In this document: piece by piece, positions 1 through 55,916 of the stretch
How the letters are laid out: each line of letters starts with the position of its first letter
How positions within the stretch are numbered: the first letter of the stretch is position 1
NCBI GenBank assembly: GCA_964478655.1
Contig: CAYZJR010000038.1
Location: 1 to 55,916, forward strand
Reading direction: 5' to 3'
DNA from: an uncultured Candidatus Obscuribacterales bacterium
Lineage (GTDB): Bacteria; Cyanobacteriota; Vampirovibrionia; Obscuribacterales; Obscuribacteraceae
DNA: 55,916 nucleotides
The notes under the pieces: model-generated
Told to the model about the DNA's origin: nothing
The model's database searches: none
Seen by the model: the letters and a program-made list of their open reading frames with translations, nothing else
Position numbers and translations under genes: made by a program

Positions 1-1
1 A

Positions 2-490
2 CTAAGTCTTGCCTTGAACATAAGCCAAATACTCTGCAAGCAAAGATGCGTTTCTTCTCAGAAACAAGGCATCCAGGGCCGTCCACATGCGTGATTGTTC
101 TGCGTAGACTTCGAGTACGCCGAAAACGTTTTTCCCAAACGAAATCTTAATCGACAAGGTAGCCCTGATTCCTTTCTCGATGAGCCGTGTTGTTAACGAG
201 CTTGGAAATGGAATGCCGGGTTTAGTGACATCCGAAATCGATATCACATACTGAACTTTTTCGTCATCGTGAGAGATTCCATTCAAGAGAATGCATGACT
301 CGGTTTGGGTTAGTTCGAAACCGTCAAGAAAGGAGTCCGCTTTTGCACTGAACTGCGAAACGACCGTCAAGTGGTGTTCTGACAGTAGCCAAAAAACTGC
401 AGAGGATGCTTGCAGTGCTAATGTGATATAGCTCAAAACCTGAGTTGTGAATGGTCCCGGTTCATCGGAAAATTGCGCTAATTCATTCAT
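2..490 (-). CDS. GAF-domain protein; the 3' end of the gene (C-terminus) runs off the window edge
   Basis: ORF-track translation has GAF-like secondary-structure pattern; start at 490, no stop before coordinate 2. Confidence 0.45.
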   Translation of the reverse strand: MNELAQFSDEPGPFTTQVLSYITLALQASSAVFWLLSEHHLTVVSQFSAKADSFLDGFELTQTESCILLNGISHDDEKVQYVISISDVTKPGIPFPSSLTTRLIEKGIRATLSIKISFGKNVFGVLEVYAEQSRMWTALDALFLRRNASLLAEYLAYVQGKT

Positions 491-813
491 AACTAAGACG
501 GCTGATTGTCACTGAATTCATACTAGCATTCACTGAACTAACACGAGGGATTGTCTAAGCAACCCCTCGTTCCTTTTACTTCTTCCGCTCTATTTCCAAT
601 TCAGAGTACCTTGTGTTTCCGCTTTCAATAGCGACACAATGAGGTCCAGACGCACTAAAACCGTGGCGCTTCTTCGTATCACTTTTCCAAACCCTCTTCA
701 ATAAGATTCCGCGTCGAATTTGGAATCGTCTTTTCTTCGGTTCGAACCTGGATTTTACGACTCCGGTCCATCCTTGCCGTAACTTGCGGCGATGCCAATC
801 CAAACAAGAGACA

Positions 814-850
814 GCCCCAGGAATTGCTCCTGGGGCTTTTGATTTTTGGA
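814..850. terminator. GC hairpin + T-run, probably a bidirectional rho-independent terminator downstream of fbaB
   Basis: gccccagga-attgc-tcctggggc followed by ttttgatttttgg on the + strand; the reverse complement also has a U-rich tail. Confidence 0.5.
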
Positions 851-883
851 ACTTCGGGTTTGCGGACGCTTTGTACAAGCGCG

Positions 884-1951
884 TTACGCGATTGTGACGT
901 CTTTGCAGAGGTAGACGTCTTGAATTGCGTTGAGCAGTTCAATGCCGTCTTTCATTGGCTTCTGGAATGCCTTGCGACCGGAAATGAGACCTGAACCACC
1001 AGCTCTCTTGTTGATGACTGCGGTTGTGATCGCTTCTGCCATGTCGTTTTGACCGGATGCGCCACCGGAGTTGATCAAACCTTGGCGGCCCATGAAGCAG
1101 TTGGCTACTTGATAGCGAGTGAGGTCTATTGGGTGATCGGTGGTCAGTTCGGAATAGACGCGGGCATCAGTTTTGCCGAACTTGAGTGCGTTGTAGCCGC
1201 CGTTGTTTTCAGGCAATTTTTGCTTGATGATATCGGCTTCGATGGTGACTCCCAGGTGGTTGGCTTGAGCGGTGAGGTCAGCTGCCAAATGGTAGTCAGT
1301 GTCGCCTTGTTTGAAGGCGGAGTTGCGCAGGTAGCACCACAAGATGGTGGCCATGCCGAGTTGATGAGCTTCGTGGAAGGCCACGGCGATCTCTTGAATT
1401 TGGCGAGTCGATTCAGGTGAGCCGAAGTAGATGGTGGCTCCGACGGCAACAGCACCCATTTCCCAGGCTTGCTCGACTGTTCCGAATTCGATTTGATCGA
1501 ATTTGTTGGGGTAGGTCAAAAACTCATTGTGGTTGATTTTGACGATGAAAGGAATCTTGTGGGCATACTTTCTTGCTACCGAGCCAAGCACGCCGTAGGT
1601 CGATGCCACTGCGTTGCAACCGCCTTCGATAGCTAATTTCACAATGTTTTCGCCGTCGAAGTAAATCGGGTTTTTGGCAAACGATGCGCCGGCTGAGTGC
1701 TCGATACCCTGGTCGACTGGAAGAATCGAAAGGTAGCCGGTGCCTGCCAAGCGTCCGTTGTTAAAGAGGGTGTTGAGGCTGCGAAGAACGCGCGGGTTGC
1801 GGTCGCTCAGCGCGGTTACGCGATCTACGAAATCTGGTCCCGGAAGATGCAGAAGATCCTTCGAGACGCCTTTGCACTTGTGCTCGAGGAAATACGACGC
1901 CTTGTCGCCGAGTGCCTTTTCAATTGTTGTCATTTCTTTGACAGTTGCCAT
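884..1951 (-). CDS. fbaB: class I fructose-bisphosphate aldolase (FbaB/DhnA family)
   Basis: 355 aa colinear with E. coli FbaB: [63 protein letters not shown]. Confidence 0.9.
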
Positions 1952-2118
1952 GCGATTCTACGCCTCCCATCTATCTAAGCGCTTTGCAAGACCCGCTTTG
2001 CTTGGGCGGTGCCTTCGGATTTGGTAAGCGTATCAGCTCATCTTCTCGATATAGAGAAAAGATAGAAAAGCTAAATATTTTGGTTAACCTTAGTTACGCG
2101 GGCGCGTACGCTGTGGCT

Positions 2119-2547
2119 CTATTCTTTTGGCTGGGACAACTCTAGAAGCACACCACCGGTGCTTTTGGGGTGAACAAACGCAATTTTTGCCCCGCCTGCA
2201 CCAATCTTTGGCTTCTCATCAATGAGCTTCGTTTCTTTCTCTTTGAGGCATGCTAAGCGCTCTTCGATGTTTGGAACACCCACGCAGACATGATGCAATC
2301 CCGGACCTCGCGATGCAAGAAACTTGCCCACCGGAGTTTCGTCCCCAAGCGGTTCGAGCAGCTCGATATGCGTGTTTCCGATGTCGAGTTTGGCGACACG
2401 CACTCCTTGTTCGCTGACCACTTCAATATCAATGCAACCGAGACCGAGGCTCTCTTGCCAGAAGTGAAGCGCTTCTTCGAGATTCTTGACGGCAATCGCA
2501 ATGTGATCGACTCGAATATCTGAGGAACTTTCATTGTGAGGTTTCAT
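2119..2547 (-). CDS. methylmalonyl-CoA epimerase-like VOC/glyoxalase-family protein
   Basis: 142 aa; VDHIAIAV...HIELLEP...GPGLHHVC...KIAFVHPKST pattern typical of MCE. Confidence 0.65.
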   Translation of the reverse strand: MKPHNESSSDIRVDHIAIAVKNLEEALHFWQESLGLGCIDIEVVSEQGVRVAKLDIGNTHIELLEPLGDETPVGKFLASRGPGLHHVCVGVPNIEERLACLKEKETKLIDEKPKIGAGGAKIAFVHPKSTGGVLLELSQPKE

Positions 2548-2549
2548 TG

Positions 2550-3152
2550 TTATGGACCGAATCCCGACCAGCGTTCGAAAAAGATGTTGACCTTGTTGAG
2601 TATACGGAAAGTGCTGAACTCATTGTATTCGCGCCAAGTAGACATGAGCCTCGTGGCGCGTTCGATCGTGCTGATTTGATCGAATGGAACCCACACTTCT
2701 CCTCGCCACCTCGGGTCGTAATAGAAGCGATTAAGCGCATCGGTGAGGTTTACGGTGCGGTCAACGTTTAAAACATATGGCTGTCCATCCATGCGAACCG
2801 GATAGTACATTTCTTCTCCGGGCGGAGGAACAAGTTTGTCTTTTCCCGGTTCTGGCGCGGGTGGCGCAAGCAGCCGAGGAACCTTCTGTCCAATGAATAG
2901 GCGATTTGGAATCAAGTCTTTCAGTGGTGGCATGATTGAATCGTGCCGGCCCGCCTTGCTCGGGAGCAATCTTTCCGTAGCGGGATCTCTCACAGCTGGT
3001 TTGAGTGATTGCGATGCAAGGGTTGCGGAGGGTGCTTGTAAATTGTCTTGTGCCAGGGCCGATGCGGATGTTGCAGCAATTGCAATTATAGTTGAGAGGA
3101 ACAGTGAACTTGGCTTGACACTGCCTGTGGTGTTATTCGATTTTTTTGACAT
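2550..3152 (-). CDS. secreted hypothetical protein (signal peptide)
   Basis: ORF extends to 3290, but an internal Met (MSKKSNNTTGSVKPSSLFLSTIIAIAATSASALA) is followed by a clear signal peptide; no recognised domain. Confidence 0.45.
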   Translation of the reverse strand: MSKKSNNTTGSVKPSSLFLSTIIAIAATSASALAQDNLQAPSATLASQSLKPAVRDPATERLLPSKAGRHDSIMPPLKDLIPNRLFIGQKVPRLLAPPAPEPGKDKLVPPPGEEMYYPVRMDGQPYVLNVDRTVNLTDALNRFYYDPRWRGEVWVPFDQISTIERATRLMSTWREYNEFSTFRILNKVNIFFERWSGFGP

Positions 3153-3518
3153 GGATTCCTTTAGAGTAGTGGGCTCTCGAAAAGGAGTGGGCTCTGGTAG
3201 AGCAGTGGGCACTGGGGTTGACGGCGCCTTCGAGTCAGAATATGTTCCTCCGTCCTCTTGAATACCAGGAATGTTCCGATAAATATTCACTAACCGCTTT
3301 ACTTCCTCTTCTAGCCACGGCCGCTAACCCAGCCGCTTTTCAATCATCATAACGCCGAATTTTGCAGCCGTCACTGACAAATTCTCGACTTAACTTAAAT
3401 GGTTCGGCTGTCAAAGGCAGAGGCTCCTGAAGTAAACTGAGCCGCTTGGAAAAGCATGCAGTCACAGAGCTGAGCTTTGCCTGCCCAACCTGGCAACCTT
3501 CTGGATAAGTGAACGACT

Positions 3519-5252
3519 TTGGAGAAACCGTACATGACGCGGAATGACGTAGACAAAAATCGTGCAGCACAAAAGTGCTTGAGCGCCACAGGAGCATTGG
3601 CAATCGGTGCTTTGATGCAATGCGCGCCGGCGCAAGCCGAAGGCACAGCCCTTCCGATCAAGAGTATCTCGGTCGATCCCAATCATCAGCTTGTAGTGCA
3701 GTTTCAGGGTGGCGGATTCCCCACTGTTCCCAGTGTCTTGGATCGCCCCGGCGCCGATCACAAAGTTGTTTTTGATTTCGCCAATGCCACGATAGACAAA
3801 GGCAGCATGCCGTCTGCTCAAGACATTACTTCGTCAGTCTCAGCTCAGCTTCCCGGCATAACCAACGTCCGATTCTCCGAGGTCGTCAATGCCGAAAAAC
3901 CTACAGCTCGTGTAGTTCTTCATGTTCCTCAGAAGGTCGGTGTTACTCCGAGAGTAGTAAAGGTCGAAGAAGGGCAAGTAGTCATAAGCTTGGGCGATGA
4001 TGTTTTAAACGCCCCAGTGCAAGCGGTTGCCGAGAATGTCGGCGAAAAACCGGTGCTCTTGGCTCAGACGCAACCGGCACCGCAAGTGGTGCAAGAAGAG
4101 TCCACCGATGCGATTCCATCAGCCACCGTTCCTGGCGCTCCGCCGCCGCCTCAAGCGATCGGACTGAACGCTGCCAAAGTTATGTCCTCCGATTTGGAAG
4201 CGACCAAACAAGCTCCATCCAATTACGATCAAGCCTACGAACAAATGCTTCGTCAGAAATCCACCGACAATGCCGGTGAACAACTTTGGGACAAGAAAGT
4301 AGGACCCACCGCTCCGGCGATTCAAGCACCAGGCGCGGAAAAGGCGGGCGGATGGGATTGGACAAGTGGTGCGGGCGCAGCTGCCGGCGGAAATTTCACC
4401 GGTGCGAATACGATTCCTGCCGAGCCTAAAATCATACCGATAGATCCTAATGCTGCAGTCAATCCGCTGGCGCCTTTGGCAAATGCCAAACCGATTCCGG
4501 TAAATGCCGATACTCAACCGGTACAAGTGGCTCCAGCTGCCCAGCCAGCTGCCGCTGTCCAGCCGGCTGCCGCTGGTGCGGATTTGAAACCAGCGATATC
4601 TGAAGATGTTCCTTCGGCAAGCCAAGCCGCTGCCGCGACTGCCCCTGCAGACACAAAAGTCGCTCCAAATCCCAAAGATGCGGTGAAGCTTTTCAATACT
4701 GCCGTCAACTTCCATCTCACGGGCAAGCTGGGTGATGCAATCGAGGCGTATAAGGCTGCGATCGCTTCCAACCCCGATCTCGCGCAAGCGCACAGCAATC
4801 TCGGTTTGATTTATAACCAGCAGCACAATTACGCCGGAGCTCTTACCGAGTTTCGCAAAGCGCTCGCCATCAATCCCAAAGATGCCATCACCTACAATGG
4901 CATCGGAGCGGCCCTGCGTGCTGAACGCGACTTGCTCGGCGCAGTGAAAAACTGGCAGACAGCTGTTTCGCTGGACCCGAGTCTCGCAACTGCTCACTAC
5001 AACTTGGGCACTGCCTACGAAATTCAAAAAGAACTCGACAAGGCGTTGGACTCATATCAGCAAGCAGTTAAGAATGACTACAGACTTGGCGAAGCCTATT
5101 ACAGAATGGGTCTTATCATGACTCGCAAGAATCGCCCGGAAGAAGCTGCGGAGAAATTCACCCAAGCTCTGAAGATCTCCAGCAAATCGGAGTATAGTGA
5201 AGATGCGCGTCAGCGCCTCGCTTCGTTGACCCAAAAGAAGGTGGTCAAATAA
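3519..5252 (+). CDS. secreted AMIN-like N-domain, Ala/Pro-rich linker, C-terminal TPR-repeat protein
   Basis: Signal peptide; beta-rich N-domain; long PAxQ linker; five or more TPR-like repeats (AxxYxxAIxxNPxxAxAHxNLG). Confidence 0.65.
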   Translation: MEKPYMTRNDVDKNRAAQKCLSATGALAIGALMQCAPAQAEGTALPIKSISVDPNHQLVVQFQGGGFPTVPSVLDRPGADHKVVFDFANATIDKGSMPSAQDITSSVSAQLPGITNVRFSEVVNAEKPTARVVLHVPQKVGVTPRVVKVEEGQVVISLGDDVLNAPVQAVAENVGEKPVLLAQTQPAPQVVQEESTDAIPSATVPGAPPPPQAIGLNAAKVMSSDLEATKQAPSNYDQAYEQMLRQKSTDNAGEQLWDKKVGPTAPAIQAPGAEKAGGWDWTSGAGAAAGGNFTGANTIPAEPKIIPIDPNAAVNPLAPLANAKPIPVNADTQPVQVAPAAQPAAAVQPAAAGADLKPAISEDVPSASQAAAATAPADTKVAPNPKDAVKLFNTAVNFHLTGKLGDAIEAYKAAIASNPDLAQAHSNLGLIYNQQHNYAGALTEFRKALAINPKDAITYNGIGAALRAERDLLGAVKNWQTAVSLDPSLATAHYNLGTAYEIQKELDKALDSYQQAVKNDYRLGEAYYRMGLIMTRKNRPEEAAEKFTQALKISSKSEYSEDARQRLASLTQKKVVK

Positions 5253-5283
5253 GCGATTCTTCTAAAAGGCGATCTCAAGCAGA

Positions 5284-5778
5284 ATGATTTCGAGCACGAT
5301 GGGGAAAGTACTTCCGCTATCTCAGCTGTCTGACGAAATAGCGAAACTCAAACAAGCCGGCAAGAAGATAGTCACGACCAATGGCTGTTTTGATTTGCTG
5401 CATGTCGGTCACGTCCGCATCTTGAAGCAATCGAAAGAGTTGGGAGATGTGCTCGTGGTGGGCGTAAATAGCGATGCGTCTGTGTCGAAATTGAAAGGAC
5501 CGGAGCGACCGATCGTTTCTGAAAACGACAGGGCTGAGGTGTTGAGTAGTCTTGCTTGCGTCGACTATGTCACCATATTTGGTGAGGACACACCGGTGGA
5601 ATTCTTGCGTCACGTCAAGCCGAATGTTCATGTGAAAGGTGCCGACTACAAACCGTCTGACCTAGCTGAGACACCCGTGGTTGAATCTTTTGGGGGCGAG
5701 GTGAGGATTCTTAGCCTTGTTCCATCCAAAAGCACTACGAGCCTTGTAGAGCGCATTAAGGCAGACACCGAGAAGTAG
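5284..5778 (+). CDS. D-glycero-beta-D-manno-heptose 1-phosphate adenylyltransferase-like protein (RfaE domain II / cytidylyltransferase)
   Basis: TTNGCFDLLHVGHVRIL (HxGH nucleotidyltransferase motif), 164 aa like HldE C-domain; TAG stop. Confidence 0.8.
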   Translation: MISSTMGKVLPLSQLSDEIAKLKQAGKKIVTTNGCFDLLHVGHVRILKQSKELGDVLVVGVNSDASVSKLKGPERPIVSENDRAEVLSSLACVDYVTIFGEDTPVEFLRHVKPNVHVKGADYKPSDLAETPVVESFGGEVRILSLVPSKSTTSLVERIKADTEK

Positions 5779-6265
5779 AGGCGTGTCAACAATCTCGATT
5801 CCACCTCGCGGCTCTAAAGTGGGCTGAGCTGGCCGGACCCATGATCTGGATTGCATGACACGGATCTCGGCGGGCGCTAGCTCTAATCAAGCTAACCTGT
5901 TTACAGCGCGTAACCAATAGCGCTAGCTACGCGACGGAGATTTAACCTACTGAGATAGGGCCTCTTGTAAACATAAGAACGAATTATCTTTGAAGCGCGC
6001 AAGAATAGAGCGCCTTCGATTGTTTTCAAGAGATTCCATTTAGTACTTGTAGAGACGTCATCTGTTTCTTCGGCTTGGACTGAATTTGGGCTTGTAAACC
6101 CTTATCACATCTTGAATTTATCTTCTTCAGCTCTAACGTTGAGTTGCTTGATGTGATCTATCCAGCCGCTTCGTCCCAGGTTTTTCCTGGGCAGCTAGTT
6201 CGTGCAAGGCAGAGGCTAAGCGCGAACAGACGACTCCCATCTGCAGAGGCAGAGAAGGAAAGAAA

Positions 6266-7015
6266 ATGAACGAGCGTGAAACACGTCTCACAGACATCAA
6301 CGCACAGCTGACAGCGCGCGGTCTCAAGCCGTTGCGCAAGCTGGGCGATCACACTAAAGGCGAGATCGAGGCGCTGCGCGTCGTCGAGATCTTCGAGCAC
6401 TCCAAGCGCTTCTTCACTGACGTGAAGCTGGCGGTGGCATTCCCGGGCGGCAAAGAGGGCGAGTACACCATTCGCTTCAATGCCAACGGCGAAGTCTCCG
6501 ATGGCGCGGTCATCGTGGTTGTCGTCAACGGGCGTTTCGCCATCGTGAAGCAGTGGAGGTTGACCGTCGGTCAGTGGACCTACGAGATTCCGCGCGGCTT
6601 CGGCGAGAAGCTCGACAAAGCGCAGATTGCCGGTGCCCTCGGCACCATCAAGATTGGCGACCTGCCGCTGGCGACGCTTATTCGCGAACTCGGTGAGGAA
6701 GTGATGGCGCAAGCCGAAGTCACCTCCGTCACCCATCTCGGCAACGTTGCGGAAAACTCCGGAACGCACGCCGTGGCGCCGAGCTACTTCCTCGTTCAGC
6801 TGACTGTCGAGCAAGAGAAGCTCGATGCGAAGCTGAAAGGCACAGAGGACATGAAGGTGTACCTCTGGGATGCCGACGAGGTCAGTCGTCAGCTCGGCGT
6901 CAAGATTCAGGACAGTCACTCGATCGTTGCCGTTGCCCTGGCGATGCGCTACATCGAAGGACTGCCGCGCCTTCCAAAGCGCGAGGTTTGTTCTCATTCC
7001 GCCCACCAAGCCTAA
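6266..7015 (+). CDS. Nudix hydrolase (ADP-ribose pyrophosphatase-like)
   Basis: EIPRGFGE...LIRELGEEV resembles the Nudix box with an insertion; high-GC block. Confidence 0.55.
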   Translation: MNERETRLTDINAQLTARGLKPLRKLGDHTKGEIEALRVVEIFEHSKRFFTDVKLAVAFPGGKEGEYTIRFNANGEVSDGAVIVVVVNGRFAIVKQWRLTVGQWTYEIPRGFGEKLDKAQIAGALGTIKIGDLPLATLIRELGEEVMAQAEVTSVTHLGNVAENSGTHAVAPSYFLVQLTVEQEKLDAKLKGTEDMKVYLWDADEVSRQLGVKIQDSHSIVAVALAMRYIEGLPRLPKREVCSHSAHQA

Positions 7016-7089
7016 TGGCTCGGTGGGTTTCACCAGTGCTAACATTCGGCTGAGTAACACTCAGCCTTTCTCCGAAAGGATCAACGACA

Positions 7090-7806
7090 ATGGACACAAC
7101 CAAAGTTACGTTCCCCTATACCGCCGAGACTGGCATCGACGTCACGAAAGTGACCGGCTCGCAGGCGTTCATCGATTGGCTCGCTTCGGTCGATGACCAG
7201 AAGTTCGTCGTGCGCGGCGTGCATTTCCAGTCGGTCGACATGTTCGGACCGAAGGTGGGTTTCATCAAGTTCAAGGCCGACATCGTCGACGGCAAGGGCA
7301 AGTTCGTCCCCGGCATCGTCTTCATGCGCGGCGGCTCGGTCGGCATCCTCACGGTGCTGACCTGCAACGGTGAGAAGCACTCGCTGATGACGGTGCAGCC
7401 CCGCATCGCCACCGGTCGCTTCGACTTCGTGGAGATCCCGGCCGGTATGCTCGACGGCTCCGGCAACTTCGCCGGCGTCGCGGCCAAGGAGCTGGACGAA
7501 GAGGCCGGCATCAAGATCGGCCAGGGCGACCTTGTCGACCTGTCGGCAGTCGGCGGGCACACCAACGGCTTCTTCGTGTCGCCCGGCGGCACGGACGAGA
7601 CGCTACGGCTCTTCCTCTACGAGAAGGAAGTGACCGCCGACGAGCTCGCGAAGCTCAACGGCAAGCTCACGGGCGTGCAGGGCGAGGGCGAGCAGATCAC
7701 CCTCAAGATCATGCCCCTCGACGACATCTGGAAGATCGCCGACGGCAAGACCTGCGTCGCCTACCTGCTCTACCAGAAGCTCCTGGAGCAGCGCGCGGCG
7801 AAGTAA
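7090..7806 (+). CDS. Nudix hydrolase (ADPRase/NudF-like)
   Basis: EIPAGMLDGSGNFAGVAAKELDEEAGIK matches Nudix box GX5EX7REUXEEXGU. Confidence 0.65.
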   Translation: MDTTKVTFPYTAETGIDVTKVTGSQAFIDWLASVDDQKFVVRGVHFQSVDMFGPKVGFIKFKADIVDGKGKFVPGIVFMRGGSVGILTVLTCNGEKHSLMTVQPRIATGRFDFVEIPAGMLDGSGNFAGVAAKELDEEAGIKIGQGDLVDLSAVGGHTNGFFVSPGGTDETLRLFLYEKEVTADELAKLNGKLTGVQGEGEQITLKIMPLDDIWKIADGKTCVAYLLYQKLLEQRAAK

Positions 7807-7901
7807 GGCGTGTCCGATGCGCTATCAAAAAACGAGGGCGGCGGCATCGTTGTCGTCGCCCTACGTTTGCGCAAGAAAGCTTCCAAGGAAAAATCGAAGT
7901 C

Positions 7902-8957
7902 ATGTCAACATCAACGAAAGAACACATCCTCGCCTTCGTCGATGCGCCCGACCCGGACAATTTCGTCCAGGTCATCGCGCTGTGCAAGCTGTTTCCGAAC
8001 GCTGAGGTGCACGTGGTGCTCACCGGACGTCCGGTTCGCTTCAACGCGACGAAGGAGCACGAGAAGTGGGAGTGGGACATGCGCAGCTCGTCGATGGCTC
8101 AGCAAGCCTCGGCGCTTCGCATCAAGAACTTCCTGCGTCACTTCGGCATCTCGGTGACGCGGGTCTTCGACGGCGGCATCGCACCCAGAACGTTGGTCCC
8201 GCACCACGTTCACTTCCAGGAGTACTACAAATTTCTCGATGTCGACCCGCTCGCCGCGATCGCGCATCCCGAGTTGGAGCCGCAGGAAGATCTGGTGAAG
8301 CTCATCCTGTCGTTCGACCCGGGCTCGGTGCGTGTGGCAGTCGGTGGTCCGATGACCGGTCTGGCCCAGGTCATTGCGCGGCATCCCGAAGTGGTGACGC
8401 GCTTCAAGGAAGTGCACGCCATGTTTGCAACCTGGGGCAAAGTCGATCTCATGCAGTTCGGCGACGAGCCCCGCGGCGCGATGCAGTTCAACGTGCACTG
8501 CGACCCGCAGGCTGCCTACGCAGTTCTGATGGGTCTCGAGTGTCCGGTATACCTGATGCCCACCGAGGTGACTCGGGTTCTGGATATCGGGTTTCTGAAC
8601 GCTCAGAAGCTGCGTGAGTTCTTGCCCGACAACCAGGGCAGCCGGGCGCTGTACCACCTGTACGCGCTCTGGTACGACGCGGCGGTTCGCCCGCGTCAGG
8701 CAACCAACCCCAACGAGTACATCTTCATCCACGACCTCGTGGCCGCCTTCAGCCTCGCCGAAGAGCTCCGCAACTCCATCTACAAGGTGGTGCCCGTGGA
8801 GATCACTTCCGTGCCGCACCTCGCAAACGAGCGCGCCGACTGGGGCAAGGTGATCATGAAGGAGACGGCGACGCCGGGCAACCGCTTCGCGGCTGTCGGG
8901 CTCCTCGAAGGTGGAGCACAGCGCTATCTGGACGCGCTGAAGAAGGTGCTCTCGTAA
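7902..8957 (+). CDS. nucleoside hydrolase (IU-NH)-like protein with divergent Asp cluster
   Basis: N-terminal FVDAPDPDNF resembles the IU-NH DxDxxxDD motif, where the final DD is NF here; later NVHCDPQAA; 351 aa. Confidence 0.5.
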   Translation: MSTSTKEHILAFVDAPDPDNFVQVIALCKLFPNAEVHVVLTGRPVRFNATKEHEKWEWDMRSSSMAQQASALRIKNFLRHFGISVTRVFDGGIAPRTLVPHHVHFQEYYKFLDVDPLAAIAHPELEPQEDLVKLILSFDPGSVRVAVGGPMTGLAQVIARHPEVVTRFKEVHAMFATWGKVDLMQFGDEPRGAMQFNVHCDPQAAYAVLMGLECPVYLMPTEVTRVLDIGFLNAQKLREFLPDNQGSRALYHLYALWYDAAVRPRQATNPNEYIFIHDLVAAFSLAEELRNSIYKVVPVEITSVPHLANERADWGKVIMKETATPGNRFAAVGLLEGGAQRYLDALKKVLS

Positions 8958-9106
8958 CTAACGCGCTCCCGACTAAGCGGGAGGCGTGGCACCACATTTA
9001 GTGCTGCCGGAGGGCGCCTTCGGGTGCCCTCTCTATCTCAAACTCTCCAGAAACGAGACCCCGAGTCGCCAGTCCAACTAACGATTCGGGGTTTGAGGAA
9101 AACAAC

Positions 9107-9586
9107 ATGAACTCTCTGACTCGAGTGCCGGACGCTCTTCGCGTGCTGGTCGAGCACTTCATGCAGCAAATGGGCATCGGCGGATACGGCTGTGCCGTGA
9201 CGGCAATCGCGGGACCTGACGGCGATGGCGAACTCCATCGCAAGTTCGGTCACGAGGTCGTCGTCGAGTGCAGCACTTCCCGCGACGGAATTCTTCGCGC
9301 CAAGTTCGGCTACCTCAAGCCCGAGGAGCTGGCTGCGGCGGAGAACCCCGACCTGTCCATCGGCATTCGCTACAACCCTGCAGCGTGTGCCAAGCGCTTC
9401 CGGCAGCCGATGCCGGCGGCGCTCGACTGTGCGGCCAGAGCCCTGCAGCACAACTACTTCCGCGTTGGTGCGGAGTACGAACCCAAAACCGAAGAGCTCC
9501 GCATGCTCTTCGTCCGCGGCAACTGGCACCCCCAGGTCAATGACATGACCCAGGGCGTGCTGGTCGATGTCCGCTGGATCGTGTAA
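9107..9586 (+). CDS. hypothetical protein
   Basis: Co-oriented high-GC ORF with GC3 bias; no motif recognised. Confidence 0.45.
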   Translation: MNSLTRVPDALRVLVEHFMQQMGIGGYGCAVTAIAGPDGDGELHRKFGHEVVVECSTSRDGILRAKFGYLKPEELAAAENPDLSIGIRYNPAACAKRFRQPMPAALDCAARALQHNYFRVGAEYEPKTEELRMLFVRGNWHPQVNDMTQGVLVDVRWIV

Positions 9587-9699
9587 GTCTCGAACGAAAA
9601 CAACCATTCTTCCTGTCGCCGACGGGTGCAGCTGGAACGGTCCAGCTGCACGCCGTCGGAATTTAACTCATTTAGGTTGCTCGGCAACCAGGAGTCATC

Positions 9700-10143
9700 A
9701 TGGAGTACAAACTCGAACGGTTCGAGGCCGCGCGTGCACATCTGTTTCGTGCCTACGAGCAAGCAGTCGACCTGATCCAGAAAGCACCTTGCTTCAAGCA
9801 GTTTCCGGCGAATGCCGACGAAGCCACCATCCTGTTCGCCACTGCGCTCGCCCGTCAGGCAGAGCGGTTGTGCGTGGACGGCTTCAGCGCCATCTCGGTT
9901 CTGCCGGCTTGCTATCACGAGCCGGTGAGCGAGATGCACAACATCTACCTGGACGTGCAGTACGAGGCGGAAGCCGGCAAGAAGCAGGTCTCGGTCGCTG
10001 CCTGTGCGGCGGCGGGTCTTACCACGGCTGAGCAGTTCGCTCGGCTGGCGTTCGACCTCACCAGCCGCGCCACCCGGTGCTTGAACGGGGATGAAACCGT
10101 GGACGGTCGTGAGATTCGTCACGGAGATCTCTGGGACAAGTAA
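9700..10143 (+). CDS. hypothetical protein
   Basis: Co-oriented high-GC ORF with RBS-like aggag upstream; no motif recognised. Confidence 0.45.
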   Translation: MEYKLERFEAARAHLFRAYEQAVDLIQKAPCFKQFPANADEATILFATALARQAERLCVDGFSAISVLPACYHEPVSEMHNIYLDVQYEAEAGKKQVSVAACAAAGLTTAEQFARLAFDLTSRATRCLNGDETVDGREIRHGDLWDK

Positions 10144-10231
10144 GGTTTCTCGAAAACAAAAACAGTAAACTACTTCCGGCGGCGCATAAGTCATGTTGAC
10201 TGCTGCCGGAAGTCTTCTACGAGGAGCTAAC

Positions 10232-11164
10232 ATGGCATCCGAAGAATTCAGAAAACTCCTCTCCATGCTTTTCAAATCGCATCCGTGGCACGGTGTCTCA
10301 CCGGGCGAACGCGCACCACATGTGGTGCGATCGTACGTCGAGATCGTCCCCACGGAGGCAGTGAAGCTGGAGTTGGACAAAGCGACTGGTCACCTTCATG
10401 TCGACCGGCCGCAACGTTTCTCATCGATGTGTCCGACTCTGTACGGCTACATCCCTCTCACCTACTGTGGCGAAGAGATTGCGAAGCGCTGCATGCAGCG
10501 CACGAAACTCCGCCGCGTCGAAGGTGATGGCGACCCGCTGGACATCTGCGTTCTCACCGAGAAGGACTTCGCTCACGGGGACTTGCTCCTCCAGGCGCGT
10601 CCCATCGGCGGTCTGCGCATGGTGGACAAGGCGGGCTCCAAGCCGTCGCAAAAGGGCTCTTCGCCCTATCAGGCGGACGACAAGATCATCGCGGTGCTGG
10701 AAAACGATGCCACGTACGGTGACATCACCGACATCTCGGAGTGCCCTCCGGCCGTCATCGAGCGGCTGAAGCACTACTTCGAGAGCTACAAGCGGGCCCC
10801 TGGTGACAACGCCAAGAAGCCCACAGTGCAGATCATGGAGGTCTACGGTCGCGATGAAGCGCAGCGCGTGATTCGCGCCGCGCAGGCCGATTACCTCGCC
10901 GACTACGGCACGCAAGAGCAGCGGCTCGACCGGCTCTATGAGCTGTTGTGCAAGGGGCTGATGGAGAAGCTCCTGGCTGACGACGCCGATCCGGCGTTGC
11001 TCGTCAAGATTCTCCAGAAGGCGGCGCAGAGCGGTGCCCTGTCCAAGGTGCTGGGTGGCAACGTGGGTCCGGCCCGCAAGCTTCCCGGCAAGCCGTCGGG
11101 CAAGCGCAAGCCTGCGCCTGCACGCAAGCGCGCCGGCACACCGCGCGCCAAGAGCAAGAAGTAG
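10232..11164 (+). CDS. ppa: family I soluble inorganic pyrophosphatase with Lys/Ala/Pro-rich C-terminal tail
   Basis: HPWHGV, YVEIVPT, VDR, YGYIP, EGDGDPLDIC, DKIIAV and HYFESYK conserved PPase blocks; tail KLPGKPSGKRKPAPARKRAGTPRAKSKK; start at MASEEF with gaggag RBS. Confidence 0.8.
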   Translation: MASEEFRKLLSMLFKSHPWHGVSPGERAPHVVRSYVEIVPTEAVKLELDKATGHLHVDRPQRFSSMCPTLYGYIPLTYCGEEIAKRCMQRTKLRRVEGDGDPLDICVLTEKDFAHGDLLLQARPIGGLRMVDKAGSKPSQKGSSPYQADDKIIAVLENDATYGDITDISECPPAVIERLKHYFESYKRAPGDNAKKPTVQIMEVYGRDEAQRVIRAAQADYLADYGTQEQRLDRLYELLCKGLMEKLLADDADPALLVKILQKAAQSGALSKVLGGNVGPARKLPGKPSGKRKPAPARKRAGTPRAKSKK

Positions 11165-11388
11165 GAAGCGAGGCACTACAACTGGTGCTGCCCTCGCTCC
11201 CTTCCATCAACAACACAAAACACGGAGAACATTGCATGAACACCTTCGTTCTTCCGGCAGCGGGTGCGGTCTTCTAGGGACCGTACCGCGACTGCCCGGC
11301 TCAGTCAAAAGACTGACTGTCGCTCCACTCTGGTGCGGCAGTAATCGTTAGCCGGCCACGGTGCGGTCTTCTGAAAGGAGACTGCATT

Positions 11389-11634
11389 ATGGCTCGTTCG
11401 TATCGTCACTCGCCGTTCATCGGCTTCTGCTCGCACTCCGACAAGCCCGGCAAGGTCATCGCCAACCGTCGCCTTCGCGCCCGTGTGCGCCAGGCGATCG
11501 TCAACTGCCGCGATTTCGACAATCTTGTCGTGCCCGTGCTCCGCGAGGTTTCTGATGTCTGGGACTTCCCCAAGGATGGGAAGGGCCGCATCAAGAAGTC
11601 CTGGCCGGAGTACGCGAAGCTCATGCGCAAGTAG
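11389..11634 (+). CDS. small basic hypothetical protein (81 aa)
   Basis: Strong RBS aaggag 8 nt upstream; GC3 bias; TAG stop. Confidence 0.5.
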   Translation: MARSYRHSPFIGFCSHSDKPGKVIANRRLRARVRQAIVNCRDFDNLVVPVLREVSDVWDFPKDGKGRIKKSWPEYAKLMRK

Positions 11635-11886
11635 ACAACCGCCACCACTTCGCAAGAAGCGGTGGCGAGTGACTCCCTAACACTGGTTCGAGCGCCGGTC
11701 CGCGCACCGCATTCGGTGCGGGCGTGGGCCGGTGTCTCGAACTTTCGGGGTCTCAAAGCCCCATCATCTTCCTACCTTGCCCTGCAATACGACGCAATCT
11801 GCGTCGCTGGCTAAAGTCCGTGGCCGCTCTGCCACCAGTAAGCCAGGCTTGGGTGAGAGGACCAATGAGCATAAGGATTTCCAAAC

Positions 11887-12504
11887 ATGACCGTTCACAA
11901 CATCTATTTCGACCGACAGTCCGTCGCCGACGGGCCCGACATGCCCGGCCGCCTCCGCGTGGAGCTCAAGGATCTCAACCAACTTCCCGGCGACGTGAAG
12001 ATGACGGTGGAGCACTCGAGCAACTCGCACTGGGGCCGCCTCGGCCACTGGCATGAAGTCTCCTGCACGACCGAGGGGCTTCGCCAGGCAGCCATCGCGC
12101 TGGTGGAGTTCCATCAGATGGTCGCCCGTAAGCTCGGGCTTCCCGAAGTGCTCGACTTCGCGTACGACTATGCGGAAAACGTCCAGGGCGAACAGACCTT
12201 CGTCTGCCGCGTGATCGTGAGCTCTCCTCTTCCGTCGTGCATGGTCACGAAGGAAATGGACGTCTCCGATTTCATCTGGCGCGTGCGTTTCGCAATGTAC
12301 GAAAAGGGCACCGACCCTGCCAAGGCGAAGCTCTTCCGTGAATCCGATACCGCATACGATGCGCTTCGGTTCGCGGTGATGCAGCTGCTCAAGGCGAAGG
12401 TGCTTCACCTTCGTGCCCTCAGGCTGCCCGACACGTGCAACTGGTCGGACGTCGCCAAGGCGATTGAGTCGCGCGCCTCAAAGCGCTCGAGGTCGTCGAA
12501 GTAA
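11887..12504 (+). CDS. hypothetical protein with basic C-terminus
   Basis: RBS aagga upstream; GC3 bias. Confidence 0.5.
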   Translation: MTVHNIYFDRQSVADGPDMPGRLRVELKDLNQLPGDVKMTVEHSSNSHWGRLGHWHEVSCTTEGLRQAAIALVEFHQMVARKLGLPEVLDFAYDYAENVQGEQTFVCRVIVSSPLPSCMVTKEMDVSDFIWRVRFAMYEKGTDPAKAKLFRESDTAYDALRFAVMQLLKAKVLHLRALRLPDTCNWSDVAKAIESRASKRSRSSK

Positions 12505-12603
12505 GAAGGAGCGCTGTTGCGCTCATGTCAGCAGCCGAGTAAGACTGTGCCGCTGACCTAGGATGCAGTCCACCGGTCCAACTGGGACCAAAGAGGATTT
12601 GGT

Positions 12604-13038
12604 ATGACCTACCACATTCAAGTCGCCTTCTCGACGTGCACCCACTGGAGGAATCATGCACTGCTCGTCGAGCGTCTGGGAGTCGCTTTTCCGGCAGCCG
12701 AGGTTCATCTCGAATCCTTCGACGAGCCGTTGAGCCTCCTTCAGTTCGCCACGTTCATCGAGAGGCTCGAAGGGGGCTATCATGCCGACAGGATGCCTGT
12801 CGTCTTGAGGGTGCCTGCAACCTTCGAGCAGTTTGCCGATTTTCTGGAAGCTTTGGCCAAGGAGCACGATTTCGTCGCCTCCACCGTCAACGTCTTCGAT
12901 CCTAGCAAGGTGAATGAGTACTTCAAGGTGATGAATCTGAAGTCGCTCATCCCCATCTTGCGTACAGCCGCTCAGATGTTTGCTCCATCACTCGGTCCGG
13001 AAGAGCTCATGGAGGTTCAATCCAAGGCTCAGCGGTGA
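12604..13038 (+). CDS. hypothetical protein
   Basis: RBS-like aagagga upstream; GC3 bias. Confidence 0.45.
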   Translation: MTYHIQVAFSTCTHWRNHALLVERLGVAFPAAEVHLESFDEPLSLLQFATFIERLEGGYHADRMPVVLRVPATFEQFADFLEALAKEHDFVASTVNVFDPSKVNEYFKVMNLKSLIPILRTAAQMFAPSLGPEELMEVQSKAQR

Positions 13039-13098
13039 CGGCGTCGACAGCTGACCGTAACCCGTTCGAGCACCGGTCGCAGCACGCCGCTGCGACCG

Positions 13099-13722
13099 GT
13101 GTCTCGGACTCTCAACTTGGCTTTTTGCGAGATAGCCTACATGACTGACAAACCATCGGGTTCGCAGCAACCGGGGCCTGGTCCAAGTAAGATTGCGACC
13201 TTGCTCGTCGGTTGGTTCTTGTATCCCGTCGGTGATTTGATCGGGCAACTGATCATGGGTCACGTCAGCATCGCCAGACTGGTTGCAGTCGCCTTGATTG
13301 GCGGATTGCTTTACCGATTCGAGGTACCGGCTTGGTTTCGCTTCATCGATGGAATTCGCGTCACGCGGACGAACGGACCACTGAGGTTGTTCGCTCGTAC
13401 GGACCAAGAGCCAGCGCCGCTCAACTGGGTGGGTCGCATGCTCATGGCCATGTTGTACTTCAACCCGCTTTGGATTGCTCGCCACCTCTTCATCATCATG
13501 GTGGTGACTGCTCCGTCGTTTGGTGCAATCGCTTGGGGCTCTACCCTTGCTGCTGTGCTTTCCCTTGGGTTGGCGTCGTTCGTTACCAATCTTCCCATCT
13601 CATTGATTGGTAATTACATCGTTCAGCAAAGACTTTCACCACAAAACCGCTTCATCGGCAGTGCCACTCTCAGCGGTGTCATGGTGATCAAGTACGCGAT
13701 CGAGTACCGACTCTTCCACTGA
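13099..13722 (+). CDS. integral membrane protein (4-5 TM)
   Basis: Hydrophobic segments; true start may be the Met at 13141. Confidence 0.45.
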   Translation: MSRTLNLAFCEIAYMTDKPSGSQQPGPGPSKIATLLVGWFLYPVGDLIGQLIMGHVSIARLVAVALIGGLLYRFEVPAWFRFIDGIRVTRTNGPLRLFARTDQEPAPLNWVGRMLMAMLYFNPLWIARHLFIIMVVTAPSFGAIAWGSTLAAVLSLGLASFVTNLPISLIGNYIVQQRLSPQNRFIGSATLSGVMVIKYAIEYRLFH

Positions 13723-13875
13723 TGAAGAAGCTGATCTGATAACCGTTCAAATCCGATTCTTTCAATTGCGCTGCTCAAAGCCCCTGGTACCGGACGAAGT
13801 GTGTCCGGACCGGGGCCTGGGCTGGTGTTTTCTTTCCGCCTTCGCTACTCCTGTATGTAATACTATACATAAGAG

Positions 13876-13926
13876 TATAAAAAAGCAAGAGAAAACGCAG
13901 ACAGGCTGGTGCCTGCTGCGTTTCTC
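13876..13926 (-). terminator. rho-independent terminator for the kef-like gene
   Basis: gagaaaacgcag...ctgcgtttctc hairpin; on the minus strand it is followed by a UCUUGCUUUUUU tail. Confidence 0.55.
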
Positions 13927-13988
13927 CGGGAGTGTTGCCGACACCCCCTGCCACTCACATCCTTCGAACTTCTCGCTTGCTATTCTGG

Positions 13989-15980
13989 TTAGCTCGCGTT
14001 GGTTCTAAAGAACAGAGCAGCCTCAGTCAGCTGATCGTGCCGACCGAGTACGATGACGGCATCACCTGCGTTGATGACATCGGTTGACCGCGGATTAATC
14101 GTCTCCGTGCCGTTCTTCGCCTGAATGGCGACGACGGTTGCACCTGTCTTTGTTCGCAATCCGCTCTCGACCAGGCTCTTGCCGTCAACGGCACTGCCCG
14201 GCTCTGCGCGGAAAACTGACATCTCCAGGTGCGAAGGCACGTGCTGCAAGCCATGTCCCGGGCGGAACGACTGATGCAGAGCCACGCTGTACTTGAGCCA
14301 ATCGGCTTTCGCCTCTTGGATAAGCGTGTCCACGGTTTCATCGGCAACGTAGTACCTCTGGAGAACCCGCGTGAGGATCTCCACCGCCGAAACGAACTCC
14401 TCTGCCACGACTTCATGCGCACCGGCTTTGACGATTGCCTCGAGGTCGGGCAACTCGCGAGCGCGAGCGATGATGTGGATGTCGCGGTTTAGGCGGTGAG
14501 CCATCTCCGACGCTTGACGCGAGGAGTGACCGTCCGCCTGCGTGAGTGCAAGCACCCGCGCGCGGGCGATGCCCGCATGCAGAAGCACTTGCTCGTTGGT
14601 GGCATCGCCGTAGAAGAACGTCAGACCCCGCTTTCGCCCTTTGCGGACGGCGGAAGGATCGCTGTCGACCACGACGTACTTGATGCCCATCTTGTCGAGA
14701 ACCTTCGCCAGCTCCTGGCCTTTGACGCCATAGCCGGAGATGATAACGTGGTCTCTAATAGCCTCATCCGACGGCGCGGTGCTCGAAGAATCCGTTCCCA
14801 GCTTGCTTGCCAGTCGCGGAACTCGGCGCCCGAGCCATTCGAACAGCGATGGACCGAACTGGCACAAAGCCGGTGTGCACATCATCGAGAGAATCGCCAC
14901 CGCCAGAAAGATCTGGTTGGTGTGCGCGTCAATGACGCCATTTTCCAGCCCGATCTTGCCCAGTACGAACGAGAACTCGCTCGCCTGCGACAGTGCCAAG
15001 CCGGTCAGGACCGCAACCTTGAATGAGTGGCCCATGACGCGAGTGGCAAGACCTGCCACCACCGTCTTGAGACCAATCACCAAGATCAAGCAGCTGCCAA
15101 CCATCAGCGGCATCGACACCAGGGTTCTGATGTCGAACATCATACCGATCGAAACGAACACGAGGCAGTTGAACAGCTCGCGGAACGGCACGATTTCACC
15201 CAGCGCCTGATGGCTGTACTTGCTCTCGGAGAGCACCAACCCAGCCACGAACGCGCCAAGTGCCATCGACAAACCGACGTGTGCCGTTGCTGCTGCCATG
15301 CCCAGGCTCAGAAAGATGATGGTGAGGATGAACGCCTCACGCTTGCGCGTCTGAGCCACGTGGTCGAGAAACCAAGGCAAGCAGTAGCGAACGACGGTGA
15401 AGGTGAGAACAAGGAAGATGAGCGCCTTGCCGCCAATCCAGGCGAGGTCGGTGAAGTGCACCTCCTGCCCGCCAAGAAATGGCGTCACCAATACCATCGG
15501 CACGATGCACAGATCTTGGAAGATCAGAATGCTCAGGGCGTTCCGCCCATGCACGGCATCCAACTCGCGTCGACCCTCCAAAACTCGCAGCACAAGCGCG
15601 GTTGAACTCACCGACAAGAGCATGCCGATGAACACCGCCAAAGGCAGCGACATGCCGAAGAGGTAGGCGAGACCGGCTGCGCAAGCCAGTGTTCCACCGA
15701 CTTGCAGGGCGCCGCCGATGAGCAGAAACCGCCTCATGCGCATGAAGTGCGGAATCGAGAACTCGATGCCCAGCGAGAAGAGCAACAAGACGACGCCGAT
15801 TTCAGCGAGCAGGTCGAGCTGCTTCACGTCGTCGACGAATTTGAATCCGTAGGGTCCGCAGATGACGCCCGTGATGAGGAAGCCGAGAACCGCAGGCAGC
15901 CTCAGTTTGTGAAAAACGACTACGGCTACGAGGCCGAGTCCAAAGACCACCAGAAGGTCTTGAAGGAATGTGTGTGGCAT
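13989..15980 (-). CDS. CPA2 monovalent cation:proton antiporter (Kef/YbaL-type) with C-terminal RCK (TrkA-N/TrkA-C) domains
   Basis: 663 aa; about 12 TM N-domain; ISGYGVKGQELAKVL Rossmann motif; C-terminal TrkA-C-like beta domain. Confidence 0.85.
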   Translation of the reverse strand: MPHTFLQDLLVVFGLGLVAVVVFHKLRLPAVLGFLITGVICGPYGFKFVDDVKQLDLLAEIGVVLLLFSLGIEFSIPHFMRMRRFLLIGGALQVGGTLACAAGLAYLFGMSLPLAVFIGMLLSVSSTALVLRVLEGRRELDAVHGRNALSILIFQDLCIVPMVLVTPFLGGQEVHFTDLAWIGGKALIFLVLTFTVVRYCLPWFLDHVAQTRKREAFILTIIFLSLGMAAATAHVGLSMALGAFVAGLVLSESKYSHQALGEIVPFRELFNCLVFVSIGMMFDIRTLVSMPLMVGSCLILVIGLKTVVAGLATRVMGHSFKVAVLTGLALSQASEFSFVLGKIGLENGVIDAHTNQIFLAVAILSMMCTPALCQFGPSLFEWLGRRVPRLASKLGTDSSSTAPSDEAIRDHVIISGYGVKGQELAKVLDKMGIKYVVVDSDPSAVRKGRKRGLTFFYGDATNEQVLLHAGIARARVLALTQADGHSSRQASEMAHRLNRDIHIIARARELPDLEAIVKAGAHEVVAEEFVSAVEILTRVLQRYYVADETVDTLIQEAKADWLKYSVALHQSFRPGHGLQHVPSHLEMSVFRAEPGSAVDGKSLVESGLRTKTGATVVAIQAKNGTETINPRSTDVINAGDAVIVLGRHDQLTEAALFFRTNAS

Positions 15981-16268
15981 GGGTCAAACTTTCTCTAACA
16001 GTGGCAGCATGTCCGAACGCCGCCAGGGTTTCGAAACCTTGACCATTGGGCGGCACCCACAGGCGCCTGATACCCAACGACCCGGAGGTGGACGACCTCC
16101 GACCCGTCTCTTAAGCACGTTCCGTCTTCCAGCCTTTTGAGCCGGAAGAAACTGATGTTTCTGAGCTATTCAGTTATTTGTTCGGGAAAGGGGCGTGCTC
16201 TTGTAGATTGAGAAGAGAACCAAGGGTTATGTCTTGAGCTACAACAAATAAGGCTCTGCGATCAAATT

Positions 16269-18734
16269 TTGATTTCAGATGTAATGACGGTATTTCCCAC
16301 TTCTTCTGATATCCTCATTACGCAAGCTGCGATAGGCAAGCCCTGTAAGGGATGTACGGGCCGGAGTTTTGTTGTGAAATTCAAAAGCGAAAGGTTGATT
16401 CTGGTTGCGTCAACCGTCGTTTTGGCGCTTGGTGCATGCACAGCATTTGTAAATCAACGCTCGGAAGCAGTTGACAAAATTCTCAATGTGGCGCAGTCGG
16501 ATGCGATCAATGGTGACAACGGCAACGCAGATAAGCACTTTCAACAAGCAATCAGTGAGGCCGAAAAAATTGAAGGGAACCAATTTCCATTGGTCGATGC
16601 GCTCAATAAATATGGCAGTTTTAAAAAGCAGTGTGGGCAGAAAATCCCCAGTAAAGCCATTTTTCAGCGAGCGCTAACGATCTGCAAACAGTTTGTCGAT
16701 GCTGACTCGACTCACGACATTTCGCATAATGAGAGTGCGAAGAACTGGATGAGACAGGCTCGGACAGCCAATCTTGGGTTGGCTGAGTGTTTTGCCGATG
16801 ATGGATCTTATCGCGTGGCCGAACGATATTTTAAAGAGACGATAAAGCTTGAGGAACGTTTGGAGAGTGTCTCCAAAGCTGACGATCGCGGTGCCTCGGC
16901 GGGAACGACGGAGAGTCTGCGCTCCACAAAGACGTTGCTGCAAGACATGTTGGACAGAGAAAGACACGAGCGCACGCTACTGGAGACAGCAATTGGAGCC
17001 GACAACGTAGGTTCTAGTATTCGAGGGAAAAACCCAAGAGCTGAGTTTGTTGGCAGAATCAAAAAGGCCCTCGACGAGCCGGATCTGTTCAAGCGCGAAA
17101 AGCTCATAGCTGCACTTGCAGACGAGGCACTCAAGAAGTATGGGCCGCGCGAAGTGGAGTACCGGCTCGCCTTAGGGAAGTTGTGGCTTACGCAGTGCCA
17201 GAACGCACAGTGGCAGAAGTCGGTCGCTATGCTTGATGCGGACCTCGAGCTCTACCCGGTATCGCTTGAAAAATTGGACGACGATGACACCCTTACTCTC
17301 ATCGAAAATGTCGAATTTTTCGTAGAAGACACTTCAATGATCTTACTGTCGTTGCGTGAGTTGAAGCGGTACGATGAGGTGCTCAAACGCGGGCAGCAAG
17401 CGCAGTTGGTTGTGCAGCGATCGCGGGTTAGCTGTCCGGTGCCGATGTCTACTGTATTGCTGGAGATGTCGCGCACCAATTCGGAACTGAAACAGTACAA
17501 AGAAGCGCAGAGGCTATTGGAAGAATCTCTGAAGCTGGTTCCGCCGATAGAGTTTATGGCAGAGCGACGAGTCGAGCTTTTGAAGGAACTGCAGCGCTGC
17601 TATCGCGACCTTAACAACTGGGCAAAGGTTAGGACGACATCGGAAGAGGGGCTGCAGGTCATCAGCCAGTATCAATTGAAATCGCCGCATGAATTGGAGT
17701 TTCTCGCGGCTCTTGATGTGGCATTTGTTCGCCTTGGCGAAACGGTCTTGGCTGATTCTGTCTATCACCGAACTCTCGATCAATACAAACTGAAGGGCGA
17801 CTTTGGTTCGGCAAGAGTGTTTTATGAGCGGGTTGCTTCTATGAGGCGAGAAGCCGGTGATAAAGCCGGCGGTTACGACACTATGAAAGATCTCGAAGAG
17901 TTTGTTGCATGCAGTACTGAACCACAGCGAGAAGTCTTGCTGGCAGAGATTCTAAAGACGAAATGTGCATGGCTTGAGGCTGATGGCCGTAGAGATGAAG
18001 CCGTGCAAGCGATAATTCGCAGCGCTGAACTTGCCACTAAATATGATGCCTCGCCGATAATGGCTGCTGCAAGACTTAACGAGGCTGAGGCAGTTTGCAA
18101 TCGAGCAGGTCGCTTTGATTTGTCTGAGAAGCTTGGACGCAAAGCCGTTTCGCTCTGTGAAAAGGGCTCCGACAACGATGGTCCGCTTGTAAGCACCTTG
18201 CTGCAGCTCTCTTACCCTTTGACGCAGCTGAAGAAATATGGCGAGCAGCGAAAGGTTGCAGAAAGAGCGCTTTCAATTGTTCAAAGCAGCAAGAACAAGA
18301 ACATTCATCCATCGCATCGTCCTTCCTGTTACGTGCGTCTTGCAAATGCGGAACTCATGCTTGCTTCAAAAGGCGGTGCAGTAAAGGACCCGTCGAAGTT
18401 AGACAAGGCGCTGAAAGACCAAGCCAGTGCGCATCAAAAAACGGCAATTGAAATGCTCTCAACGAGCGAGTTTCAAAATGATCCGGACTTGCGTCCTTCC
18501 ATCGCCGAAATCGCTTTCAACTACTCGATTCTTGGTGAGTATGAGGAGTCGCTTCGCTATTTCGAGAGATTCGCTAAAGAGTATCCCGAGCAGCAAGATC
18601 CGTTTACCTTGGAACAACTAGAAGCCTATGCCGATGTGCTGAAGAAACTTCATCGCAATGACGAGGAACAGTCGATGCGCAAGCGGATCGCCAGTATGAA
18701 AAGAGTGCTTGAGCGAGCACTGGCAGTACATTGA
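16269..18734 (+). CDS. large all-helical TPR-like repeat protein, probably a lipoprotein; true start uncertain
   Basis: LILVASTVVLALGAC lipobox-like segment near the N-terminus; low-GC codon usage; TGA stop overlaps the first tandem repeat copy. Confidence 0.55.
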   Translation: MISDVMTVFPTSSDILITQAAIGKPCKGCTGRSFVVKFKSERLILVASTVVLALGACTAFVNQRSEAVDKILNVAQSDAINGDNGNADKHFQQAISEAEKIEGNQFPLVDALNKYGSFKKQCGQKIPSKAIFQRALTICKQFVDADSTHDISHNESAKNWMRQARTANLGLAECFADDGSYRVAERYFKETIKLEERLESVSKADDRGASAGTTESLRSTKTLLQDMLDRERHERTLLETAIGADNVGSSIRGKNPRAEFVGRIKKALDEPDLFKREKLIAALADEALKKYGPREVEYRLALGKLWLTQCQNAQWQKSVAMLDADLELYPVSLEKLDDDDTLTLIENVEFFVEDTSMILLSLRELKRYDEVLKRGQQAQLVVQRSRVSCPVPMSTVLLEMSRTNSELKQYKEAQRLLEESLKLVPPIEFMAERRVELLKELQRCYRDLNNWAKVRTTSEEGLQVISQYQLKSPHELEFLAALDVAFVRLGETVLADSVYHRTLDQYKLKGDFGSARVFYERVASMRREAGDKAGGYDTMKDLEEFVACSTEPQREVLLAEILKTKCAWLEADGRRDEAVQAIIRSAELATKYDASPIMAAARLNEAEAVCNRAGRFDLSEKLGRKAVSLCEKGSDNDGPLVSTLLQLSYPLTQLKKYGEQRKVAERALSIVQSSKNKNIHPSHRPSCYVRLANAELMLASKGGAVKDPSKLDKALKDQASAHQKTAIEMLSTSEFQNDPDLRPSIAEIAFNYSILGEYEESLRYFERFAKEYPEQQDPFTLEQLEAYADVLKKLHRNDEEQSMRKRIASMKRVLERALAVH

Positions 18735-18833
18735 GCGCTGACAGTACATTACATTGACCGCTGACAGGAACATTAGCCGCTGACAGTACATTGAGCGCTG
18801 ACAGTACATTAGCCGCTGACAGTAACATTGAGA
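18723..18833. repeat. tandem array of about six 18-19 bp units (GCTGACAGTACATT + 4 nt)
   Basis: Read directly in sequence: GCTGACAGTACATT, GCTGACAGGAACATT, GCTGACAGTACATT, GCTGACAGTACATT, GCTGACAGTAACATT, each with a gagc/agcc spacer. Confidence 0.8.
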
Positions 18834-18834
18834 C

Positions 18835-18940
18835 GAACTGCAGTTCCCATTTTTGGAGAAAATGAGAACTGCAGTTCCCTGCGCTCGAACTCCCACGAAC
18901 TGCAGTTCCCATTTCTGGAGAAAATGAGAACTGGAGTTCC
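18835..18940. repeat. two 45-bp direct repeats, each carrying two copies of the perfect palindrome GAACTGCAGTTC
   Basis: gaactgcagttcccatttttggagaaaatgagaactgcagttccc, 17-nt spacer, then gaactgcagttcccatttctggagaaaatgagaactggagttcc. Confidence 0.8.
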
Positions 18941-19464
18941 GGCTCCTTTCGAGCTATCGAGTTGAGTTGGAGATTTCCAGGTAGACGATGAATCGGACTG
19001 CCGCGGTTGTCATGAGTCGCTAGCTGCGCGACCCTCATAACCAAGCCCTAGCGCTTAATTTCATGACATCCCTGCGCCGCTATCGCTCTTGACAATTTCA
19101 GATTTGCGCGAGGGATTTGGCGTTGCGAGGCGCTTGACATCTGCGTAACAATCGGCTTTTACAAAGGTTCTTTACTACTCATTTCATGTGTGATGCTTTG
19201 CCTGCATTTGGTTTTCTCTCTCCACCTCGAACAACTTTCACAAAAGCAATCCAGTTCTCCTGAAGACAGCTCAGCATCTTGCGCGCGTAGTGCGGCGATG
19301 TGACACGTCTTCTTAGAGATTGGTGTGAGAGCGGCGCCAACCATGTGCATTCCTGCGGACCTTGATGGTTGCAGGACTTGAACCCAGTGCATCCCGAAGA
19401 CCTAGCGGGCTGGGATGCGCTCAATCTTCTTGCCCGCAAACAACCTCTACTAGGAGTCAAACGA

Positions 19465-21606
19465 ATGTTCGATCAACTCGTAGGTCAGCTCTGGTGGCTG
19501 ATCCCCGCCATTCTCGGTGGCGGCACCTTCCTGTTCCTTCTCTTCACGAAGTGGCTCGTCAACGTCGGCGGTACCGAAATCGCCATCACCGAGCGTCGCT
19601 TCGTCGGTAAGGAACTCGATCCCAGCCGTGCTTTCGCCGTAGAAGGTGAAGTCGGCGTCCAGGCGCGCTATCTGGCCCCCGGCCTGAAGCCCGTCGCCTG
19701 GCCCATCGTGCGTGTCATCGCGCGTGAGCAGTTCACCGTCATCGATGCCAACGAACTCGGCATCATCGAAGCCACCGACGGCGCGTCACTGCCGTCCGGT
19801 CGTATCTTCGCGGAAGACGCCGCCGGCGAGCACCACGACAACTTCCAGGAGCCGCTTGCGTTCCTGAAGAATGGTGGTATCCGCGGTACGCAGCTGCGCT
19901 TCCTCACCAACGGTCAGTTCAAGATCCACCCGCGGCTGTTCAAGCTGACGAAGATCCAGAAGACCGTCGTGCCCGAGGGCATGATCGGTATCGTGTCCGC
20001 CGCTGACGGCGCCCCGCTCGATCCCGGCCAGCTGGTCGGTCGCTCGGTCCAGGGTCACGACAACTTCCAGAAGGCGGAAGTTTTCCTCCGCAACGGCGGT
20101 CAGAAGGGTCCGCAGGTCGACTTCCTGCGTCCCGGTACCTACAACATCCACACCGGCATGTTCAAGGTCGAGTTCCAGAAGGCTGTGAAGATCGGCGACG
20201 GTCAGATCGGCGTGGTCGAAGCGCTCGGTGGCGAGGCAATGCCCGTTGGCGACGTCGTTGCCGACAGCCCGAACGGCCACAACAACTTCCAGAACGGCGA
20301 AAAGTTCCTCAGCGACGGCGGCAAGCGTGGTCCGCAGACGGCGATTCTCGCCCCCGGTACTTACTACATCAACCCCTTCCTGTTCACGGTCCAGACGCGG
20401 ACTCAGACCGTCGTGAAGCAGGGTGAAGTGGCTGTGCTCATCGCCAACCACGGCAAGGACCCCGCCAGCGAGCCCCAGGCGCCAGTGAACCCCGGCCCGG
20501 TCGAAGGTCAGGCGCAAGATCCGGAAGAGACCCGTCTCAACCAGGAGAACCGTCAGCGTCACGTGGTGCCCGCCGGCTATCGCGGCATCCAGAAGGATGT
20601 CCTCGGCCCCGGTCGCTACAACATCAACCCGCTCGTCTACCAGGTCGTGATCGTTCCGACGACCACGCGCTCGGTGGAATGGGCTGGTGCCGCAGGCAAG
20701 GGTAACGCCGGCAACTTCGATCCGTTCGAGGTCGTCTCCAACGACGGCTTCCCGATGAAGGTCGAAGTGCGCTGCCAGTACCGCGTGCTGCCCGAGAATG
20801 CCCCGTACGTCATCGCCAAGCTCGGCTCCATCGAGGAGCTGGAGAAGAACGTCATCGACCCGCAGATCGACGGTATCTTCCGCGCCGAGGTGTCCAAGTC
20901 GCCCGCCATCGCCTATCAGCAGAAGCGTGCTGAAGAGCAGAAGAAGGCGGAAGACGAAGTGCGCGGCGACCTGGCGAAGTACAAGGTGGAAGTGGTCTCG
21001 GTCATGATCACCAACATCCACCTGCCGGAACAGCTGATGAAGACCACTCAGCAGAAGAACCTCGCTGAGCAGGAGAAGTCGATGTACGACGCGAAGCGTG
21101 ACGCCGAACAGCAGCGCATCGCGTACGAGCAGACTCGCGCCCAGGCGGAGAACCAGGGCAAGATCATCGAGGCCAAGACGGGCATCGAGATCGCCGAGCA
21201 CAAGGCTGCCCAGAAGGTCAAGGAAGCGGAGGGCGAGGCCCAGCGCATCCTGAAGGTCGCCGAAGCGGAAGCGAAGCGTACCGAGCAGATCGGTAACGCC
21301 GAAGCGGCGGTCATCGAGAGCAAGGGTAAGGCGCAAGCCGAAGCCTATCGCCTCGGTGGTCAGGCGCTGACCCCGGGTGGTCTGACGTCGGTCGAGGTGG
21401 TCAAGGCGATCGCTGCGGCTGGTCTGAAGATCGTTCCCGACGTGATGGTCACCGGCGGCGGTGACGGCGACGGCGGCGCCAACGGCGGCCTCGTCAACCT
21501 GCTGCTCGCCAACGCCGTGAAGAACGGTCTCGGTGGGTCCGCGACGGCCGCGGCTCCGGCCGAGGCGCCTGTTGCGCCGGCTGCCGAAGGCGGCGAGAAG
21601 TCCTAA
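19465..21606 (+). CDS. flotillin-like SPFH/band-7 protein with N-terminal TM and four internal repeats of about 75 aa
   Basis: Repeated HDNFQx...FL(K/R)NGGxRGxQ...PGTYxINP modules; C-terminal coiled-coil AEAEAKR...AEAY typical of flotillin/YqiK; start at MFDQLV with aggag RBS. Confidence 0.75.
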   Translation: MFDQLVGQLWWLIPAILGGGTFLFLLFTKWLVNVGGTEIAITERRFVGKELDPSRAFAVEGEVGVQARYLAPGLKPVAWPIVRVIAREQFTVIDANELGIIEATDGASLPSGRIFAEDAAGEHHDNFQEPLAFLKNGGIRGTQLRFLTNGQFKIHPRLFKLTKIQKTVVPEGMIGIVSAADGAPLDPGQLVGRSVQGHDNFQKAEVFLRNGGQKGPQVDFLRPGTYNIHTGMFKVEFQKAVKIGDGQIGVVEALGGEAMPVGDVVADSPNGHNNFQNGEKFLSDGGKRGPQTAILAPGTYYINPFLFTVQTRTQTVVKQGEVAVLIANHGKDPASEPQAPVNPGPVEGQAQDPEETRLNQENRQRHVVPAGYRGIQKDVLGPGRYNINPLVYQVVIVPTTTRSVEWAGAAGKGNAGNFDPFEVVSNDGFPMKVEVRCQYRVLPENAPYVIAKLGSIEELEKNVIDPQIDGIFRAEVSKSPAIAYQQKRAEEQKKAEDEVRGDLAKYKVEVVSVMITNIHLPEQLMKTTQQKNLAEQEKSMYDAKRDAEQQRIAYEQTRAQAENQGKIIEAKTGIEIAEHKAAQKVKEAEGEAQRILKVAEAEAKRTEQIGNAEAAVIESKGKAQAEAYRLGGQALTPGGLTSVEVVKAIAAAGLKIVPDVMVTGGGDGDGGANGGLVNLLLANAVKNGLGGSATAAAPAEAPVAPAAEGGEKS

Positions 21607-21860
21607 GCAACTGAAGGGCAACAACTATGCTGAGGTTGACTAACGAAAGTTAGTAGTCCGGTATAGCCTTCTGTTGCAAGTCGGTGGGGGCAACGCTTGC
21701 AAGAAAGTGGAAGAGATTTCACTTATGTGAGCGTTGCTCGTCTCCCGACGGAAGAGCGAGGAGCGGCAGGCAGTATCAGGCGAAAGCTTGTGCTGCTTGC
21801 CGTTTCCTCGTCTCTTTTACATTTCAAACGTTCATCGAAGTTTAACCAGGAGAATTTACC

Positions 21861-23030
21861 ATGAGTGGATTTGTTCTCGCGGTGGTGATCCTCGTGCTTG
21901 CGCTCGGGGGCGTCACCTGGTTTCTTATTTCCCGCAATAGCAGTAAGAGTTTGAGCAATAGCACCAAGGGGCAAGCGTCTCCGGCACGAGCTGTCACTGC
22001 CACCGAATCCGGTGCGGCGGTAAGCAACGAAGCCGCTGCCGAAAGCGACGGTGCTACGGCTGCGGAAGACCCGGAAGACGGCTATGCCGATGAGGAAGAC
22101 GACGATCTTCCATGGCGTCAGAAAGTCGCTCGCGCCGACGAAAAGAAGGATGCGGGTGACTACGACGTCGCCATCGACATGTACGAAGAGGCGCTCGAAA
22201 AGGCTCGTGAAGAGCTAGGGCGTGACTCAGTGGAAGTGGCTGAAATCCTCTTGAAGCAAGGCGCTGCCTACCAGGCTCGCGACGACGATGAGGATGACGA
22301 GGAAACGGTCCCCGCGTGTTATCCGCGGGCGCTGTCAATTCTCGAACAGCGCTTTGGCGTTTTCGACAGCCGGCTTTTGCCTGCGCTCAACCATCTGGCT
22401 TCGTTCTTCGACCAGACCGGACGTCATCACGACGCCGAGACTTTGACGCGCCGCGTTGAAGATATCATGTCTCGCACTCGCCGTAACCGTCAAATGGCTT
22501 GCGCCGCCCCCGAGGTCGATGGAGCGAATGACACTGGTGAGGTGACACAACCCACCGTAACTGTTCCTCCCATCAATATGCAAGTCGCGCAGCCGCTTGT
22601 AAACACGGCGGTTGCTGTGGCGACGGAGGGCACCACTGACGGTGCGCCCCGTTCGGAAGACGCCGATGCGCACATGCTGCGCTTCGAGTACGACGACGCG
22701 ATCGAAGCCTACGAGTCGACTCTCGAGCAGGCTCGTGAGTCTCATGGTCGCGATTCGCTTGTGCTGGTGCCCATTCTCATGGGACTCGGCAAGGCGTACC
22801 AAGACCGCGACGATGACGAAGATTCCGACTGCCGGGACAACTACCCCGACAACTTCTACTTGCGTGCGCTCGCAATCGTCGAGCAGAAGCGCGGTGCGTT
22901 CGCCGGGCAGCTGATTCCGATCATGGTTCGCCTGGTTTCGTACTACGACGAGATCGGCGAGCATAACAAGGCTGAGTCGATGATTCGCCGCATCGATAGT
23001 ATCGAGCGGTTCATCGCTGCCCAAGAGTAA
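21861..23030 (+). CDS. N-terminally membrane-anchored acidic protein with two TPR_12-like modules
   Basis: TM helix; duplicated DMYEEALEKAREELGRDS...AYQARDDDEDDEE...ALSILEQRFG...LASFFDQTGRHHDAE module. Confidence 0.55.
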   Translation: MSGFVLAVVILVLALGGVTWFLISRNSSKSLSNSTKGQASPARAVTATESGAAVSNEAAAESDGATAAEDPEDGYADEEDDDLPWRQKVARADEKKDAGDYDVAIDMYEEALEKAREELGRDSVEVAEILLKQGAAYQARDDDEDDEETVPACYPRALSILEQRFGVFDSRLLPALNHLASFFDQTGRHHDAETLTRRVEDIMSRTRRNRQMACAAPEVDGANDTGEVTQPTVTVPPINMQVAQPLVNTAVAVATEGTTDGAPRSEDADAHMLRFEYDDAIEAYESTLEQARESHGRDSLVLVPILMGLGKAYQDRDDDEDSDCRDNYPDNFYLRALAIVEQKRGAFAGQLIPIMVRLVSYYDEIGEHNKAESMIRRIDSIERFIAAQE

Positions 23031-23043
23031 AGGAATTCGACGC

Positions 23044-23451
23044 ATGATACGGAAACTTGCAGTGCATGCAATCCGCGCCGCCTTCATAGGGCTGGCGCTG
23101 GCGTTTGTTGCGCCGTTGCTTCCAGGCATCGCGTTCAACGGTTCGATCGTAGCTGCGTTCGGGCTGGGAGCAGGCTTGCTCCTGGTCTTCGGCGCAGCGC
23201 GGTGGGCCGTGAAAGCGCATTGGGGTGTGGGCGACGGAGCGTGCCCGACACCGAAACTGGCGCGCATTCTTGTCGCCCTGTACCTGGTTCTCAGCGTGCT
23301 GTACGTCGGCGGCGTCGGACTGCTTCTACCTTCGGTCTTTGCCGTCGGTGGGGTGCTTTCGGCTCTGGCCGGCGGTTTCATCGCCCTTGTCGGTGCGGTG
23401 CTTTCAAACTTCGTCACTCGCTTCGTGGACGCCGAAAGCCAGATGAGCTAA
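23044..23451 (+). CDS. small integral membrane protein
   Basis: 135 aa, 3-4 TM, Gly-rich. Confidence 0.4.
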   Translation: MIRKLAVHAIRAAFIGLALAFVAPLLPGIAFNGSIVAAFGLGAGLLLVFGAARWAVKAHWGVGDGACPTPKLARILVALYLVLSVLYVGGVGLLLPSVFAVGGVLSALAGGFIALVGAVLSNFVTRFVDAESQMS

Positions 23452-23498
23452 GGTCTTCGGCAGCGAACGAGTGAGTAAACAACGCAAAGGGGTATTCC

Positions 23499-24092
23499 AT
23501 GATGAAAGTCATTCGAATCGCAATCGGTCTCGGTAATCCCGAGCCGAGGTTTCAGAAGACGTTGCACAACGCGGGCTACGACACGCTCGACGCTTTCGCG
23601 GGGGACAACGGACTGAGTTTTGTGGAGCATCCTGAATGGAACGCGCTTGTGGCACGAGGAACAGTCAACGACGTTGACGTGGTCCTCGTGAAACCGCTTA
23701 CCGGAATGAACGAATCCGGTGCGACCGCCGCCAAAGTCTTCGAACACTTCGAAGCAGAGCGCGACACGCTCCCACAGTACTTGCTCGTGTACGATGACCT
23801 TGCCATGCCGTTTGGCAAGTTGCGCTTTCGCGACAGCGGAAGTGCCGCCGGTCATCGCGGGGTGCAATCCGTCATCGACGTCTGGCCAGCCACACGTCTT
23901 CTTCCGCGCCTGAAAGTCGGTATCGGACCCGATCCCGGCGGAGCGCGACGGTTCAACTACGTCACCGGCCCGCTCGGTGACGACTTGTACTCGCTCTTTC
24001 GAACCTCGATTGTCTTGGCTAAAGAAGCCTTCGATGTCTGGGTTCGAAGCGGTATGAGCGAGGCGATGAACCGCTTCAATGGCATGAAATAA
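23499..24092 (+). CDS. pth: peptidyl-tRNA hydrolase
   Basis: IGLGNPEPRFQKTLHNAGY, KPLTGMNESG, DDLAMPFGKLRFRDSGSAAGHRGVQSV, LKVGIGP are canonical Pth blocks. Confidence 0.85.
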   Translation: MMKVIRIAIGLGNPEPRFQKTLHNAGYDTLDAFAGDNGLSFVEHPEWNALVARGTVNDVDVVLVKPLTGMNESGATAAKVFEHFEAERDTLPQYLLVYDDLAMPFGKLRFRDSGSAAGHRGVQSVIDVWPATRLLPRLKVGIGPDPGGARRFNYVTGPLGDDLYSLFRTSIVLAKEAFDVWVRSGMSEAMNRFNGMK

Positions 24093-24124
24093 CAGAGCCT
24101 TGGAGTCATAGCCTCGGGCAGAGG

Positions 24125-24177
24125 TGGCACTTCGCTGTGTGAAAACGCAGCGAGGGTGCCATCTTCTGCTTTTTTGT
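24125..24177 (+). terminator. rho-independent terminator after pth
   Basis: ggcacttcgctg...cagcgagggtgcc hairpin + cttctgcttttttgtcc. Confidence 0.5.
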
Positions 24178-24217
24178 CCGTATATACGATAAGGAGTAAT
24201 AGACAGTCGGAAAGCAA

Positions 24218-24274
24218 ATGGATTCCAGCGCCGACGGCGCTCCCGCCCTTACCATGGCGTCTGGTTGGTGGTAA
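24218..24274 (+). pseudogene. decayed 3' remnant of a third copy of the TadE-leader/GWW family
   Basis: Encodes ...ALTMASGWW*, matching the NMPEGWW* and NMPSGWW* C-termini of the two downstream paralogs, including the ggttggtggtaattc nucleotide tail. Confidence 0.4.
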
Positions 24275-24393
24275 TTCCGTGCGAACCTACCTCGAATGGG
24301 GGAGATCGTCTGCTTTGCTAGACAATCTTCGGACCCTCTTGATAAGATGAGATTGGACTAATGTTGCGTCGCTGCTGCGCAAAGGTGGGTTAC

Positions 24394-25458
24394 ATGACTC
24401 GTCGTCGTCGTAATTTCGGTTTTCAGATGTCGGAGTTTCCCGTCGTCTTATTCATTCTTTTTATCATGCTGTTTCCGTTAATCAATCTGCTTTGCTTAGC
24501 GTGCGGTGCATGCAGTGTTTGGCTAATCTCCTTCCAAACTGCATCTACTGCTGTCGAACAGAAGAGCTTTTCGGACTCTCTGACTGCAGCGGCAAATACC
24601 GCGACTGCAATCACAAATTCGGGACTCTCAAAATGGGTGAAACTCACGCCAGTGGGTGGTTACCAAGGAAAAGGAGTCAACTTGTTTGTTGAAAAGCTTA
24701 GCTTCAGGACCGGCAGTGGGCAATATTGGTTGTACGGTCCAAACGCCAGTGCTCCGCCGCCTGCCCAGTCGGCCGATTATATCTACAGTATCAAGTCTGA
24801 AGCTACATTCACTGTTGGTCCTTTCCTTTCAATGGCTTCTTGGCCATTTATCGGTGATGTTCCTGGGCTCGGTGTTCCTGCTTCGTTTACGATCACCACA
24901 GGAAAGGCAGTCGAGCAGCCAGATCACATCGTTGATGCCAACAACACTTTGCTGGCTTCAACCGGAACTGGAAGCAACGTGTCGGCGCAGCCTGGAGGCT
25001 GGAAATCGCCCAACGGAACAGGCGAGATGTGGACTCAAAACGGATCTCCGATTCTCTCATACACAGTCTGGGTGCCCGATTCTCCCGGTTCAACAAACGG
25101 CTACATGTTCAAAATCGATACCCAAGCCAACACTCAGTACTCCGGGCAATCGTGGCTAACCGGGCGTTACGTCAATAACTATCAGCCTTCCGATGGTGGC
25201 TACATCCTGACCGGCAATGAATTTACCTTTAACGGACAAAACGGATCGAACCAAACCATGGGCATCAATCCTGGGCAAAACGTGGATTTGCAGGGAATTC
25301 AGGAGTACTGCGAAGGCGCTACGGGGTCACTTTTGCAGCTCAGAAACAACATCACCAACGACACCACCATGTCTGCTTCCGCTAAAGCAGCAGCGATGGA
25401 TGCGGTCGCCCAGTATGAAACTTGGTTGCGAGCCAACATGCCAGAAGGTTGGTGGTAA
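24394..25458 (+). CDS. secreted Asn/Gly/Thr-rich protein with TadE-like class III (prepilin-type) leader; paralog 1
   Basis: MTRRRRNFG|FQMSEFPVVLFILFIMLFPLINL: short basic leader, Gly, Glu at +5, then hydrophobic helix (TadE/Flp-pseudopilin-like); ends MPEGWW. Confidence 0.6.
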   Translation: MTRRRRNFGFQMSEFPVVLFILFIMLFPLINLLCLACGACSVWLISFQTASTAVEQKSFSDSLTAAANTATAITNSGLSKWVKLTPVGGYQGKGVNLFVEKLSFRTGSGQYWLYGPNASAPPPAQSADYIYSIKSEATFTVGPFLSMASWPFIGDVPGLGVPASFTITTGKAVEQPDHIVDANNTLLASTGTGSNVSAQPGGWKSPNGTGEMWTQNGSPILSYTVWVPDSPGSTNGYMFKIDTQANTQYSGQSWLTGRYVNNYQPSDGGYILTGNEFTFNGQNGSNQTMGINPGQNVDLQGIQEYCEGATGSLLQLRNNITNDTTMSASAKAAAMDAVAQYETWLRANMPEGWW

Positions 25459-25667
25459 TTCGGATCTGACGACACGGATCGCATGACACCAGACATGATC
25501 GCATGACATGTCAATGCGTCCGCACTGTCGACGAAAGCCCGATCAACGGCTACTTTTCGCCTCCTCCCCCAGATGGGGGAGATCTGTCACATGCCCTTGG
25601 CAGGGTGAACAGTGATTGATAGGATGAAAGAGGGTTAATGTTGTGGCTTTCGTAGTTTTTTCGCAGG

Positions 25668-26768
25668 GTGGGTCGGGTCATGTCACGTAAACGGACCAGA
25701 AGAGGCTTTCAACTGTCTGAATTTCCAGTTGTCCTCTTTATCTTCTTTATCATGTTTTTTCCGCTGATCAATTTGCTTTGTTTGGGATGTGGAGCTTGCA
25801 GCGTGTGGCTGATTTCCTTCCAGACAGCAGCAACGGCAGTCGAGCAGCAAAGTTTTGCCGAGTCGCTCAATGCTGCAGCGAATCAGGCAAAAGCAATTAC
25901 ACAAACCGGCATTTCTAAATGGGTGAAACTCCAGCCGGTGGGAGGCTATCAAAACTCAGGCGTAAACCTGTTTGTTGAGAAGCTCAGTTTCAGAACCGGC
26001 AGCGGCCAGTATTGGCTCTACGGACCCAACGCGTCGGCACCTCCGCCAGCGCAAGCTGCAGACTACATCTACAGTGTTAGATCTGAAGCAAATTTCACAG
26101 TTGGCCCTTTCCTTTCGATGGCATCGTGGCCGTGGATCGGTGATATTCCTGGTCTCGGACAGCCAGCGGCAATCACCATCACTACTGGTAAAGCGGTGGA
26201 GCAACCCGATCACATAGTTGATGCCAACAACACGATGTTGGCCTCAAGTGGCTCAGGCTCTAACGTTTCAGCGCAGCCGGGTGGCTGGAAAGCTCCAAAC
26301 GGAACAGGAGAAATGTGGACCCAGGACGGCATGCCGATTCTATCGTACACTGTGTGGGTTCCAGACTTCCCAGGTTCGAGCACTGGTTACCTGTTCAAAA
26401 TCGACACACAGCAAAACAATTGGAGCGGAAGTAACCCGAACGTCAATTGGTCCGCGTCGTCGTGGATCACTGGGCGGTACGTGAGCAACTACCAAGACTC
26501 TCAAACTGGCTTTATCCTCACTGGCAACCAGTTTTCGTTCAACGATACAAATGGCGGAACGCAAACGATTGCCGTCAACCCTGGACAGAACGTTGATGTA
26601 CAGGGGATTCAAGAATATTGCGAAGGAGCCACTGCATCTCTTAATCAGCTGATTACCGCAGTCAATGACAATCCATCAATGTCTCCGGCAGCTAAAGCCG
26701 CAGCTCTCAACTCAATCGCTCAATACCAGTCATGGTTGCAAAACAACATGCCATCTGGCTGGTGGTAA
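25668..26768 (+). CDS. secreted Asn/Gly/Thr-rich protein with TadE-like class III leader; paralog 2
   Basis: About 60% identical to paralog 1 along the full length; MSRKRTRRG|FQLSEFPVVLFIFFIMFFPLINL; ends MPSGWW. Confidence 0.6.
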   Translation: MGRVMSRKRTRRGFQLSEFPVVLFIFFIMFFPLINLLCLGCGACSVWLISFQTAATAVEQQSFAESLNAAANQAKAITQTGISKWVKLQPVGGYQNSGVNLFVEKLSFRTGSGQYWLYGPNASAPPPAQAADYIYSVRSEANFTVGPFLSMASWPWIGDIPGLGQPAAITITTGKAVEQPDHIVDANNTMLASSGSGSNVSAQPGGWKAPNGTGEMWTQDGMPILSYTVWVPDFPGSSTGYLFKIDTQQNNWSGSNPNVNWSASSWITGRYVSNYQDSQTGFILTGNQFSFNDTNGGTQTIAVNPGQNVDVQGIQEYCEGATASLNQLITAVNDNPSMSPAAKAAALNSIAQYQSWLQNNMPSGWW

Positions 26769-26797
26769 GCGATTCCGTCTAAAACGGTTCTCAACAC

Positions 26798-26835
26798 AAG
26801 GCTTGCTTCGGCAAGCCTTTGTTGCTTTTGTCTTG
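26798..26835 (+). terminator. rho-independent terminator after paralog 2
   Basis: aaggcttgc-ttcg-gcaagcctt + tgttgcttttgtcttg. Confidence 0.6.
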
Positions 26836-26880
26836 AATATGCTATGCAGCATAGTAAGCTCTTTGGAAAGACAAGAATGA

Positions 26881-26930
26881 GAAAGCGGGCGAAACCATCA
26901 GGCTTTTGACCTAACGGAATCGCCCGCTCC
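26881..26930. repeat. conserved 50-nt hairpin element, copy A (AGCGGGCGA ... TCGCCCGCT stem, 29-nt loop)
   Basis: gaaagcgggcgaaaccatcaggcttttgacctaacggaatcgcccgctcc; lies at the 3' end of a minus-strand gene. Confidence 0.6.
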
Positions 26931-26989
26931 TCAAAATTGGAGTGACATCACTGGCGATGGCACCCCGCGCTGGTCTGACGCGAAAGGTG

Positions 26990-27745
26990 CTACTTCAAGA
27001 TGAAGAAGAGCACTTTCTCTGCTGCGTCCTTGAGCTCGACCTTCTTGCAGTCGCTCACTTTCACCTTGGATTGATCCTGCGCCAAAACGCTGTCCGCGCC
27101 AGTGATGTGAGCCTTCGACTTGCCTCGAGCGACCACGGTCTTGCAGCCGGTGCACTCGACATAGCTGTTGTCGTTGGACGTTACCGACTCGACGTTCTTG
27201 GCTGTGACCTTGGCGAAGGTGTTGGCAGCAACGGACTTGGAGTCGTTTACCACGACCTCTGAGTCGCCAAACACTTCTACTGTTTCGCAACCATTGGCGG
27301 TGACGTTGGCCTTCAGATTGACCAGGAGCCGCTTGCAGTTTTCGACACGGTAGTAGCCCATGACCGCGGCGCCAATCTTGACTGTGCCCTCGTTCGAGAC
27401 CGACACAGCAAAGAGCGACTGGCGGCTCGGGGGCTCGATCGTGGTCTTGTCGTTGACCCTGATCGCGATCTTGCCGTCCTTCGACTGTACGTTGACTTCG
27501 CCGACGAACTGGAAAATGCGAGAGCCGTCGAGTTCGATGGTCTGGTTACGCACGCGGCGCACCTTATCGGTGGTCTCGTAGACGTCGGCTTCTTTGACAT
27601 TGAGAACAACTTTGCCGGTGCCGCTGATCTCGAGCTTCACAGCGTTGGCCGGCACAACCAGAGGTTGGGTCAGCCACGAGATGATTCCGATGACAGCAGC
27701 CAGGGCAATGCCCAGAATGACGATTGTTCGCCAGTTGGTATTCAT
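26990..27745 (-). CDS. membrane-anchored beta-rich protein (DUF2807 / adhesin-head-like repeats)
   Basis: N-terminal TM (MNTNWRTIVILGIALAAVIGII), then repetitive V-x-N/V-x-V beta-strand pattern; aaagga RBS. Confidence 0.5.
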   Translation of the reverse strand: MNTNWRTIVILGIALAAVIGIISWLTQPLVVPANAVKLEISGTGKVVLNVKEADVYETTDKVRRVRNQTIELDGSRIFQFVGEVNVQSKDGKIAIRVNDKTTIEPPSRQSLFAVSVSNEGTVKIGAAVMGYYRVENCKRLLVNLKANVTANGCETVEVFGDSEVVVNDSKSVAANTFAKVTAKNVESVTSNDNSYVECTGCKTVVARGKSKAHITGADSVLAQDQSKVKVSDCKKVELKDAAEKVLFFILK

Positions 27746-27782
27746 GTGTGATCCTTTGTGGAACAAGTGACTTGCCACCAGG

Positions 27783-28070
27783 CTAGGTGGCGATCAGATA
27801 CGTACCGTTCTCGATCAGCCCATCGGCTGCGAGTTGATTGAGGAGCGCGCCTGCGAGCCAACTTCCCGAACCGTCCGCCTTGAAGCGTTCGATTTTGGAG
27901 CGTTCGTACTCTCCGACTTTTCCGTCGATGACGAACTTTTTGACTCCGTCGCGGTTGAGTTCTTGATCTGCTGAGATCGAGAACTCATGCCCGAAATGCT
28001 CTTGAATGAGGGCGTCCACATCGTATTGGTCGACCTCGATTACTTCGTACTTCTTCGTGCTGAGTGCCAT
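27783..28070 (-). CDS. small hypothetical protein (95 aa)
   Basis: Intact ORF directly upstream of the DUF2807-like gene (4-bp gap), probably co-transcribed. Confidence 0.45.
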   Translation of the reverse strand: MALSTKKYEVIEVDQYDVDALIQEHFGHEFSISADQELNRDGVKKFVIDGKVGEYERSKIERFKADGSGSWLAGALLNQLAADGLIENGTYLIAT

Positions 28071-28133
28071 TTCTTCTTCAGAACATGCCGGGTGAGTGTT
28101 ACCTCACCCGGCATGAGGGTTGGTCGAAGAGAG

Positions 28134-29498
28134 TTACTTCTTCGAGTCGTCGCCTTGCGCACCATCGCTGGTGGTGGCGATTTCCGCCACGGCGGGGACT
28201 GCCGCTGCCGGCTTGGCAGGCGGCTGGATGGTCATGAAGACCGGCAGGTGATCGCTGACGATGCTGTAGAAGTAGCTGTCTCGCTTCGTCTCCGGGAAGG
28301 CCGGAATCCAGCACGTGCTGATCGAGCCTTCGGGGAAGCCGCGAGCGAAGAAGCCGTCGAACTGACCGCCATCGGTCTTGTACCGGTACGACCAGCCACC
28401 ATTGGTGGTGGGCACCAGCTTCAGACCGGCTGCGACCAGAGGTTCGATCTCCGTGGTGGTCGCAAGCTGAATCGGGCAGTTGAAATCACCGCCGAGCAGA
28501 ACCGCACCCAGAGGCGCAGTCTCTTCCTTCGGATCGATGAGAACGGTACGTGGATTGACCTTGTCAGTGGTGGCACCACCGGCGGCGTCGGTTCCTGGCG
28601 TGGCGGCTGCCGGGGCGGAATCTCCGCTTGCAGTGCCGGGTTCGGTGCCGGTTGCAGGCACGCTTGCCGTCGTCACTTTGCGCGACTTGTACGGCGAAGT
28701 CGTCAGCTGCTTTGCCAGATCTTCGACCAGCATCTCGAACTGGTGCCGACGAATCGGGCGCGTTTCGTCCGGACCGCCCACGTTGCTCTTTCCGTGCCAG
28801 TCGAGTACGTCGAAAACGAAACCTGTGACGAGGTCCTTCACGCGCCGCTGAAGAGCGGGACGCAGCGTGACCTTATACTCCGGATGACCGGGCACTTCCA
28901 GAAGGTAGTCGTGGTAGTAGGGCGCATCGCCGAGCCACTGCAGCCGCGGGTGGAAGAGAATTCCGTTGGCCTGTTCGCGGTTGTTTCGGTGGCTCACGTT
29001 GAGCCCGTAGCCCGCTTTCTTGGCGATCACGCGCAATGCATCGACGTTGGTCTCTTGAACCATGACGATGTGTGCGCGCTTCACGATCTCCAAGATCGGG
29101 ACGTACATGGACTCGGCCTTGTCCACCTTGAGGTGGTGACCGTTGAAGGAGACGGCGACGAGCGGCCCATCGAAGCCGGCGAGCGGCTGCGAGCCAATCA
29201 TTGAACGCACGACTTCAGCGATCTGATCGGGAGTCGGAGGAGGAAGACGCTTTCGAGCGGTCGTCTTCGTTCCGGCTTCGCCTGTTCCTTCGGCTGAACT
29301 GGGCAAAGGTACACCGAGTGCCTTGTCCGCGATGGAGCGGATGGTGACGACGGTCTCGTTTGCCCAGTCGATTCGGTTTGCCGCCAGGCAAGCGTCGAGC
29401 AGCGTGATTTGCGGCTTCAACGATGCCAGGGCTGTTACGAGCAGATGCTTGCGCAGATCGGGCGCACCAGCATTTGCTGTTTCGGTTGTGTCTTTCAT
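28134..29498 (-). CDS. endonuclease/exonuclease/phosphatase (EEP) family hydrolase with low-complexity Thr/Ala/Pro insertion
   Basis: VMVQETN, GGDFN and SDHLPV are EEP catalytic motifs; start set at MKDTTE with aaagga RBS. Confidence 0.7.
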   Translation of the reverse strand: MKDTTETANAGAPDLRKHLLVTALASLKPQITLLDACLAANRIDWANETVVTIRSIADKALGVPLPSSAEGTGEAGTKTTARKRLPPPTPDQIAEVVRSMIGSQPLAGFDGPLVAVSFNGHHLKVDKAESMYVPILEIVKRAHIVMVQETNVDALRVIAKKAGYGLNVSHRNNREQANGILFHPRLQWLGDAPYYHDYLLEVPGHPEYKVTLRPALQRRVKDLVTGFVFDVLDWHGKSNVGGPDETRPIRRHQFEMLVEDLAKQLTTSPYKSRKVTTASVPATGTEPGTASGDSAPAAATPGTDAAGGATTDKVNPRTVLIDPKEETAPLGAVLLGGDFNCPIQLATTTEIEPLVAAGLKLVPTTNGGWSYRYKTDGGQFDGFFARGFPEGSISTCWIPAFPETKRDSYFYSIVSDHLPVFMTIQPPAKPAAAVPAVAEIATTSDGAQGDDSKK

Positions 29499-29574
29499 GC
29501 GGTTCCTTTTGTGCCTGACCCAGAAAGTTGGCTGAGAGCCGGGTGGCGCTTTCTGGCTGAGCGATTCGAATTGT

Positions 29575-30468
29575 TTACAAAACCTCGATTGCAACGGCGC
29601 CAGCGACGATCAAGGCGATGCCGAGCGCTCGCAAAAAACTGAGCCTTTCTTTGAGGAAGAACACAGCTGCCAGGTACATGACGAGCGGATATCCGGACGT
29701 CATGACGATGAGGTAATTGGCGTCAGAACCGGTGAGCGCGAAGATAAATCCGAGATTGCCGGCCGCCGCTAAAGCGGCAGACAACCACGAAAACCTCCAC
29801 GTCGCCCGATTCGACAGTCCGAGTGGCTGCTTCTTGAGCAGAAACCAACCCAGGGCTGCCACCACTAGCAGTGACTTCCAAATCGAGAGAGCCAGGTACG
29901 CTTCTAACGGTCTGGCGTAAGACAGCGACTGCTTCTCGAAGATACCCAGAAGGGCCCAAAACACTGTCGTGACAATGATGGCTGCAGCCACCAAAACGCG
30001 GTCACGTTTCGTCAGTTGTTTCTGTTCGGTCGATGCTGAGTATCCAATCGCAGCCACTCCGAGGCTGACCAGCACGGCTGCTATCACGCGACTTGCGGAG
30101 AGCGGCTCGTGCAAAATCAGCACTGCAAGAAGCTGGCTGACAATCGGATACCCAGCAGTAATGCCGAGCACGTAACTCGCCTGAGCCTTGCTCATGGCCC
30201 AGAAGTAGGCGACAAGCGCGATCAGCGCGGCGATGGCGTTGAGACCCTCCCAGAAGAGAACGCCGCGCGATAGCTGCCACTCGCCGTAGACGGCTGGCAG
30301 AGCGAAAAGTAGCCCTGCGGCCATCAGGATACTGAAGAAATGAAATGCCAAAAACACGCTTTTGGGTGAGCTCGATGCCACAGCTTTCTTGTCGAAGATG
30401 CCTGCAATGCCCCAACTCATAAGCGTTATCGTGATCAGCACATATGTCATCGGAGCCTCCAAAAACAC
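29575..30468 (-). CDS. EamA/DMT-family transporter (10 TM)
   Basis: Two tandem 5-TM EamA-like halves. Confidence 0.75.
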   Translation of the reverse strand: MFLEAPMTYVLITITLMSWGIAGIFDKKAVASSSPKSVFLAFHFFSILMAAGLLFALPAVYGEWQLSRGVLFWEGLNAIAALIALVAYFWAMSKAQASYVLGITAGYPIVSQLLAVLILHEPLSASRVIAAVLVSLGVAAIGYSASTEQKQLTKRDRVLVAAAIIVTTVFWALLGIFEKQSLSYARPLEAYLALSIWKSLLVVAALGWFLLKKQPLGLSNRATWRFSWLSAALAAAGNLGFIFALTGSDANYLIVMTSGYPLVMYLAAVFFLKERLSFLRALGIALIVAGAVAIEVL

Positions 30469-30757
30469 GGCGATTCTTCTGCGCGAACTTCTTCAAGCAA
30501 CCGAAAGGTCGCTCAAAAGTGTCTGCAAAAGGCGGAGATCACCGTTTTGGTTTTTCTAGATCGAAATATGCTGAGAAAGTAGACTTGGGAACCCTAGGCT
30601 AACTCAAACACCAGGATCAATAACTGTTTCAGTCCTTTGTTATTAAAGTTGTCTTCTAATTGGCCTTGCTACGCTAGGTTCAATCAAATTTCTCTCTAAC
30701 AAGATCATATGATGAAGTCAAAATCAGAACGTGCGGAGATTGGCTATGGGCCTGGCC

Positions 30758-32119
30758 TTACTTGCGGCTCTGATTTGGATTTTGAAAAGGTGGAAGATTT
30801 GGGCGGAACCGCACTGGAGGGTCGAGGGTGCCGCGATACAGCCTGTCCACTTTCATAAACTTATCCCAGCGCTTGCCTGCTTGATCGCTGATGAACGCTT
30901 CTTTCTTTTCCGGGTTAAAGTCCAAAATGTTGACCACGTGCCAGACGCCCGTAGTGTCTGCATCGATAAATCCGTCATTGCCGGTGTGAACCCGCAACAA
31001 GAGGGGGAAGGCACCTCTGTTTTTGGCGGACATCAAAACAGATTGAAGACTTTCTGTTGAGTCGACACAGACGCTCGGTTCTGCGCAACGCGCTTTGTTC
31101 TCGACCGCGAAGCCGCTGTCATTGGTTCCTGTAATCTGGTTGTACACATCAGGAAGAGACGAAACATCAATGAGCGGACCGTCGTAAATGATGCTTGGGG
31201 GTGTAGTTCGCATGTCGAGCAAGCGTTCTCCGCGATCGAAGAACCCCTGACCCTCTTTGTACCGGTCGCCGCGGTTCTTCGGCATTTGGGCGAAGCGGAA
31301 GGCTCCTTTTTCGGTAGGTTTCCCTGTGGGGTCTTCGGTCACTCGGTTCCAATGAACATTCAGTGCCGTCAAAGCAAAAACATGGCTCGCGTAGCTTCTT
31401 TGATCGGACAAGGGAGGATTTACTTTTGACTCTTCATCGGGCTTTAGGCTCTCCGCATCGATAGTGATTATGGTACCGTCAGCAGTGGTGAATTGATTGT
31501 TCAATGCGATGTCGGCCACGAGTTTTGCCGCTTTCGACGGCAGGTGAATGTAGATGCGTTCTTCCACAGCCTGCGCCGAACAAGTATAGTGTTTGCCGAG
31601 ACCGACGCTCTCTGAAGGAGTTGCTGCCTGTTGCAATACTTGTTGAGCAAGTATCATCCGTTCTTTCTCACCAAGGGCGGTGTTACTTTGCTTCGGTTCT
31701 AAGAGTCGAAGAACTTGGGTGAGTGTGCTTGCCACCTCGGAGTCAGGCAGTCCGGCGGCTCGGGCTCTTTTCTGCAACAACTCCATGTTTTCGTTGAAGC
31801 GCCGGAAGTTCTTGTCGCTCTTAAATTCCGGAGCCTTCGCGTCATGAAGACGCTGTGCCGTATCTCTTAGTGTTTGAACCGTCTCCGTCAGGCTTTGTGT
31901 AGCACCGTTTGTGATGGCGGAGTCTGCCTCGGTCGAGTGTTCGCGCGTTCGTTCGCTCGCTCCCCGTAAAAGTGTCTCAGGCAGCGGCTGTCGGATGCTT
32001 TCAAGGAGCTTTTCTCCAACATCATTTTGCGATGTTGGACCGCGTGAATTCGCGTCAAGCTGACGGCTAATTTCAGCCCATGGTTCAGGCATGTTGTTGG
32101 AGGAGAGAGGGAGGGACAT
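30758..32119 (-). CDS. hypothetical protein of about 450 aa, low GC
   Basis: No confident family; Cys (GKHYTCSAQ) and downstream His (WHVVNILDF) could form a thiol-hydrolase dyad, but this is unproven. Confidence 0.45.
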   Translation of the reverse strand: MSLPLSSNNMPEPWAEISRQLDANSRGPTSQNDVGEKLLESIRQPLPETLLRGASERTREHSTEADSAITNGATQSLTETVQTLRDTAQRLHDAKAPEFKSDKNFRRFNENMELLQKRARAAGLPDSEVASTLTQVLRLLEPKQSNTALGEKERMILAQQVLQQAATPSESVGLGKHYTCSAQAVEERIYIHLPSKAAKLVADIALNNQFTTADGTIITIDAESLKPDEESKVNPPLSDQRSYASHVFALTALNVHWNRVTEDPTGKPTEKGAFRFAQMPKNRGDRYKEGQGFFDRGERLLDMRTTPPSIIYDGPLIDVSSLPDVYNQITGTNDSGFAVENKARCAEPSVCVDSTESLQSVLMSAKNRGAFPLLLRVHTGNDGFIDADTTGVWHVVNILDFNPEKKEAFISDQAGKRWDKFMKVDRLYRGTLDPPVRFRPNLPPFQNPNQSRK

Positions 32120-32713
32120 GTTTCCAGTCTCAGTATGTGGCGGGTTTTTGGATTCGCCTATGTAAAAAACACGATGTTCCGTCGTATTTTGCGCACCGAA
32201 TTTTGTTTCTTAAACTGTTCAATTGCTTTCAACCGTTCCCAAAAATCTAAATGAAACATGCTTAGCGCCCGCTCATTTAAGAGGCGCAAATCACTGTTGC
32301 TGTCGGGTTTTTGCCGCGCCTGCGCAAGTCGCGCTAGTTTATATTGCATATAACAATTTGGTTTTTGATCTGATGAAAGTCCTGATCAGTTGAGGCTTCA
32401 CGGAGCTTGAGCGTGTTTTAGAAGTTTCAGTAAATTTGTAATGGAACATACGTGATGATTGTCTTTGCCACGTGCCGGATATAGGCTGCTGATGTTTCTT
32501 TTCCCCTTCAATTCCGGTCTATACAAGCGCAAGAATCCAGCCAATATTCCCCTCGGCTGAAATAGCTCGAAAGCTCGCATTGCGAGTACGGGAGAGCTGG
32601 TCTTGTTGCTGTTGACGGAGTTGGGAAACCCGACTCGCATCTCGGTTGGTGGGTCGGAATTGTGCCGCGCGATTGCAGCACATCTAACACCGAGACAATT
32701 GGAGAAACAAATC

Positions 32714-33103
32714 ATGGGTCTGATCCGTTTTGCAGCCAAAGTGCTGCTCTTTATGTTCGCGTTGCCTGCCCTCGGGCTGGTGACGTTCACCGGCGGTGTC
32801 GGTACCGGTCTGCTCGCTGCCCTTCTGGTCGGCGTTGTGGGCTTCTTCGCCACCATCGCTCTGCTGCCTGCCCTCGCCACGGTCGGTGTCTTCGGCGCCG
32901 TTCTCGCTGGTGCTGCCGGCGGCCGGCTCGGTCTGATGACGTTCAACTTCGCCCTCGGCACGCTCATCTACTCGCTCGCCATCGCCGGCGTCGCCTGGAT
33001 CCTCCCGGGTCTGGCGCTGCTCGGCTTCTGGCCGACGGTGGGTGCTGGTGCCGTCCTGGGCATCGTGACCGCCATCCTGACGCCCCCGCGAGCCTCCAAG
33101 TAG
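32714..33103 (+). CDS. Gly/Ala-rich integral membrane protein
   Basis: Start at MGLIRF with ggagaaa RBS; 3-4 TM with GxxxG-type packing motifs; TAG stop. Confidence 0.5.
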   Translation: MGLIRFAAKVLLFMFALPALGLVTFTGGVGTGLLAALLVGVVGFFATIALLPALATVGVFGAVLAGAAGGRLGLMTFNFALGTLIYSLAIAGVAWILPGLALLGFWPTVGAGAVLGIVTAILTPPRASK

Positions 33104-33276
33104 GCTTGCACACTCGGCATTTTTGCTGGAGTTCGCGACCAAGAAATCTCGAGCTTTAGTGAACATGTTGGCCGCGGACCTGGTCTCCTTTCGGAGTCCG
33201 GGTCTGCGTTAACACTCAAACTCCAAAGGAGAAAATCATGTCGTAGGTATGCGACTTCAAGAAGCTCGAAGCCCCG

Positions 33277-33837
33277 ATGTTGACGTGTTTCCAGTTCGAG
33301 GACATGAACGTTCTCGAACATGGTCTTAGCATTCATGAATGGTTCTGTGACCTGTACGATCACCTGATCAACGGAAAGCCGCTGACCCACAATTGGAGAC
33401 TCCCCGGTTGGATCTACGATCCGATCATCCCGAGTCTCCTTCTCGATTTCGAGACGCTCAAGACTTACCAGATCTACCACGATTGCGGTAAGCCCCTGTG
33501 TCGAACAGTCGATGAAAGCGGTAAGCAACACTTCCCGAATCATGCTCAAATCTCCAAGCAGCGGTGGCTCGAATGCTCCGACGGCTCGGAAGAGGCTCTT
33601 GCAATCGCGGAGCTGATCGGCATGGACATGGACATTCACTTGCTCAAGTCCGACGGAATCGAAGAGTTCGCAAACCGCAAGGAAGCGATTTCTCTTCTTT
33701 TGACGGGACTGTGCGAGATTCACAGCAATGCTCGAATGTTCGGTGGCATCGAGTCCACCGGCTTCAAGATCAAGTGGAAACATCTCGACAAAATGGGCAA
33801 GCGAATCTTGTCCATTCTGAACGAGCGCAAAACCTAG
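33277..33837 (+). CDS. hypothetical protein, possible HD-type metal-dependent phosphohydrolase
   Basis: His ... YHDCGK ... H ... D spacing is suggestive only; TAG stop about 100 nt before the tRNA-like gene. Confidence 0.35.
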   Translation: MLTCFQFEDMNVLEHGLSIHEWFCDLYDHLINGKPLTHNWRLPGWIYDPIIPSLLLDFETLKTYQIYHDCGKPLCRTVDESGKQHFPNHAQISKQRWLECSDGSEEALAIAELIGMDMDIHLLKSDGIEEFANRKEAISLLLTGLCEIHSNARMFGGIESTGFKIKWKHLDKMGKRILSILNERKT

Positions 33838-33939
33838 GAATAGGTGACGCGCTCGTGACAAGAATTTTCACGTAACTGCGTCATCTCTCCCTTCCGGGCC
33901 TCGCGTCTCCTCACCGAGCGCGGGGCCTGGAAGTTCTAT

Positions 33940-34016
33940 GCTGCCTTACGTCTCAGCGGTAGAGCGCGGGTCTCTAAAACCCAGGGTCGTGGGTTCGAAT
34001 CCCACAGGCAGCACCA
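33940..34016 (+). tRNA. tRNA-like gene with CUA (amber-reading) anticodon, encoded CCA and atypical D-arm junction
   Basis: 7-bp acceptor GCTGCCT/AGGCAGC, discriminator A, CCA; canonical T-arm GTGGG-TTCGAAT-CCCAC; D-loop AGCGGTA with GG; anticodon arm (c)GGGT-CTCTAAA-ACCC(a) gives U33 and A37 with anticodon CTA at 33974-33976. Confidence 0.6.
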
Positions 34017-34150
34017 TCTCCTCATCCATAATTCATACCCGCCAAGAAACAGCTGGTGCCATTAAAACTGGCTCCCATTCTGGATTCTTGGTCTTTGCGC
34101 TTAATCTACTGTAGAAGATAGTAATACGCGTTCAAAAAAAATTGAAGAAC

Positions 34151-34208
34151 GGAAAGCGGGCGAACCATCAAGGATTTGAGGTCCTCAATGGATCGTCCGC
34201 GTTTCGGT
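34151..34208. repeat. conserved hairpin element, copy B
   Basis: ggaaagcgggcgaaccatcaaggatttgaggtcctcaatggatcgtccgcgtttcgg; shares GAAAGCGGGCGAA(A)CCATCA..GG.TTTGA...GGA(A)TCG.CCGC with copy A. Confidence 0.55.
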
Positions 34209-34230
34209 CTAATTATCTAGAATCGGCTAA

Positions 34231-34680
34231 TCATGCCGACTCGTAGGTCTCGTTGTTCCTCAGCTCGGTCACCGCGTGGTTGATCGCTTCGTTAATGAAC
34301 TTGGCGACGGCGGTACGTTCGGCGCCGGTCAGGTCGACCGCCGTGTGCTTGCCCGTCAGCTCGATCGTGCACGAAACGTTCTGCTCGCGAGCGATCCGTT
34401 GCAGCGTTACGGTCTGATCCCATTCGCCGGCTTCGAAAACGAAGCGCGCTTTCGGACCGGAGATGGTGTTGGCGTCCGGGTCTGCGGCGAAGGCATCGAT
34501 GATCTTGTCGGTGGCGCCGATCAGATTGGCGATCTTCAGGTACTGGTTCTCGTGGCGAGTGGTGGTGTCACCCATGTCCAGTTTTGCCAGAATGTGGTCC
34601 ATCAGCCCGGCGGTGCGCTCGCGAAAGGTGCGGCGCGGACGGGCGGCTTGATCGGCAGGAACAGTGATTTGCGTGTCCAT
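34231..34680 (-). CDS. hypothetical protein
   Basis: Start at MDTQITV with gagga RBS; high GC; no motif recognised. Confidence 0.45.
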   Translation of the reverse strand: MDTQITVPADQAARPRRTFRERTAGLMDHILAKLDMGDTTTRHENQYLKIANLIGATDKIIDAFAADPDANTISGPKARFVFEAGEWDQTVTLQRIAREQNVSCTIELTGKHTAVDLTGAERTAVAKFINEAINHAVTELRNNETYESA

Positions 34681-34785
34681 ATAGTCCTCGAAAAGTAGTT
34701 TGTGCAAAGACGAGCCGCACCATCCATGGTGCCGGCTTCGCCCGGGTGTGATGCTATCCTTGCGGTTTGGCGAATCAACGAGTCA

Positions 34786-35046
34786 TTACTGTGCTTCTTT
34801 GTCGTCCAGAGCTACGCCGTAGATGGCGGAAGCGATCAAACCAAGAAGCGCGCAGCAAAGAGCTGCCAGTGCTCCGAATCTTAGTCCGAGGTAGATGTGC
34901 GCGACGAAGTAGCCGGCATAAATCACAAGATTGACGAAAAAACTCAGAACCGAACGACTGTTGACTACAAGCGAAAACAAAACCGTCACGACTGCAATGA
35001 CAGTTGCAATCATGAAGATGCTGTCTTCGACTGGCGACGATAACAT
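34786..35046 (-). CDS. small membrane protein (2-3 TM)
   Basis: Hydrophobic 86-aa ORF from MLSSPVED. Confidence 0.35.
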   Translation of the reverse strand: MLSSPVEDSIFMIATVIAVVTVLFSLVVNSRSVLSFFVNLVIYAGYFVAHIYLGLRFGALAALCCALLGLIASAIYGVALDDKEAQ

Positions 35047-35347
35047 ATGAATCCTTGCGGAAGTTGGATCTCGCCCCACGAAAAGTCCCAGGGAGGAACC
35101 TTGCGTGGTGCGTTCGAAACACCGAGGAGACAACGAAATTTAGTTCAATTGATGATGTTGTCTTTGGCGGCCTCGATGATAACGAAGTGGAATTGATGAC
35201 TTAACTTAGAGAGCGTGTATTGCAGCCTGCAAGCGATTCTGGCGCGCCCGTAACAAGTCTCGCTTGTAAATCCGACCCAACGGGGAAACATACGCGTTTG
35301 CGAACCTGAATCGGTACATTGCGGCTGGCTCGAATTGGTCTTCTTCT

Positions 35348-36796
35348 CTATTTCTCTGTTTGATAAGCAACCGACATAAAGCGCTTCTTGAACTGTTCGT
35401 ATGTAACTTTTTCCTTGTGTCCCCATGGATTATAGAGCGTCAAGGTTCCACCATTTGCACCATCGCGATCGAAGTCTAGGACGCTGTAGACGTGGTTTGT
35501 CACGTCCGAGATTCCGGTGCTTTTCCAGTTCTTTTGCCAAGCAACCACGGCAGTTTTCTCTTGCAAATCTTTGCCTACAGTCTCTTCAAGTTTTCTTTTC
35601 GTCATTCGATCCTCGTTGCCCAGGCTGGTCGGAGTCCAATGAAGCAGTGGAGTTGGGTTTGCGAGCCAGTCTTGATCGGAATCTTTTCCCGTCAGCAGGT
35701 GAATCAAATGTGCAAGGCGATGTCCTCCGCCATTGGCGCCTTCGGACGGAAGGTTGCCACCGCTCCAATTGGTGAAGATTTCCCGTCTAAACAGTTTCTT
35801 TTGGCAATATGTTCCATATGCTTTTTCGATGATCGGCGCCCATGTCCCTTTGTCGGCGGCCCCGAGAAACATTCCGCGTTCTGCTTCGGTTATTGGTTGA
35901 ACTGTGATTGGTTCGTCGGTGTCGCCTGGGAATGTAACAGTGAAGGAACCATCAGGGTTTTCGCAGATCATGTCTTTGATCGATTGGGGATTGGTCTGAG
36001 CGATCGCTGCGAGTGTTGAAACGAAATAGCAGTCACCCATTAAGCCTTGTTCGATGCCATAGATTCCAACATTTTTCTTTTCGGCATCCTCTCCTTCTCC
36101 AAACAACGACGATATGCCGATGGATTGGGCCTCGTGAGTGCGAGTAAGAACCAGATCAATTTCGTTGAGGAACTGATCGCTTTTGTCACCCATGTCGTTC
36201 TTTACGAAGTAAGTGAGTACATCGCTGACTTTGACTGGATCTTCGGGATCATCATTGTTTATGTAATATTGGAACAGTTTCTTTTCATCATCCGGAAGCT
36301 TCCCGGATTTGACCGCAGTTTCAAGTTCACCTTTCGAGAGAATGCCGTCTGCGTCTGTGTCGTGAGATGAAAGGGCCTTGAGAGAGTATGAGTTTTGTTC
36401 GATTTGTTTCTCATTGAAAAGTGCGCGAGTTTCTTTCAAATCGTCTTTGGTAATGCCTTTTGAATCGTTGTCTAGAAACCAGGTTGCATCGTCGTCCTGT
36501 TTTCGAATGTTCTTTCTGTTCCAATAGAGAGCCGCAATAGTCTGTGCGGTTTCGCCTTTGTTCTGCGGATCTTCGACGGCTTTTGCCAGTTCGTCATAGC
36601 GCAGCACACCGTCTTCATCTTTGTCTAGCGTGTCAAATAGCGCTTCTGCCTTGTCGAGAAACTCTGCCATGGATAGTCGATGTGGTTTGCCTTTTTGGTA
36701 CTCGGATGCATCAAATCCTGACGGTGGCTGAGCTTTGGAAGTAGAGCCGGAGTCAGTCGCATCTTGTGCGCCTCTGTGAAAACCCTGGAAAAACAT
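35348..36796 (-). CDS. calpain-like (C2 family) cysteine protease with two N-terminal EF-hand Ca-binding loops
   Basis: EF-hand loops DKDEDGVLRYDEL and DTDADGILSKGEL; calpain active-site blocks QGLMGDCYFVSTLAAIA (Cys) and NHVYSV...LYNPWG (His/Asn); start at MFFQ with gaggtg RBS. Confidence 0.7.
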   Translation of the reverse strand: MFFQGFHRGAQDATDSGSTSKAQPPSGFDASEYQKGKPHRLSMAEFLDKAEALFDTLDKDEDGVLRYDELAKAVEDPQNKGETAQTIAALYWNRKNIRKQDDDATWFLDNDSKGITKDDLKETRALFNEKQIEQNSYSLKALSSHDTDADGILSKGELETAVKSGKLPDDEKKLFQYYINNDDPEDPVKVSDVLTYFVKNDMGDKSDQFLNEIDLVLTRTHEAQSIGISSLFGEGEDAEKKNVGIYGIEQGLMGDCYFVSTLAAIAQTNPQSIKDMICENPDGSFTVTFPGDTDEPITVQPITEAERGMFLGAADKGTWAPIIEKAYGTYCQKKLFRREIFTNWSGGNLPSEGANGGGHRLAHLIHLLTGKDSDQDWLANPTPLLHWTPTSLGNEDRMTKRKLEETVGKDLQEKTAVVAWQKNWKSTGISDVTNHVYSVLDFDRDGANGGTLTLYNPWGHKEKVTYEQFKKRFMSVAYQTEK

Positions 36797-37512
36797 GCTT
36801 ACACCTCTGAGAAAAACGTCTGGGGTGTCGACTGAGTTGAGTTGGCGGGGTGTAGTGCGATTGTGGCGGTGCAATCTAACAATGACGTAACAGACTCGCA
36901 CTCCCGATTCTGCGCTTAAGGGGGCTGCTCCTAAGGCATACCTTGGGTTCGGGGCACTGAAATTATGCCCGTGGGTTATATCTTGACTTGGACAACCTAT
37001 GACTGTGGGTCATACCTTGGCATGTACCTCTTGCAAGCCGTTCCTTCAGCGGATTCTCGTACCGCAAGCAGCGAAGAGAGCGGTGCTTGGCAGCCATTCC
37101 TTGCCTAGCTTCGCTATAGGCTACTTGATTTTGGATGCTCGAAAGTTGGGTGCTTGAGAACTCCCATTGTTGTTTGATTTCACTGCCTTTCTGGAGTCTT
37201 GGCATGGCTAGTGCTTCTTGAAAACAAGAAAATGGCCCTTTAAAGGCCTCTAGAGAGAAAGATTTCAAGTTTCCTTAATTGAAAAGAGATGTGAAAGAGC
37301 CGTAACTTTCATAAGTTCCTTTCTAGTTTTTTTCTTTGGGCTTTAGACCTAACAAGCACTGTAATTGAGCGTTCAACGCGATAGCTTTCGATCACACGGA
37401 GTATTTAGCCGTGGCGGTTGATCTTCTCTGTTCGCGTTTGGTATCGCCTGCGGTGCTCTGCTAGCGGTTAAGTCCAAGTCTCATTCGCAAAAAACCTCAC
37501 AGGAGGTCAACA

Positions 37513-38562
37513 ATGGCACGTCATCGTGTTGTTGGGCCAGAGGATCCGAAGTCTCCTGCGATTCGTCGCCGGATGCTCGAAACCTGGCTCAAAACTATCC
37601 TGGGTTACCTCATGATGGGCGGTCTCGTCCTCGGTGCCCTGGCGGTCTTTAATTTCTCCTACGAATGGAAGCTTGGTTGGGGCCTGTTCTGGTACGTCGT
37701 GCCGATCGTGATGTGGTGGTTCAGTGCGCAGGTCGCGCTGAAGATGACCAAATCCGTCCCGGCTGACCCCAACATTCCTGAGCACAAGCGGCTCATCGAC
37801 ATCGTCGATCGTGTGTACGCCAAGAGCGGGCTGAAGTTCAAGCCGCCGGTGTACATCTCCGACAACCCGCTTCCCAACGCGTTCGCCACCGGCCCGATTC
37901 ACCGCAAAGCGGTCGTCGCTGCCACGAAGGGCTTGTTCCTTTGCGGCATGACCGACGATGAGATCGAGGCGGTGTTCGCGCACGAGCTTGCGCACGTCAA
38001 AAACTACGACGTGGGCATCAACTCTTTCCTGTCCATTCTGTCGATGATGTTCTTCATGATCGTGGACAGCGGTGTTCGCCTTCTCATGGGCAGCATCTCC
38101 ATCTTCAAGAAGACCTTCGGCATGAACCCGCAGAAGAAGGGCTTCTTCACCGGCATTCTGGAGTGGATCATCATGATGGTCATCTTCCAGATTACTGGGC
38201 GCATGACGCGTCTGGTGCAGTTCTTCGTTGTTCGTGCTCGTGAGTCCGGCGCTGATGCGACCGGTGCCATGATGACGAGTAAGCCGTGCGACCTGGCGGC
38301 TGCTCTAAAGAAGCTGGTCGCCTACGTCGAGAAGAACCGTCCGCCGAAGGGGCGCGAATCCGAACTCATGCGAGCGATTCGCCCGATGATGACGATCGAC
38401 CCGCTCTTCGACGCTTTGGCTGAGGAGCCGAAGCCGAAGACGCTGTGGCAGAAGATCGTCGCCTGGTGGAAGAGTCTGCAGCTCACGCACCCGCCGGTTC
38501 CCGAGCGCGTGAAGGAGCTGGAGCGCATGAACGGCGGCGCCTGCCCCGGTCCGACGAAGTAA
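37513..38562 (+). CDS. htpX: HtpX-like M48 zinc metalloprotease
   Basis: N-terminal TMs, FAHELAHVKNYD (HEXXH), later TM pair and GADATGAMM block; aggagg RBS. Confidence 0.8.
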   Translation: MARHRVVGPEDPKSPAIRRRMLETWLKTILGYLMMGGLVLGALAVFNFSYEWKLGWGLFWYVVPIVMWWFSAQVALKMTKSVPADPNIPEHKRLIDIVDRVYAKSGLKFKPPVYISDNPLPNAFATGPIHRKAVVAATKGLFLCGMTDDEIEAVFAHELAHVKNYDVGINSFLSILSMMFFMIVDSGVRLLMGSISIFKKTFGMNPQKKGFFTGILEWIIMMVIFQITGRMTRLVQFFVVRARESGADATGAMMTSKPCDLAAALKKLVAYVEKNRPPKGRESELMRAIRPMMTIDPLFDALAEEPKPKTLWQKIVAWWKSLQLTHPPVPERVKELERMNGGACPGPTK

Positions 38563-38697
38563 GCGCTCGCTTACGAAACGTTTCTTGATTCTAAGGCGAG
38601 CGGTTCCTTCACCGACTGGTGAGTGAACCGCCGCCTGCTTTGTGTCACCACTTCCGGTGGCACTCAATTTGGGAAAGTTTTCCCGGAGTGACAACAT

Positions 38698-39765
38698 ATG
38701 CTCACATCTAGCCTACGGAGTGCGCTCAAGCGCATCTCTATCGTTTCCTTTTGTGGGTTACTGTTGCTCGGGCTCGCTGGTTGCGACTCGAAGTCCGGCA
38801 ACAACAACAACCCGCCCAACCAACCACCCGCCCCGTCTCAGCCGAAGAACATCGTCAAAGTTGAACTTCGGCCTGAGTCGTCTGGAGAGTTTCAGCGAAT
38901 CTCCACCTACACGCCCGATGGCTCCCGCCTGATCGAGTTGCAGATCGACTATCGCGATGGCAACACGGAGAAGCAATTCTTCCGTCAGGATGGCTCCACG
39001 AGCAAGAAGCAGAAGTTCTACCAGTCTTCTCGACCGCTCAAGCTCGAGAAAGAGACTGAGTTCGCTTCCGACGGCACCACGGTTGTGATGGAGCGAACCT
39101 TCCGCGTTCAGGGCCCCCTCGACGCGGAGAAGAAGTTCAACGCTGACGGTTCCACCGAAACCAAGCGCTATCGCGTAGACGGCAAGCGCTTGCACTCGCT
39201 CGAAAACAGAGACTCCGCCGGTAACGCGACCGCCACATACTGGCGAGCAGACGGCAGCCTCTGGGCGAAGTCGAAGACTCTCGGTACGGCAGGCTATTAC
39301 AGCCAGCCCATCGAGATCACGTACTACGGCACGAACGGCAACGTTGCTCAGGTGCGCACCATTCTCTCCAATAAGATGGAGATTCAGGTGAATCGTGCCG
39401 ATGGGACGAAGCAGTACGTGCAGATCTGGAGTGGTTACTCCAGCCCGTACTATCGCAGCTTCACGCTCGACTCTCTCAAGGAGTACGAGAGCGATGGCGC
39501 CACGCTGTCGCGTGAAGTGAAGTTCAGCTACTCGACGCGTGTGAGCGAGGCTCACTCGTACACCAAAGGCGTGAAGTCGTCTTCGCGGTACTACCGCTGG
39601 GACGGCACGCTGGAGCGTGAAGAGACGCTGGACGCTGCGGGCAAAGTGACCGCGACCAAGAATCACGATGCCTCGGAAGGCATCACCGAACCCGTAGATG
39701 CTTCCTGGAAGGTCGAGCCGACGTGGGAAGACCCCACGAGCTCCGACATTCGCAACTTCCAGTAA
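38698..39765 (+). CDS. lipoprotein with MORN-variant (YwqK-like) repeats
   Basis: LLLGLAGCDS lipobox; recurring Y/F-R-x-DGS/T motifs (FRQDGST, YRVDGKR, YWRADGSL, YRWDGTL). Confidence 0.55.
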   Translation: MLTSSLRSALKRISIVSFCGLLLLGLAGCDSKSGNNNNPPNQPPAPSQPKNIVKVELRPESSGEFQRISTYTPDGSRLIELQIDYRDGNTEKQFFRQDGSTSKKQKFYQSSRPLKLEKETEFASDGTTVVMERTFRVQGPLDAEKKFNADGSTETKRYRVDGKRLHSLENRDSAGNATATYWRADGSLWAKSKTLGTAGYYSQPIEITYYGTNGNVAQVRTILSNKMEIQVNRADGTKQYVQIWSGYSSPYYRSFTLDSLKEYESDGATLSREVKFSYSTRVSEAHSYTKGVKSSSRYYRWDGTLEREETLDAAGKVTATKNHDASEGITEPVDASWKVEPTWEDPTSSDIRNFQ

Positions 39766-39948
39766 TCGGGCAGTCGAAGCTTATCTTAGGATTTTCAGGG
39801 CTCCGGCTCTCACGGTGAGAGTCGGAGTCTGCTCGTGAACACCAATGGTGGTGGCGCGAGAAAAACCTCTTTTCGTACAAATTCACAAAAATACGCAGCG
39901 AGAGCCCTTTGACAGGCTCTCGTCTTGTGACTCCTGGAGATATCCAAA

Positions 39949-41772
39949 ATGGAGAACAAGTCAAAACGCAAGCTCATCACGTTTGGCCTTCTGGCTGTGG
40001 TGGCTGCCCTCGTTACGCTCATCTTCGCGACGGGCGATTTCAGTTTCTTTGGTGGCAAGGCCGTTTTGTCCGGCAACACGCCGGCGGCCGTCAACAACTC
40101 GACTCTCAACAAGCATGCCAACCCCGAAGACCGTCTGACCATCGTGGTCGGTCTCCAGCTGCGCAATGTTGACGAGCTCAACAAGCTCCTTGCGGAGCAG
40201 GCGAATCCGGCGTCGCCTCAGTATCGCCGTTACATCACTCCCGACCAGTTCGCGCAGCGGTATTCGCCGACGCACGCTGATGTCGACCAGGTTGTCGCCT
40301 TCCTCGGGAAGAACGGCATCCGGGTGGTTTCGGTTACCCCCAACCGCACGCTCATCCAGGCCGAGGGCACCGTCTCTCAGCTCGAGGCTGCGTTCGGCGT
40401 GACCATTAACGAGTACACGTGGACGTCTCCTGCCGGCGTGAAGAAGACCTACTTCTCCAACGCCCAGGATCCGAGCGTTCCGTCTAACCTCGCAGGCATC
40501 GTGCAGTCGGTGATTGGTCTCAACACCTTCGCCGAGTTCGAAAGCATGATGCGCCGTAGCCCGCAGCCGGCGCCGAAGGCGTTCGTGAGCGGCTACACGC
40601 CCCAGGATTTGGCTCAGGTGTACAACTACCCCAACGCCAACAACAAGAATGCCACCACGACTCTGTCGGGTAAGGGCGTCAAGATCGCCGTCGCCACTGC
40701 TGAGAACTACGACCAGAAGGACATGGACGAGTACTACAAGCAGTTCGGCATCAAGCGCACGGGCCAGGTGGTAAACATCTACGTCGGCGGCAACCCCAAC
40801 AAGGTAAACGGCGAAACCACTCTCGACCTGCAGATGGTCGCGGGCCAGGCTCCCGGTGCCGACATCCTGATGTACATGGGCAACGACCCGAAGTTCACGA
40901 CGTTCACGCTCGTGTTCAACCAGATCGTCACCGACAACAAGGCTGACATCATGTCAGTCTCCTGGGGTCTGTGCGAAGACGGTACGGGCAAGGCTCAGAT
41001 GCTGACGGAACAGGCCATCTTCAAGCAGGGTGCTGCTCAGGGCATTGCTATGTTCGCCGCTGCCGGCGACGACGGTGCCTACGACTGCCCGACGAAGAAG
41101 CCGATGCTGTCCGTGGACTACCCGTCTTCGGACCCGTACATCACCGCAGTTGGTGGCACGACGCTTTACGCGTCGGGCGGCAAGCGCACTTCGGAAGGCG
41201 CATGGACTGGCGGTGGCGGTGGTATCTCCGCTTACCACAAGCGTCCGACGTGGAACAACGGCAACGGTGTTCCTGCCGGCGACATGCGCATGAGCTCTGA
41301 CGTCTCGCTCGTCTCTGACCCGTGGACCGGCTATGCCATCTACGTGGAAGGGCAGTGGGGTGAGGTTGGTGGCACCAGCGCTGCGGCTCCGATGTGGGCG
41401 GCCCTGTGGGCGCTCTCCGTCGAGAACGCCGGCGGACGTCTCGGTCTCGCCAACGAGACCATCTATCGCATGGGCAACTCTGCCGACTACGGCAAGTTGT
41501 TCTACGACGTGACCAGTGGCAACAACGGCGATCACCGCGGACCTGGTTACAACACCGGCCCGAACTGGGATCACCCCACTGGCTGGGGCGCTCCGGATGG
41601 CACTGCTGTCGCCAACTGGATCAAGGCCGACGCGGCGAAGAATCCTCCGCCGACGTTCAGCCAGCCGGTGAAGACCAAGAAGGACGAGGACTCGACTTCG
41701 GTCGATACATCCAGTCCAGTGGCTCCGGTCGAAGCTCCTGCTGCGACTGAGCCGGCACCCGCGAAGAAGTAA
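39949..41772 (+). CDS. sedolisin/kumamolisin-like S53 serine peptidase with pro-domain
   Basis: N-terminal TM/signal, pro-kumamolisin activation region, SVSWG, GGTSAAAPMWAALWAL (S53 catalytic Ser block), C-terminal Pro/Ala tail. Confidence 0.8.
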   Translation: MENKSKRKLITFGLLAVVAALVTLIFATGDFSFFGGKAVLSGNTPAAVNNSTLNKHANPEDRLTIVVGLQLRNVDELNKLLAEQANPASPQYRRYITPDQFAQRYSPTHADVDQVVAFLGKNGIRVVSVTPNRTLIQAEGTVSQLEAAFGVTINEYTWTSPAGVKKTYFSNAQDPSVPSNLAGIVQSVIGLNTFAEFESMMRRSPQPAPKAFVSGYTPQDLAQVYNYPNANNKNATTTLSGKGVKIAVATAENYDQKDMDEYYKQFGIKRTGQVVNIYVGGNPNKVNGETTLDLQMVAGQAPGADILMYMGNDPKFTTFTLVFNQIVTDNKADIMSVSWGLCEDGTGKAQMLTEQAIFKQGAAQGIAMFAAAGDDGAYDCPTKKPMLSVDYPSSDPYITAVGGTTLYASGGKRTSEGAWTGGGGGISAYHKRPTWNNGNGVPAGDMRMSSDVSLVSDPWTGYAIYVEGQWGEVGGTSAAAPMWAALWALSVENAGGRLGLANETIYRMGNSADYGKLFYDVTSGNNGDHRGPGYNTGPNWDHPTGWGAPDGTAVANWIKADAAKNPPPTFSQPVKTKKDEDSTSVDTSSPVAPVEAPAATEPAPAKK

Positions 41773-41804
41773 CTCTTCTGCGCGACATTTGTTGCGAGAA
41801 AGGC

Positions 41805-41858
41805 GGCGGGGCCCTGCAAACCACAATTGTGGAGCAGGGCCCCGCTTTCCTTTTTTTA
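41805..41858. terminator. bidirectional rho-independent terminator between convergent genes
   Basis: gcggggccctgc...gcagggccccgc hairpin + tttcctttttttacc. Confidence 0.65.
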
Positions 41859-41922
41859 CCGGAAAACTAGTCGACCGGTCTAGTACCTTAATTTCAGCTT
41901 TTGAGTTAGGGCACTTTTCGCC

Positions 41923-43917
41923 CTAACTTTTCGCTATGGCATCCGCTTTCTCGCGCAGAAGAGGAAGTTCTCGCATGGTCGGCCAGCGGCTGAGTGCGGC
42001 GTCAAACTTGTCGAGCGAGACCTTTGAATTAGGTTCCAAAATTGCATTCAAAATCGCCCGCTGCGTTTCTTCGCTCGGGTCCCGCAACCCTTTATCCAGT
42101 GCCTCTTTTGCCATCGTTCTTGCCGCATTCAGATCGCTGTTCAGATAGCTGATGCAGCTTCTCAGATAACAGTAGGTCGCTTTGTTCGGAGCTAATTTGA
42201 GAGCCGCATCTATCGCGCTTCCGGCTGCTGTCCAGTCCTTAAGCATCACCTCGCATTCAGCGATGTAACGCTTGCTTTCTGCCCTGAGTTCAACTGCATT
42301 TGGATTCTCAAGCTTGAAGCCTAGGGCGAAGCTTCTTTCTGCATCCCGGTAGTTAGCGGCATTGTATTGGATGATTCCCAGTTGATGGAGAAACTCGCGC
42401 CGTTTCTTTCCCGTACTCTGATTGAATGCGATTTGCATAGGGGGTATTGCCTCGCTCCACCGACACAATTTTGCGTAAGTAGTGGCGAGAGTCGATTGTG
42501 CATCCACATTTTCAGGGTTGAGTGCAACTGCTTGTTTTGCGTCTGCCAGAGCCTCGTTGGGCCTGCCCAGCTCATTCAGAAGTATTGCTCGGTGCATGCG
42601 TGAATCTAGATGTTTCTGGTTCAGGTTTGCGGCCGCAGTGTAGTCTTTCAGGGCTTCTTCGGTTTTCCCTAGCTTTTCCAGTGATTTGGCACGCAGGCAA
42701 TAGCCGGTGGAGGAATAGGGGTCGAGTTTGAGGATTTTGTTTGCTTGATCGGCGGCCCGAGCGAATTCACCAAGTTCTTGTAAGGTCACGCCGAGCAGTA
42801 TGTGAGCTTGCACGTTGTCCGGGTGCTCTGCCACAAGTGGCTCAAGCAATGCTAATGCTTGGTTCCACCGTTCTTGAGTGACCAAGTGATTGCACTTTGC
42901 CAGATCGGCAAAATATTCTCTTGTTCCCTCCGGAACCATTGATTGGCTGCTAGAAAGCACGGCGGGGAAGCACACGTTGGCGACGAATGCAAAGAACAAT
43001 CCACTAACAAGAAAGGCATAGGGCGCGCGTTTTTGGATATGTGCGGGCGCCAGGTTGGAACACACCTGAGTCTTTGACATGCGATCGTGAATGACTTGGC
43101 GCTCTTTGTTGAAGACAGCAAAGGTCAAGCCGATCCAGAAAGGTCCGAGGCTCAGAGCGCGGCAAATGTATCTCCAGACTGCACGAGGAAGCGAGAGGGC
43201 GTTTCCGTTTGCTTCGGTTATGTGGATTCCTAAGAGCCGCTTGCCGAGCGTCGCTTTGAGGGGCGACTTCTCCATCAATATTCTGTAGCAAGCATCCAAC
43301 ACGATGGGTGCCAGACACACGTTGCAGATGGCAAGCCAGTAAGACTCAGGATTCATCAATCTCAAGTTGCCTGCGCTTACTGCAGCGGCAAGCCCGATCA
43401 TCGGCGATACTACCGGCCAAAGCGCGGACCCGACGCCAATCATCCATGTGTAGGTCACCGAATACGGTGACACTAAAGTAAGCACGTACTCCGGGAACCA
43501 AGGAATTCCGGCTCGCCAAGACAATGAAATCTGCCAGATTGCGGTGCTCAAATACAACCAGCCTATTGCCAAAATTCCGATGACGACGGCGTCGAAAAAA
43601 GCTGCCCCGACACGCAGAAAGAAGATGCTGTTTCCGACGCTTTGGACCTTTTCTTGTGGAGATTCCGACGGCAGGTTCTTGTTCGATTTTATAGTGGCTT
43701 TCGCACTTGCTTCGGGTTTCACATCCGGCTGAACTGCAGGGTGGTCCTCTGCTCCTTCGGTGGAGTTGGCAGGCGTCTTTTGCGGGTTTGCCGCAACTTC
43801 GGATGTGTCCGCTTGTTGGTTGTCTCCATTGAAATGTTCGACCAACTCAATCTGTTCGTCGACTTCAATGGGTTCAGATCGTTTGAGTGGTTCCATCTGA
43901 AACATTAACACTATCAA
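41923..43917 (-). CDS. membrane protein with N-terminal RDD-like domain and C-terminal TPR repeats
   Basis: Multiple TM segments (FFLRVGAAFFDAVVIGILAIGW...), then six or more TPR repeats. Confidence 0.55.
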   Translation of the reverse strand: MIVLMFQMEPLKRSEPIEVDEQIELVEHFNGDNQQADTSEVAANPQKTPANSTEGAEDHPAVQPDVKPEASAKATIKSNKNLPSESPQEKVQSVGNSIFFLRVGAAFFDAVVIGILAIGWLYLSTAIWQISLSWRAGIPWFPEYVLTLVSPYSVTYTWMIGVGSALWPVVSPMIGLAAAVSAGNLRLMNPESYWLAICNVCLAPIVLDACYRILMEKSPLKATLGKRLLGIHITEANGNALSLPRAVWRYICRALSLGPFWIGLTFAVFNKERQVIHDRMSKTQVCSNLAPAHIQKRAPYAFLVSGLFFAFVANVCFPAVLSSSQSMVPEGTREYFADLAKCNHLVTQERWNQALALLEPLVAEHPDNVQAHILLGVTLQELGEFARAADQANKILKLDPYSSTGYCLRAKSLEKLGKTEEALKDYTAAANLNQKHLDSRMHRAILLNELGRPNEALADAKQAVALNPENVDAQSTLATTYAKLCRWSEAIPPMQIAFNQSTGKKRREFLHQLGIIQYNAANYRDAERSFALGFKLENPNAVELRAESKRYIAECEVMLKDWTAAGSAIDAALKLAPNKATYCYLRSCISYLNSDLNAARTMAKEALDKGLRDPSEETQRAILNAILEPNSKVSLDKFDAALSRWPTMRELPLLREKADAIAKS

Positions 43918-44008
43918 TTCCTATGCTTCTACATGCCCGCTTTGTTGATTAAATAGTTTTGGAACTCTCAAACCCCCCCTAATTTTTCGGCGCGCGCCGT
44001 CTTACCCC

Positions 44009-44485
44009 TTGAAGGTCAACGCAGCAATTCAAATTTGTTTGGAAGGAGAAAGTATGCAACGTCAGGAAGAAATGCCAGTAACACAAGTCGAAAATCAGGT
44101 CGCAAAACTGCCTGTAGAGCCGAACATCGCGGCTGCCTTGTGTTATGTTCCGGTATGCGCCATTAACATCGTTGCCGGCGTCATCCTTCTGAAAGTGGCT
44201 CGTGATGACAAGTTTTTGAAGCATCATGCATTGCAGGGTCTGGTGATTGCTGCCATGTACATGTCTTTGTGCGCGCTTATGTGGGTGTGTACGAGCATTT
44301 GCAGTGTCATTCCCTACATGGGATTTGTTGAGTTTGCGTCTTGGCTGGCGTGGTTGGGGGCGACCTTCGGATTCTTGGGGCTGTTGGTTTACGGCGGCGT
44401 TGCTGCTTTTGCAGGCAAGCGCGGCAGTATCCTAGTCGTCAGCCAACTTGCTGAAGTGGCCGATCAAAAGCTGCCCCGCTTCTAA
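44009..44485 (+). CDS. small integral membrane protein (DUF4870-like)
   Basis: 3-4 TM; true start may be the internal Met at 44054. Confidence 0.45.
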   Translation: MKVNAAIQICLEGESMQRQEEMPVTQVENQVAKLPVEPNIAAALCYVPVCAINIVAGVILLKVARDDKFLKHHALQGLVIAAMYMSLCALMWVCTSICSVIPYMGFVEFASWLAWLGATFGFLGLLVYGGVAAFAGKRGSILVVSQLAEVADQKLPRF

Positions 44486-44960
44486 ATCTTGATTCTTACT
44501 TTGGTTGCAGAACCTGACCGCTGCAAGAAAGTGTTGCAGGCCGCTGGTAATTTCGAAACAGCGTAATAGTTCTAAAAAGGCTAAAAGCCTATCTGTAGCG
44601 TTGTTTTGAGGCTCTGATAAGTCTATCTTGGCAACTATAAGTTGAATCTATTTTTTGCAACAATAAAACCAAGAACCTCATCAAATTGGACTTAAGGGAC
44701 CTACCTTGCTGCTTTAGGCGGTGCGACCGTTGTGGTAATCATTCACGCGAGTTGCGCCAAGCCGAGCGCTCGCTTCTAGCGAGACCCCGAAATGCCTTAA
44801 ATCGCAAGCAGGGCATGGTTTTTGCTGGGTTGTCATGAGCTTTACTGGTACGTTGAGAACATTCGTTTTGCATTCACACATGAAAACACGCAGGTGTCCA
44901 ACCAACCGCAAAACCTAACGGACAGCTCTTTTCTAACTACAAACCTGGGCGCGCTGCGAA

Positions 44961-46220
44961 TTGCTTGCAGTACGACCTACAACATCTTTTCTTATGAAAC
45001 AACTATTGGCATTGTGGCTGCCTTTGGCGGCTTGCTGCCTTGCCCTGGCTGCATGCAAGCCTCGGCAGGAGCGGACGCTTGTGGTGCAAGTTCTCAATAC
45101 GGAGCAGCGAGAGCTGACTCCGCTTGGACTGGTGCGCAAGGTATATGACTTTGAAGGGCACCTCGTCGAGCATCACTTTCCGTATCCGGACGGCGGTTAC
45201 GCGCATGTGATTTATCGAAGTGATGGAACAGTGGCGGCAACTCTCGAGGATTACCCGAGTCAGCCTGGCGCATTGGCGCCTGTTCGTAAGAGCGAGGCTG
45301 AGTTTGCAGAGGATGGAAAGACCGTGCTTTTGGGCAAGGCGTATCGCCTTGATGGCAGTCTGAGAATGGTTCGGCGCGCGTCACCGGACGGGCGCTGGAG
45401 CGACGAAGACTACCTCCCAAGCGGTCGGCAGGCGTTTAAATCGCAGCGAAACCCGGATGGTTCTTGGGAGATCACTTGCCTTCGCGTCGACGGCACCCGA
45501 GACTCAGTCGTGCTTGTGCGCAGGAGTAAAGTCGACAACGAGTCTTCGGAAGGTTCTGAACCCGAGCCGAAAGTGGTGTGGATCGACTGTTTCGATGCCG
45601 CCGGAACGGTTCGTCTTTGCCACCAAGCGTTTGCCGAAGAAGGCGAGACAATCGACCCTCTTCAGCCGCTTGCCGGTGGAACGGGCGCAATGAACGGCAG
45701 CAAGGAAGCCGGGCGTTTGGTATTCTTCTACGGCAAGGGCAGCATCGCGAGTCACTATCAGTGGTGGCGAGCAGGGCGAACCGACAATGCAGATGGCGAG
45801 GAGTTTACGCTTGAAATTGTCGGACAGTTCAAGAACACGGAGCTTGTTCGGCGCTTCTTTGTCGATGATCTTGGTGACGAGGTTTCAGTCACGAAGGTGG
45901 AACGGCAGGAAGAATTGGCTGAGTTTCCCAAAGTGTCGAGTTGGCCTGAAGACTCGGAGTCAGGGCTGCCAATTGAAACTTGGGTGGGGGGCAAGACTCG
46001 TTCGCTTTTGTTCGACGAGTTTTGCGAACTAAAAGACATGTCCGGCAAGCGACTCGCAACAGCAACTTCGCAAGAAAAAGAAACTGTAGACACGCGACTC
46101 TTCATGCGACCTCCGGGGTCGCTTTATCCTGTGCTAAATGAAGAGTTGGCGCAAGACGACGTCCAGTGGATTGGAGAGCAGGATTCTAAGAACCCTTGCC
46201 ACTGGTATCACAATTTGTGA
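44961..46220 (+). CDS. lipoprotein with MORN-variant repeats (paralogous architecture to 38698-39765)
   Basis: LPLAACCLALAACKP lipobox; RSDGTV, YRLDGSL, SPDGRWS, NPDGSWE repeats. Confidence 0.55.
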   Translation: MLAVRPTTSFLMKQLLALWLPLAACCLALAACKPRQERTLVVQVLNTEQRELTPLGLVRKVYDFEGHLVEHHFPYPDGGYAHVIYRSDGTVAATLEDYPSQPGALAPVRKSEAEFAEDGKTVLLGKAYRLDGSLRMVRRASPDGRWSDEDYLPSGRQAFKSQRNPDGSWEITCLRVDGTRDSVVLVRRSKVDNESSEGSEPEPKVVWIDCFDAAGTVRLCHQAFAEEGETIDPLQPLAGGTGAMNGSKEAGRLVFFYGKGSIASHYQWWRAGRTDNADGEEFTLEIVGQFKNTELVRRFFVDDLGDEVSVTKVERQEELAEFPKVSSWPEDSESGLPIETWVGGKTRSLLFDEFCELKDMSGKRLATATSQEKETVDTRLFMRPPGSLYPVLNEELAQDDVQWIGEQDSKNPCHWYHNL

Positions 46221-46237
46221 CCTCAACTAAACAGCTT

Positions 46238-47395
46238 ATGATATTCACAATTCTTTTCCAGCTGACCGATTTGCGTCTGACGGAGCCGCACTGGCTCTGG
46301 CTTGCGTTGGTTGCGCCGGCTCTCGTTATTTTGAGAAAACGTCTGCGCATTGCCTTTGCGCACACGTCGACTTCCATTCACAAAGCCACACGCAATCGCG
46401 ATTGGACCGGGGTGTTCGTCGCCGTCTTGCTGGTGGTTTCATGGGCATCGTTCTGCATCGCGCTGACGAAGCCTCGCCTCGTGCATCAGGAGATGCGGCG
46501 CACTCTCAATGCCCGCGACTTCGTGATCGGTATCGATCGCTCTGGTTCGATGTTTGCCTCGGACATCAAGAATCCGCAGCTTCGTCAGGAAATCGACGCT
46601 TTCGCCGAGGGGCTGGCCAAGCAGGAAAAGGCGATGCGCGAGGCGTACCCCAAGCTTTATCCGTATCCCCCGGATGCACCTCAAGCGACGGTCGCCGCCG
46701 ATCATGTGAGGCGGTTCGACTTGGCTCGCTATGCGGCGTTCAAGTTTCTCGGCAGTCGTCCCCAGGGTGATCGAGCGGCGCTCTTCACCTTCGACGACGA
46801 TGTTTATTGGGCGTGGCCACTGGGTTCTGACCTCAATGTCGTTTCGCGAAAGACTGAGGAGTTGTCGACGTCTAAGCAAGGCGGAGGCACTAACTTCGAA
46901 GGTCCGACGCAGAACAATCCGAGGCAAGGCGCCTTTCAAGCCACGATCAATCACCTGGAAAAGCTCGCGAAAGCCAAAACGCGAGTACTCATCTTCGTCT
47001 CCGACGGCGACGCCGGAATCAGCCCGGAGCGCCATCAAGCGCTTGTCGAGCAAATGAAGAGGGAGAATCAGGAGATTCACATCTTCGCGCTTGTTTGCGG
47101 CGCCAAGACACAGTTGGACAACGCAAGCACTCAATCGCTCCGCAAGCTGGTTGAAGCGGTGAATCCGCAAAACTGGCACGACAGCAAAGGCGAAAAGGTC
47201 GATGCCGTGCTGTGGGCCGGTGATGGTGAAGCGATGAAGAGCGCCTTCGCGCGCATCAACGAACTCGAGAAGTCGGCCGTAGAGCTTGAACCGATCGAGG
47301 GTTTCAAGGACGTGACGTTTCAATTCATTCTGCTTGGGGCACTCAGCCTTGCGGGGTTGCTCGTCGCGTGCACACTACTTAACGAGAACTTCTAA
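46238..47395 (+). CDS. BatA-like von Willebrand factor A domain membrane protein
   Basis: N-terminal TM pair, VIGIDRSGSM MIDAS motif, C-terminal TM. Confidence 0.65.
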   Translation: MIFTILFQLTDLRLTEPHWLWLALVAPALVILRKRLRIAFAHTSTSIHKATRNRDWTGVFVAVLLVVSWASFCIALTKPRLVHQEMRRTLNARDFVIGIDRSGSMFASDIKNPQLRQEIDAFAEGLAKQEKAMREAYPKLYPYPPDAPQATVAADHVRRFDLARYAAFKFLGSRPQGDRAALFTFDDDVYWAWPLGSDLNVVSRKTEELSTSKQGGGTNFEGPTQNNPRQGAFQATINHLEKLAKAKTRVLIFVSDGDAGISPERHQALVEQMKRENQEIHIFALVCGAKTQLDNASTQSLRKLVEAVNPQNWHDSKGEKVDAVLWAGDGEAMKSAFARINELEKSAVELEPIEGFKDVTFQFILLGALSLAGLLVACTLLNENF

Positions 47396-47401
47396 TGTCT
47401 T

Positions 47402-48124
47402 ATGAAAATCATTCGTTATGTTGGTTTGGCTGTCGCAGTCCTCTCTCTGGACGGCGTCATCGCCTACCGCCTGCATGAAGGCAGTGCCACCGAATATGAC
47501 GCCATGGCGTTTGTCGGTGTGCTTGCCGCTCTTCTGTTTCTACTTGCGCTCAAGACGCTGAGGAATCGGCTTGCGCGTGCCACGGCGCTTGTTTCCGGAT
47601 TGGCGCTCGCCTTGTCCGGTGCGGCGCTTTTGACGCAGACCGCTCCACAAGTCGGCGTTTACAATAACGCCATTGTTTCGATGCAGGAGGGCGACCTTCT
47701 GCAAGCCATAAAGCTCTTCGATGAGAGCGTGACGATTCACAAGAAGCTGGCCGAACGCCCGCTGCTTGCTCGTTTGATCTCGCCGAAAGTGCGAAATGAC
47801 TTTGAGGCACTGGCGTTGTTTCACAAGGCAAACTGTCTCGTTAAGCTCAACAAAGGCAAAGAGGCAGTCGATGCTTTGAAGAAGTCACTGCAGTCAAACC
47901 CCGGCAACTGCTATGAAGGGCTTGATCTGTCCGCCGCGCAACGACGTTATCTCGAAGCGCTGGAGGCTCAGTCCAATCTGGAGAAGCTCTTCAAGAGCGG
48001 GCAGGGTGGTGGACACGCAACTGGTCCCGGAGGCGGGCAAGGGCAGCCTCAGCCGGGTCAACAACCCGGGCGCGAACGTCAGCCGCAGCCGGGTGCGGGC
48101 AAACAAGAGCGCGACGCGCTGTAA
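47402..48124 (+). CDS. BatC-like TM + TPR protein with Gly/Gln/Pro-rich tail
   Basis: N-terminal TMs, TPR repeats, low-complexity C-terminus. Confidence 0.55.
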   Translation: MKIIRYVGLAVAVLSLDGVIAYRLHEGSATEYDAMAFVGVLAALLFLLALKTLRNRLARATALVSGLALALSGAALLTQTAPQVGVYNNAIVSMQEGDLLQAIKLFDESVTIHKKLAERPLLARLISPKVRNDFEALALFHKANCLVKLNKGKEAVDALKKSLQSNPGNCYEGLDLSAAQRRYLEALEAQSNLEKLFKSGQGGGHATGPGGGQGQPQPGQQPGRERQPQPGAGKQERDAL

Positions 48125-48141
48125 CCTCAACTTCTCATTGT

Positions 48142-49329
48142 ATGTTTCAAATACTTCAAGACATACACTTCGAGCGACCAGGTTTTGTCATCTGGTCGCC
48201 GCTAGTGGTTTTGGCCGTGTTCGCACTCGGCTTCATCGCGCACCGCATTCGGTGTGCTGTCAGAAACAGCTACGCAAGCGACGCGCTGCTTTCTCGCACA
48301 ACGCGACTGCCGAAGCCGATATCTCATTGGCTTTCGGTGATCGGGTGGCAGTCCGCAGCTTTCTTTGCCTGCGTCGGACTCTCCGGGCCGTTCCAACCAA
48401 ATAGACCCATCACTCTGCCTGAGGGCAGTTTGCATGTTGTGGCGGTGTTCGATGTGTCGTTAAGCATGGCTTGCGAAGATTACCGCTTCGTCTTGCCGAC
48501 TCCTGATGGTGCGCCGCCCTTGGGTCCTTGGGGCAGTCGTTTGCAGATGGCAAAGCGAACGTTTGTCGACCAGGTGTTCAAGACGATTCCCGGCAACAAG
48601 GTTGGGCTCGTCACGTACACTGGTGATGGCTACCCGCAAGCGCCGCTTTGCCAGGACTATGCGACACTGAAGTACATCATGACCGACACCGGTTGGATGG
48701 GCATCAACAGCGCCCCGGGCAGCGGCTCTGACTATGTCGAGGGACTTAAGTGTGCACTGGACACTTTGCGGCGAGACTTTGACCCTGGCAAAAGGCAAGT
48801 AATCATGCTGTTTTCGGACGGCGGCTTGCCTGACTTCAAATCTGCTGACGATAAAGCGCATTGGCAGGAGGACCTTCAGAAAACTGTCGCGGAGCTAGAT
48901 GCACTGCGGCAGCAGAGTGGAGGGAACTTGACTGTGGTTGTCGTCGGAGTCGGAGACACGCAACCGCAGATGGTGCCGGTTTATGACCCGCGCACGCTCC
49001 AGCGCGCTGATTGGCACCCGATCGGTAAGCCCGAGAAATCTCAGACCGCCCTCGACGAGGATGTGTTGAAAGACCTCGCTGCACAGACGAAGGGCGTCTA
49101 TGTCTGGCTGCCGACTGATGCCGACTCGGCGAAGGTTCCTGTGGATTGGGTAAAGGCAGTGGGTGGAACCAAAGAGTCCGAAGGCAAGTTGTCCCTTGCC
49201 TGTTATCCGCTTGCGGCGACTATGTTGCTGTTCGCGGTGCTTCTTGCTAGAGGTCTGGTTAGCCGCCGCGACAGTGTGCGGCGAGTCACGCTGAAAGCCT
49301 CGTTTCTAAATGAACAAACTGGTCGCTAA
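48142..49329 (+). CDS. BatB-like vWA domain membrane protein
   Basis: TMs, VAVFDVSLSM MIDAS, C-terminal TM. Confidence 0.65.
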   Translation: MFQILQDIHFERPGFVIWSPLVVLAVFALGFIAHRIRCAVRNSYASDALLSRTTRLPKPISHWLSVIGWQSAAFFACVGLSGPFQPNRPITLPEGSLHVVAVFDVSLSMACEDYRFVLPTPDGAPPLGPWGSRLQMAKRTFVDQVFKTIPGNKVGLVTYTGDGYPQAPLCQDYATLKYIMTDTGWMGINSAPGSGSDYVEGLKCALDTLRRDFDPGKRQVIMLFSDGGLPDFKSADDKAHWQEDLQKTVAELDALRQQSGGNLTVVVVGVGDTQPQMVPVYDPRTLQRADWHPIGKPEKSQTALDEDVLKDLAAQTKGVYVWLPTDADSAKVPVDWVKAVGGTKESEGKLSLACYPLAATMLLFAVLLARGLVSRRDSVRRVTLKASFLNEQTGR

Positions 49330-49348
49330 CTTCTAACTTCTCAGACAC

Positions 49349-50395
49349 ATGAATACTAGTAACACGAACAATACGAACATCGATGCCTCCACGTTCTGCC
49401 AAAACTGGAAGCGCATGGTTGCCGAGATTCAGAAGGTGGTTGTCGGCTGCGATGAGGCGCTGCGCCTCGCCGGCATCGCCATGTTTTCCGACGGGCATCT
49501 GCTTTTGCAGTCGGTGCCTGGTTTGGGAAAAACGACGATGGCATTCAGCATCGGGCACACCATCAAAGACGGCGTCGCCGGCTGGTTTGCCGGTACCGCG
49601 GATCTCTTGCCGATGGACATCATCGGAAGCAAGGCGTGGAATCCCGCTACGCGTACCCTGGAAATTCAACACGGCGCCATCAAGCCCGAGTTCAACGTGG
49701 TTCTCGCCGACGAAATCAACCGCATGACTCCCAAGGCCGGCAGCTCGCTGTTGGGTGTCATGGAGGAGCGCGTGCTCAACGTGCAGGGTGAGGTCTTCCA
49801 CATGGCCGACCCTTTCCTTGTCATCGGCACGATGAACCCGATCGAACAAGAGGGCACCTACCCTCCGCCGGAAGCGGCACTCGACCGCTTCGCCGTCATG
49901 GGCGCACTCGATTACCCGAGCCGCGAATTGGAGATTCAGCTGGCCTGCCGCAAGTCCATCTTCGCGCGCAATCAGCAAGAAGCCGCGGGCATGGAGAAAG
50001 TGATCACGCCTGCTGAGCTGCTCGCTATGCGGCGGTTCGCCCAGGACGAAGTAACCATCTCCGAGTCGGTCACCGGCTACATCGTCGATCTCGTGCGCGC
50101 AACGCGTCCGAAGAACGAGGAGTGCCGGCAGTACCTCAGTGCCGAGCTGCACAAGCTGATAGCGGTCGGTGCCTCCAGCCGTGGTGTCAAATGGCTCACA
50201 GCTTGCAGCCGTGCCGCCGCCGCCTTGCGCGGAAGCAAGGTCGTTTGCGTGTCGGACGTCAAATCCATCGCCAAGGCCACGCTCGCACATCGTCTGGTAC
50301 TCAACCCGATGGTGGGCTTTCGCAACGACAAAGACGAGCTGCTCAACGAGATCTTTGCTCGCCTGGTCGAGAAGGTGCCGGCGGTTAAAGAATAG
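49349..50395 (+). CDS. moxR: MoxR-family AAA+ ATPase
   Basis: LLLQSVPGLGKT (Walker A), VVLADEINRMTPKAGSSLLGVMEE, GTMNPIEQEGTYPPPEAALDRF. Confidence 0.85.
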   Translation: MNTSNTNNTNIDASTFCQNWKRMVAEIQKVVVGCDEALRLAGIAMFSDGHLLLQSVPGLGKTTMAFSIGHTIKDGVAGWFAGTADLLPMDIIGSKAWNPATRTLEIQHGAIKPEFNVVLADEINRMTPKAGSSLLGVMEERVLNVQGEVFHMADPFLVIGTMNPIEQEGTYPPPEAALDRFAVMGALDYPSRELEIQLACRKSIFARNQQEAAGMEKVITPAELLAMRRFAQDEVTISESVTGYIVDLVRATRPKNEECRQYLSAELHKLIAVGASSRGVKWLTACSRAAAALRGSKVVCVSDVKSIAKATLAHRLVLNPMVGFRNDKDELLNEIFARLVEKVPAVKE

Positions 50396-50418
50396 TTTGG
50401 TCTACAACCTCAAATACT

Positions 50419-51408
50419 ATGAACCGAAAAGCATTGAATCGGGCAGTTGACCCGCCTCGTGCTCTTGGCGATGACCTGGAGGCGCGCATCGATCGCGTGC
50501 TGAGCCGGGCATCTGAAGGGGCTGTCGAGGTGGGCTTTCGCTCGCGTATGTTTAAGACCGGCGTTCGAAAGAGCGTGTTCAATGGTGTCGAAGGTGAATT
50601 CGTCCAGGCGAAGCAGTTCACCTGGGGTTCCGACGACCCGCGCACCATACTTTCGCGTGCCACCATGCGCTCGGCAGGAGAGACCATCTACTGCCGAGTC
50701 AACAGGCCCGACACGAAAACTTGCGTGTACGTTCTTGCAGACATTGGTCGCACGCACGATTTCGGGCATCACGGTGAGTCGAAGCAAGAGCTGCTTGCGC
50801 GCGCCTTCGCTTGCGTGTGCATGTCGGTGAAAGACTCACATGACGTAATCAAGGCGGCTTTGTTCGGCTTTGCTGATGGTGAGAAAGTGTTTCGCATGCC
50901 GCGTGCCCAAGATCCGTTTCGGATCGTGAGAAAGCTGGTGGGCGATATTTTGGAACCTGATCTGAGCCTCACCCAAGACGTGCAGATGGGCGGCTTCGCT
51001 GCCGCGCTCGAGATACTTTCCGAGCGCGGGCAGCAAGACGTCATCATCTTGTCCGACTTCCTGTCGATGACGCAAGAGCACGAAAAGCTGCTGGCGGATG
51101 TCGCTCGAAACAACTGCGTTCGCGCGGTGGTCGTGCAAGATCTTCGCGAGCGGCAGTTGCCCGAAGGTCCGCGTTGGTTGCCGCTTCCTGTGCCTATTGA
51201 CGTGTTCGATCTGTCTACCGGCGCCCGCCGGAAGTGGTGGCTGACGAATAATAACCGCCGTCGCTACACCCAGGCGTTTGAAGAGCATGAAGCCCGCCTT
51301 CATCGTTTCTTCCAGGCGCATGGGGTTTCTTTCGAAACGATCGGCACCGAATCCGGTGCCGAAGCTAACAAGAGCGTGCTGGGGCTTCTTGCCTGTCCAA
51401 CCAGTTAG
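50419..51408 (+). CDS. DUF58 (vWA-like) MoxR-partner protein
   Basis: Position immediately after moxR; VYVLADIGRTHDFG block; TAG stop. Confidence 0.6.
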   Translation: MNRKALNRAVDPPRALGDDLEARIDRVLSRASEGAVEVGFRSRMFKTGVRKSVFNGVEGEFVQAKQFTWGSDDPRTILSRATMRSAGETIYCRVNRPDTKTCVYVLADIGRTHDFGHHGESKQELLARAFACVCMSVKDSHDVIKAALFGFADGEKVFRMPRAQDPFRIVRKLVGDILEPDLSLTQDVQMGGFAAALEILSERGQQDVIILSDFLSMTQEHEKLLADVARNNCVRAVVVQDLRERQLPEGPRWLPLPVPIDVFDLSTGARRKWWLTNNNRRRYTQAFEEHEARLHRFFQAHGVSFETIGTESGAEANKSVLGLLACPTS

Positions 51409-51438
51409 GTTGTTCCAGCCGAATTAACCATTGAGCCT

Positions 51439-52566
51439 ATGAAAAATTCTCGAATGTTTATTGCAAGTGCCTCATTCCATCGGGTGCTGGCGCTTTTCCT
51501 GCTCTTCGCCGGAGCTTGCGCCGTCGGTTTGGCGCAGACCGTGCCGACGGTGCAGTTAACGCCGACGCCCGTCAAGCGCGAGTGGATGGCCGATCGCAAG
51601 CTGTTCGTCGAGGTGTCGACCGCCAAACCCGATGGCGAAGGAGCCTATGTTCCAGCAGCGGGCTGGAGTGCCGAAAACTACGCCATTCGCATCGGCAACG
51701 TGATTCCCGTCAGGGTGCGGGTTTACGTTATCGAACCAAAAAGCGGCGAAACCCGACCGGAAGTCGACTTCGCCAATCTCAAGGCGGGGCGGCTGTCGAT
51801 TCAACCCCAACCCGACCCAGACTTCATTTTGGCTGATGCAAGGCTTTTGCCGCGTGGCGTGCAACCCATCTCAGTGTCCCCGCCATCACCAGCGGTGCTT
51901 AAGTTGGGCGGCGCCGAATACAAAGCCGAAGTGCATGAAATTGTTGCTTACGTGCAGACCATGCGCATTCCGCAGCCCATGATGTTTACGCTGGAGTTCA
52001 GGTATGCCGTCAAGAAAATGGCGACCGGCAAGGGTCTCGACTGGCAGGCGACTCGCTCACCTGCCTATGTCTTATCGATGTCGCGCACCGCGGACAATGG
52101 CACTGACCTGTCGGAGGGAAACACTGCTCTTGCTGTGAGCGAGCCTCCGATGCGGCTTGGTTTGCTGCTTGTGATTGCTGGTTCGGCACTGGCTTTGCTG
52201 GTTGTTGCCGACAGCGCCATTCGCTTTGCCAGGCGTCGCGCCCGCACAGTGATTACGCCGGACCCGGAAGAAATTGCGTGGGGCAAACTGCGTCCGCTTT
52301 TGGCCGCTGCTCGGCGGGCTAGAGGCTTCCGATTCAGCGAAGCGCAAGTCAGACAGCTGGTCTCGATTGTGTTGGAGTACAGCGGACACGTTTCGCTGAG
52401 CGCTGAGCAACTCGACCGGCTCCAATTCGAAGATGACGACGGCCCCTTGCTGTACGTCATCTTGTATCCGCTCATGCACGGTGTGTTGGAGGTAGGGCAG
52501 CCGCTTTCAGACGAGCGCTACGGGGAAATTGTCGAGCACATAACGAGGCTCATACCCCAGCCGTGA
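51439..52566 (+). CDS. BatD-like protein (signal peptide + late TM)
   Basis: N-terminal signal, C-proximal TM LGLLLVIAGSALALLVV, operon context. Confidence 0.5.
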   Translation: MKNSRMFIASASFHRVLALFLLFAGACAVGLAQTVPTVQLTPTPVKREWMADRKLFVEVSTAKPDGEGAYVPAAGWSAENYAIRIGNVIPVRVRVYVIEPKSGETRPEVDFANLKAGRLSIQPQPDPDFILADARLLPRGVQPISVSPPSPAVLKLGGAEYKAEVHEIVAYVQTMRIPQPMMFTLEFRYAVKKMATGKGLDWQATRSPAYVLSMSRTADNGTDLSEGNTALAVSEPPMRLGLLLVIAGSALALLVVADSAIRFARRRARTVITPDPEEIAWGKLRPLLAAARRARGFRFSEAQVRQLVSIVLEYSGHVSLSAEQLDRLQFEDDDGPLLYVILYPLMHGVLEVGQPLSDERYGEIVEHITRLIPQP

Positions 52567-52607
52567 CCGCGCGGGCGACAAACTAGCTTGAACATCAAAA
52601 AATAGCT

Positions 52608-54320
52608 ATGAAGACGAATTCAAATCCGATTCTTTTGAGATTGGCCGGCACGACGAAGAAGCTTATCGCTTCTCTAGGGCTTGCCTGGCTAGTCTGGGGC
52701 GGTTCCATCGCTGCGCAGACTACGCCGCCTGCACCAGGCGTGCCGAAAAACACAACACCTATCGCCGACCCCAAGACGAAGACCAATGCCGCTGTTCCAG
52801 CGGCACCTGAAGAGGCGAGGGAAGACGCTCCGCTCTTTCAGCAGGTTAACGAAGAACTCTTCCCTCTATCCACTCCGATTCCTGAGAAGCCCGATCCCAA
52901 GCGGCTGTACAAGGAGGCGATCCAGAAGATCGCCGACCTCCACATCGGACTCGCCGAAAAACCAGCGGCTCCGTCGCAAGAGCCGGTAACGAGTCTGGAA
53001 GAGGCTCACGGAAGTGTTCCGACCAAAAAGCAGGAGTTCCTCCGCAAGTGGGGTGAACCGAAAGATCCCTGCACGACGCTGGAGGAAGCGGATAAGCAGA
53101 TCGCGCTTGCTCTGGAGAGTCTGGGTTACCGCTTTGACGGCTATATGCCACCAAAAGCGGTGGAGGTCATGAAGAACATGGCCGATCCCACAAGTGTCGG
53201 CATCGGTGTTGCCGTCAAGTTGAAGGGGCAAGACGAGCTGCTGAAGGGGTTGCCCGATGGGGCGACCAAGGAGCAAGTCGAGAAGGCTTTGACGATTACG
53301 AGCGAACATCCGATGGAGCTAACTCCTTTGAAAGGAGGTCCTGCCGACAAGGCTGGGGTCAAGGAGGGAGACATCGTCAAGAAAGTCGATGGCAATCCCG
53401 TCGACGGAAAGACAATGGCAAAGACGATCTCGCAAATCAGAGGCAAGAAGGGCACTGAAGTTGAGCTCACTCTTGAAAGACAAGTCTCCGGCAAAGTCGA
53501 GGAAGTGAAAGTCAAGCTGATGCGAGATGAGTTCGTAGTTTCGGCTGTGGACTCCAAGGACCTCGGTGATGGCACCTGGTATGTGTCCCTGTCGAGCTTC
53601 ATGCCTGACAAAGCAGCAAGCGACATGCAGGCGGCGCTCAAGAAGGTGGTCGACGCGAAAGGGACGAAGCTCATTCTCGACTTGAGAGGAAACGGCGGTG
53701 GTCGGCTTGACCATGGCATCAACATTGCCCAGTATCTCTTGCCTGAAGGAACAATTGTGATGTTGCATCGACGCGACGCGGCAACCGGCAAGCTTGTGTA
53801 CGAAGAGCATTATGCAGCGCGTCACAGCATGGTGACTACTTTTCCGGAAGATAAGGGGTTGCAGGCTGTCGTCTCGCAGAGGGTGCTTGTGATACCGCCT
53901 GCGATGCCAATCGTTGTTCTCATCGACGAGGATTCTGCTTCTGCCTCCGAGTTGGTTTCCGGCTGCTTGAAGCACTATTCACGGGCGAAGTTCGTCGGAG
54001 TTCGCTCGTTGGGGAAGGGCGTCGGGCAGCAAGTTATCGACTTGCCCTACGGGCGCCAAGTTAAAATCACGAACTTCCAGTTTCGCCCCGGTGATGACGA
54101 CATCGACCATGTCGGCATCAGTGTGGATTTGGAGGTGTCGTTGAAGAAAGGCGAGCCGGATGCGCAGATGGAAGCGGCCAAGAAGCTAGTGGATGAGATG
54201 TATCGCGATGGGCTGAAAAGCGCATCGGAAGCAAAAGCCAAGACCGAAGCTGTGAGGCGCGAGAAGTTGGCTGAGTGGCAACGGCTGAAACAAGAGCGCG
54301 GCAAAGCGCAACACCCTTAA
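52608..54320 (+). CDS. S41 C-terminal processing peptidase with PDZ domain
   Basis: Signal peptide; PDZ LKGGPADKAGVKEGDIVKKVDG; S41 block LILDLRGNGGGRLD. Confidence 0.8.
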   Translation: MKTNSNPILLRLAGTTKKLIASLGLAWLVWGGSIAAQTTPPAPGVPKNTTPIADPKTKTNAAVPAAPEEAREDAPLFQQVNEELFPLSTPIPEKPDPKRLYKEAIQKIADLHIGLAEKPAAPSQEPVTSLEEAHGSVPTKKQEFLRKWGEPKDPCTTLEEADKQIALALESLGYRFDGYMPPKAVEVMKNMADPTSVGIGVAVKLKGQDELLKGLPDGATKEQVEKALTITSEHPMELTPLKGGPADKAGVKEGDIVKKVDGNPVDGKTMAKTISQIRGKKGTEVELTLERQVSGKVEEVKVKLMRDEFVVSAVDSKDLGDGTWYVSLSSFMPDKAASDMQAALKKVVDAKGTKLILDLRGNGGGRLDHGINIAQYLLPEGTIVMLHRRDAATGKLVYEEHYAARHSMVTTFPEDKGLQAVVSQRVLVIPPAMPIVVLIDEDSASASELVSGCLKHYSRAKFVGVRSLGKGVGQQVIDLPYGRQVKITNFQFRPGDDDIDHVGISVDLEVSLKKGEPDAQMEAAKKLVDEMYRDGLKSASEAKAKTEAVRREKLAEWQRLKQERGKAQHP

Positions 54321-54325
54321 CGCTT

Positions 54326-55810
54326 ATGAAAAGAAACGATTCAAGATTGAATTTACGAAGTGCGCGCTGCAAGAAGTATCGTGCCGTCATGGCTCGACGC
54401 GCTTTGGGCGCAACGGCGATTGCCGTGTTTATTCTAGTTTGCGTTATCTACTGTTTCACCACCGGAGATCGCAAGACTCCACTTGTGGTGCCTCAGAGTG
54501 CTTCTGGCGGTACTTTTGCAGCTTCCTCTACACCCGCCGAGTTGACCGATTCTCTGACCGTCGGTGTTGATGCTTTCGAACGCGACTTCATTGCGCGGGA
54601 CCAATTCCGGAAGCGTCTTGCAGTGCTTAAGAGTGAGGTCGTATCTGGGCTGAGAAGCGAAGCCCAGCTCGTCAGCGCAGTTTCTGCGATGATCGATGAG
54701 ACCAACGACAAACATGCGGAGTTAGCCACGGTCGAGGAGTACGAGACATGGTTGGCCCGAAGAGAGGGTAAGGTCGTTGGAATCGACTTCGATTACGAGC
54801 AGAACCAAGACGGCCGTGTGTTCGTCACCAAGGTTCAGTCGAACGGCTCGGCTGAAAAGGCTGGTGTGAAGCCTGGTGACGAGCTCGTAAATATCGACGA
54901 GTATCACGTCGACGAACTCAAGAAAGCAGGCGGTGCGGCTCGCGCAATCGGCGTGCTCGCAAACTACGGCGTGATCGGCAGCACAATCGACATGCGCTTC
55001 AAGCGCGGGGACGTTTACATGAACTTCGAGATCGAGCGCGTTGTCCTGAAGACCGAATCTGCGTTGAAGGCGGACGTGGAGAAGCGCTCGAATGACTCTG
55101 AGCCGCTTGTGGCAGGCATGCAGCTGGCCTTCCTCGAAGCCAATGACGTCGTAGAGCAAGTGATTGCCGAACTCGAAAAGGTAAACAAAGATGGCGTGAA
55201 GGGGCTAGTTCTAGGGTTGGAATCGCTTGCCGGAGGCAATGGCGAGAAGGCACTTAGAATTGCCGCGCTGTTCATTGAAAACGGTGTGCTTGCACACGTC
55301 ATCGAGCCAGTTGGAGTTGAGGAAGTAGAGATGAAGAGCTATTACGTTCAAAACGGAAAAGTCTTCGTTTCGACCAAAGGTCCGTTTACCAGGCGGGCTG
55401 ATGGTAAGCTCGACACGGGCAAGACGGCACCGCCAACGGTGACACCTCTGGATTGGAAGGCAAATGTCTTTGCCGGCGAGCTGGTTGTCTGCGTCAACCG
55501 GCAGACAGCAGGTTGTGCCGAACTCATAACTTCGGCGCTCAAGGGAAATCGCCGGGCGACGGTGGTCGGCGCGCGCACTGCTGGAAAGGGGCTCGGGCAG
55601 ACAATCTATCGCCTGTCTGCAAAGTATGTGCTCGTCTTCTCGACGAGTTCGTGGCTTGGCCCTGATGGCTGGGCAATCGAGGATATCTCGATCACACCCA
55701 ATGTTCCGCTTGATCCTCGCTTCGGCTCTGCCACACAAGCGGCGCTGCAAGTGCTGCATCAGAAGCTGCGACTGGTGCCATTTCCTGTGCTTCCACCTGA
55801 GGCTCAGTAA
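54326..55810 (+). CDS. second S41-family peptidase paralog (PDZ + divergent catalytic block)
   Basis: PDZ-like VQSNGSAEKAGVKPGDELVNIDE; GLVLGLESLAGGNGEKAL in place of DLRxNxGG; start at MKRNDS (ORF track begins earlier at 54275). Confidence 0.6.
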   Translation: MKRNDSRLNLRSARCKKYRAVMARRALGATAIAVFILVCVIYCFTTGDRKTPLVVPQSASGGTFAASSTPAELTDSLTVGVDAFERDFIARDQFRKRLAVLKSEVVSGLRSEAQLVSAVSAMIDETNDKHAELATVEEYETWLARREGKVVGIDFDYEQNQDGRVFVTKVQSNGSAEKAGVKPGDELVNIDEYHVDELKKAGGAARAIGVLANYGVIGSTIDMRFKRGDVYMNFEIERVVLKTESALKADVEKRSNDSEPLVAGMQLAFLEANDVVEQVIAELEKVNKDGVKGLVLGLESLAGGNGEKALRIAALFIENGVLAHVIEPVGVEEVEMKSYYVQNGKVFVSTKGPFTRRADGKLDTGKTAPPTVTPLDWKANVFAGELVVCVNRQTAGCAELITSALKGNRRATVVGARTAGKGLGQTIYRLSAKYVLVFSTSSWLGPDGWAIEDISITPNVPLDPRFGSATQAALQVLHQKLRLVPFPVLPPEAQ

Positions 55811-55866
55811 GCGGAAAAATACCTGTCTGAAGCCAGAGTACACGGATTGTAACCGCAGCGCAAAGC

Positions 55867-55913
55867 GGGTCCGGCAGTGGGAAACTGCTGCCGGACCTGG
55901 CTTTTGCGTCTTT
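55867..55913 (+). terminator. rho-independent terminator
   Basis: gggtccggcag...ctgccggacc hairpin + tggcttttgcgtcttt. Confidence 0.55.
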
Positions 55914-55916
55914 AAA

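Follow-up and report, generated by a model that had tools for sequence, protein, structure and literature searches.

Does the long run of GC-rich genes at 6266-13722 of the 55,916-nt stretch of DNA analysed here (the window) constitute a horizontally acquired island encoding a single pathway devoted to a modified nucleotide metabolite, as a sequence-only reading had suggested, or is it a native segment in which only a few genes belong together? The ten forward-strand open reading frames (g1 to g10, Table 1) agree with genes called independently on this contig in public assemblies, and the claim of more than 60% GC with a strong GC3 bias holds: the run has 60.1% GC (61.0% over 6266-12504) versus 54.6% in the rest of the window, and GC3 per gene ranges from 0.64 to 0.92, dropping toward the 3' end in g9 and g10.

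Table 1. Features of the g1-g10 run and its upstream neighbour (coordinates are those of the window)
Feature	Coordinates	Strand	Length	Description	Evidence or remark	GC3
up1	5284-5778			RfaE-domain-II gene, upstream of g1	TIGR02199 rfaE_dom_II 202 bits (cut-off 181.5)	0.57
g1	6266..7015	+	249 aa	Marginal Nudix-domain protein	Pfam PF00293 22.7 bits (cut-off 21.1)	
Hairpin	7048..7066	+		GC-rich intercistronic hairpin after g1	Every spacer of the run has such a hairpin	
g2	7090..7806	+	238 aa	ADP-ribose/ADP-sugar pyrophosphatase-like Nudix hydrolase	Pfam PF00293 30 bits	0.92
g3	7902..8957	+	351 aa	Divergent inosine-uridine nucleoside hydrolase (IU-NH) fold	Pfam PF01156 (IU_nuc_hydro) 60.2 bits, E=3e-16	
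g4	9107..9586	+	159 aa	Orphan protein		
g5	9700..10143	+	147 aa	Fast-evolving orphan		
g6	10232..11164	+	310 aa	Family I inorganic pyrophosphatase	NCBIfam NF001886 289 bits (cut-off 247); Pfam PF00719 130.9 bits, E=4.5e-38; alternative start at 10193 gives 323 aa	
g7	11389..11634	+	81 aa	Small basic protein, no assigned function		0.82
Palindrome copy 1	11686..11743	+		GTTCGAGCGCCGGTC...GGCCGGTGTCTCGAACT	Left boundary of g8-g9 indel	
g8	11887..12504	+	205 aa	No assigned function	In strain-variable 1.4-kb segment	0.82
g9	12604..13038	+	144 aa	No assigned function	In strain-variable 1.4-kb segment	0.71
Palindrome copy 2	13064..13110	+		GTTCGAGCACCGGTCGCAGC...GCTGCGACCGGTGTCTCGGACT	Right boundary of g8-g9 indel; 13-nt perfect arms	
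g10	13141..13722	+	193 aa	Predicted multi-pass membrane protein	Hydrophobic segments in translation; lowest GC3 of the set; alternative start at 13099 gives 207 aa	0.64

A foreign origin would be in keeping with the fact that the run is the longest contiguous stretch of high-GC3 genes within the window, that it is bounded by spacers of lower GC (48% at 5779-6265 and 51% at 13723-13988), and that six of its proteins belong to no known family. However, these spacers, which had been described as AT-rich, are ordinary by comparison with the other intergenic DNA of the window (43-53% GC). Nor is the neighbourhood uniformly of 47-50% GC: the adjacent Kef-like gene on the reverse strand (13989-15980) has 59% GC and a GC3 of 0.74, further blocks of 58-64% GC lie at 19.4-24, 27.5-29.5, 37.5-41.8 and 49-52 kb, and GC3 is at least 0.75 in 8 of the 37 other window genes. 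The relative synonymous codon usage (RSCU) of the cluster is that of the other, native high-GC3 genes in the window (r=0.96, versus 0.61 with the low-GC3 genes). The bias is codon-specific and not a plain GC shift: the genes avoid GGG, AGG, CGA and NNA codons yet retain GGT and CGT. The relatives of g3, 58-74% identical across Obscuribacterales/Melainabacteria, are distributed as if inherited vertically. In other genomes, too, the codon bias belongs to the gene itself, the GC3 of these relatives exceeding the local median in most of them (for example, 0.76 versus 0.52 in locus L010, and 0.70 versus 0.43 in L013). No integrase, transposase, other mobility gene or flanking tRNA gene was seen at the run. 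We conclude that the run is not foreign DNA but belongs natively to the chromosome of a bacterium of the Obscuribacterales (Vampirovibrionia/'Melainabacteria'), non-photosynthetic relatives of the cyanobacteria, and that its high GC is a codon-usage signature given by the genome to one class of its own genes. The island explanation is thus largely refuted, and we attach hardly any probability to it.

The genes are also not tightly spaced, as had been supposed. The spacers within the run measure 74-252 nt, whereas those of a real operon at 46.2-55.8 kb of the window measure 6-41 nt, and each of the former contains a stable hairpin (best 60-nt dG -22 to -49 kcal/mol), the one between g1 and g2 lying only 23 nt from the g2 start codon. 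Such hairpins after every gene could be terminators, in which case the genes would be separate transcription units. We infer that transcription probably reads through g1-g10 and gives a punctuated transcript; the hairpins between the genes may make mRNA stability differ along it or may cause partial termination.

We recovered 45 genome loci related to g3 and compared their neighbourhoods. The full gene order occurs in only one close relative (L007, g3 94% identical), and there without g8 and g9; outside L007, only g2, g4, g5 and g6 recur beside g3. Further homologues of g1 (65-72% identity) are found on metagenome contigs that carry neither g2 nor g3. Thus, the ten genes are not kept as a unit, and the proposal of a ten-gene dedicated pathway or operon is not supported by this comparison.

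As the sequence-only reading had stated, g4, g5 and g7-g10 have no recognisable family: searches of Pfam, NCBIfam and PADLOC returned no match for any of them, and PHROG gave only marginal matches for g5 (E=0.004) and g7 (E=0.003). The search of PDB gave no significant match for g5 or g9 and none for g8. The protein g4 has the invariant motifs YLK..EL.AA..PD.SIG.RY and VRGNWHPQ, and g5, of which only 4 close homologues were found, has a conserved C-terminal motif, G(D/E)ET(V/I/L)xG...HGxLxxK; in L026, L027, L028 and L035, the gene directly upstream of g3 encodes a distant g5 homologue (18-28% identity). The pair g4 and g5 is restricted to the order and travels with g3 in some clades, and the two may be accessory partners. 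Among the related loci, g7 and g10 occur only in L007 and are genus-level additions. In L007, window positions 11705-13128, including g8 and g9, are replaced by about 70 nt. Only two copies of the palindromic element occur in the window, copy 1 in the g7-g8 spacer, where the best 60-nt window folds at -49.3 kcal/mol, and copy 2, which can be aligned to copy 1 as well as to the one copy present in L007. The g8-g9 segment is a strain-variable insertion/indel (1.4 kb) flanked by a repeated palindrome. On the whole, these small family-less genes are lineage-specific additions and not a conserved pathway.

The recognisable enzymes are those that had been named. Both Nudix assignments stand, that of g1 marginally (Table 1). 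The protein g1 has a near-canonical Nudix box at residues 126-148, GTIKIGDLPLATLIRELGEEVMA (G-x5-D-x7-REUxEE), and no significant match in a PDB sequence search. In g2, the box at residues 119-141, GMLDGSGNFAGVAAKELDEEAGI, deviates in that the first Glu is replaced by Gly and the Arg by Lys, and is followed by an SPGGTDE loop (164-170). In PDB, the best sequence matches of g2 are ADP-ribose pyrophosphatases without exception, and the alignment with the highest-ranking of them (Thermus Ndx4, E=0.0017) extends to the SPGxTDE loop as well; the matches of g2 to the NCBIfam ADPRase/YffH models are weak and well under the cut-off.

The nucleoside-hydrolase assignment of g3 is confirmed by the PF01156 match, which spans residues 129-302 only, and by structure. 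A Foldseek search of PDB with the AlphaFold model (pLDDT 84.7) returned IU-NH enzymes exclusively (E about 3e-13, TM 0.6-0.7, 14-19% identity). The canonical DxDxxxDD motif is missing, and the substrate of g3 is not readable from its sequence; the protein has instead a variant N-terminal motif, DAPDPDN (residues 14-20), along with the conserved motifs GGPMTG (148-153), QFNVxCDP (195-202) and IHD (276-278). Among its 185 homologues, those in the matches listed are 58-98% identical, the named ones being from Obscuribacterales/Melainabacteria. The columns D14, D19, T152, N197, H277 and D278 are invariant, and we propose that they may correspond to the active-site motifs of canonical nucleoside hydrolases. 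Yeast URH1p and a nicotinamide riboside-cleaving enzyme of T. vaginalis are among the structural matches of g3; in both yeast and Trichomonas, hydrolysis of nicotinamide riboside by IU-NH-fold enzymes serves Preiss-Handler salvage (PMC11241417, PMC10474468).

The predicted pyrophosphatase is also confirmed, g6 being a standard family I enzyme with a C-terminal extension of about 85 aa that ends in a Lys/Arg/Pro-rich tail. Its place in a dedicated pathway is not supported: linkage of a pyrophosphatase to g3 is seen in only about 9 of the 45 loci, with a g6 homologue 1.3-6.2 kb from g3 in L007, L020, L031, L033, L034, L036, L040 and L044. The g6 protein is a housekeeping enzyme, whose gene may stand beside g3 by chance.

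A recurrent association is that of g3 with a Nudix gene, either of the g2 type or of a second type (F1), whose Nudix domain is closest to NadM-Nudix ADPRases and NrtR. Such a gene adjoins g3 in most loci with enough flank across the whole g3 tree (a g2 homologue in L007, L011, L018, L019, L021, L024, L037, L041 and L047), down to 47-49% g3 identity and through several rearranged, clade-specific orders (g3-g2-F3, g2-F3-g3 and F1-g3-F3-g6); since the loci come from a limited set of lineages, part of this linkage may have been inherited as synteny instead of being selected. In about a dozen Obscuribacter-type loci, g3 has none of these partners.

Support for NAD/ADP-ribose-type metabolites as substrates, also part of the sequence-only reading, is provided by g3 relatives of greater divergence (47-68% identity), located on contigs in MAGs labelled heterogeneously as Gammaproteobacteria, Patescibacteria or Uhrbacteria. 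In four divergent loci, pncB lies immediately upstream of g3 inside NAD-salvage runs (variously with nrtR, pncA, nadK and nadE), which usually also carry a g2-like Nudix gene and a XopQ-like second hydrolase. Two of the four are full nrtR-controlled NAD operons. The orders are nrtR-pncA-pncB-g3-F3-Nudix-nadE on one strand in L049, nrtR-pncA-(NadD-like + NAD kinase)-pncB-g3 in L042, pncB-g3-g2-F3 in L037, and nadK-unknown ORF-pncB-...-g3-...-g2-like in L041. In five further loci, a nadE-like gene lies 5-8 kb from F1-g3-(F3)-g6, and in L056 the g1 homologue is 3-5 kb from a Gln-dependent nadE and an isochorismatase gene. The effector of NrtR is ADP-ribose (PMC2330246). The window itself contains no pncA, pncB, nadD, nadE or nrtR gene, and no NrtR-box-like site (best PWM score 12.4 versus 21.6-22.9 for the L049/L042 sites, with a crude three-site matrix).

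This absence of NAD genes and of an NrtR box from the window is what one would expect if the enzymes had no specificity for NAD and served the general housecleaning of nucleosides and nucleotide sugars, g2 and g1 being broad NDP-X pyrophosphatases, g3 an ordinary ribonucleoside hydrolase that scavenges bases and ribose, and their adjacency inherited synteny, not a shared pathway. Promiscuity is typical of both IU-NH and Nudix enzymes, and all specificity classes are equally represented among the structural matches of g3. In addition, g3 stands alone in many loci, and the g1 homologue in L055 adjoins a CNT nucleoside transporter. Nevertheless, the survival of the Nudix-g3 pairing through rearrangement, the pncB-g3 loci and the nadE-like genes near g3 argue against it, and we regard this explanation as unlikely, though a serious competitor.

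Turnover of ADP-heptose or another ADP-sugar appears distinctly improbable. Here, the product of up1 would make ADP-D-glycero-beta-D-manno-heptose and PPi, the Nudix enzymes would clear surplus ADP-sugar, and the pyrophosphatase would pull the adenylyltransferase reaction. The up1 protein scores above its family cut-off, g2 falls in the ADP-sugar pyrophosphatase-like branch of the Nudix family, and up1 precedes g1 by 0.5 kb in the window as it does in L007, while in L011 its distance from g3 is 6.7 kb. However, up1 belongs to the low-GC3 class and is separated from g1 by a 487-nt spacer, up1 and g3 are linked in only 3 of the 45 loci, no other heptose-pathway gene is among the annotated window genes, and the N-ribohydrolase g3 would be left without a role. 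Even less probable is an anti-phage defence or counter-defence system that degrades NAD-derived signals (e.g., cADPR isomers) with the small variable ORFs as accessory cargo. NH-like (XopQ/HopQ1) and Nudix effectors do manipulate NAD-derived molecules (PMC9963460), a XopQ-like paralogue accompanies g3 in relatives, and the small orphan genes are variable, one segment being a repeat-flanked indel; but PADLOC matched none of the ten proteins, no TIR, SIR2, ART or cyclase gene lies nearby, the order-wide identity of g3 and its strong codon bias are what housekeeping genes, not defence islands, typically show, and the context in relatives is biosynthetic NAD salvage under NrtR.

The balance therefore tips slightly towards a native segment in which a g2/g3 core, together with g6, forms a pyridine-nucleotide/ADP-ribose recycling module with putative substrates. 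From the families, fold, conservation and gene context, we infer the following order of reactions. Probably with the help of g1, the g2 enzyme would split ADP-ribose and/or NAD(H) at the pyrophosphate bond, yielding AMP together with ribose-5-phosphate or NMN. The target of g3 would be the N-ribosidic bond in nicotinamide riboside or nicotinate riboside (alternatively in NMN or ordinary nucleosides), and its cleavage would set the base free. This base would then enter the Preiss-Handler route (PncA, PncB, NadD, NadE), which is encoded elsewhere in the genome, and g6 would remove the PPi made by PncB, NadD and NadE.

Ten ORFs on the + strand, g1-g10, occupy 6266-13722 of the window, in agreement with independent gene calls for the same contig in public assemblies. 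This segment has a GC content of 60.1%, versus 54.6% for the remaining window, the GC3 of its genes runs from 0.92 (the Nudix-type gene g2) down to 0.64 (g10), and the spacers bordering it have GC contents of 48% and 51%. The sequence-only reading had placed these co-oriented, GC-rich genes in uniformly GC-poor surroundings; their orientation and GC richness hold, the uniform surroundings do not, because blocks of 58-64% GC recur at 14-16, 19.4-24, 27.5-29.5, 37.5-41.8 and 49-52 kb, making the window a GC mosaic. GC3 is at least 0.75 in 8 of the 37 window genes outside the run, and the high-GC3 genes there include a Kef-like transporter, a Band_7 protein, M48 and S53 peptidases and a MoxR ATPase. 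By codon usage, the genes of the whole window divide into a class with a GC3 of ~0.5 and one with a GC3 of ~0.8 (RSCU between classes r=0.60); TPR proteins and hypothetical genes abound in the low class, enzymes and transporters in the high one.

That reading had also considered a horizontally acquired island plausible for this GC-rich segment. In codon statistics computed from window genes only, the RSCU of g1-g10 correlates at r=0.96 with that of ten other high-GC3 genes and at r=0.61 with that of the low-GC3 class, so the run is not atypical against the other high-GC3 genes of the window. Codons ending in A (NNA), GGG, AGG and CGA are avoided and GGT and CGT retained, a pattern that looks more like codon usage under selection than like the base composition of foreign DNA. 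Scanning one genome per species yielded 45 related loci, most of them labelled Obscuribacterales/Melainabacteria and a handful in MAGs labelled otherwise. In most of the related genomes, the GC3 of relatives of g3, the nucleoside-hydrolase-like gene, lies above that of the surroundings whatever the neighbours are (0.76 versus 0.52, 0.70 versus 0.43, 0.70 versus 0.49), which indicates that the bias is a property of the gene and not of an inserted block. Moreover, g3 is spread over Obscuribacterales/Melainabacteria at 58-74% identity, no integrase or transposase was seen among the annotated genes beside the run, the sole tRNA gene of the window is 20 kb away, and direct repeats border only the g8-g9 sub-segment. 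An island is thus not supported by codon usage, phyletic distribution or mobility genes, and g1-g10 are a native, co-oriented run with biased codon usage. Since blocks of 60% GC in this genome mark a native codon-usage class rather than foreign DNA, GC mosaicism alone is poor evidence for islands in genome scans. The tRNA gene itself has a CUA anticodon (amber UAG), and looks like a suppressor-type tRNA; we rejected a reassignment of TAG, which is the stop codon of 12 of the 46 window genes.

The run had been called tightly spaced, and this does not hold up: its spacers are 74-252 nt long, versus 6-41 nt in the BatA/MoxR-type operon (46.2-55.8 kb) that we took as the standard of a tight operon within the window. 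A strong GC-rich hairpin that lacks a T tract lies in every spacer of the run, and comparable hairpins are found 3' of many other window genes. Since the gap between hairpin and start codon is below 40 nt in several of these spacers, too short to accommodate a promoter, g1-g10 could plausibly be transcribed by read-through, with the hairpins as punctuation, as judged from the layout of the sequence. No riboswitch or other RNA family was found by Rfam in 5600-14100, matches in a sigma-70 promoter scan were at chance level, and terminator-like sites showed a modest excess over shuffles, none of them coinciding with an intercistronic hairpin.

We compared gene orders by searching the 45 loci with every window gene in tblastn. 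The order g1...g7, g10 is retained only in L007, where g3 is 94% identical and g8 and g9 are missing, ~70 nt standing in place of window positions 11705-13128 (1.4 kb). A palindromic element of ~58 nt marks the breakpoints; the window has two copies of it and L007 a single one, and the difference looks like an insertion of g8-g9, or their deletion by recombination between the palindrome copies. We dropped the idea that the palindrome and the hairpins belong to a dispersed REP family, as these three copies are the only ones and the other loci have none; with it went the idea that the intergenic hairpins are integron attC-like sites, the copies again being too few and the GTT...AAC ends of the palindrome presumably being in the wrong orientation for attC. 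Among the 45 loci, g7 and g10 occur only in L007, and homologs of g1, the other Nudix-type gene, at 65-72% identity lie on metagenome contigs with no g2 or g3 nearby. Directly beside g3 we found g4 in L007, L025-L030 and L035 and g5 in L007, L026-L028 and L035, these loci representing two clades; the inorganic pyrophosphatase gene g6 lies 1.3-6.2 kb from g3 in eight loci, L007 among them, and g2 adjoins g3, on either side, in nine. About a dozen Obscuribacter-type loci carry g3 without g2, g4, g5, g6 or any other partner from the run. The ten genes are thus not conserved as a single unit, and the proposal of one dedicated ten-gene pathway is not supported, since its full order recurs only in L007, minus g8-g9, and g1 is found elsewhere away from g2 and g3.

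The enzyme families proposed for g1 (marginally), g2, g3 and g6 were borne out by Pfam, and for g6 by NCBIfam as well. With 289.1 bits against NF001886, an inorganic pyrophosphatase equivalog (cut-off 247), and E=4.5e-38 for PF00719, g6 is predicted to be a family I inorganic pyrophosphatase. Its protein ends in a C-terminal extension whose length differs between relatives (proteins of 271-365 aa). g2 scores 30.0 bits against PF00293 (cut-off 21.1, residues 84-215), which puts it in the Nudix hydrolase superfamily as a predicted member. Its Nudix box at residues 119-141, G-MLDGS-G-NFAGVAA-KELDEEAGI versus GX5EX7REUXEEXGU, retains the catalytic EE pair and ends in GU as expected, with Glu7 changed to Gly and Arg to Lys. 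For g1 the PF00293 score is a marginal 22.7 bits (cut-off 21.1), and its candidate Nudix box (residues 126-148) has Asp for Glu and an intact REUxEE, in a register different from that of the phmmer alignment to AtNUDT1. No significant PDB sequence match was found for g1 and no similarity to g2 that would suggest paralogy; its derivation from F1, a second Nudix family found near g3 in relatives, was dropped as well because we found no similarity.

g3 scores 60.2 bits against PF01156 (IU_nuc_hydro; cut-off 34.2, E=3e-16), the match spanning residues 129-302 only, and its AF2 model (pLDDT 84.7) aligns over nearly the full length with upwards of 100 nucleoside hydrolase (NH) chains, at E-values down to 2.8e-13. 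Both the domain and the modelled fold identify it as a putative member of the inosine-uridine nucleoside N-ribohydrolase (IU-NH) family. The canonical DXDXXXDD aspartate cluster (Ca2+ binding, general base) is absent, since g3 lacks both its first Asp and its DD pair and has in its N-terminal part a motif D14-A-P-D17-P-D19-N20 that is invariant in 21 aligned homologs. Further along the protein, QFN stands where EFN is usual. We take the D14...D19 spacing to equal D10...D15 of canonical nucleoside hydrolases, and D14, D19, T152, N197, H277 and D278 to be candidate counterparts of canonical active-site residues. We found 185 homologs of g3; the listed ones are 58-98% identical, and the named ones are all Candidatus Obscuribacterales or Melainabacteria.

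The sequence-only reading was also right that the remaining proteins are without a recognisable family, since Pfam, NCBIfam and PADLOC gave no match for any of the six and PHROGs gave marginal ones at most. An exhaustive profile search returned only eight representative relatives of g4, one of them a 373-aa tandem-like form that gave no informative fusion. In g5, a helical and fast-evolving protein, a motif at the C-terminus is conserved. Sequence searches of the PDB with g5, g8, g9 and g10 gave non-significant matches only, no relatives of g7-g10 beyond the genus were detectable in the data searched, and the unknown proteins show no similarity to one another that would suggest paralogy.

To survey the partners of g3, we sorted the ORFs from every locus into clusters and annotated those families that recurred. 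F1 proteins have a membrane N-terminus and a Nudix domain closest to NadM-Nudix ADPRases and NrtR; F3, a second, XopQ-like hydrolase family, is IU-NH-like with a near-canonical DPGxDxDD motif. Neither family has a gene elsewhere in the window. F3 adjoins g3 relatives in free-living Obscuribacterales-type genomes, and also inside an NrtR-controlled NAD operon. Other recurrent neighbours are the pyrophosphatase, a NadE-like gene, CorA, a TldD/PmbA pair and a cation-efflux gene. In most loci with enough flank, g3 is adjoined by a Nudix gene of the g2 or F1 type, and since this adjacency persists through at least four gene orders and in all parts of the g3 tree, to identities as low as 49%, selection for linkage explains it better than frozen synteny alone.

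Features of the window and gene content of related loci
Feature	Location	Coordinates	Strand	Details
g6	window	10232-11164	+	residues 226-310 form an ~85-residue C-terminal extension with a Lys/Arg/Pro-rich, histone-tail-like end
Palindromic element, ~58 nt, two copies	window	11686-11743 and 13064-13110		breakpoints of the g8-g9 segment
Two short tandem-repeat arrays	window	18720-18940		units of ~18-23 nt (CTGACAGTACATT...) in one and 31 nt (ACGAACTGCAGTTCC...) in the other; 730-nt spacer upstream of Band_7 gene (19465-21606)
Adjacent paralogs	window	24361-25458 and 25668-26768	+	~365 aa, no Pfam match, 73% DNA identity over 300 nt
tRNA gene, anticodon CUA	window	33940-34016	+	well-formed; encoded CCA end; ARAGORN tRNA-Pyl; Rfam tRNA model 52.5 bits
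Protein-coding gene	window	35348-36670	-	weak, faint matches to calpain-type Peptidase_C2 and EF-hand, a eukaryote-like domain pair
BatA/MoxR-type compact operon	window	44994-55810	+	VWA, TPR, AAA_3 MoxR and DUF58 genes; 6-41 nt spacers
XopQ/HopQ1-like F3 paralog	L033	11254-12519		
XopQ/HopQ1-like F3 paralog	L049	6305-7402		
XopQ/HopQ1-like F3 paralog	L018, L021, L024, L037, L047			
Gene run	L049		one strand	nrtR (NrtR_WHD E=8e-27), nicotinamidase-type isochorismatase gene, pncB (NAPRTase E=3e-44), g3, F3, weak Nudix gene, nadE (E=3e-44)
Gene run	L042			nrtR, pncA, ORF with cytidylyltransferase-like and NAD kinase domains, pncB, g3
Long ORF, cytidylyltransferase-like (NadD-like) and NAD kinase domains	L042	6574-8316		between pncA and pncB
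Gene run	L037			pncB-g3-g2-F3
Gene run	L041			nadK, unknown ORF, pncB, ..., g3, ..., g2-like gene

Four related loci place g3 among NAD-salvage genes (see table), and in five further loci a nadE-like gene is 5-8 kb from an F1-g3-(F3)-g6 arrangement. As for g1, one homolog (L056) is 3-5 kb from a glutamine-dependent nadE and an isochorismatase gene, and another (L055) adjoins a CNT nucleoside transporter. The long ORF in L042 could be a real fusion or an ORF-calling artefact. The strongest NAD context belongs to divergent g3 relatives (47-68% identity, with contig taxonomy as labelled). These operons support the earlier idea of an NAD/ADP-ribose-type metabolite. In the window itself no NAD-salvage genes were found, and a search for the NrtR box (a 21-bp palindrome with a GT-N7-AC core) gave a best score of 12.4, with none in the 5779-6265 spacer, using a crude PWM built from three candidate boxes of L049 and L042 that themselves score 21.6-22.9; by its predicted sites, the window cluster does not appear to be a member of an NrtR regulon.

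Cyanobacterial NrtR operons have the order pncB-nadD-nrtR-nadE and ADP-ribose as the effector, and the NrtR regulons listed in the same study are without IU-NH-type hydrolases (Rodionov et al. 2008, PMC2330246). The g3 relatives resemble these operons in sitting variously with nrtR, pncA, pncB, nadK and nadE (L049, L042, L037, L041), ADP-ribose-type Nudix domains included, whereas the window cluster differs in having no nrtR, pnc/nad genes or NrtR-box-like site, and in lying beside a pyrophosphatase gene and orphans. IU-NH-fold enzymes of yeast and Trichomonas hydrolyse nicotinamide riboside for the Preiss-Handler route (PMC11241417, PMC10474468). With yeast URH1p and the Trichomonas vaginalis riboside hydrolase (PDB 8rih, 8oi7), g3 shares the IU-NH fold (Foldseek E ~1e-11, TM 0.6-0.66), and its proposed role, delivering nicotinamide into the Preiss-Handler route, would be the same; however, its identity to them is 16-18%, DAPDPDN stands for DxDxxxDD and Gln for Glu in (E/Q)FN, and there are ~30 extra residues in its N-terminal half.

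The nearest known relatives of g2 are the ADP-ribose pyrophosphatases (ADPRases) of the Nudix family, such as E. coli NudF, Thermus Ndx4 and the M. tuberculosis ADPRase: its top sequence matches in the PDB are without exception ADPRases, and its EIPAG lead-in, REUxEE glutamates and SPGGTDE loop (residues 164-170; SPGFTDE in Ndx4) align with the Thermus enzyme. However, these matches are weak (E=0.002-0.05), the ADPRase models NF008003 and TIGR00052 (YffH/AdpP) give 18 bits each against cut-offs of 248 and 79.55, and the box has the Gly and Lys changes; g1 is more divergent still. Relative to E. coli NudF, g2 presumably has a 9-residue insertion before the SPGG loop. The nucleoside-hydrolase-like type III effectors XopQ/HopQ1 are resembled by F3, the companion of g3 in many relatives, which hits the XopQ model of NCBIfam (E=7.5e-47) but with 160 bits against a cut-off of 500, and which is absent from the window; g3 itself has neither a match to the XopQ model nor BLAST similarity to F3, and no sign of secretion was seen in the window cluster. 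Anti-phage defence models of PADLOC matched none of the ten proteins at E<=0.1.

Taken together, we infer that the core of the run is a divergent form of an already known NAD/nucleoside recycling module. NAD(H) or ADP-ribose would be split by the ADPRase-like g2, possibly also by g1, and the N-ribosidic bond of the resulting or an imported pyridine riboside or nucleotide would be cut by g3. Nicotinamide or nicotinate could then re-enter synthesis via PncA, PncB, NadD and NadE, which would be encoded elsewhere in the genome, and the PPi from these steps would be hydrolysed by g6. A further reading, which we consider rather improbable, is that the g3 proteins, as an IU-NH-fold clade that has a DxPDxDN motif and is restricted to its lineage, could be the bacterial glycohydrolases that cleave NMN or nicotinamide riboside in the pyridine nucleotide cycle, alone or with the XopQ-like partner and downstream of a Nudix enzyme of the ADPRase/NAD-pyrophosphatase type, with the order-specific orphans g4 and g5 as new accessory or regulatory subunits. 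To our knowledge, the gene for this glycohydrolase step is poorly assigned in bacteria. If the recycling module is as we infer, g3 would be a testable candidate for the N-glycosidic cleavage linking NAD/ADP-ribose breakdown to Preiss-Handler resynthesis, from an uncultured and little-studied lineage that is sister to the Cyanobacteria, and XopQ-like hydrolases would be tied to housekeeping NAD metabolism, not to virulence alone.

Follow-up and report, generated by a model that had tools for sequence, protein, structure and literature searches.

We report that the spacer after a TPR-repeat lipoprotein gene in an uncultured Candidatus Obscuribacterales bacterium carries two adjoining head-to-tail repeats that are specific to this species: an 18-bp tandem array overlapping the stop codon of the gene, which varies in copy number between strains, and a 62-bp repeat that folds into two stable hairpins. 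With moderate confidence we interpret the two as a young pair of tandem duplications that arose in the weakly conserved spacer behind the TPR gene through slippage or unequal recombination and is still being remodelled, the hairpin present twice being a candidate 3'-end stem-loop. The locus is best read as an ordinary local repeat expansion and not as a regulator-binding array or a mobile element. The stretch of DNA that was analysed, an entire NCBI contig of 55,916 nucleotides, is referred to below as the window.

Anatomy of the repeat locus

The features of the locus are listed in Table 1. A first-pass annotation of this DNA had described a composite repeat here, and with small corrections it proved to be real and non-random: none of 100 dinucleotide shuffles of the window contained four matches to either motif (18-bp unit or palindrome), the TRF scores of the head-to-tail repeats (113, 135 and 112) indicate repetition beyond chance, as in VNTRs and minisatellites, and four assemblies agree on the sequence (see below).

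Table 1. Coordinates of the repeats and neighbouring features in the window
Feature	Position	Strand	Basis or remarks
TPR-repeat lipoprotein gene	16284..18734	+	ORF and translation; Pfam TPR_12 and other TPR families
18-bp tandem array	18720..18834	+	6 units; TRF, repeat finding, hand split in the window and L066
TGA stop codon of the TPR gene	18732..18734	+	within unit 1 of the 18-bp array
62-bp unit x1.75 (31-bp sub-period x3.4)	18833..18940	+	hairpin, 19-nt linker, hairpin; TRF, repeat finding, motif scan
Hairpin 1	18835..18877	+	19-nt arms GAACTGCAGTTCYCATTTT, 5-nt loop TGGAG; inverted repeat 95% complementary
21-codon ORF	18862..18927	+	MRTAVPCARTPTNCSSHFWRK then stop; ATG in one 62-bp unit, stop from the overlapping ATGA of the next
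Linker between the hairpins	18878..18896	+	19 nt, CCTGCGCTCGAACTCCCAC; occurs once in the window
Hairpin 2	18897..18939	+	second copy of hairpin 1, changed at two bases: T>C in arm, C>G in last palindrome
GAGTT-GAGTT-GGAG micro-repeat	18959..18972	+	5-bp deletion in the ~99.4% strain (L002, L005)
Conserved non-coding block before the flotillin-like gene	19003..19464	+	~460 nt, outside the repeats; four-species alignment
Flotillin-like SPFH/Band_7 gene	19465..21606	+	713 aa

TRF placed the first array at 18715-18832 with a period of 18, 6.2 copies, 76% matches and 18% indels, and splitting by hand gave units at 18720-18737, 18738-18760, 18761-18779, 18780-18797, 18798-18815 and 18816-18834, with lengths of 18, 23, 19, 18, 18 and 19 nt; the 23-nt unit owes its length to a 5-nt ACATT insertion. 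Six copies of the 18-bp sequence had been annotated, and there are indeed six units, but only three match GCTGACAGTACATT exactly, a fourth having two mismatches and the remaining two a 1-nt insertion. That the array begins within the last codons of the lipoprotein gene is borne out by unit 1, which reads CTG GCA GTA CAT TGA GCG, i.e., L-A-V-H-stop or about the last four codons of the gene, and is identical to the consensus unit at 17 of 18 positions. As RNA the array folds no better than its shuffles (z = -0.33).

The second array comprises two direct repeats (18833-18878 and 18895-18940, 96% identical), each of 46 nt and not 45 as first annotated, which TRF reports as a period of 31 in 3.4 copies, equal to a 62-bp unit in 1.75 copies. 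The palindrome GAACTGCAGTTC occurs in it four times, perfectly at 18835, 18866 and 18897 and as the mismatch copy GAACTGGAGTTC at 18928; the earlier statement of two perfect palindromes per repeat holds for the first repeat and not for the second, and their spacing, given then as about 31 bp, is exactly 31 bp. Hairpins 1 and 2 start 101 and 163 nt past the TPR stop codon, respectively, and are the only strong + strand hairpins after this gene. Hairpin 1 has an RNA dG of -24.9 kcal/mol (z = -6.2; an equally good fold in 0 of 200 shuffles) and hairpin 2 of -19.3 kcal/mol (z = -3.5). There are four palindromes in 31-bp phase because the palindrome stands at the beginning and at the end of each 19-bp stem. 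Rather than independently selected sites, the four are the outcome of a single tandem duplication and pair up as two stems.

The 21-codon ORF created by the repeats, also annotated earlier, can be read from the sequence; it is their by-product and probably not coding. The units abut without unique spacers, in line with the earlier judgement that the locus is not CRISPR-like. A search against Rfam at gathering and permissive thresholds yielded nothing beyond sub-threshold miRNA-precursor noise, to which the hairpins gave rise. Avoidance of the restriction site CTGCAG was considered and rejected, since this hexamer is not depleted (22 observed, 26 expected).

The locus in other strains and species

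Logan assemblies of four different runs (L001, L006, L007 and L065) carry the locus without a single base difference; outside it, L001 and L065 show 47 and 6 substitutions relative to the window, respectively. Runs of the window type are SRR12808457/60, SRR12822861 and SRR17828883. Because these four assemblies are independent the locus is not an assembly artefact, a possibility that the first-pass annotation had raised. Logan contigs are built from k-mer graphs with k = 31, and that four such assemblies traverse the locus suggests that no other locus has a long exact stretch in common with it.

Copy number does vary among strains, a point that the same annotation had singled out for comparison. 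The 18-bp units number six in the window and in the four assemblies above vs seven in L066 (99.4% identical overall), where the unit variants are also reshuffled, and as these strains are related the 18-bp array is a VNTR, behaving as a minisatellite prone to slippage does. Gap openings fall within 18768-18970 in three of three cases in L066 (5.5 kb) and in one of three in L002 (12.7 kb). The contigs of the ~99.4% strain, to which runs SRR29398965/66 and SRR31912326 belong, are interrupted within the 62-bp repeat in no fewer than three runs (L066 ends at ~18902, L002 and L005 start at 18911), and these breaks may reflect a change in the copy number of the 62-bp unit. The deletion in the micro-repeat (Table 1) is a further slippage-type indel; contig L003 begins just past this micro-repeat, at window position 18974. 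In three other strains, 99.8-99.95% identical, the locus is unchanged, and it is not hypermutable.

Three related species (L008, L062 and L064) have neither array in the syntenic spacer. Their sequence is conserved from window position 19003 onward, which sets the downstream limit of the variable spacer holding both arrays, and the spacer measures 560 nt in L008 vs 730 nt in the window. The C-termini of the TPR protein differ by species (...ERALAVH, ...ALAR and ...EWK), and the length difference between species is confined to this end. The best folds after the TPR gene in sister species have dG values of -21.7 and -19.6 kcal/mol. A seed for the 18-bp unit was sought in the post-stop sequence of a sister species, TGAGACGAGTGACAGGGAAC, and the local alignment was not significant (p about 0.1), its score being equalled by 201 of 2000 shuffles and 51 of 436 real segments; the idea of an ancestral seed was therefore dropped as evidence for a local origin.

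Flanking genes and spacer

Read from the ATG at 16284 the TPR gene encodes 816 residues, and the GTG at 16374 is the likelier start, giving 786 residues and MKFKSERLILVASTVVLALGAC with a lipobox; gene calls in independent assemblies comprise both lengths. From the end of the repeats to the start of the flotillin-like gene the distance is 525 bp, close to the roughly 500 bp annotated before. Among named homologues, the best matches to the flotillin-like protein come from Planctomycetaceae MAGs (63-64% identity), homologues from Bdellovibrionales, Myxococcaceae and Micavibrio score almost equally, and a MoxR search gave no closer named relative.

Neither a transposase, an integrase, a RAYT, LexA nor an HTH regulator was found in the 56 kb (Pfam hits of 46 window proteins, either scanned directly or annotated in L001). 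Rep, ParA, ParB and ParR are likewise absent from the window, the neighbourhood consisting of chromosomal housekeeping genes, and with no adjoining rep or par genes the repeats do not qualify as iterons or as a plasmid centromere (parC, parS).

Searches for further copies

Allowing up to 1-3 mismatches, no copy of the palindrome or of the 18-bp unit was found outside the locus in the 56-kb window, which was the part of the bacterium's own genome searched and amounts to about 1% of a typical genome, and 10 related loci held no further copies of either array. The GTDB representative collection, to which the window's own genome does not belong, was scanned with the paired palindromes, and all seven matches were rejected as unrelated (pairs in coding sequence, other hairpins and two unrelated arrays). 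The neighbours of two bacterial arrays that share the core (L014 and L015) include no DNA-binding protein common to both.

The same scan of JGI metagenomes gave a raw count of 44 contigs, none with the same flanks, loop or linker. About 30 of the 44 are of low GC with few ORFs and carry satellites of period 31-44 that have only the GGAACTGCAGTTCC core in common with the locus. The ORFs on these satellite contigs encode reverse transcriptase and GIY-YIG proteins typical of eukaryotic retroelements, and the contigs were rejected as relatives and taken as host DNA; their sample identifiers may denote termite gut. IMG/VR searched with three patterns, and plasmids and phages searched with blastn, gave no match, and a literature search for the 12-mer palindrome returned primer sequences only. 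A generic REP element at many loci, which the first-pass annotation had envisaged as a counter-explanation, was thus not seen in the window, the related loci or the databases searched.

Stem-loops at gene ends

When 50-nt folds in the window are ranked by stability, 12 of the top 20 prove to be intergenic; 10 of these 12 lie on the sense strand 25-155 nt past a stop codon, the other two being terminator-like hairpins at other gene ends. Each of these intergenic folds is unique in sequence and long-stemmed, several have T tracts, and sister species show the same placement of 3' stem-loops. A long 3' stem-loop after most genes is a habit of this genome.

With 19-bp stems at +101 and +163 nt the two GAACTGCAGTTC hairpins conform to this local pattern, the second lying just past the ~25-155 nt range; compared with the other 3' stem-loops in the window they have a higher AT content and fold less stably (-25 vs -30 to -50 kcal/mol). 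They differ from canonical intrinsic terminators in having no T tract, their tails being CCCUGCGC and CGGCUCCUUUCG, and a promoter/terminator scan predicted no site on the + strand. Since the sister species have no strong hairpin after the TPR gene, those described here may be functionless.

Discussion

We suggest that both arrays were made, and are still reshaped, through replication slippage or unequal recombination. The first array would have arisen by head-to-tail amplification of an 18-nt segment holding the last four codons of the TPR gene together with its stop. Inclusion of the stop in the amplified segment would explain why the array overlaps it, and the extra copies past the stop are untranslated, so that their number can drift (six or seven). 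The second array would be a duplication of a 62-bp segment made up of one long stem-loop and a linker. If the hairpins function at all, they would most likely serve as the 3'-end hairpin of the TPR transcript, where they may terminate or pause transcription, or protect the 3' end of the mRNA, ahead of the conserved flotillin promoter/leader.

An explanation that we find possible, though clearly the less probable, is that both arrays are slippage products without any role and that the hairpins neither terminate nor stabilise. None of the related species has the arrays, or a strong 3' hairpin after its TPR gene, the hairpins here lack a T tract, the locus varies between strains and the 18-bp array is unstructured, all of which would be expected of neutral sequence; against this, the position and geometry of the hairpins match those of the 3' stem-loops after most genes here, and the locus is unchanged among strains separated by as many as 47 substitutions over 22 kb. 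It is unlikely that the repeats are a dispersed palindromic element of the REP/BIME or MITE type, with copies elsewhere in the genome, that inserted at the 3' end of the gene and was then tandemly reiterated. Inverted palindrome pairs with alternating linkers at a gene 3' end do recall BIMEs, REP clusters are often tandemly reiterated together with flanking DNA and are strain-variable (PMC3733652), and the searchable part of the genome was only about 1% of a typical one. However, neither the 56-kb window nor the 10 related loci contain another copy, not even a degenerate one, and none with the same flanks or loop occurs in GTDB representatives, JGI metagenomes, IMG/VR, plasmids or phages, and the k-mer-graph assemblies pass straight through the locus. 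Dispersed copies of a REP number from tens to thousands per genome. REPs are imperfect palindromes of 20-40 bp with a stem of 5-13 bp, one end of which bears a GTAG or CGTC tag that stays unpaired (PMC3733652), whereas the stem here is 19 bp and a consistent tag is missing, CGTC standing beside the first palindrome only (minus strand) and CGTG or nothing beside the others. The arms could be TIRs as in a MITE, but the flanks (GAGAC/.../CCTGC, .../CGGCT) show no direct repeat and there are no other copies. With no target-site duplication, and no RAYT (Y1 transposase), other transposase or integrase in the 56 kb, the miniature mobile or recombination site proposed in the first-pass annotation is not supported.

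The operator array for a dimeric regulator, also proposed there, fares no better, and we regard it as quite unlikely that the palindromes are four phased operators for a dimeric repressor, with LexA as the candidate, that control the flotillin-like operon or titrate the repressor. In its favour, all four fit GAAC-N4-GTTC and are the sole such sites in the 56 kb, two of them read CGAAC...GTTCC, the type of the extended Bacillus LexA consensus, and the exact 31-bp phasing corresponds to about three helical turns. In Firmicutes, Actinobacteria and Gallionellales this motif serves as the LexA box (PMC4951493), and it may not be that of the host; the one PVC phylum studied uses TGTTC-N4-GAACA instead (PMC4951493). 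With eight specified bases, four or more matches were also obtained in 4 of 100 shuffles, the centre is TGCA vs the AT-rich centre of the Cheo box, and the four sites stem from one duplication. They are absent from the orthologous spacer in L008, L062 and L064 though the real upstream region is conserved there, the conserved TTGACA boxes follow only some ~250-300 bp downstream of them, and no regulator gene and no SOS gene (lexA, recA, imuA, uvrA) is present in the 56 kb, the neighbours being the TPR lipoprotein and flotillin-like genes. That the palindromes are real dimeric-repressor sites, perhaps for the LexA of a poorly sampled lineage, which were multiplied by tandem duplication into an operator or titration array that varies by strain and lies upstream of the flotillin-like operon, is in our view very unlikely. 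Hardly credible is a small protein encoded by the repeats, either the 21-codon ORF or a 146-aa minus-strand ORF (18604-19044): both are present in the sequence and GGAG stands 3 nt ahead of the ATG, but they owe their existence to the repeat itself and occur in none of the relatives, a different product of 13 aa results from the second repeat copy, there is overlap between the minus-strand ORF and the TPR gene, and no assembly has a gene called here.

Local repeat expansion, the reading that we prefer, places the locus among bacterial VNTRs and minisatellites, which it resembles in its 18- and 62-bp head-to-tail units in an intergenic spacer, its six vs seven copies and its reshuffled variants. 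The intergenic MIRU-type loci of mycobacteria, which are used in MLVA typing, are described as abutting or overlapping the upstream stop codon and creating a small ORF, as does the array here. MIRUs, however, form a dispersed family of about 40 loci per genome, while a single locus is known here and its second array, a hairpin, has only 1.75 copies. Non-coding satellites in prokaryotes (PMC6749651) are also among the closest known systems. With the REP clusters or BIMEs of Escherichia coli and Pseudomonas (PMC3733652) the locus shares inverted palindrome pairs, short alternating linkers, location at a gene 3' end, tandem reiteration and strain variability, and the roles proposed for BIMEs are termination and mRNA stabilisation; it differs in its 43-nt hairpin with a 19-bp stem, in having no GTAG/CGTC tag, in that no RAYT gene was seen and in that no other copies were found where searched. 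Like intrinsic or tandem terminators it has a stable sense-strand stem-loop 100-160 nt past the stop, in the long-stem style of the window; unlike them its hairpins have no U tract, are of lower GC and stability than their neighbours and are not conserved in sister species. The fit of all four sites to the Gram-positive LexA (SOS) box (PMC4951493), and the occurrence of tandem LexA sites elsewhere, are set against sites that are not at an SOS promoter, are not conserved and are copies of one duplication.

The finding is of little importance outside this genome. It illustrates cleanly that a tandem array can grow from the terminal codons of a gene and that a 3' stem-loop can be duplicated, and as a VNTR it can serve to tell strains of this uncultured species apart. 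When a single hairpin is duplicated, regularly phased perfect palindromes can result from the geometry, and they are therefore not by themselves evidence for an operator array. More rewarding, probably, are the ~460-nt leader that is conserved before the flotillin-like gene and the very long 3' stem-loops found genome-wide.

Anatomy and strain variation of the repeat locus

The locus between the TPR lipoprotein gene and the flotillin-like gene consists of two tandem duplications, species-specific and variable between strains, whose anatomy was read directly from the sequence and with TRF and a repeat finder (see table). The TPR gene ends with CTG GCA GTA CAT TGA (L-A-V-H-stop), and unit 1 of the 18-bp array is these 15 bases plus GCG; the array thus overlaps the stop codon, as the first-pass annotation had reported. 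The units follow the pattern CTGRCAG-TACATT-GAGCG, or have an AGCCG ending, and as RNA the array is without structure (z = -0.33).

The adjoining segment had been described as two 45-bp direct repeats with two perfect palindromes each. The direct repeats are present but are best described as 1.75 copies of a 62-bp unit, and three palindromes (GAACTGCAGTTC) are perfect while the fourth, GAACTGGAGTTC, carries one mismatch; the spacing across all four is exactly 31 bp. Each 45-mer is an inverted repeat with 19-nt arms (GAACTGCAGTTCYCATTTT) flanking a 5-nt loop, with RNA folds of -24.9 and -19.3 kcal/mol (z = -6.2 and -3.5). The stem of the duplicated hairpin starts and ends with the palindrome, hence the four palindromes and their phasing. 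Within the 56-kb window, the palindrome and the 18-bp motif are confined to this locus, and dinucleotide shuffles never reached the observed count of either.

The window is an entire NCBI MAG contig. That the locus is a real feature is borne out by Logan assemblies of four other runs (L001, L006, L007 and L065), where it is base-for-base identical; outside it, 47 substitutions separate L001 from the window and 6 separate L065. A variant strain (~99.4% identical), present in at least three runs, has seven 18-bp units versus six in the window, with the unit variants reordered, so the comparison of copy number between strains did reveal variation. All three gap openings in a 5.5-kb contig of this strain fall inside the array, and there is an additional 5-bp slippage indel in a GAGTT-GAGTT micro-repeat. 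Its contigs stop at ~18902 or start at 18911, both within the 62-bp repeat, which suggests that this repeat may be heterogeneous. In three other strains (99.8-99.95% identical) the locus is unchanged; it is variable, not hypermutable.

Coordinates of the repeat locus and of other features
Feature	Location	Description
TPR gene stop codon	18732-18734	within unit 1 of the array
18-bp array	18720-18834	six head-to-tail units: 18, 23, 19, 18, 18, 19 nt
62-bp repeat	18833-18940	x1.75, directly 3' of the 18-bp array; TRF: period 31 bp x3.4
Perfect palindromes	18835, 18866, 18897	GAACTGCAGTTC
Mismatched palindrome	18928	GAACTGGAGTTC
Micro-repeat with slippage indel	18959-18972	variant strain
Conserved block	19003-19464	~460 nt, non-coding
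Inverted repeat in block	19005-19015, 19061-19071	GGTTGTCATGA ... TCATGACATCC
TTGACA boxes in block	19089-19094, 19134-19139	invariant
Stable stem-loops 1 to 6	8983-9032, 9613-9662, 11251-11300, 11689-11738, 13063-13112, 21760-21809	
Stable stem-loops 7 to 12	24118-24167, 26881-26930, 33886-33935, 38590-38639, 41800-41849, 55858-55907	
Second 18-bp tandem repeat	3162-3215	x3, TAGAGCAGTGGGCTCTGG, partly palindromic unit
Calpain-type protein	35348-36901 (- strand)	517 aa
Bat/MoxR-type operon	46196-52566	MoxR ATPase - DUF58 - VWA - TPR
L015 (Ruminococcus sp. MAG)	884-1315	72-bp unit x ~6; 11 exact cores in all
L014 (Bacteroidetes MAG)	1620-1825	21/42-bp units
JGI satellite contigs		L020, L026, L033-L036, L039, L041-L043, L048, L051, L052, L054-L059

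Comparison with related species

Both repeats are missing from the syntenic loci of three related species (L008, L062 and L064, the last with a different upstream gene), and the TPR-to-flotillin spacer, 730 nt long in the window, is shorter in L008 (560 nt) and L062 (404 nt). From 19003 to the flotillin start, conservation is strong across the four species. This places the repeats in the non-conserved spacer 3' of the TPR gene, outside the conserved stretch that precedes the flotillin-like gene. That non-coding block is conserved despite the different upstream gene in L064, seemingly more so than the adjacent TPR protein (73% amino acid identity). It contains an inverted repeat, two TTGACA boxes and an invariant GGCTTTTACAAAGGTTCT; from the four sequences RNAalifold predicted several helices, with compensatory changes in 14 pairs, and there was no Rfam match. 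The block may comprise a promoter and a long structured leader.

Homologues of the TPR protein form just two other clusters among 5.8 billion sequences (73% and 45% identity). Close relatives of the flotillin-like protein are 93%, 90% and 90% identical to it, and its best named relatives are from Planctomycetaceae MAGs (63-64%), with other phyla scoring similarly. The TPR protein is evolving far more rapidly than its neighbours (73% identity with the sister species versus 93% for the flotillin-like protein), and its gene is a low-GC island (16000-19000; 0.49-0.51 versus 0.57-0.64 on either side). Translation probably begins further downstream than annotated (ATG 16284 or TTG 16269), and with GTG 16374 as start the protein has a canonical lipoprotein signal peptide.

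Other features of the window

The second 18-bp tandem repeat sits within an ORF (2550-3290, - strand) without Pfam match. The calpain-type cysteine protease domain (Peptidase_C2, E = 3.7e-8) of the 517-aa protein is accompanied by weak EF-hand matches, a predicted combination that is eukaryote-like and unusual in a bacterium. The nearest non-self homologue of the MoxR ATPase has just 61% identity, indicating a poorly sampled lineage.

Palindrome arrays in other sequences

Many low-GC JGI hits were rejected as relatives, being ORF-poor satellites near reverse-transcriptase and GIY-YIG ORFs that share only the 14-bp core with the locus. About 30 such contigs hold at least ten tandem-satellite families (periods 21-44 bp, most often 31) with the 14-bp palindrome GGAACTGCAGTTCC as common core and unrelated flanks, and given the nearby ORFs they are probably eukaryotic host DNA. 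Two unrelated bacterial MAGs, L015 and L014, carry intergenic tandem arrays on the same core. These are not CRISPRs, having no unique spacers, and the adjacent genes (Stealth, ABC transporter, DUF5618, LRR) are uninformative.

Origin and possible role of the repeats

The first-pass annotation had proposed a miniature mobile or recombination site, or an operator array for a dimeric regulator. The former, like any dispersed element, finds no support: no further copies (up to 3 mismatches) occur in the window or ten related loci, and the paired-palindrome pattern matched only unrelated sequences in GTDB representative genomes and JGI metagenomes and nothing in IMG/VR, plasmids or phages, collections outside which the organism's own genome lies (~60 kb of it was examined). 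The locus lacks both a target-site duplication and a consistent GTAG/CGTC tag (as defined in PMC3733652), and the genes for the window's proteins include none for a transposase, integrase, RAYT, Rep/Par or regulator. As to operators, the palindrome matches the LexA box GAAC-N4-GTTC known from Firmicutes, Actinobacteria and Gallionellales (PMC4951493), a consensus from other groups that may not be the host's, and the four sites are its only matches in the window. However, just eight bases of the box are specified, and an equal number of hits arose in 4 of 100 shuffles; moreover, the sites are copies of each other, are not conserved among relatives and have no SOS gene nearby, so that LexA-type operators seem improbable.

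For the 18-bp array, the coding unit 1 suggests a VNTR seeded at the TPR stop codon. The C-terminus of the TPR protein varies in length by species (...ERALAVH, ...ALAR, ...EWK), consistent with an array that grew out of, or rewrote, the last codons. Because the resemblance of the sister species' post-stop sequence to the 18-bp unit was not significant, we infer this origin rather than regard it as proven.

The 62-bp duplication is probably a duplicated 3' stem-loop. When every 50-nt window was folded on both strands, 12 of the 20 most stable folds were intergenic; ten of these are on the sense strand, 25-155 nt past a stop codon, and the remaining two resemble terminators and sit at other gene ends. 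Each is unique in sequence and long-stemmed (dG -30 to -50 kcal/mol), T runs follow several, and the sister species L008 has the same habit behind the same genes. From these predicted folds, most genes of the organism evidently end in a long stem-loop, and unusually long terminator-like hairpins may be used genome-wide. Since the two GAACTGCAGTTC hairpins, starting +101 and +163 nt from the stop, are the only strong sense-strand hairpins of the TPR gene, we propose that they could serve it as terminator, pause site or 3'-end protector. A purely neutral origin of the repeats is a serious rival to this role, because the hairpins are less stable and richer in AT than the window's other stem-loops and without T tract, and no strong hairpin lies behind the TPR gene in the sister species. 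Taken as a whole, the locus adds one more example to a known class of features and is of low general significance.

Follow-up and report, generated by a model that had tools for sequence, protein, structure and literature searches.

Tandem paralogs with a remotely TadE-like N-terminus and a variable C-terminal module in an uncultured Obscuribacterales bacterium: candidate modular minor pilins

What do two tandem genes encode when their products begin like prepilins and no pilus machinery lies nearby? We addressed this question for a locus of an uncultured Candidatus Obscuribacterales bacterium, using a window that comprises the whole 55,916-nucleotide stretch of DNA analysed. Our favoured answer, to which we give a probability of roughly 45%, is that the two proteins, here called A and B, belong with the TadE-like minor pilins as a divergent, lineage-specific branch of modular build, whose binding module is presented by a type IV filament. 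From the features described below we infer that the leader is cut, that the proteins enter a filament and that they display a ligand-binding module at the cell surface.

The ORF list and translations agree with the initial annotation that A and B are two co-oriented tandem paralogs, at 24394-25458 and 25680-26768 on the forward strand. The length of 365 aa given there is that of the longest ORFs (24361-25458, 365 aa, for A; 25668-26768, 366 aa with a GTG start, for B). These are not the likely proteins, because ATG 24394 of A lines up with its counterpart in B and suits the Shine-Dalgarno-like AAGGTGGG/AGGGTGGG common to both genes, and B likely starts at ATG 25680; the likely lengths are 354 aa for A and 362 aa for B. 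Protein B is 100% identical to P0001, and the exact protein A (P0003/P0011) is present in public assemblies. The two proteins are 74% identical over their full length (BLASTP), a higher value than the approximately 60% estimated at first. Synonymous sites are saturated along the whole gene (pN 0.15 vs pS 0.79), and both copies are under purifying selection. Because this saturation is gene-wide, a recent duplication or gene conversion can be rejected, and the sequences indicate that A and B are old paralogs. The most divergent part of the pair is the C-terminal module, with a pN of 0.20-0.30 compared with 0.06-0.19 in windows of the N-terminal module.

Both N-termini consist of a basic leader, a Gly, Glu at +5, Phe at +6 and then about 33 hydrophobic residues. 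The putative leader of A, MTRRRRNFG (24394-24420, +), ends at the candidate cleavage Gly and is followed by FQMSEF; that of B, MSRKRTRRG (25680-25706, +), is followed by FQLSEF. The Arg-rich leader with G|FQ(M/L)SEFPVVLFI...FPLINL that had first drawn attention to the locus is thus present in both proteins, as is the MP(E/S)GWW end, and cleavage after the Gly remains a putative step suggested by this sequence. A regex scan identified A and B as the sole carriers of the leader motif in the window; regex and HMM scans of its 799 stop-to-stop ORFs of at least 40 aa yielded no further pilin-like leaders, and elsewhere in the window we found no Flp-like pilins, classical prepilin motifs or extra family members. 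Of 157 family members, 145 keep the aligned Glu; the Gly column is conserved in 86% and Pro28 in 97%, a degree of conservation that would be unexpected for a generic membrane anchor. Counted from the nearest upstream Gly, the Glu stands at +4 in 55 family members, at +5 in 53 and at +6 in 14. In a comparison set of PF07811 proteins, 61 of 72 have it at +5; the consensus-like query with which these proteins were retrieved biases that set. The proposed Glu at +5 is present in A and B, and the spacing is not constant across the family.

This family is large. About 560 cluster representatives with the N-terminal ~190 residues in common emerged from a deep HMM search, and the N-domain HMM recognizes A and B with E values of 7e-73 and 3e-73. 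All labelled genome hits belong to Obscuribacterales/Melainabacteria. The earlier suggestion of a new family is borne out in the sense that the family is uncurated: neither Pfam nor NCBIfam matched A or B, NCBIfam returned merely scattered single weak matches on 140 relatives, and no source gave family members a functional name. The N-module spans residues 10 to ~190 (24421-24963 in A and 25707-26249 in B, both +) and begins with a long hydrophobic/amphipathic helix that contains FPLINL, after which come a second helix and beta strands. An AlphaFold model of B, built on a 140-sequence alignment, has a pLDDT >90 for approximately residues 10-185 and places the helices at 14-54 and 59-74 and the strands at 84-172. 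This predicted helix-then-sheet order would agree with how TadE/F/G-type minor pilins are laid out in general (PMC12075869). Among solved structures, the N-module had no match, and PDB sequence and fold searches gave no TadE-type match; the PDB sequence profile search returned nothing significant (best E 0.022, an antibody chain).

Profile comparison places the first ~58 residues of A and B in remote similarity to the TadE type. Using hhalign, the family aligned with 72 proteins carrying a precomputed PF07811 label at 94.5% probability (E 8e-8, score 51.5) over 58 largely hydrophobic columns with one single-residue gap. Controls were low, at 5.8-7.0% for reversed profiles and no more than 1.3% for 20 column shuffles. 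The alignment pairs R-G, E-F, FPLI(N/D)L with GII(E/D)FG, and QxAxxA with AAREGAR. By comparison, the N-termini of the E. coli T2SS proteins GspG-K, represented by a profile of five sequences only, reached 1.2% (score 17.9, 17 columns). Searched directly with PF07811, A and B had no match even at E<=10, and neither was picked up by a plain HMM of the 72 TadE proteins. PF07811 matched 5 of the 140 relatives weakly (best E 3.7e-4); two of these were examined individually, P0016 (13.7 bits) and P0121 (11.6 bits), and both lie under the gathering score of 22.9 bits. PF13400 matched the N-termini of 3 of the 140. The TadE-like character first proposed for the leader and helix is thus supported at the profile level, but not by a PF07811 match of A or B.

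Behind the conserved N-terminal module, family members carry C-terminal modules that differ from one relative to another and can be recognised independently. In the window, the C-module covers residues ~200-354 of A (24991-25455, +) and ~205-362 of B (26292-26765, +), and is an Asn/Gly/Thr/Ser/Trp-rich, predicted beta-sandwich with a two-helix hairpin (secondary structure taken from the AlphaFold model of B), ending in MPEGWW in A and MPSGWW in B. Compared with A, B has 8 additional residues at about 246-253, in a predicted loop. This type occurs in 18 of 159 representatives. The largest subgroup (76/159) carries a PA-IL-like lectin module at the same C-terminal position, with P0032 scoring 25.7 bits against PF07828 (cut-off 22.5); one relative has a GH114 tail (203 bits), and others have Gly/Pro-rich tails or lack a tail altogether (39/159). 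The window C-module matched nothing in Pfam or in PDB sequences and no solved fold, and a PA-IL identity was ruled out, given an hhalign probability of 0.3% against the PA-IL-type cluster and no Pfam match. The description of these proteins as lectin-like finds indirect support in the roughly half of relatives with a PA-IL-like module at that position, but the window C-module itself is unrelated to it. Such swappable C-termini match the pattern of modular pilins (PMC8179133) and of TadG and KilN (PMC12075869).

The DNA around the genes suggests that each is expressed from its own conserved, predicted promoter. Promoter-like sites lie at equivalent positions at 24319-24348 for A (+; TAGACA, 18 nt, TAAGAT) and 25597-25625 for B (+; TTGGCA, 17 nt, TAGGAT), both with a TG extension, and the -10 block TGATA(A/G)GATGA is kept in 4 of 4 upstream regions from two species. 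Further upstream is a conserved box, ATGGGGGAGATC, at 24296-24307 (+) for A, where it ends 11 nt before the -35 hexamer, and within 25564-25584 (+) for B (box copy 25573-25584). There are exactly two copies in the 55.9 kb, at equivalent positions (0.18 expected; 1 of 100 shuffles reached two). We rejected the idea that the box is just an arm of a terminator hairpin: this is true of the homologous L015 spacer (17-bp hairpin, z -6.4), weakly so of B, where GGGGGAG pairs with CTCCCCC in an unexceptional 7-bp hairpin (-15.1 kcal/mol, z -0.84), and not of A, whose complementary 5' arm is degenerate and whose box forms no stable hairpin. The conserved feature is the box itself, not the hairpin. About 100 bp of upstream sequence had been described as co-duplicated; upstream sequence is indeed held in common, but not as the simple residue of a recent duplication. 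Because the synonymous sites of A and B are saturated, the upstream blocks, which are also conserved in another species, are most likely constrained promoter or regulatory elements.

The non-coding DNA has other features as well. The 12-bp direct repeat GATCGCATGACA described earlier is present at 25477-25488 and 25497-25508 (+; copies 20 nt apart), with GACATGTC overlapping its second copy, and sits in a part of the A-B spacer, ~95 bp long, for which the other three aligned upstream regions have no counterpart. Downstream of B, an intrinsic-terminator-like hairpin at 26798-26819 (+) has a 9-bp stem and a T-rich tail (-19.4 kcal/mol, z -4.4). Upstream of A, the translation of 24253-24277 (+) ends in ..TMASGWW* and is a 3'-end relic of another family gene; it shares the 15-mer GGTTGGTGGTAATTC with the end of gene A, these being the only two sites (0 expected by chance), and no similarity was found beyond that stretch. 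A structured RNA in the leaders was ruled out, as an Rfam search of the locus gave one sub-threshold chance match.

The genomic neighbourhood bears on the pilin question in two ways. As initially reported, no tad, pil or T2SS gene occurs in the window (~47 ORFs scanned against Pfam); we also found no peptidase_A24 gene in its 55.9 kb, and no flp, tadF/G, tadA-C, rcpA, ATPase, secretin or peptidase gene beside family members in about ten distinct neighbourhoods. The absence of machinery from the window is not decisive, because in Myxococcus paralogous minor-pilin 'tip' clusters lie at several genomic sites (PMC12075869). In addition, short family members are conserved beside a Ser/Thr kinase gene: in L005/L009, L008, L011 and L012 an orthologous kinase-TM-TPR gene immediately precedes them, and L010 matches in part.

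If A and B are TadE-like minor pilins, the basic leader would hold the N-terminus in the cytoplasm while the long hydrophobic helix enters the inner membrane. An aspartic A24-family prepilin peptidase, encoded elsewhere, would then cut after Gly9 and leave Glu at +5, and through its helix the ~180-residue N-module would take a place at the base or at the tip of a type IV filament, Tad-like or other. The C-terminal beta-sandwich/helical module would thus come to lie outside the cell as a ligand-binding head, probably one that binds glycans or surfaces, and the two old paralogs with their own promoters could provide alternative heads or a two-subunit tip. In favour of this pilin reading are the conserved motif, the profile match to TadE, the helix-then-sheet model, the modular C-termini, the purifying selection on both copies, and the type IV pilus genes reported in two other orders of Melainabacteria (PMC4451040) together with the pilD named for Gastranaerophilales (PMC5877343). 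Counting against it are the missing PF07811 match, the reliance on ~58 largely hydrophobic residues, the variable spacing, the lack of adjoining machinery and the kinase neighbours.

Several of these points would be expected if the N-terminus were instead an uncleaved signal-anchor, an N-in/C-out inner-membrane helix that tethers the N-module and its cargo in the periplasm or envelope with no filament involved, and that may serve the membrane Ser/Thr kinase, found in synteny with the short members, as partner or ligand. We regard this as the strongest alternative and as rather unlikely. The basic N-terminus and long hydrophobic helix fit the positive-inside rule, pilus genes adjoin no member in the loci examined, no pilin is matched among solved folds, and the irregular Gly-to-Glu spacing and the kinase-TM-TPR gene directly upstream of the short members agree with it as well. 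However, a simple anchor leaves the near-invariant Gly/Glu/Phe, the FPLI(N/D)L motif and the specific TadE profile match unexplained, and PA-IL-like or GH114 cargo would fit a place outside the outer membrane of this presumed diderm better than an inner-membrane tether.

The N-terminus could also act as a pilin-like export handle, processed like a pseudopilin and served by a T2SS-like or type IVa machine via PilD rather than by a Tad system, which we consider improbable. The classical type IV motif is G|FTLxE, and the G|F-x-(L/M)-x-E of A and B also fits it. Type IV pilus genes have been reported in two other orders of Melainabacteria (PMC4451040), pilD has been named for Gastranaerophilales, another Melainabacteria order (PMC5877343), and we found no literature report of Tad systems in other Melainabacteria; the GH114 enzyme cargo of one member suggests delivery over adhesion. 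Nonetheless, hhalign favoured TadE-type over T2SS-type N-termini, the latter represented by the five-sequence profile, and A and B have no N_methyl/IPR012902-type match (PF07963, TIGR02532) in Pfam or NCBIfam.

A further reading, which we judge distinctly improbable, builds on the kinase synteny: the N-module, instead of being a filament subunit, would be a Melainabacteria-specific envelope display or sensing module that retained a TadE-like helix, working with the syntenic Ser/Thr kinase-TPR protein, and the heads (PA-IL-like, GH114, beta-sandwich) would be receptors or effectors for prey, host or matrix glycans. If true, the non-photosynthetic sister group of cyanobacteria would have a surface-recognition system of a new kind. 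Finally, it is very improbable that these are ordinary Sec-secreted or periplasmic proteins cut by signal peptidase I, since although a positively charged n-region does precede a hydrophobic stretch, that stretch of ~33 residues, modelled as one 40-residue helix continuous with the folded module (pLDDT >90), far exceeds a Sec h-region, no A-x-A-type cleavage site was seen by eye after it, and few parts of the family are better conserved than this stretch, whereas signal peptides drift in sequence.

Should the minor-pilin reading be correct, Obscuribacterales and their relatives hold a large TadE-type modular minor-pilin family that current HMM libraries have missed, amounting to hundreds of 50%-identity clusters with heads that include lectins and one glycoside hydrolase. 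The recent picture of an 'adaptable tip' in Tad pili, and that of modular pilins, would then extend to the non-photosynthetic cyanobacterial sister lineage. Hardly any members of this lineage are in culture, some are predators, and next to nothing is understood of their cell surface. The family could become a curated model, which would give its members a name, and the C-modules are candidate new carbohydrate-binding folds.

Among known systems, the closest comparison is with TadE, TadF and TadG of the Tad (type IVc) pilus (PF07811/PF13400). Like them, A and B have a basic leader, a Gly, four residues and Glu-Phe, followed by a hydrophobic helix in which the position ~17 past the Glu is polar or acidic, and then by an Ala-rich amphipathic stretch. 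TadG and KilN, the latter from the Myxococcus KilL/M/N tips, are similarly large members with an extra C-terminal module of unknown fold (PMC12075869). Unlike TadE/F/G, A and B fall under the PF07811 threshold, the globular part of their N-module has no curated model, the Gly-to-Glu spacing varies in their family, and labelled genome hits are confined to one lineage. TadE/F/G are encoded as triplets, whereas this family occurs as single genes or same-type tandem pairs, never beside flp or machinery in the loci examined. In the family's largest subgroup, the C-terminal position is taken by the PA-IL (LecA)-like PF07828 module; A and B carry another, unclassified module there. Modular type IV pilins differ in carrying a classical N_methyl (IPR012902) signal, which was not detected in the family of A and B, in matching solved pilin folds, which the N-module of A and B does not, and in being encoded in pil loci, while A and B have no such neighbours in the window. 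The resemblance to them lies in architecture: in S. sanguinis PilB with vWA and PilC with a lectin, and in CofB, the IPR012902 part is joined to an extra domain (PMC8179133), and A and B likewise have a small N-terminal module with a grafted module that is exchanged among relatives and, as in the modular pilins, can be a lectin or an enzyme (PMC8179133).

The tandem, co-oriented genes A and B are best read as encoding divergent TadE-type modular minor pilins, a tentative reading to which we assign a probability of about 45%. In the ORF list, gene A spans 24361-25458 and gene B 25668-26768; homologously placed starts, ATG 24394 and ATG 25680, give proteins of 354 and 362 aa, and a shared AAGGTGGG/AGGGTGGG element lies 4-7 nt upstream of both. 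Each protein begins with an Arg/Lys-rich leader, a Gly and FQ(M/L)SEF (Glu at +5, Phe at +6), continues with ~33 hydrophobic residues that include FPLINL, and ends in MP(E/S)GWW. The pair described in the initial annotation is real; its estimate of ~60% identity was too low, as a full-length comparison gives 74% and shows a single indel, of 8 residues. Among 799 window ORFs of at least 40 aa, a regex and HMM scan found pilin-like leaders in A and B alone.

The proposal of a TadE-like leader withstood a controlled profile-profile comparison but failed the simple HMM test first suggested. That search, with PF07811, missed both proteins at a limit as loose as E<=10; among 140 relatives, five matched weakly over the first ~20 profile positions, three matched PF13400, and two viewed individually for PF07811 fell below the cut-off. 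Remote homology was tested by the profile-profile comparison, for which 88 real proteins with precomputed PF07811 annotation were fetched by a consensus-like query and 72 aligned. The family matched these at 94.5% probability (E 8e-8); the alignment spans 58 columns, is interrupted by only one gap of one residue, and places R-G on R-G, E-F on E-F, FPLI(N/D)L-x-G on TadE GII(E/D)FG, and Q-x-A-x-x-A on TadE AAREGAR. Reversed alignments reached 5.8-7.0% and twenty column-shuffled TadE alignments at most 1.3%, while the family against the N-termini of E. coli GspG-K scored 1.2%, the level of TadE against Gsp. Because of this match, the clean controls and the low Gsp score, we assign the first ~58 residues of the family, on sequence comparison, specifically to the TadE type in strongly diverged form. 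The Gly-to-Glu distance is mostly +5 in TadE (61/72, in a sample biased by the query), whereas it varies in the family (+4, n=55; +5, n=53; +6, n=14); A and B themselves have the canonical +5.

Relatives share mainly the N-terminal ~190 residues (the N-module). A word-index search of 5.8 billion proteins returned only eight, seven of full length (52-100% identity) and one comprising the N-terminal ~190 residues only. An exhaustive HMM search with the alignment of these eight gave 560 cluster representatives at E<=1e-3 and 172 at E<=1e-30, nearly all of the 560 matching profile positions ~4-200 only. Six loci emerged from a one-genome-per-species scan, with 32-36% identity over residues 1 to ~200: four labelled Candidatus Obscuribacterales, one Candidatus Melainabacteria and one unclassified. 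From these labels, the window most likely belongs to the same lineage. The sources searched gave no functional name for these proteins, and neither Pfam nor NCBIfam a curated model for the conserved module; the family is uncurated and lineage-restricted.

The C-terminal part (the C-module) is exchangeable. When 159 family proteins were cut at the end of the N-module and their tails clustered, 76 carried one ~169-residue module, 18 the ~166-residue module of the window, and 39 were essentially tail-less; the remaining tails clustered with no other, and many were rich in Gly and Pro. The module of the 76 resembles PA-IL (residues 253-341 of one member, P0032, at 25.7 bits against a cut-off of 22.5), PF07828 was matched by 8 of 140 members, and one member carries a GH114 glycoside hydrolase (203 bits). 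By hhalign (0.3%), the window-type module has no relationship to the PA-IL cluster, and it had no significant sequence match in the PDB; several distant members of its cluster also end in Gly plus an aromatic residue.

Synonymous divergence between A and B is saturated (pS 0.79) while pN is low (0.15; 0.06-0.19 in windows of the N-module, 0.20-0.30 in the C-module), so the duplication is old and both copies are under purifying selection; pS and pN along the gene gave no sign of recent gene conversion. Three other assemblies hold a pair linked to the peptidyl-tRNA hydrolase gene (pth), in one of which the first copy is much more divergent (58-63%). In another of the three (L016, 107-2768), the copy nearer to pth, P0007, points the other way from its counterpart in the window, which leaves the two copies divergently oriented; the locus is structurally dynamic. 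Upstream of A, a 25-nt relic (24253-24277, ..TMASGWW*) corresponds to the last ~7 codons and stop of another family gene. Its 15-mer GGTTGGTGGTAATTC exactly matches the end of gene A despite the saturated A/B synonymous sites, which indicates a lost further copy and points to a later event at the locus, either duplication of part of it or a deletion.

Upstream of both genes lie conserved blocks: a GGGGGAGATC box, promoter-like -35 and -10 elements with a TG extension (24319-24348 for A, 25597-25625 for B), TAATGTT and a Shine-Dalgarno-like element. The same blocks precede both copies at the related-species locus L015. Since the duplication is old and synonymous sites are saturated, they are most likely not neutral leftovers of it. 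The small DNA features noted initially are all present: ATGGGGGAGATC at 24296-24307 and 25573-25584 (the sole two window copies, against 0.18 expected by chance), GATCGCATGACA twice (25477-25488, 25497-25508), and the palindrome GACATGTC overlapping the second GATCGCATGACA copy. The ~95 bp of spacer holding the latter two elements (25462-25560) are missing from the other three aligned upstream regions, namely that of A and both of L015. Before B the GGGGGAGATC box forms a 7-bp hairpin and before A none; in L015 it makes up one side of a hairpin with a 17-bp stem (z -6.4). There, a perfect 12-bp inverted repeat between the paralogs (11112-11150) extends to this stem, AGATCTCCCCC-ATCC-GGGGGAGATCT, and a T-rich run follows. 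This element, which has the GGGGGAGATC box in common with the window, may serve as a terminator, as a palindromic site for a protein, or as both.

The pair lies between the peptidyl-tRNA hydrolase gene (23499-24092) and a convergent gene block without Pfam matches, with a strong terminator-like hairpin 3' of B (26798-26819, z -4.4). The block's synteny is kept in related assemblies: 26990-27778 (-) and 27783-28070 (-) have no Pfam family, and the sole match of 28134-29594 (-), Exo_endo_phos, is sub-threshold; a 262-aa ORF among the three has a hydrophobic N-terminal segment and repetitive beta-rich sequence. A Pfam scan of ~47 window ORFs found TPR proteins, an SPFH protein, a Na/H exchanger, EamA, several peptidases and a MoxR/VWA/DUF58 operon; it found no pilus or T2SS gene, in agreement with the initial annotation, and no prepilin-peptidase gene. 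Peptidases and TPR proteins are notably abundant. The Bat/MoxR-type operon (44961-52566) encodes an unknown protein, VWA, TPR, VWA, an AAA_3 MoxR ATPase, DUF58 and an unknown protein; after it come, in tandem, two S41 C-terminal-processing peptidases that contain PDZ domains (52608-55810). A sedolisin/kumamolisin-type peptidase (39949-41772 (+); Pro-kuma_activ and Peptidase_S8 matches) adjoins an M48 peptidase (37513-38562). A calpain-like cysteine peptidase (Peptidase_C2) with EF-hand, a pairing uncommon in bacteria, lies at 35348-36901 (-) and is kept in related assemblies.

Elsewhere, about ten different neighbourhoods of family members likewise held no pilus machinery. In several Obscuribacterales genomes, short members (~190-270 aa), which consist of the N-module alone or add a Gly/Pro-rich tail to it, come immediately after, and in the same orientation as, an orthologous Ser/Thr kinase-TM-TPR gene of ~900 aa (L005/L009, 7148-9916; L008, 7215-9947; L011, 7055-9862; L012, 7059-9866; kinases 38-41% identical; partial match in L010, 1-1449), and the two could be functionally linked. 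The kinase synteny and the lack of adjoining machinery argue against a simple 'tad locus' and allow a non-filament role. The main rival is an envelope protein that stays anchored in the membrane, has only kept a TadE-like helix and is perhaps linked to the syntenic kinase; we rate it as less probable than the minor-pilin reading. Less likely again is a pseudopilin-like handle by which a type IVa or T2SS machine would export the proteins, a reading that sits poorly with the GspG-K score. An ordinary Sec signal would account for a leader and hydrophobic stretch and is highly improbable.

If A and B are minor pilins, an A24 peptidase encoded elsewhere would cut off the leader after Gly9, the N-module would enter a type IV filament via its helix, and the C-module would be displayed as a binding head for a putative ligand; the two paralogs might offer a choice of heads or a pair of them. 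Genes for type IV pili have been reported in other Melainabacteria orders (PMC4451040), with pilD for one of them (PMC5877343), and several sites in the Myxococcus genome carry paralogous clusters for minor-pilin tips (PMC12075869).

AlphaFold2 with the 140-sequence alignment modelled residues ~10-185 at pLDDT >90, predicting two helices, the first of 41 residues (14-54) and the other at 59-74, together with a four- to five-stranded sheet. The C-module was better modelled from the 8-sequence alignment, as ~eight strands (210-311) and two helices (316-356) at pLDDT 55-91. PDB searches gave no TadE-type match to the N-module; its predicted layout agrees with the published one of TadE/F/G-type minor pilins, in which a beta-stranded domain accompanies a hydrophobic alpha1N helix (PMC12075869). 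Classical pilins (PMC8179133) and TadG/KilN (PMC12075869) have been described as modular, and the family has the same design: its N-module is conserved, and the lectin or enzyme heads attached to it can be exchanged. It would represent an uncurated family within the already recognised design of modular minor pilins, and not a new type of system.

Follow-up and report, generated by a model that had tools for sequence, protein, structure and literature searches.

We describe a conserved tRNA gene with the amber-reading anticodon CUA that lies directly 3′ of a gene for a stand-alone HD-domain protein of 186 amino acids, here called p186, in the chromosome of an uncultured Obscuribacterales bacterium. 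The tRNA is under selection, the same two genes are linked in jumbo phages, and several phage p186 genes are interrupted by an in-frame TAG. We consider it fairly probable that the tRNA is a natural amber suppressor, probably active at a low level or conditionally, which works together with an enzyme of tRNA 3′ ends. The original prediction, made from the letters of the window (the whole stretch of 55,916 nucleotides analyzed here), had pointed to the tRNA and had missed both its partnership with p186 and the jumbo-phage counterpart.

The tRNA gene spans positions 33940-34016 of the window (+ strand, 77 nt), with the anticodon at 33974-33976 inside the loop CUCUAAA at 33972-33978. As predicted, both ARAGORN and Rfam call a tRNA with an amber-reading CUA at this locus. 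For ARAGORN, certain of whose calls are doubtful, it is the single tRNA of the 55.9-kb window, with the anticodon cta at position 35; the label 'tRNA-Pyl' that the program prints derives from the anticodon alone. The Rfam model RF00005 matches 33940-34013 over model positions 1-71 and scores 52.5 bits (E 1.8e-08), its gathering score being 29. Six independent metagenome assemblies contain this species, at >99% identity to the window, and carry the gene unchanged, and no other tRNA was found in the window or in any Obscuribacterales locus fetched.

The structural features that had been listed for this tRNA can all be read from the sequence, which divides as GCUGCCU-UACG-UCUC-AGCGGUA-GAGC-G-CGGGU-CUCUAAA-ACCCA-GGGUC-GUGGG-UUCGAAU-CCCAC-AGGCAGC-A-CCA. 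The acceptor stem of 7 bp (GCUGCCU/AGGCAGC) is followed by A73 and an encoded CCA, the T arm is GUGGG-UUCGAAU-CCCAC, the D loop carries G18G19 and the variable loop has 5 nt. As in an amber suppressor, the loop that holds CUA has 7 nt, with U33 and, at position 37, a purine. Two features are atypical. Where a canonical elongator has a connector of 2 nt (U8, N9) and a D stem of four regular pairs, this tRNA has a 4-nt connector, UACG, and a D stem with U10·C25 or a bulge; in the RF00005 alignment this appears as two inserted nucleotides ('cg') that follow position 9 and precede the D stem, and a single-sequence minimum free energy fold does not reproduce the D arm. The anticodon stem contains a C27·A43 mismatch.

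TAG is used as a stop by this genome, as the original prediction held. With crude ORF sets (the longest non-overlapping ORFs, chosen greedily, of ≥70 aa), 12 of the 53 window ORFs (~23%) terminate with TAG, among them the full-length MoxR and DUF58 genes, and so does p186, the real gene 5′ of the tRNA. The MoxR ortholog of a related species has its TAG stop at the identical codon, while a calpain-like gene that ends with TAG in the window ends with TAA in its related-species ortholog. Reading TAG as sense lengthened ORFs no more than doing so for TGA or TAA in a crude ORF-coverage test. Given the TAG share of ORF ends, the stops of the orthologs and the lack of a TAG-specific gain in ORF length, TAG is a genuine stop. 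One of the 12 TAG-terminated ORFs (32968-33861) is probably a spurious antisense ORF; this minus-strand ORF and another at 32398-32967 were both rejected, the + frame being far better conserved.

These observations leave very little room for the view that TAG is a sense codon in the host, or that the tRNA is a tRNA-Pyl as the ARAGORN output would have it. Both are hardly credible when nearly a quarter of the ORFs end with TAG, orthologs stop likewise and TAG-as-sense brings no special lengthening. A tRNA-Pyl has a short D loop without G18G19, a 3-nt variable loop and a 6-bp anticodon stem. The tRNA found here is not Pyl-like, as had been noted before, since its D loop (with G18G19) and T loop are canonical and its variable loop has 5 nt, and no pyl genes were found among the window ORFs scanned.

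Scanning 185,579 species genomes with a DNA pattern gave 11 matches, five of which were Obscuribacterales or Melainabacteria metagenome-assembled genomes that share the acceptor stem, A73 and CCA. Such scans are limited to tRNAs whose T and variable loops are of particular kinds, and further variants were obtained by protein-guided fetching. The resulting alignment holds nine distinct tRNA variants from genomes whose p186 is 65-94% identical to that of the window. The anticodon CUA, the loop CUCUAAA and the T loop are invariant in all nine. Of the stem cells, 94.7% are paired, rising to 100% in the acceptor and T stems; changes on both sides occur at 6 pairs (16 cells) in three stems, and the covariation score was reached by none of 500 shuffles. 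In L011, a second species whose M48 protease is 94% identical, the tRNA lies at the same position and differs from that of the window at two nucleotides only, which together make a compensatory change from G28:C42 to A28:U42. In the alignment of these two loci the tRNA columns are far better conserved than the flanking ones.

The comparison of variants confirms selection on the tRNA and disfavors a pseudogene. Of the alternatives offered in the original prediction, a natural suppressor is the one that this conservation and covariation back, and a degenerate pseudogene the one they oppose. It is very improbable that the gene is a decaying relic without present function, be it a tRNA pseudogene or a hitch-hiking remnant of a phage tRNA region: the irregular D arm or connector of the window variant and the loss of the tRNA in one related lineage (L116) would fit such decay, but they are set against three stems with compensatory changes, anticodon and T loops that never vary, acceptor and T stems that are fully paired in all nine variants, and a divergence that is much faster in the flanks than in the tRNA.

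The same alignment bears on the two atypical features, which are present as described. The UACG connector and irregular D stem are shared by the window and L011 tRNAs, whereas the connector has the standard 2 nt in L110, L112, L193 and L195, where the D stem is GCUC/GAGC, and 3 nt (UAA) in the L017 group. Because relatives have 2 or 3 nt, the oddity in the window is a lineage-specific insertion. The pair 27-43 is open in eight of the nine variants and takes three different forms (C·A, A·C and U·C), and for this reason we regard the open pair as a maintained feature of the family and not as a defect. An opened 27-43 pair, or '4-bp anticodon stem', is known to increase stop-codon read-through, including that of UAG by CUA tRNAs, and a tRNA-Thr with CUA suppresses UAG better in its G27·A43 form than in its 5-bp form (PMC13092985). 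When 27-43 was opened in E. coli tRNA-Trp(CUA), UAA was read too, according to Schultz & Yarus 1994 as cited in PMC13092985. The Trp-type arm with an unpaired 27-43 would be of the type known for strong suppressors. We propose that the tRNA is folded, processed and charged as an ordinary elongator and would decode UAG; because 27-43 is open, it may decode UAA as well.

The tRNA had been likened to tRNA-Trp, a likeness that stands for the anticodon arm and fails for the acceptor stem and discriminator. The arm of the L017 type, CCGGU-CUCUAAA-ACCGA, is that of E. coli tRNA-Trp (sequence verified) apart from C35U and G43A, and the variable loop GUGUU of L195 is also Trp-like. Bacterial tRNA-Trp has a G73 discriminator and a CCA anticodon. 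With A73, G1:C72 and C35U, the window tRNA departs from this identity, and the resemblance is confined to the anticodon arm. The E. coli tRNA-Gln identity set consists of U1-A72, G2-C71, G3-C70, G10, U35, G36, U38 and G73 (PMC1483225); the acceptor elements and G73 are absent from the window tRNA, which has G1:C72, C2:G71, U3:A70 and A73, while several phage CUA tRNAs do have U1:A72 and G73. From the E. coli tRNA-Lys set (U34, U35, U36 and A73) the window tRNA shares A73 and U35 and differs at 34 and 36, and mis-lysylation of amber suppressors via U35 is known (PMC1483225). By the E. coli identity sets, A73 and U35 would suit charging with lysine better than with glutamine. To our knowledge, lysine is in bacteria the sole one-step neighbor of CUA with A73 and a short variable arm.

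The gene for p186 (33277-33837, +) ends with TAG in the window and with TAA in six relatives. Its product shows the H...HD...H...D metal-binding motif in an all-alpha fold, as in the HD superfamily, and its nearest counterpart is the HD 'body' domain of class II tRNA nucleotidyltransferases. The nucleotidyltransferase head (PolyA_pol) is absent, so that p186 is not a CCA-adding enzyme, and its alignment to the 3WFO protein is limited to residues 285-377. The entries PDB 3WFO-3WFR, deposited as 'Poly A polymerase / tRNA processing enzyme', are what we take to be the Aquifex aeolicus CC-adding enzyme. The HD domain of E. coli Cca was reportedly found by Yakunin and colleagues in 2004 to be a 2′,3′-cyclic phosphodiesterase, 2′-nucleotidase and phosphatase. 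By analogy, p186 would be expected to act as a phosphoesterase on tRNA 3′ ends.

Among the Obscuribacterales loci compared, p186 shows 77-89% amino acid identity, and the antisense frame is far less conserved. Of the 12 informative close relatives, all but L116 have the gene directly 5′ of the tRNA; in L116 (p186 72% identical), p186 and the following hairpin are kept and the tRNA was not found within 4 kb. 'Long' p186 ORFs recorded at some loci were set aside; at least one of them (that of L116) is a minus-strand ORF that cannot be translated on the + strand. Near the CUA tRNAs that the scan found in other bacteria (Cytophagales, Nitrotoga, Actinoplanes, Pseudomonadota), no p186 was present within loci of 2-8 kb. 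The other flanking genes are ordinary chromosomal ones that vary between lineages, with the exception of a gene for a small predicted membrane protein of 129 aa (32714-33103, +), a conserved neighbor of the cassette and a possible member only. A gene for 126-129 aa is called directly 5′ of p186 in L001, L002, L011 and L190, with 55% identity to L011 by tblastn, and homologs of the protein have a weak PF04020 match below the curated cut-off. A role as PTH2 peptidyl-tRNA hydrolase was ruled out for this gene, whose product lacks a PTH2 match and resembles a membrane protein.

The p186 stop is separated from the 5′ end of the tRNA by a strong hairpin at 33891-33933 (+; dG -34.8 kcal/mol, z -6.3), with equivalents in L011, L019, L025, L193 and L024 (dG -24 to -53 kcal/mol, z -2.8 to -5.7). 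In relatives its pairing survives sequence changes and a U-run comes next, as in a terminator. The only promoter-like site on the + strand of 32900-34400 is a sigma-70-like match, TTAACA-16-GAAAAT at 33209-33236 (+), a consensus match only, which lies 5′ of p186; none was found in the gap between p186 and the tRNA. Because the hairpin is conserved and the sole promoter match precedes p186, we infer that p186 and the tRNA share a transcript, which reaches the tRNA by leakage through the terminator. If transcription that starts at the promoter of p186 and passes the hairpin were the sole source of the tRNA, this would be the simplest way of limiting its level.

A second, long hairpin at 34146-34210 separates the tRNA from a convergent minus-strand gene (34231-34680) and folds well on either strand (dG -33.8 kcal/mol on +, with z -5.6, and -29.0 kcal/mol on -, z about -5.5 overall); it is probably a bidirectional terminator. 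It had been described as a conserved hairpin repeat, and the hairpin is real, yet it occurs as a single copy in the window and is not a repeat. The island-like setting that had been suggested did not hold up either. The last 26 nt of the tRNA are not directly repeated elsewhere in the window (≤3 mismatches allowed), no integrase or mobile-element domains were found in the ORFs scanned beside the tRNA or in larger ORFs elsewhere in the window, and the G+C content is mosaic over the entire window. The window genes are chromosomal (a MoxR/DUF58/VWA/TPR operon, proteases, transporters), the M48 protease among them has its best named relatives in Candidatus Obscuribacterales or Melainabacteria metagenome-assembled genomes, and the cassette contexts of relatives, which differ chromosomally, contain no mobile-element genes. 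We propose that p186, the terminator-like hairpin and the tRNA(CUA) would form a functional two-gene cassette in the Obscuribacterales chromosome.

The p186 family has more than 780 homologs, and its main home is viral. The 29 matches among GenBank phage records all fall in genomes of 180-635 kb, and 119 stretches of IMG/VR, many on contigs of 100-570 kb, encode a relative. Collapsing p186 at 90% identity left 126 viral or metagenomic loci, which are still not phylogenetically independent. CUA is the most frequent anticodon at these loci (53 of 255 tRNAs). The tRNA nearest to p186 reads CUA in 34 of the 62 loci that hold a tRNA, the runner-up anticodon being nearest in 4, and where a tRNA follows p186 at ≤300 nt downstream, the first one reads CUA in 12 of 16 cases. 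The bodies of these phage tRNAs are diverse, with G1:C72 and A73 in some and U1:A72 or A1:U72 with G73 in others, often in tandem pairs. Because the adjacency persists while these bodies vary from lineage to lineage, mere co-inheritance of a single tRNA does not explain it. In the reverse test, 120 viral loci picked by the tRNA(CUA) DNA pattern alone included 12 with p186 and 22 with PTH2 in the stretch fetched.

PTH2 is the most frequent protein neighbor of p186 (70 of 160 loci), p186-PTH2 fusions occur, and tmRNA genes lie near p186 in 10 of the 16 loci scanned. In phage ME3 a separate gene for a head-only nucleotidyltransferase lies 2.5 kb from p186. Following an idea taken from PMC10879173, we also looked for self-cleaving ribozymes beside the tRNAs. 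No Rfam family matched in the window and 16 phage loci, though Rfam may lack theta ribozymes, and a ribozyme-made 2′,3′-cyclic phosphate was dropped as a candidate p186 substrate with the same reservation. In the literature searched we found no description of the p186/PTH2/tRNA(CUA) association or of in-frame TAGs in p186, which is not proof that none has been published.

The p186 genes of some phages contain an amber codon. In GAP32, CBB, XbC2 (Mimasvirus) and Serratia BF (Eneladusvirus), the frame is broken once, by TAG at codon 47 (...SELDTG[TAG]GDPVLLEVYGK...), with conserved protein on either side and the HD motif past the TAG. Depositors annotated these genes as two or three fragments, and in all four phages a tRNA with a CTA anticodon is annotated 2.3-3.1 kb downstream on the same strand. 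Across 183 p186 loci, the internal stops are all TAG and fall at four alignment positions, with no TGA and no TAA; one of these TAGs stands where Trp is conserved in 166 of 181 p186 sequences. An in-frame TAG is likewise present in two PTH2 homologs. The crude ORF-coverage test gave no indication of general TAG recoding in the p186 phage loci, with L104 as a possible exception. These TAGs are our strongest, if indirect, evidence that such CUA tRNAs may decode UAG in vivo, and equally our strongest for a putative circuit between p186 and the suppressor. Because several phages would make p186 only through read-through of an in-frame UAG, we propose that p186 and the tRNA form a coupled circuit.

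The in-frame TAGs also lend themselves to another explanation, programmed recoding, in which the tRNA reads one or a few specific in-frame UAGs elsewhere in the genome and general read-through is tolerated. The conserved TAG in p186 of four cultured phages and several viral contigs, its counterparts in PTH2, and TAG stops that bear no mark of adaptation to constitutive suppression are all compatible with it. On the other side, all Obscuribacterales copies of p186 are uninterrupted and the 56-kb window has no in-frame TAG with homology support; the candidates there proved to be antisense ORFs, or neighboring genes in the same frame by chance. We hold programmed recoding to be unlikely, with a weight that is still appreciable.

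Back-up stops close behind TAG are not enriched (33 TAG ORFs; 23-26% of ORFs end with TAG), so the genome has no trace of adaptation to a strong suppressor. The L116 lineage, with p186 and the hairpin but no tRNA found within 4 kb, likewise speaks against strong constitutive suppression. As about a quarter of the genes still end with TAG, the output of the tRNA is presumably low or conditional. We propose that p186 acts on tRNA 3′ ends and may thereby license the suppressor, limit it, or repair tRNA damage caused by read-through. The company of PTH2 and tmRNA in phages would fit a need to cope with stalled or run-on ribosomes that result from read-through.

The cassette would be common to jumbo phages and was probably acquired from them. 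In a neighbor-joining tree without support values, the 16 p186 sequences of the Obscuribacterales type form one clade within viral contigs, which points to one transfer event, whose simplest direction would be from phage to bacterium. Such an origin would also suit a conflict module from or against jumbo phages, in which the tRNA(CUA) is a substrate, decoy or conditional poison and not a normal suppressor; such a module might, for example, abort infection by massive read-through or disturb suppression-dependent circuits of the phage. The mainly viral distribution of p186, the nested position of the bacterial clade and a terminator-like hairpin that suggests a normally silent tRNA all lean that way. 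We nevertheless think a conflict role improbable, since PADLOC 2.0 defense models have no match for p186 or six neighboring proteins, toxin-like partners and mobile-element genes are absent nearby, and the anticodon arm is tuned for decoding.

Returning to a natural suppressor paired with a 3′-end enzyme, we tentatively extend this reading to a possible, though doubtful, self-regulating 'termination-override' module that would comprise the HD protein with the tRNA(CUA), plus PTH2 and tmRNA in phages, and that Obscuribacterales would have domesticated from a jumbo phage. Here the HD enzyme would gate the suppressor at its 3′ end and, in some phages, synthesis of the enzyme would report the level of suppression through the in-frame UAG. 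If true, such a circuit would allow a cell or phage that uses the standard code to turn read-through of amber, and perhaps of ochre, codons on or off.

Natural suppressor tRNAs under the standard code have mostly been dismissed as accidents. They are found in 0.3% of bacterial genomes and are rare under the standard code (PMC13092985). The tRNA described here belongs to a conserved and selected family in a free-living bacterial order, with an anticodon arm suited to efficient read-through. Its protein partner offers a first handle on how suppressors may be tolerated or controlled and on the role of suppressors in jumbo phages. For these, the papers on XacN1 (PMC5852040) and RsoM2USA (PMC8504454) report no known suppressor target; both phages have a p186 homolog, and p186 with its conserved in-frame UAG is a concrete candidate client gene for the unexplained jumbo-phage suppressors. 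The tRNA and the HD enzyme might also serve as parts for genetic-code expansion.

Several known systems resemble parts of this cassette. The L017-type arm has the same design as E. coli Su7 (tRNA-Trp with CUA) and its 27-43 variants, as these are cited from Schultz & Yarus 1994 in PMC13092985, and the window arm, CGGGU-CUCUAAA-ACCCA, likewise combines the amber anticodon with an opened 27-43 in the manner of an Su7 variant. Unlike Su7, a laboratory mutant, the family is natural and conserved across species. Compared with E. coli tRNA-Trp (A1:U72, G73), the window tRNA has G1:C72 and A73, its acceptor and T arms are unrelated, and the window variant has extra nucleotides past position 9. The UGA-reading tRNA-Trp(CCA) with a 4-bp anticodon stem of Blastocrithidia, Condylostoma and some bacteria (PMC13092985) shares the selected open top pair; here, in contrast, the anticodon is fully cognate to UAG and the codon is not reassigned in the host. 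That paper mentions CUA just for older engineered E. coli suppressors and no natural family.

The allo-tRNAs are also found in environmental bacteria and combine stop-reading anticodons, including CUA, with a non-standard tRNA structure; they have 8/4 or 9/3 acceptor/T-stem lengths (PMC5389517), against 7/5 and a 5-nt variable loop in the window tRNA. Compared with the class II tRNA nucleotidyltransferase of PDB 3WFO-3WFR, p186 is a stand-alone protein of 186 aa without the nucleotidyltransferase head. Lastly, the jumbo-phage suppressors of XacN1 (PMC5852040) and RsoM2USA (PMC8504454) and those of TAG-recoded gut phages (bioRxiv 10.1101/2021.08.26.457843; PMC10879173) are CUA tRNAs that occur with standard-code hosts, as here, whereas the tRNA of the window is encoded in a bacterial chromosome and is the lone tRNA of its neighborhood.

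Directly upstream of the window's amber-reading tRNA gene, tRNA(CUA) (33940-34016, forward strand), lies the gene for p186, a 186-aa stand-alone HD phosphohydrolase (33277-33837, forward strand). Its stop region reads TAG GAA TAG (33835-33843), a second in-frame TAG standing one codon after the first. Among the species compared, TAG ends p186 in that of the window only, and TAA is used in 6 of 6 relatives. A DUF58 gene in a MoxR/DUF58/VWA operon also stops at TAG (51406-51408), and the gene that follows it in the operon continues in its frame for 385 further codons. Read-through here would join DUF58 and the next operon protein into a fusion, but the shared frame is probably due to chance. The window also encodes, at 35348-36901 on the reverse strand, a bacterial protein that combines an EF-hand with a Peptidase_C2 domain of calpain type and is 73% identical to its counterpart in the Obscuribacterales relative L011.

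On one Obscuribacterales-type contig, L193, the cassette of p186 and tRNA(CUA) is directly preceded by a ProRS gene of archaeal/eukaryotic type (1998-3467; PF00587, PF03129, PF09180); the tRNA(CUA) there has no encoded CCA, and its top anticodon-stem pair, 27-43, is a paired G:C. In L116 (4001-4800), a p186 homolog with 72% identity is followed by a terminator-like hairpin and no tRNA, which was either lost in this lineage or is located elsewhere. NAD-related genes recur near the cassette: a NadR-like cytidylyltransferase with AAA_28 in two Obscuribacterales loci (L020, 1516-4037; L190, 7262-8579), and in L029 (XacN1, 2915-3655) p186 has an NAD+ synthetase close by.

Many phage loci share a layout that we call a translation rescue island, in which p186, the peptidyl-tRNA hydrolase PTH2, a tmRNA (standard or permuted), one or two tRNA(CUA) genes and often also four tRNA-Thr genes and a tRNA-Arg(CCU) all lie on one strand. 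On the viral or metagenomic contigs, the tmRNA matches RF00023 (L067, L074, L076, L084, L085, L087) or RF04321 (L045, L093, L189). Two PTH2 genes, both adjoining CUA tRNAs, contain an in-frame TAG (L107, L047); two others contain an in-frame TGA (L304, L270) and possibly belong to TGA-recoded phages.

Phages frequently carry unlike tRNA(CUA) types in tandem (L067, L084, L085, L087, L101, L126, L135, L160), one with G1:C72 and A73, the other with U1:A72, A1:U72 or C1:G72 and G73, which suggests two suppressors of differing amino-acid identities in one phage. About a dozen phage tRNA(CUA) have C31.A39, leaving the bottom anticodon-stem pair open (e.g., L031, L036, L067 at 6741, L074, L083, L084, L101), and position 27-43 is G.A or G.G in others.

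In Acinetobacter phage ME3 (L322), a 220-aa "tRNA nucleotidyltransferase" gene (756-1418) comprises the head domain only, and an intact p186 lies 2.5 kb downstream with a tRNA(CTA) in between; together, the two proteins could be a split CCA-adding enzyme.

Follow-up and report, generated by a model that had tools for sequence, protein, structure and literature searches.

A predicted calpain-like protease with an N-terminal two-lobe EF-hand domain in Obscuribacterales

Introduction

Calpains are the textbook calcium-activated proteases, and those of eukaryotes carry a C-terminal penta-EF-hand. The bacterial calpain homologues that have been surveyed are reported to have no EF-hands, and are predicted to be mostly calcium-independent (Rawlings 2015, PMC4631099; Veselenyiova 2022, PMC9380684). 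The original prediction for this locus likewise started from bacterial homologues that generally lack Ca-binding modules. Neither survey mentions Melainabacteria or Obscuribacterales (PMC4631099, PMC9380684). A gene in a 55,916-nucleotide stretch of DNA (the window) from an uncultured Candidatus Obscuribacterales bacterium joins both elements in one polypeptide. It points to an EF-hand/calpain combination that arose within bacteria, and raises the question of whether calcium controls such a protease.

The gene and its reading frame

The open reading frame is real, lies on the minus strand and contains every motif quoted in the original prediction.

35348-36796, minus strand: complete gene for the EF-hand/calpain-like protease, 482 codons plus TAG at 35348-35350 (ORF listing and translation)
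36671-36796, minus strand: residues 1-42, polar N-terminal region of low model confidence (structure model, relatives' alignment)
36695-36715, minus strand: residues 28-34, short conserved motif FDASEYQ, retained as [FL]D[AP]x[EDQ]YQ in relatives P0003-P0008

Translation starts at the ATG at 36796, which is preceded by a GAGGTG ribosome-binding site across a 5-nt gap, and public assemblies include a called protein (P0001) of exactly this 482-aa sequence. The 440-aa version reflects a start placed by gene callers at Met43 on two near-identical contigs. Codons 1-42 are also open there, with two substitutions and no frameshift in the alignment, so a frameshift is ruled out as the cause and the short call is a gene-caller choice. 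The region that the short call omits is modelled poorly (mean pLDDT 36-51 over residues 1-30, with residues 1-24 below 50). Read-through of the TAG by a nearby tRNA with a CUA anticodon was likewise rejected, the 48-codon extension looking non-coding; TAG terminates 10 of the 42 long ORFs within the window.

Composition sets the gene apart: its GC3 is 0.49 vs 0.75-0.81 in core genes, which suggests an accessory gene. A promoter and terminator scan of positions 34000-37600 gave nothing better than shuffled sequence.

A compact calpain core with its catalytic residues

The C-terminal half of the protein is a predicted calpain-family (C2) cysteine protease, residues 246-482, with an intact catalytic set.

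35351-36061, minus strand: compact calpain-like (C2) protease core, residues 246-482
36029-36049, minus strand: active-site segment QGLMGDC (motif in full QGLMGDCYF), aligning to calpain QGxxGDCW
36047-36049, minus strand: presumed oxyanion-hole Gln250, Q in 149 of 151 family members
36029-36031, minus strand: predicted catalytic Cys256, C in 147 of 151 family members
35492-35494, minus strand: predicted catalytic His435, in NHVYSV, H in 147 of 151, aligning to the calpain catalytic His
35429-35431, minus strand: predicted catalytic Asn456, in LYNPWG, N in 137 and D in 11 of 151, aligning to calpain RNPWG

Pfam Peptidase_C2 (PF00648) matches residues 246-462 at 33.5 bits vs a cut-off of 23.8 (E 3e-8). 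A profile of the family matches calpain-5 in the PDB (E 1.6e-17); a single-sequence search of PDB sequences recovered no calpains, and finding them took the family profile. Gln, Cys, His and Asn stand in calpain order and in calpain motifs, none of the four being kept in fewer than 137 of 151 relatives, and the core has the two-subdomain fold of the calpain protease core as distinct from other papain-like folds. The calpain C2 core named in the original prediction is thus upheld by profile, motif and conservation alike.

What this core appears to be without is the pair of calcium sites that regulate eukaryotic calpains. The comparison used rat calpain-2 as reference (I89/G91/D96/E175 for site 1, with E175 left unaligned, and E292/D299/Q319/E323 for site 2). 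The segment of 20-30 residues after NPWG that carries site 2 in calpains is deleted in the Obscuribacterales core, and the equivalent of site-1 Asp96, its position found by counting back from the catalytic Cys, appears to be Gly. If both intrinsic sites are absent, any calcium control must come from the EF-hand domain.

Two other readings were considered: the protein might be a non-catalytic calpain homologue (a pseudo-protease), or a classical eukaryotic calpain that was recently acquired by transfer. Non-peptidase homologues are common among calpains (29 of 267), and two bacterial calpains cluster with eukaryotic ones (Rawlings 2015, PMC4631099). Here, however, the full set of catalytic residues is present, as it is in ~97% of relatives, the core is only 12-19% identical to eukaryotic cores, and the closest matches, among those listed, all belong to members of the same bacterial family. 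Together with the differences in domain architecture described below, these observations make either reading highly improbable.

Two EF-hand lobes, each with one canonical loop

Calcium binding, if it occurs, would fall to an N-terminal EF-hand domain at residues 43-204, which consists of two homologous lobes with four motifs.

36395-36670, minus strand: EF-hand lobe 1, residues 43-134, canonical EF1 plus degenerate EF2 (Pfam, model, hhalign)
36590-36625, minus strand: predicted EF1 calcium-binding loop DKDEDGVLRYDE, residues 58-69 (ligand pattern, Pfam)
36437-36475, minus strand: EF2 degenerate loop LDNDSKGITKDDL, residues 108-120 (family counts, model)
36185-36394, minus strand: EF-hand lobe 2, residues 135-204, canonical EF3 plus degenerate EF4 (hhalign; pLDDT mostly > 90)
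36326-36361, minus strand: predicted EF3 calcium-binding loop DTDADGILSKGE, residues 146-157 (full PS00018 match)
36218-36256, minus strand: EF4 degenerate loop NDDPEDPVKVSDV, residues 181-193, with the family pattern G-[IVL]-[TS]-x-x-D-[LIVF], the same as in EF2

Both canonical loops fit the 12-residue EF-hand pattern, in which positions 1, 3, 5 and 12 supply oxygen ligands, position 6 is Gly and position 8 is hydrophobic. The original prediction of two such loops holds, and they are conserved family-wide; its view of them as one EF-hand pair needs correction, since they are EF1 and EF3, each partnered by a degenerate loop of the type GI(S/T)xxDL. Profile comparison with hhalign shows lobe 1 to be homologous to lobe 2 (98.4% probability, E 6e-15) and aligns EF1 with EF3 and EF2 with EF4.

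EF1 has D, D, D and E at positions 1, 3, 5 and 12 and departs from PROSITE PS00018 by a single mismatch, Arg at position 9. Of the 151 family members, 138 have D at position 1, 124 have D/N at position 3, 129 have G at position 6 and 147 have E/Q/D at position 12. Pfam EF-hand_6 matches residues 51-74 at 26.6 bits vs a cut-off of 25 (E 3.9e-6) when the whole protein is searched, and the isolated EF-hand domain reaches 32.2 bits over two stretches; by gathering score the protein belongs to the EF-hand superfamily (PF13405, PF00036) through EF-hand_6. Both domains named in the original prediction, C2 and EF-hand, are therefore above their Pfam cut-offs. EF3 taken alone is sub-threshold under EF-hand_6 (14.8 bits, E 0.024); its ligand positions are each kept in ~60-75% of the 151 family members, and the loop is absent from ~20-25% of relatives.

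The degenerate loops keep structure rather than ligands. EF2 retains the hydrophobic beta-bridge residue and an Asp at loop position 12, and the ligands of positions 1, 3 and 5 are not conserved (G114 in 102 of 151, I/V/L115 in 147, S/T116 in 141 and D119 in 133, with columns 109-110 mostly gaps). The predicted structure contains four helix-loop-helix units, and beta-bridges of the kind expected for paired EF loops lie at residues 65, 115, 152 and 189. The helix-loop-helix units of lobe 1 have pLDDT > 90 except for an insert around residues 100-110. Secondary structure and spacing in the model suggest that the EF motifs pack in pairs.

The strong conservation of the ligand pattern in EF1 and EF3 across a divergent family implies selection for calcium binding, and the domain has, as judged from its residues, two functional-looking predicted calcium sites, one per lobe.

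Domain arrangement and proposed mechanism

A long helix connects the EF-hand domain to the core.

36119-36184, minus strand: long helix of residues 205-226 that links the EF-hand domain to the core (structure model)

Q224 in this helix is nearly invariant among relatives. The model of the whole chain is confident (pLDDT 86, pTM 0.87), and the pTM suggests that the EF-hand domain and the core hold a fixed mutual arrangement. The chain ends 26 residues beyond the catalytic Asn.

On balance the protein is probably a stand-alone, soluble protease of calpain fold, in which a core without intrinsic calcium sites is fused to an N-terminal two-lobe EF-hand domain that would act as a calcium switch, the whole being an accessory gene product and an independent fusion. 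We infer that calcium binding controls activity. Calcium would occupy EF1 and EF3; loading would alter the packing of the EF-hand domain and the connecting helix against the core; and the altered packing would switch or stabilise proteolytic activity. By analogy, such regulatory logic would be that of an enzyme fused to a calmodulin-like domain, unlike that of classical calpains. The Arg at EF1 position 9 and the sub-threshold score of EF3 alone are points against a calcium switch, and since part of the family lacks the EF3 loop, the core may be able to do without calcium control.

The same features can be read differently, with calcium as a structural cofactor. The EF-hand domain might be constitutively loaded, or might serve folding, stability or the binding of a substrate or partner, and activity would then be controlled in another way, e.g. 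by N-terminal autoprocessing. The two degenerate motifs out of four and the Arg in EF1 are consistent with this, as is the high pTM, which suggests a rigid, tightly packed two-domain body; the short motif conserved within the disordered N-terminus might serve for processing or docking. Calcium is reportedly necessary for the stability and processing of the Tpr calpain-like peptidase of Porphyromonas gingivalis. The strongly conserved ligand pattern of EF1 and EF3 argues against a purely structural role, which we consider quite doubtful.

The closest mechanistic parallels to the proposed calcium switch are calcium-dependent protein kinases and NOX5, single-chain enzymes whose catalytic domain is linked through a helix to a domain of several EF-hands. 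The EF-hands of NOX5 are N-terminal, and over its N-terminal region the profile of the present family hits calmodulins (E about 4e-5). The likeness is one of mechanism only: the catalytic domains are unrelated, and the Obscuribacterales protein has canonical loops in just two of its four motifs.

Comparison with classical and bacterial calpains

Classical calpains (CAPN1/CAPN2, MEROPS C2) share with the Obscuribacterales protein the order Gln, Cys, His, Asn, the motifs QGxxGDC and NPWG, and the presence of EF-hand motifs within the same polypeptide as the protease. The differences are more extensive. Their EF-hands form a C-terminal penta-EF-hand, whereas those of the Obscuribacterales protein are N-terminal, in two lobes with four motifs and two canonical sites. 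In classical calpains the core is followed by Calpain_III (CBSW / C2-like), for which the Obscuribacterales protein gives no Pfam match and has no sequence left. Its core is also smaller (~235 aa vs ~320 aa), and appears to differ at both calcium sites. The opposite position and different type of the EF-hands and the absence of Calpain_III thus join the low identity in arguing against transfer from eukaryotes. The independent assembly proposed in the original prediction fits all four, and the fusion looks independent of the penta-EF-hand calpains of eukaryotes in its sequence features.

The surveyed bacterial homologues, which include Porphyromonas gingivalis Tpr, cyanobacterial CysPC proteins with PPC domains and a Gloeobacter homologue with HemolysinCabind repeats (PMC4631099, PMC9380684), resemble the Obscuribacterales protein in having a non-classical C2 core without Calpain_III, a patchy distribution and an accessory-gene-like composition. 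Many of them have signal peptides or membrane-spanning segments, in contrast to the family described here.

A paralogue-rich family in Obscuribacterales

By homology, the EF-hand/calpain protein is not a one-off but a member of a large paralogous family. At E<=1e-30, searches returned 140 proteins, each representing a cluster at 50% identity. In GTDB reference genomes relatives were located at 175 places; nearly all of the best 80 belong to Obscuribacterales/Melainabacteria, where a single genome often has several paralogues. Of 182 collected proteins that match the query, 150 span both the EF1 region and the core. Among 75 sampled relatives, Pfam finds C2 in all 75 and EF-hand_6 together with C2 in 49. 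A literature search joining calpain with Melainabacteria gave no match. As delimited by these searches, this is a large, previously undescribed, paralogue-rich EF-hand/calpain family centred on Obscuribacterales (Melainabacteria).

Some members carry additional modules. Long paralogues have a LysM peptidoglycan-binding domain and extra EF-hands, and in the close relatives P0134, P0115 and P0151 the core forms the C-terminal end of a protein with an RHS-like N-terminal region (BLAST). RHS_repeat is found by Pfam in 2 of the 75 sampled relatives, and forms with RHS or LysM make up only a small part of the relatives.

Localisation and genomic neighbourhood

In the 48 family members checked there is neither a signal peptide nor a credible membrane-spanning segment, which extends to the family what the original prediction had said of this protein. 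With no signal peptide, the cytoplasm is the default location predicted for the protein; the LysM or RHS modules of some relatives make an exported role possible. Cytoplasmic free calcium in bacteria is sub-micromolar and may not rise to a level that fills an EF-hand, a point against the calcium switch. The relatives with LysM and RHS are a hint of a role outside the cytoplasm, a point against the cytoplasmic reading.

Gene neighbourhoods were compared by clustering 1187 ORFs from 80 loci and the window. No conserved operon partner emerged: no neighbour in the window recurs beside relatives, except a sedolisin gene at one locus (L002). Only generic two-component genes recur near the closest orthologues, and an uncharacterised protein of 270-315 aa follows the long paralogues; neither is in the window. 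Conserved gene neighbourhood thus offers no functional clue. Anti-phage defence and a phage origin were also rejected: PADLOC gave no match to anti-phage defence for the protein or its neighbours, and PHROG gave no match to phage for the protein.

The extra modules and the number of paralogues bring in another possibility, that of an exported effector or toxin protease which leaves the cell by a non-Sec route, stays shut off in the low-calcium cytoplasm and is activated at high calcium outside the cell or in a target cell. The calcium-dependent folding of RTX toxins follows a similar logic. Several paralogues per genome, the polar, variable and predicted disordered N-termini of the family, the LysM domains and extra EF-hands of the long paralogues, the toxin-like C-terminal position of the core in the RHS-like proteins and the atypical GC3 would all suit such a role. 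The EF-hand region also resembles XopAW, a type III effector family (NCBIfam NF041410): residues 48-165 align to profile positions 63-165 of 235. This match is far under the cut-off, however (34.8 bits vs a curated 120), which places the protein outside the family, and we know of no protease domain in XopAW. No type III secretion system, nor any other secretion-system gene, was seen within the 56-kb window. The search for Sec-type and membrane-spanning signals found none, no adjacent immunity-like or chaperone gene is common to relatives, and the forms with RHS and LysM are few. A free catalytic cysteine, moreover, favours a reducing compartment. An exported effector is accordingly unlikely for this protein, though it is the alternative to which we give most weight. 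The wider proposal, that the family as a whole might be an Obscuribacterales arsenal of calcium-gated effector or toxin proteases, exported by an unrecognised route independent of signal peptides and woken by the higher calcium outside or in prey or host, is more doubtful still.

Significance

The value of the preferred reading, a soluble calpain-fold protease with an N-terminal calcium switch, is evolutionary and mechanistic. The family shows that bacteria built their own EF-hand/calpain combination, in which the domains stand in reverse order, the EF-hand module is of another type, and the core either lost its intrinsic calcium sites or was always without them. The debate on the origin of calpains gains a lineage in the non-photosynthetic sister groups of cyanobacteria, Melainabacteria and Sericytochromatia. 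The protein may also offer a small single-chain system for asking how an EF-hand domain can control a calpain core, and whether calcium signalling through proteolysis exists in bacteria. Should the arsenal proposal prove true, the calcium safety catch would be convergent with the regulation of eukaryotic calpains, and it would indicate an antagonistic lifestyle in Obscuribacterales, of which, to our knowledge, none has been described.

Gene model and conserved motifs

The calpain-like gene (35348-36796, minus strand) is a single open reading frame of 482 codons in the window translation, with an ATG start, a TAG stop and GAGGTG 5 nt ahead of the ATG. An identical 482-aa protein (P0001) exists in public assemblies. 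The reading frame and all motifs quoted in the original prediction are present at the expected places, confirming that observation. The motifs of the window protein are:

QGLMGDCYF motif, with Gln250 and Cys256
NHVYSV motif, with His435
LYNPWG motif, with Asn456
EF1 loop DKDEDGVLRYDE, residues 58-69
EF3 loop DTDADGILSKGE, residues 146-157

On two near-identical contigs, gene callers chose Met43 as the start. The 482-aa form was retained because the 42 codons upstream of Met43 are also open there (two substitutions only) and the N-terminal sequence is kept in relatives at 51-82% identity. Within an otherwise disordered, variable N-terminus, FDASEYQ ([FL]D[AP]x[EDQ]YQ; residues 28-34; 36695-36715, minus strand) is conserved in the closest relatives (proteins P0003-P0008 and that of locus L001) and might serve in processing, docking or targeting.

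Calpain core

Peptidase_C2 matches the window protein at 33.5 bits against a Pfam gathering score of 23.8. A profile of 37 relatives matches PDB calpain cores with E-values from 1.6e-17 (calpain-5) to about 1e-9, and the QGxxGDC and HxYSV...RNPWG motifs of the family profile align with PDB calpains. The AlphaFold2 model, built on the 37-relative alignment, is confident (mean pLDDT 86, pTM 0.87), and its best 34 Foldseek matches are calpain cores only (top E 3.5e-8). Among 151 aligned relatives, 149 retain Gln250, 147 retain Cys256 and 147 His435; the Asn456 position holds Asn in 137 and Asp in a further 11. Given these profile and fold matches, the confident model and the retained residues, the core is expected to be catalytically competent; a pseudo-protease is very unlikely. 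The sequence and fold tests of family C2 membership all placed the protein in that family, and the domain identity first proposed largely stands, with Peptidase_C2 above its gathering score and the catalytic residues present and conserved.

The core is reduced, at about 235 residues compared with about 320 in eukaryotic calpains, and the protein ends 26 residues past the catalytic Asn, with no Calpain_III domain found by Pfam. In rat calpain-2, core calcium site 1 comprises I89/G91/D96/E175 and site 2 comprises E292/D299/Q319/E323 (Rawlings 2015, PMC4631099). In PDB alignments the window protein lacks the 20-30 residue stretch past RNPWG in which site 2 lies; the sequence there reads NPWGHKE-KVTYEQF. 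Gly occupies the D96-equivalent position when residues are counted backwards from the catalytic Cys, and the E175 position is not alignable. With the site-2 segment lacking and Gly at the D96 position, this core appears to have no equivalent of the calcium switch built into classical calpains.

EF-hand domain

Two canonical calcium loops precede the core, as originally predicted, but they do not form the proposed pair: 88 residues apart, they are too widely separated to be partners, and they are EF1 and EF3 of a four-motif domain. EF1 passes the EF-hand_6 cut-off (26.6 vs 25, Pfam), the isolated domain yields two EF-hand_6 stretches (32.2 bits), and EF3 on its own reaches just 14.8 bits. The EF3 loop is a full PROSITE PS00018 match; the EF1 loop fails it solely by Arg at loop position 9. 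The sequence and model tests of EF-hand superfamily membership all assigned the protein to it, and a further match, to calmodulins at E about 4e-5, comes from the N-terminal part of the family profile.

Four helix-loop-helix units appear in the AlphaFold2 model, which places single-residue beta-bridges at 65, 115, 152 and 189. A profile of residues 40-134 matches one of residues 135-228 with 98.4% probability (E 6e-15), aligning EF1 on EF3 and the EF2 element "GI(S/T)xxDL" on the same element of EF4. From this alignment and the modelled units, each lobe is read as a canonical calcium loop with a degenerate partner. The degenerate loops keep the bridging hydrophobic residue and the position-12 Asp and have lost the 1/3/5 ligands. 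A long helix (residues 205-226) links the domain to the core, and the high pTM suggests that the two are held in a fixed arrangement.

Proposed calcium control

One chain thus combines a competent-looking calpain core with two conserved canonical EF-hand loops. By analogy with enzymes fused to calmodulin-like domains, calcium binding at EF1 and EF3 probably controls or stabilises protease activity: calcium would bind both loops, the loaded domain and connecting helix would move relative to the core, and this repositioning would control or stabilise core activity. That calcium is a structural cofactor only is quite unlikely.

Family size, spread and variants

A HMMER scan covering 1.84 billion cluster representatives in full gave 3259 matches at E<=1e-3, 794 at E<=1e-10 and 140 at E<=1e-30. 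Among 182 collected proteins that match the query, 150 span the EF1 region as well as the core as far as the catalytic Asn; Peptidase_C2 was found in 75/75 sampled representatives and EF-hand_6 in 49/75. Relatives are encoded at 175 places (one genome per GTDB species). The best 80 come almost entirely from MAGs bearing the label Obscuribacterales, Melainabacteria or "Cyanobacteria bacterium"; three are from Sericytochromatia, and isolated cases carry the labels Armatimonadetes, Bryobacterales, Vulcanimicrobiota, Actinobacteria and Myxococcales. A recent acquisition from eukaryotes is very unlikely. Since the closest GTDB relative is just 52% identical, the window organism is probably an Obscuribacterales relative without a representative in that set.

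Many genomes carry two to four copies. Variants of about 1,180 aa place extra EF-hands and LysM ahead of the same EF-hand/core module, and in a few relatives (P0134, P0115, P0151) the core, on its own, forms the C-terminus of a protein whose N-terminal region is RHS-like. Paralogue expansion, the LysM and RHS relatives, the disordered, variable N-termini and a sub-threshold XopAW match lend support to a different reading, an effector or toxin acting outside its producer; this main rival, which keeps the calcium gate, is nevertheless rather unlikely, with no recognised export signal and no secretion machinery nearby. The protein may be cytoplasmic, as first suggested.

At 14 loci (e.g. L007:11308-12255 and L017:11389-12219), a 270-315 aa protein without a Pfam match lies directly downstream of long EF-hand/calpain paralogues (about 830-1,200 aa, several with LysM). 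This protein, which has no counterpart in the window, might act as a partner, inhibitor or chaperone. Beside the closest GTDB relative, L001:12201-20537 encodes a 2,778-aa protein that combines RHS repeats with an annexin repeat. It resembles a polymorphic toxin, and BLAST shows no similarity between it and the window protein.

Genomic context

The window is ordinary chromosomal DNA, with genes for a DeoC aldolase, a pyrophosphatase, a Kef-type exchanger, an SPFH protein, an EamA transporter, MoxR/VWA/DUF58 proteins and M48, S53 and S41 peptidases. No secretion-system genes or defence-system matches were seen in it. The peptidase genes are:

37513-38562, M48 (HtpX-like) peptidase, divergent from the calpain-like gene
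39949-41772, sedolisin (S53) with pro-kumamolisin activation domain
52608-54320, PDZ-S41 tail-specific protease

Of these, the sedolisin alone recurs close to a calpain-like relative (locus L002, 55% identity), and no other neighbour recurs beside relatives, so the context points to no functional partner. The 716-bp gap before the M48 gene (36797-37512) holds no convincing gene or Rfam match, and promoter- or terminator-like sites are no commoner there than in shuffled sequence. A same-strand run at 44961-52566 (plus strand; VWA-domain proteins, a TPR protein, a MoxR-type AAA ATPase and a DUF58 protein) resembles a Bat/MoxR-VWA operon.

The composition of the calpain-like gene is atypical (GC 47.5%, GC3 0.49, vs GC3 0.75-0.81 in housekeeping-type neighbours), consistent with an accessory gene or one exchanged laterally. 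Across the window, gene composition is bimodal (housekeeping-type GC3 0.74-0.81 vs 0.49-0.56 in others), which suggests a mosaic, with acquired genes set among core ones; the low set includes the calpain-like gene, TPR proteins (3519-5252, 16269-18734, 41923-43917) and hypothetical genes (24361-26768, 30758-32119).

Two further features lie close by:

33277-33837, plus strand, 186-aa ORF directly upstream of the tRNA gene
33940-34016, plus strand, tRNA gene with anticodon CUA (amber-suppressor type), Rfam tRNA 52.5 bits

The tRNA, 1.3 kb from the calpain-like gene and labelled 'tRNA-Pyl' by ARAGORN, has a weak D-stem and a mismatched top pair in the anticodon stem. Two near-identical contigs (L081, L082) conserve it, and over 52-66 nt it is 83-88% identical to CUA tRNAs, annotated tRNA-Sup or tRNA-Pyl, of phages XacN1, Phosso and CBB (378-469 kb genomes). 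Wholesale TAG reassignment was rejected, as TAG ends 10 of 42 long window ORFs, including the calpain-like gene. The ORF matches phrog_14850 (unknown function; E 5.8e-57, profile positions 90-270 of 270), and its YHDCGKP motif resembles that of an HD-type phosphohydrolase. Together they may be a phage-derived module.

Comparison with known calpains

Of the defining features of classical calpains, the C-terminal penta-EF-hand and the Calpain_III domain are missing here, and the core calcium sites appear to be. [quoted passage not shown] Melainabacteria lie outside the coverage of both surveys, and a literature search for "calpain" with "Melainabacteria" returned no paper. The EF-hand/calpain architecture therefore seems not to have been described previously, its sequences being public as hypothetical proteins, and the proposal of an independently assembled fusion was largely right. 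The family, whose function is a predicted one, is no new kind of biology; for calpain specialists it is a useful, somewhat surprising exception and a tractable test system.
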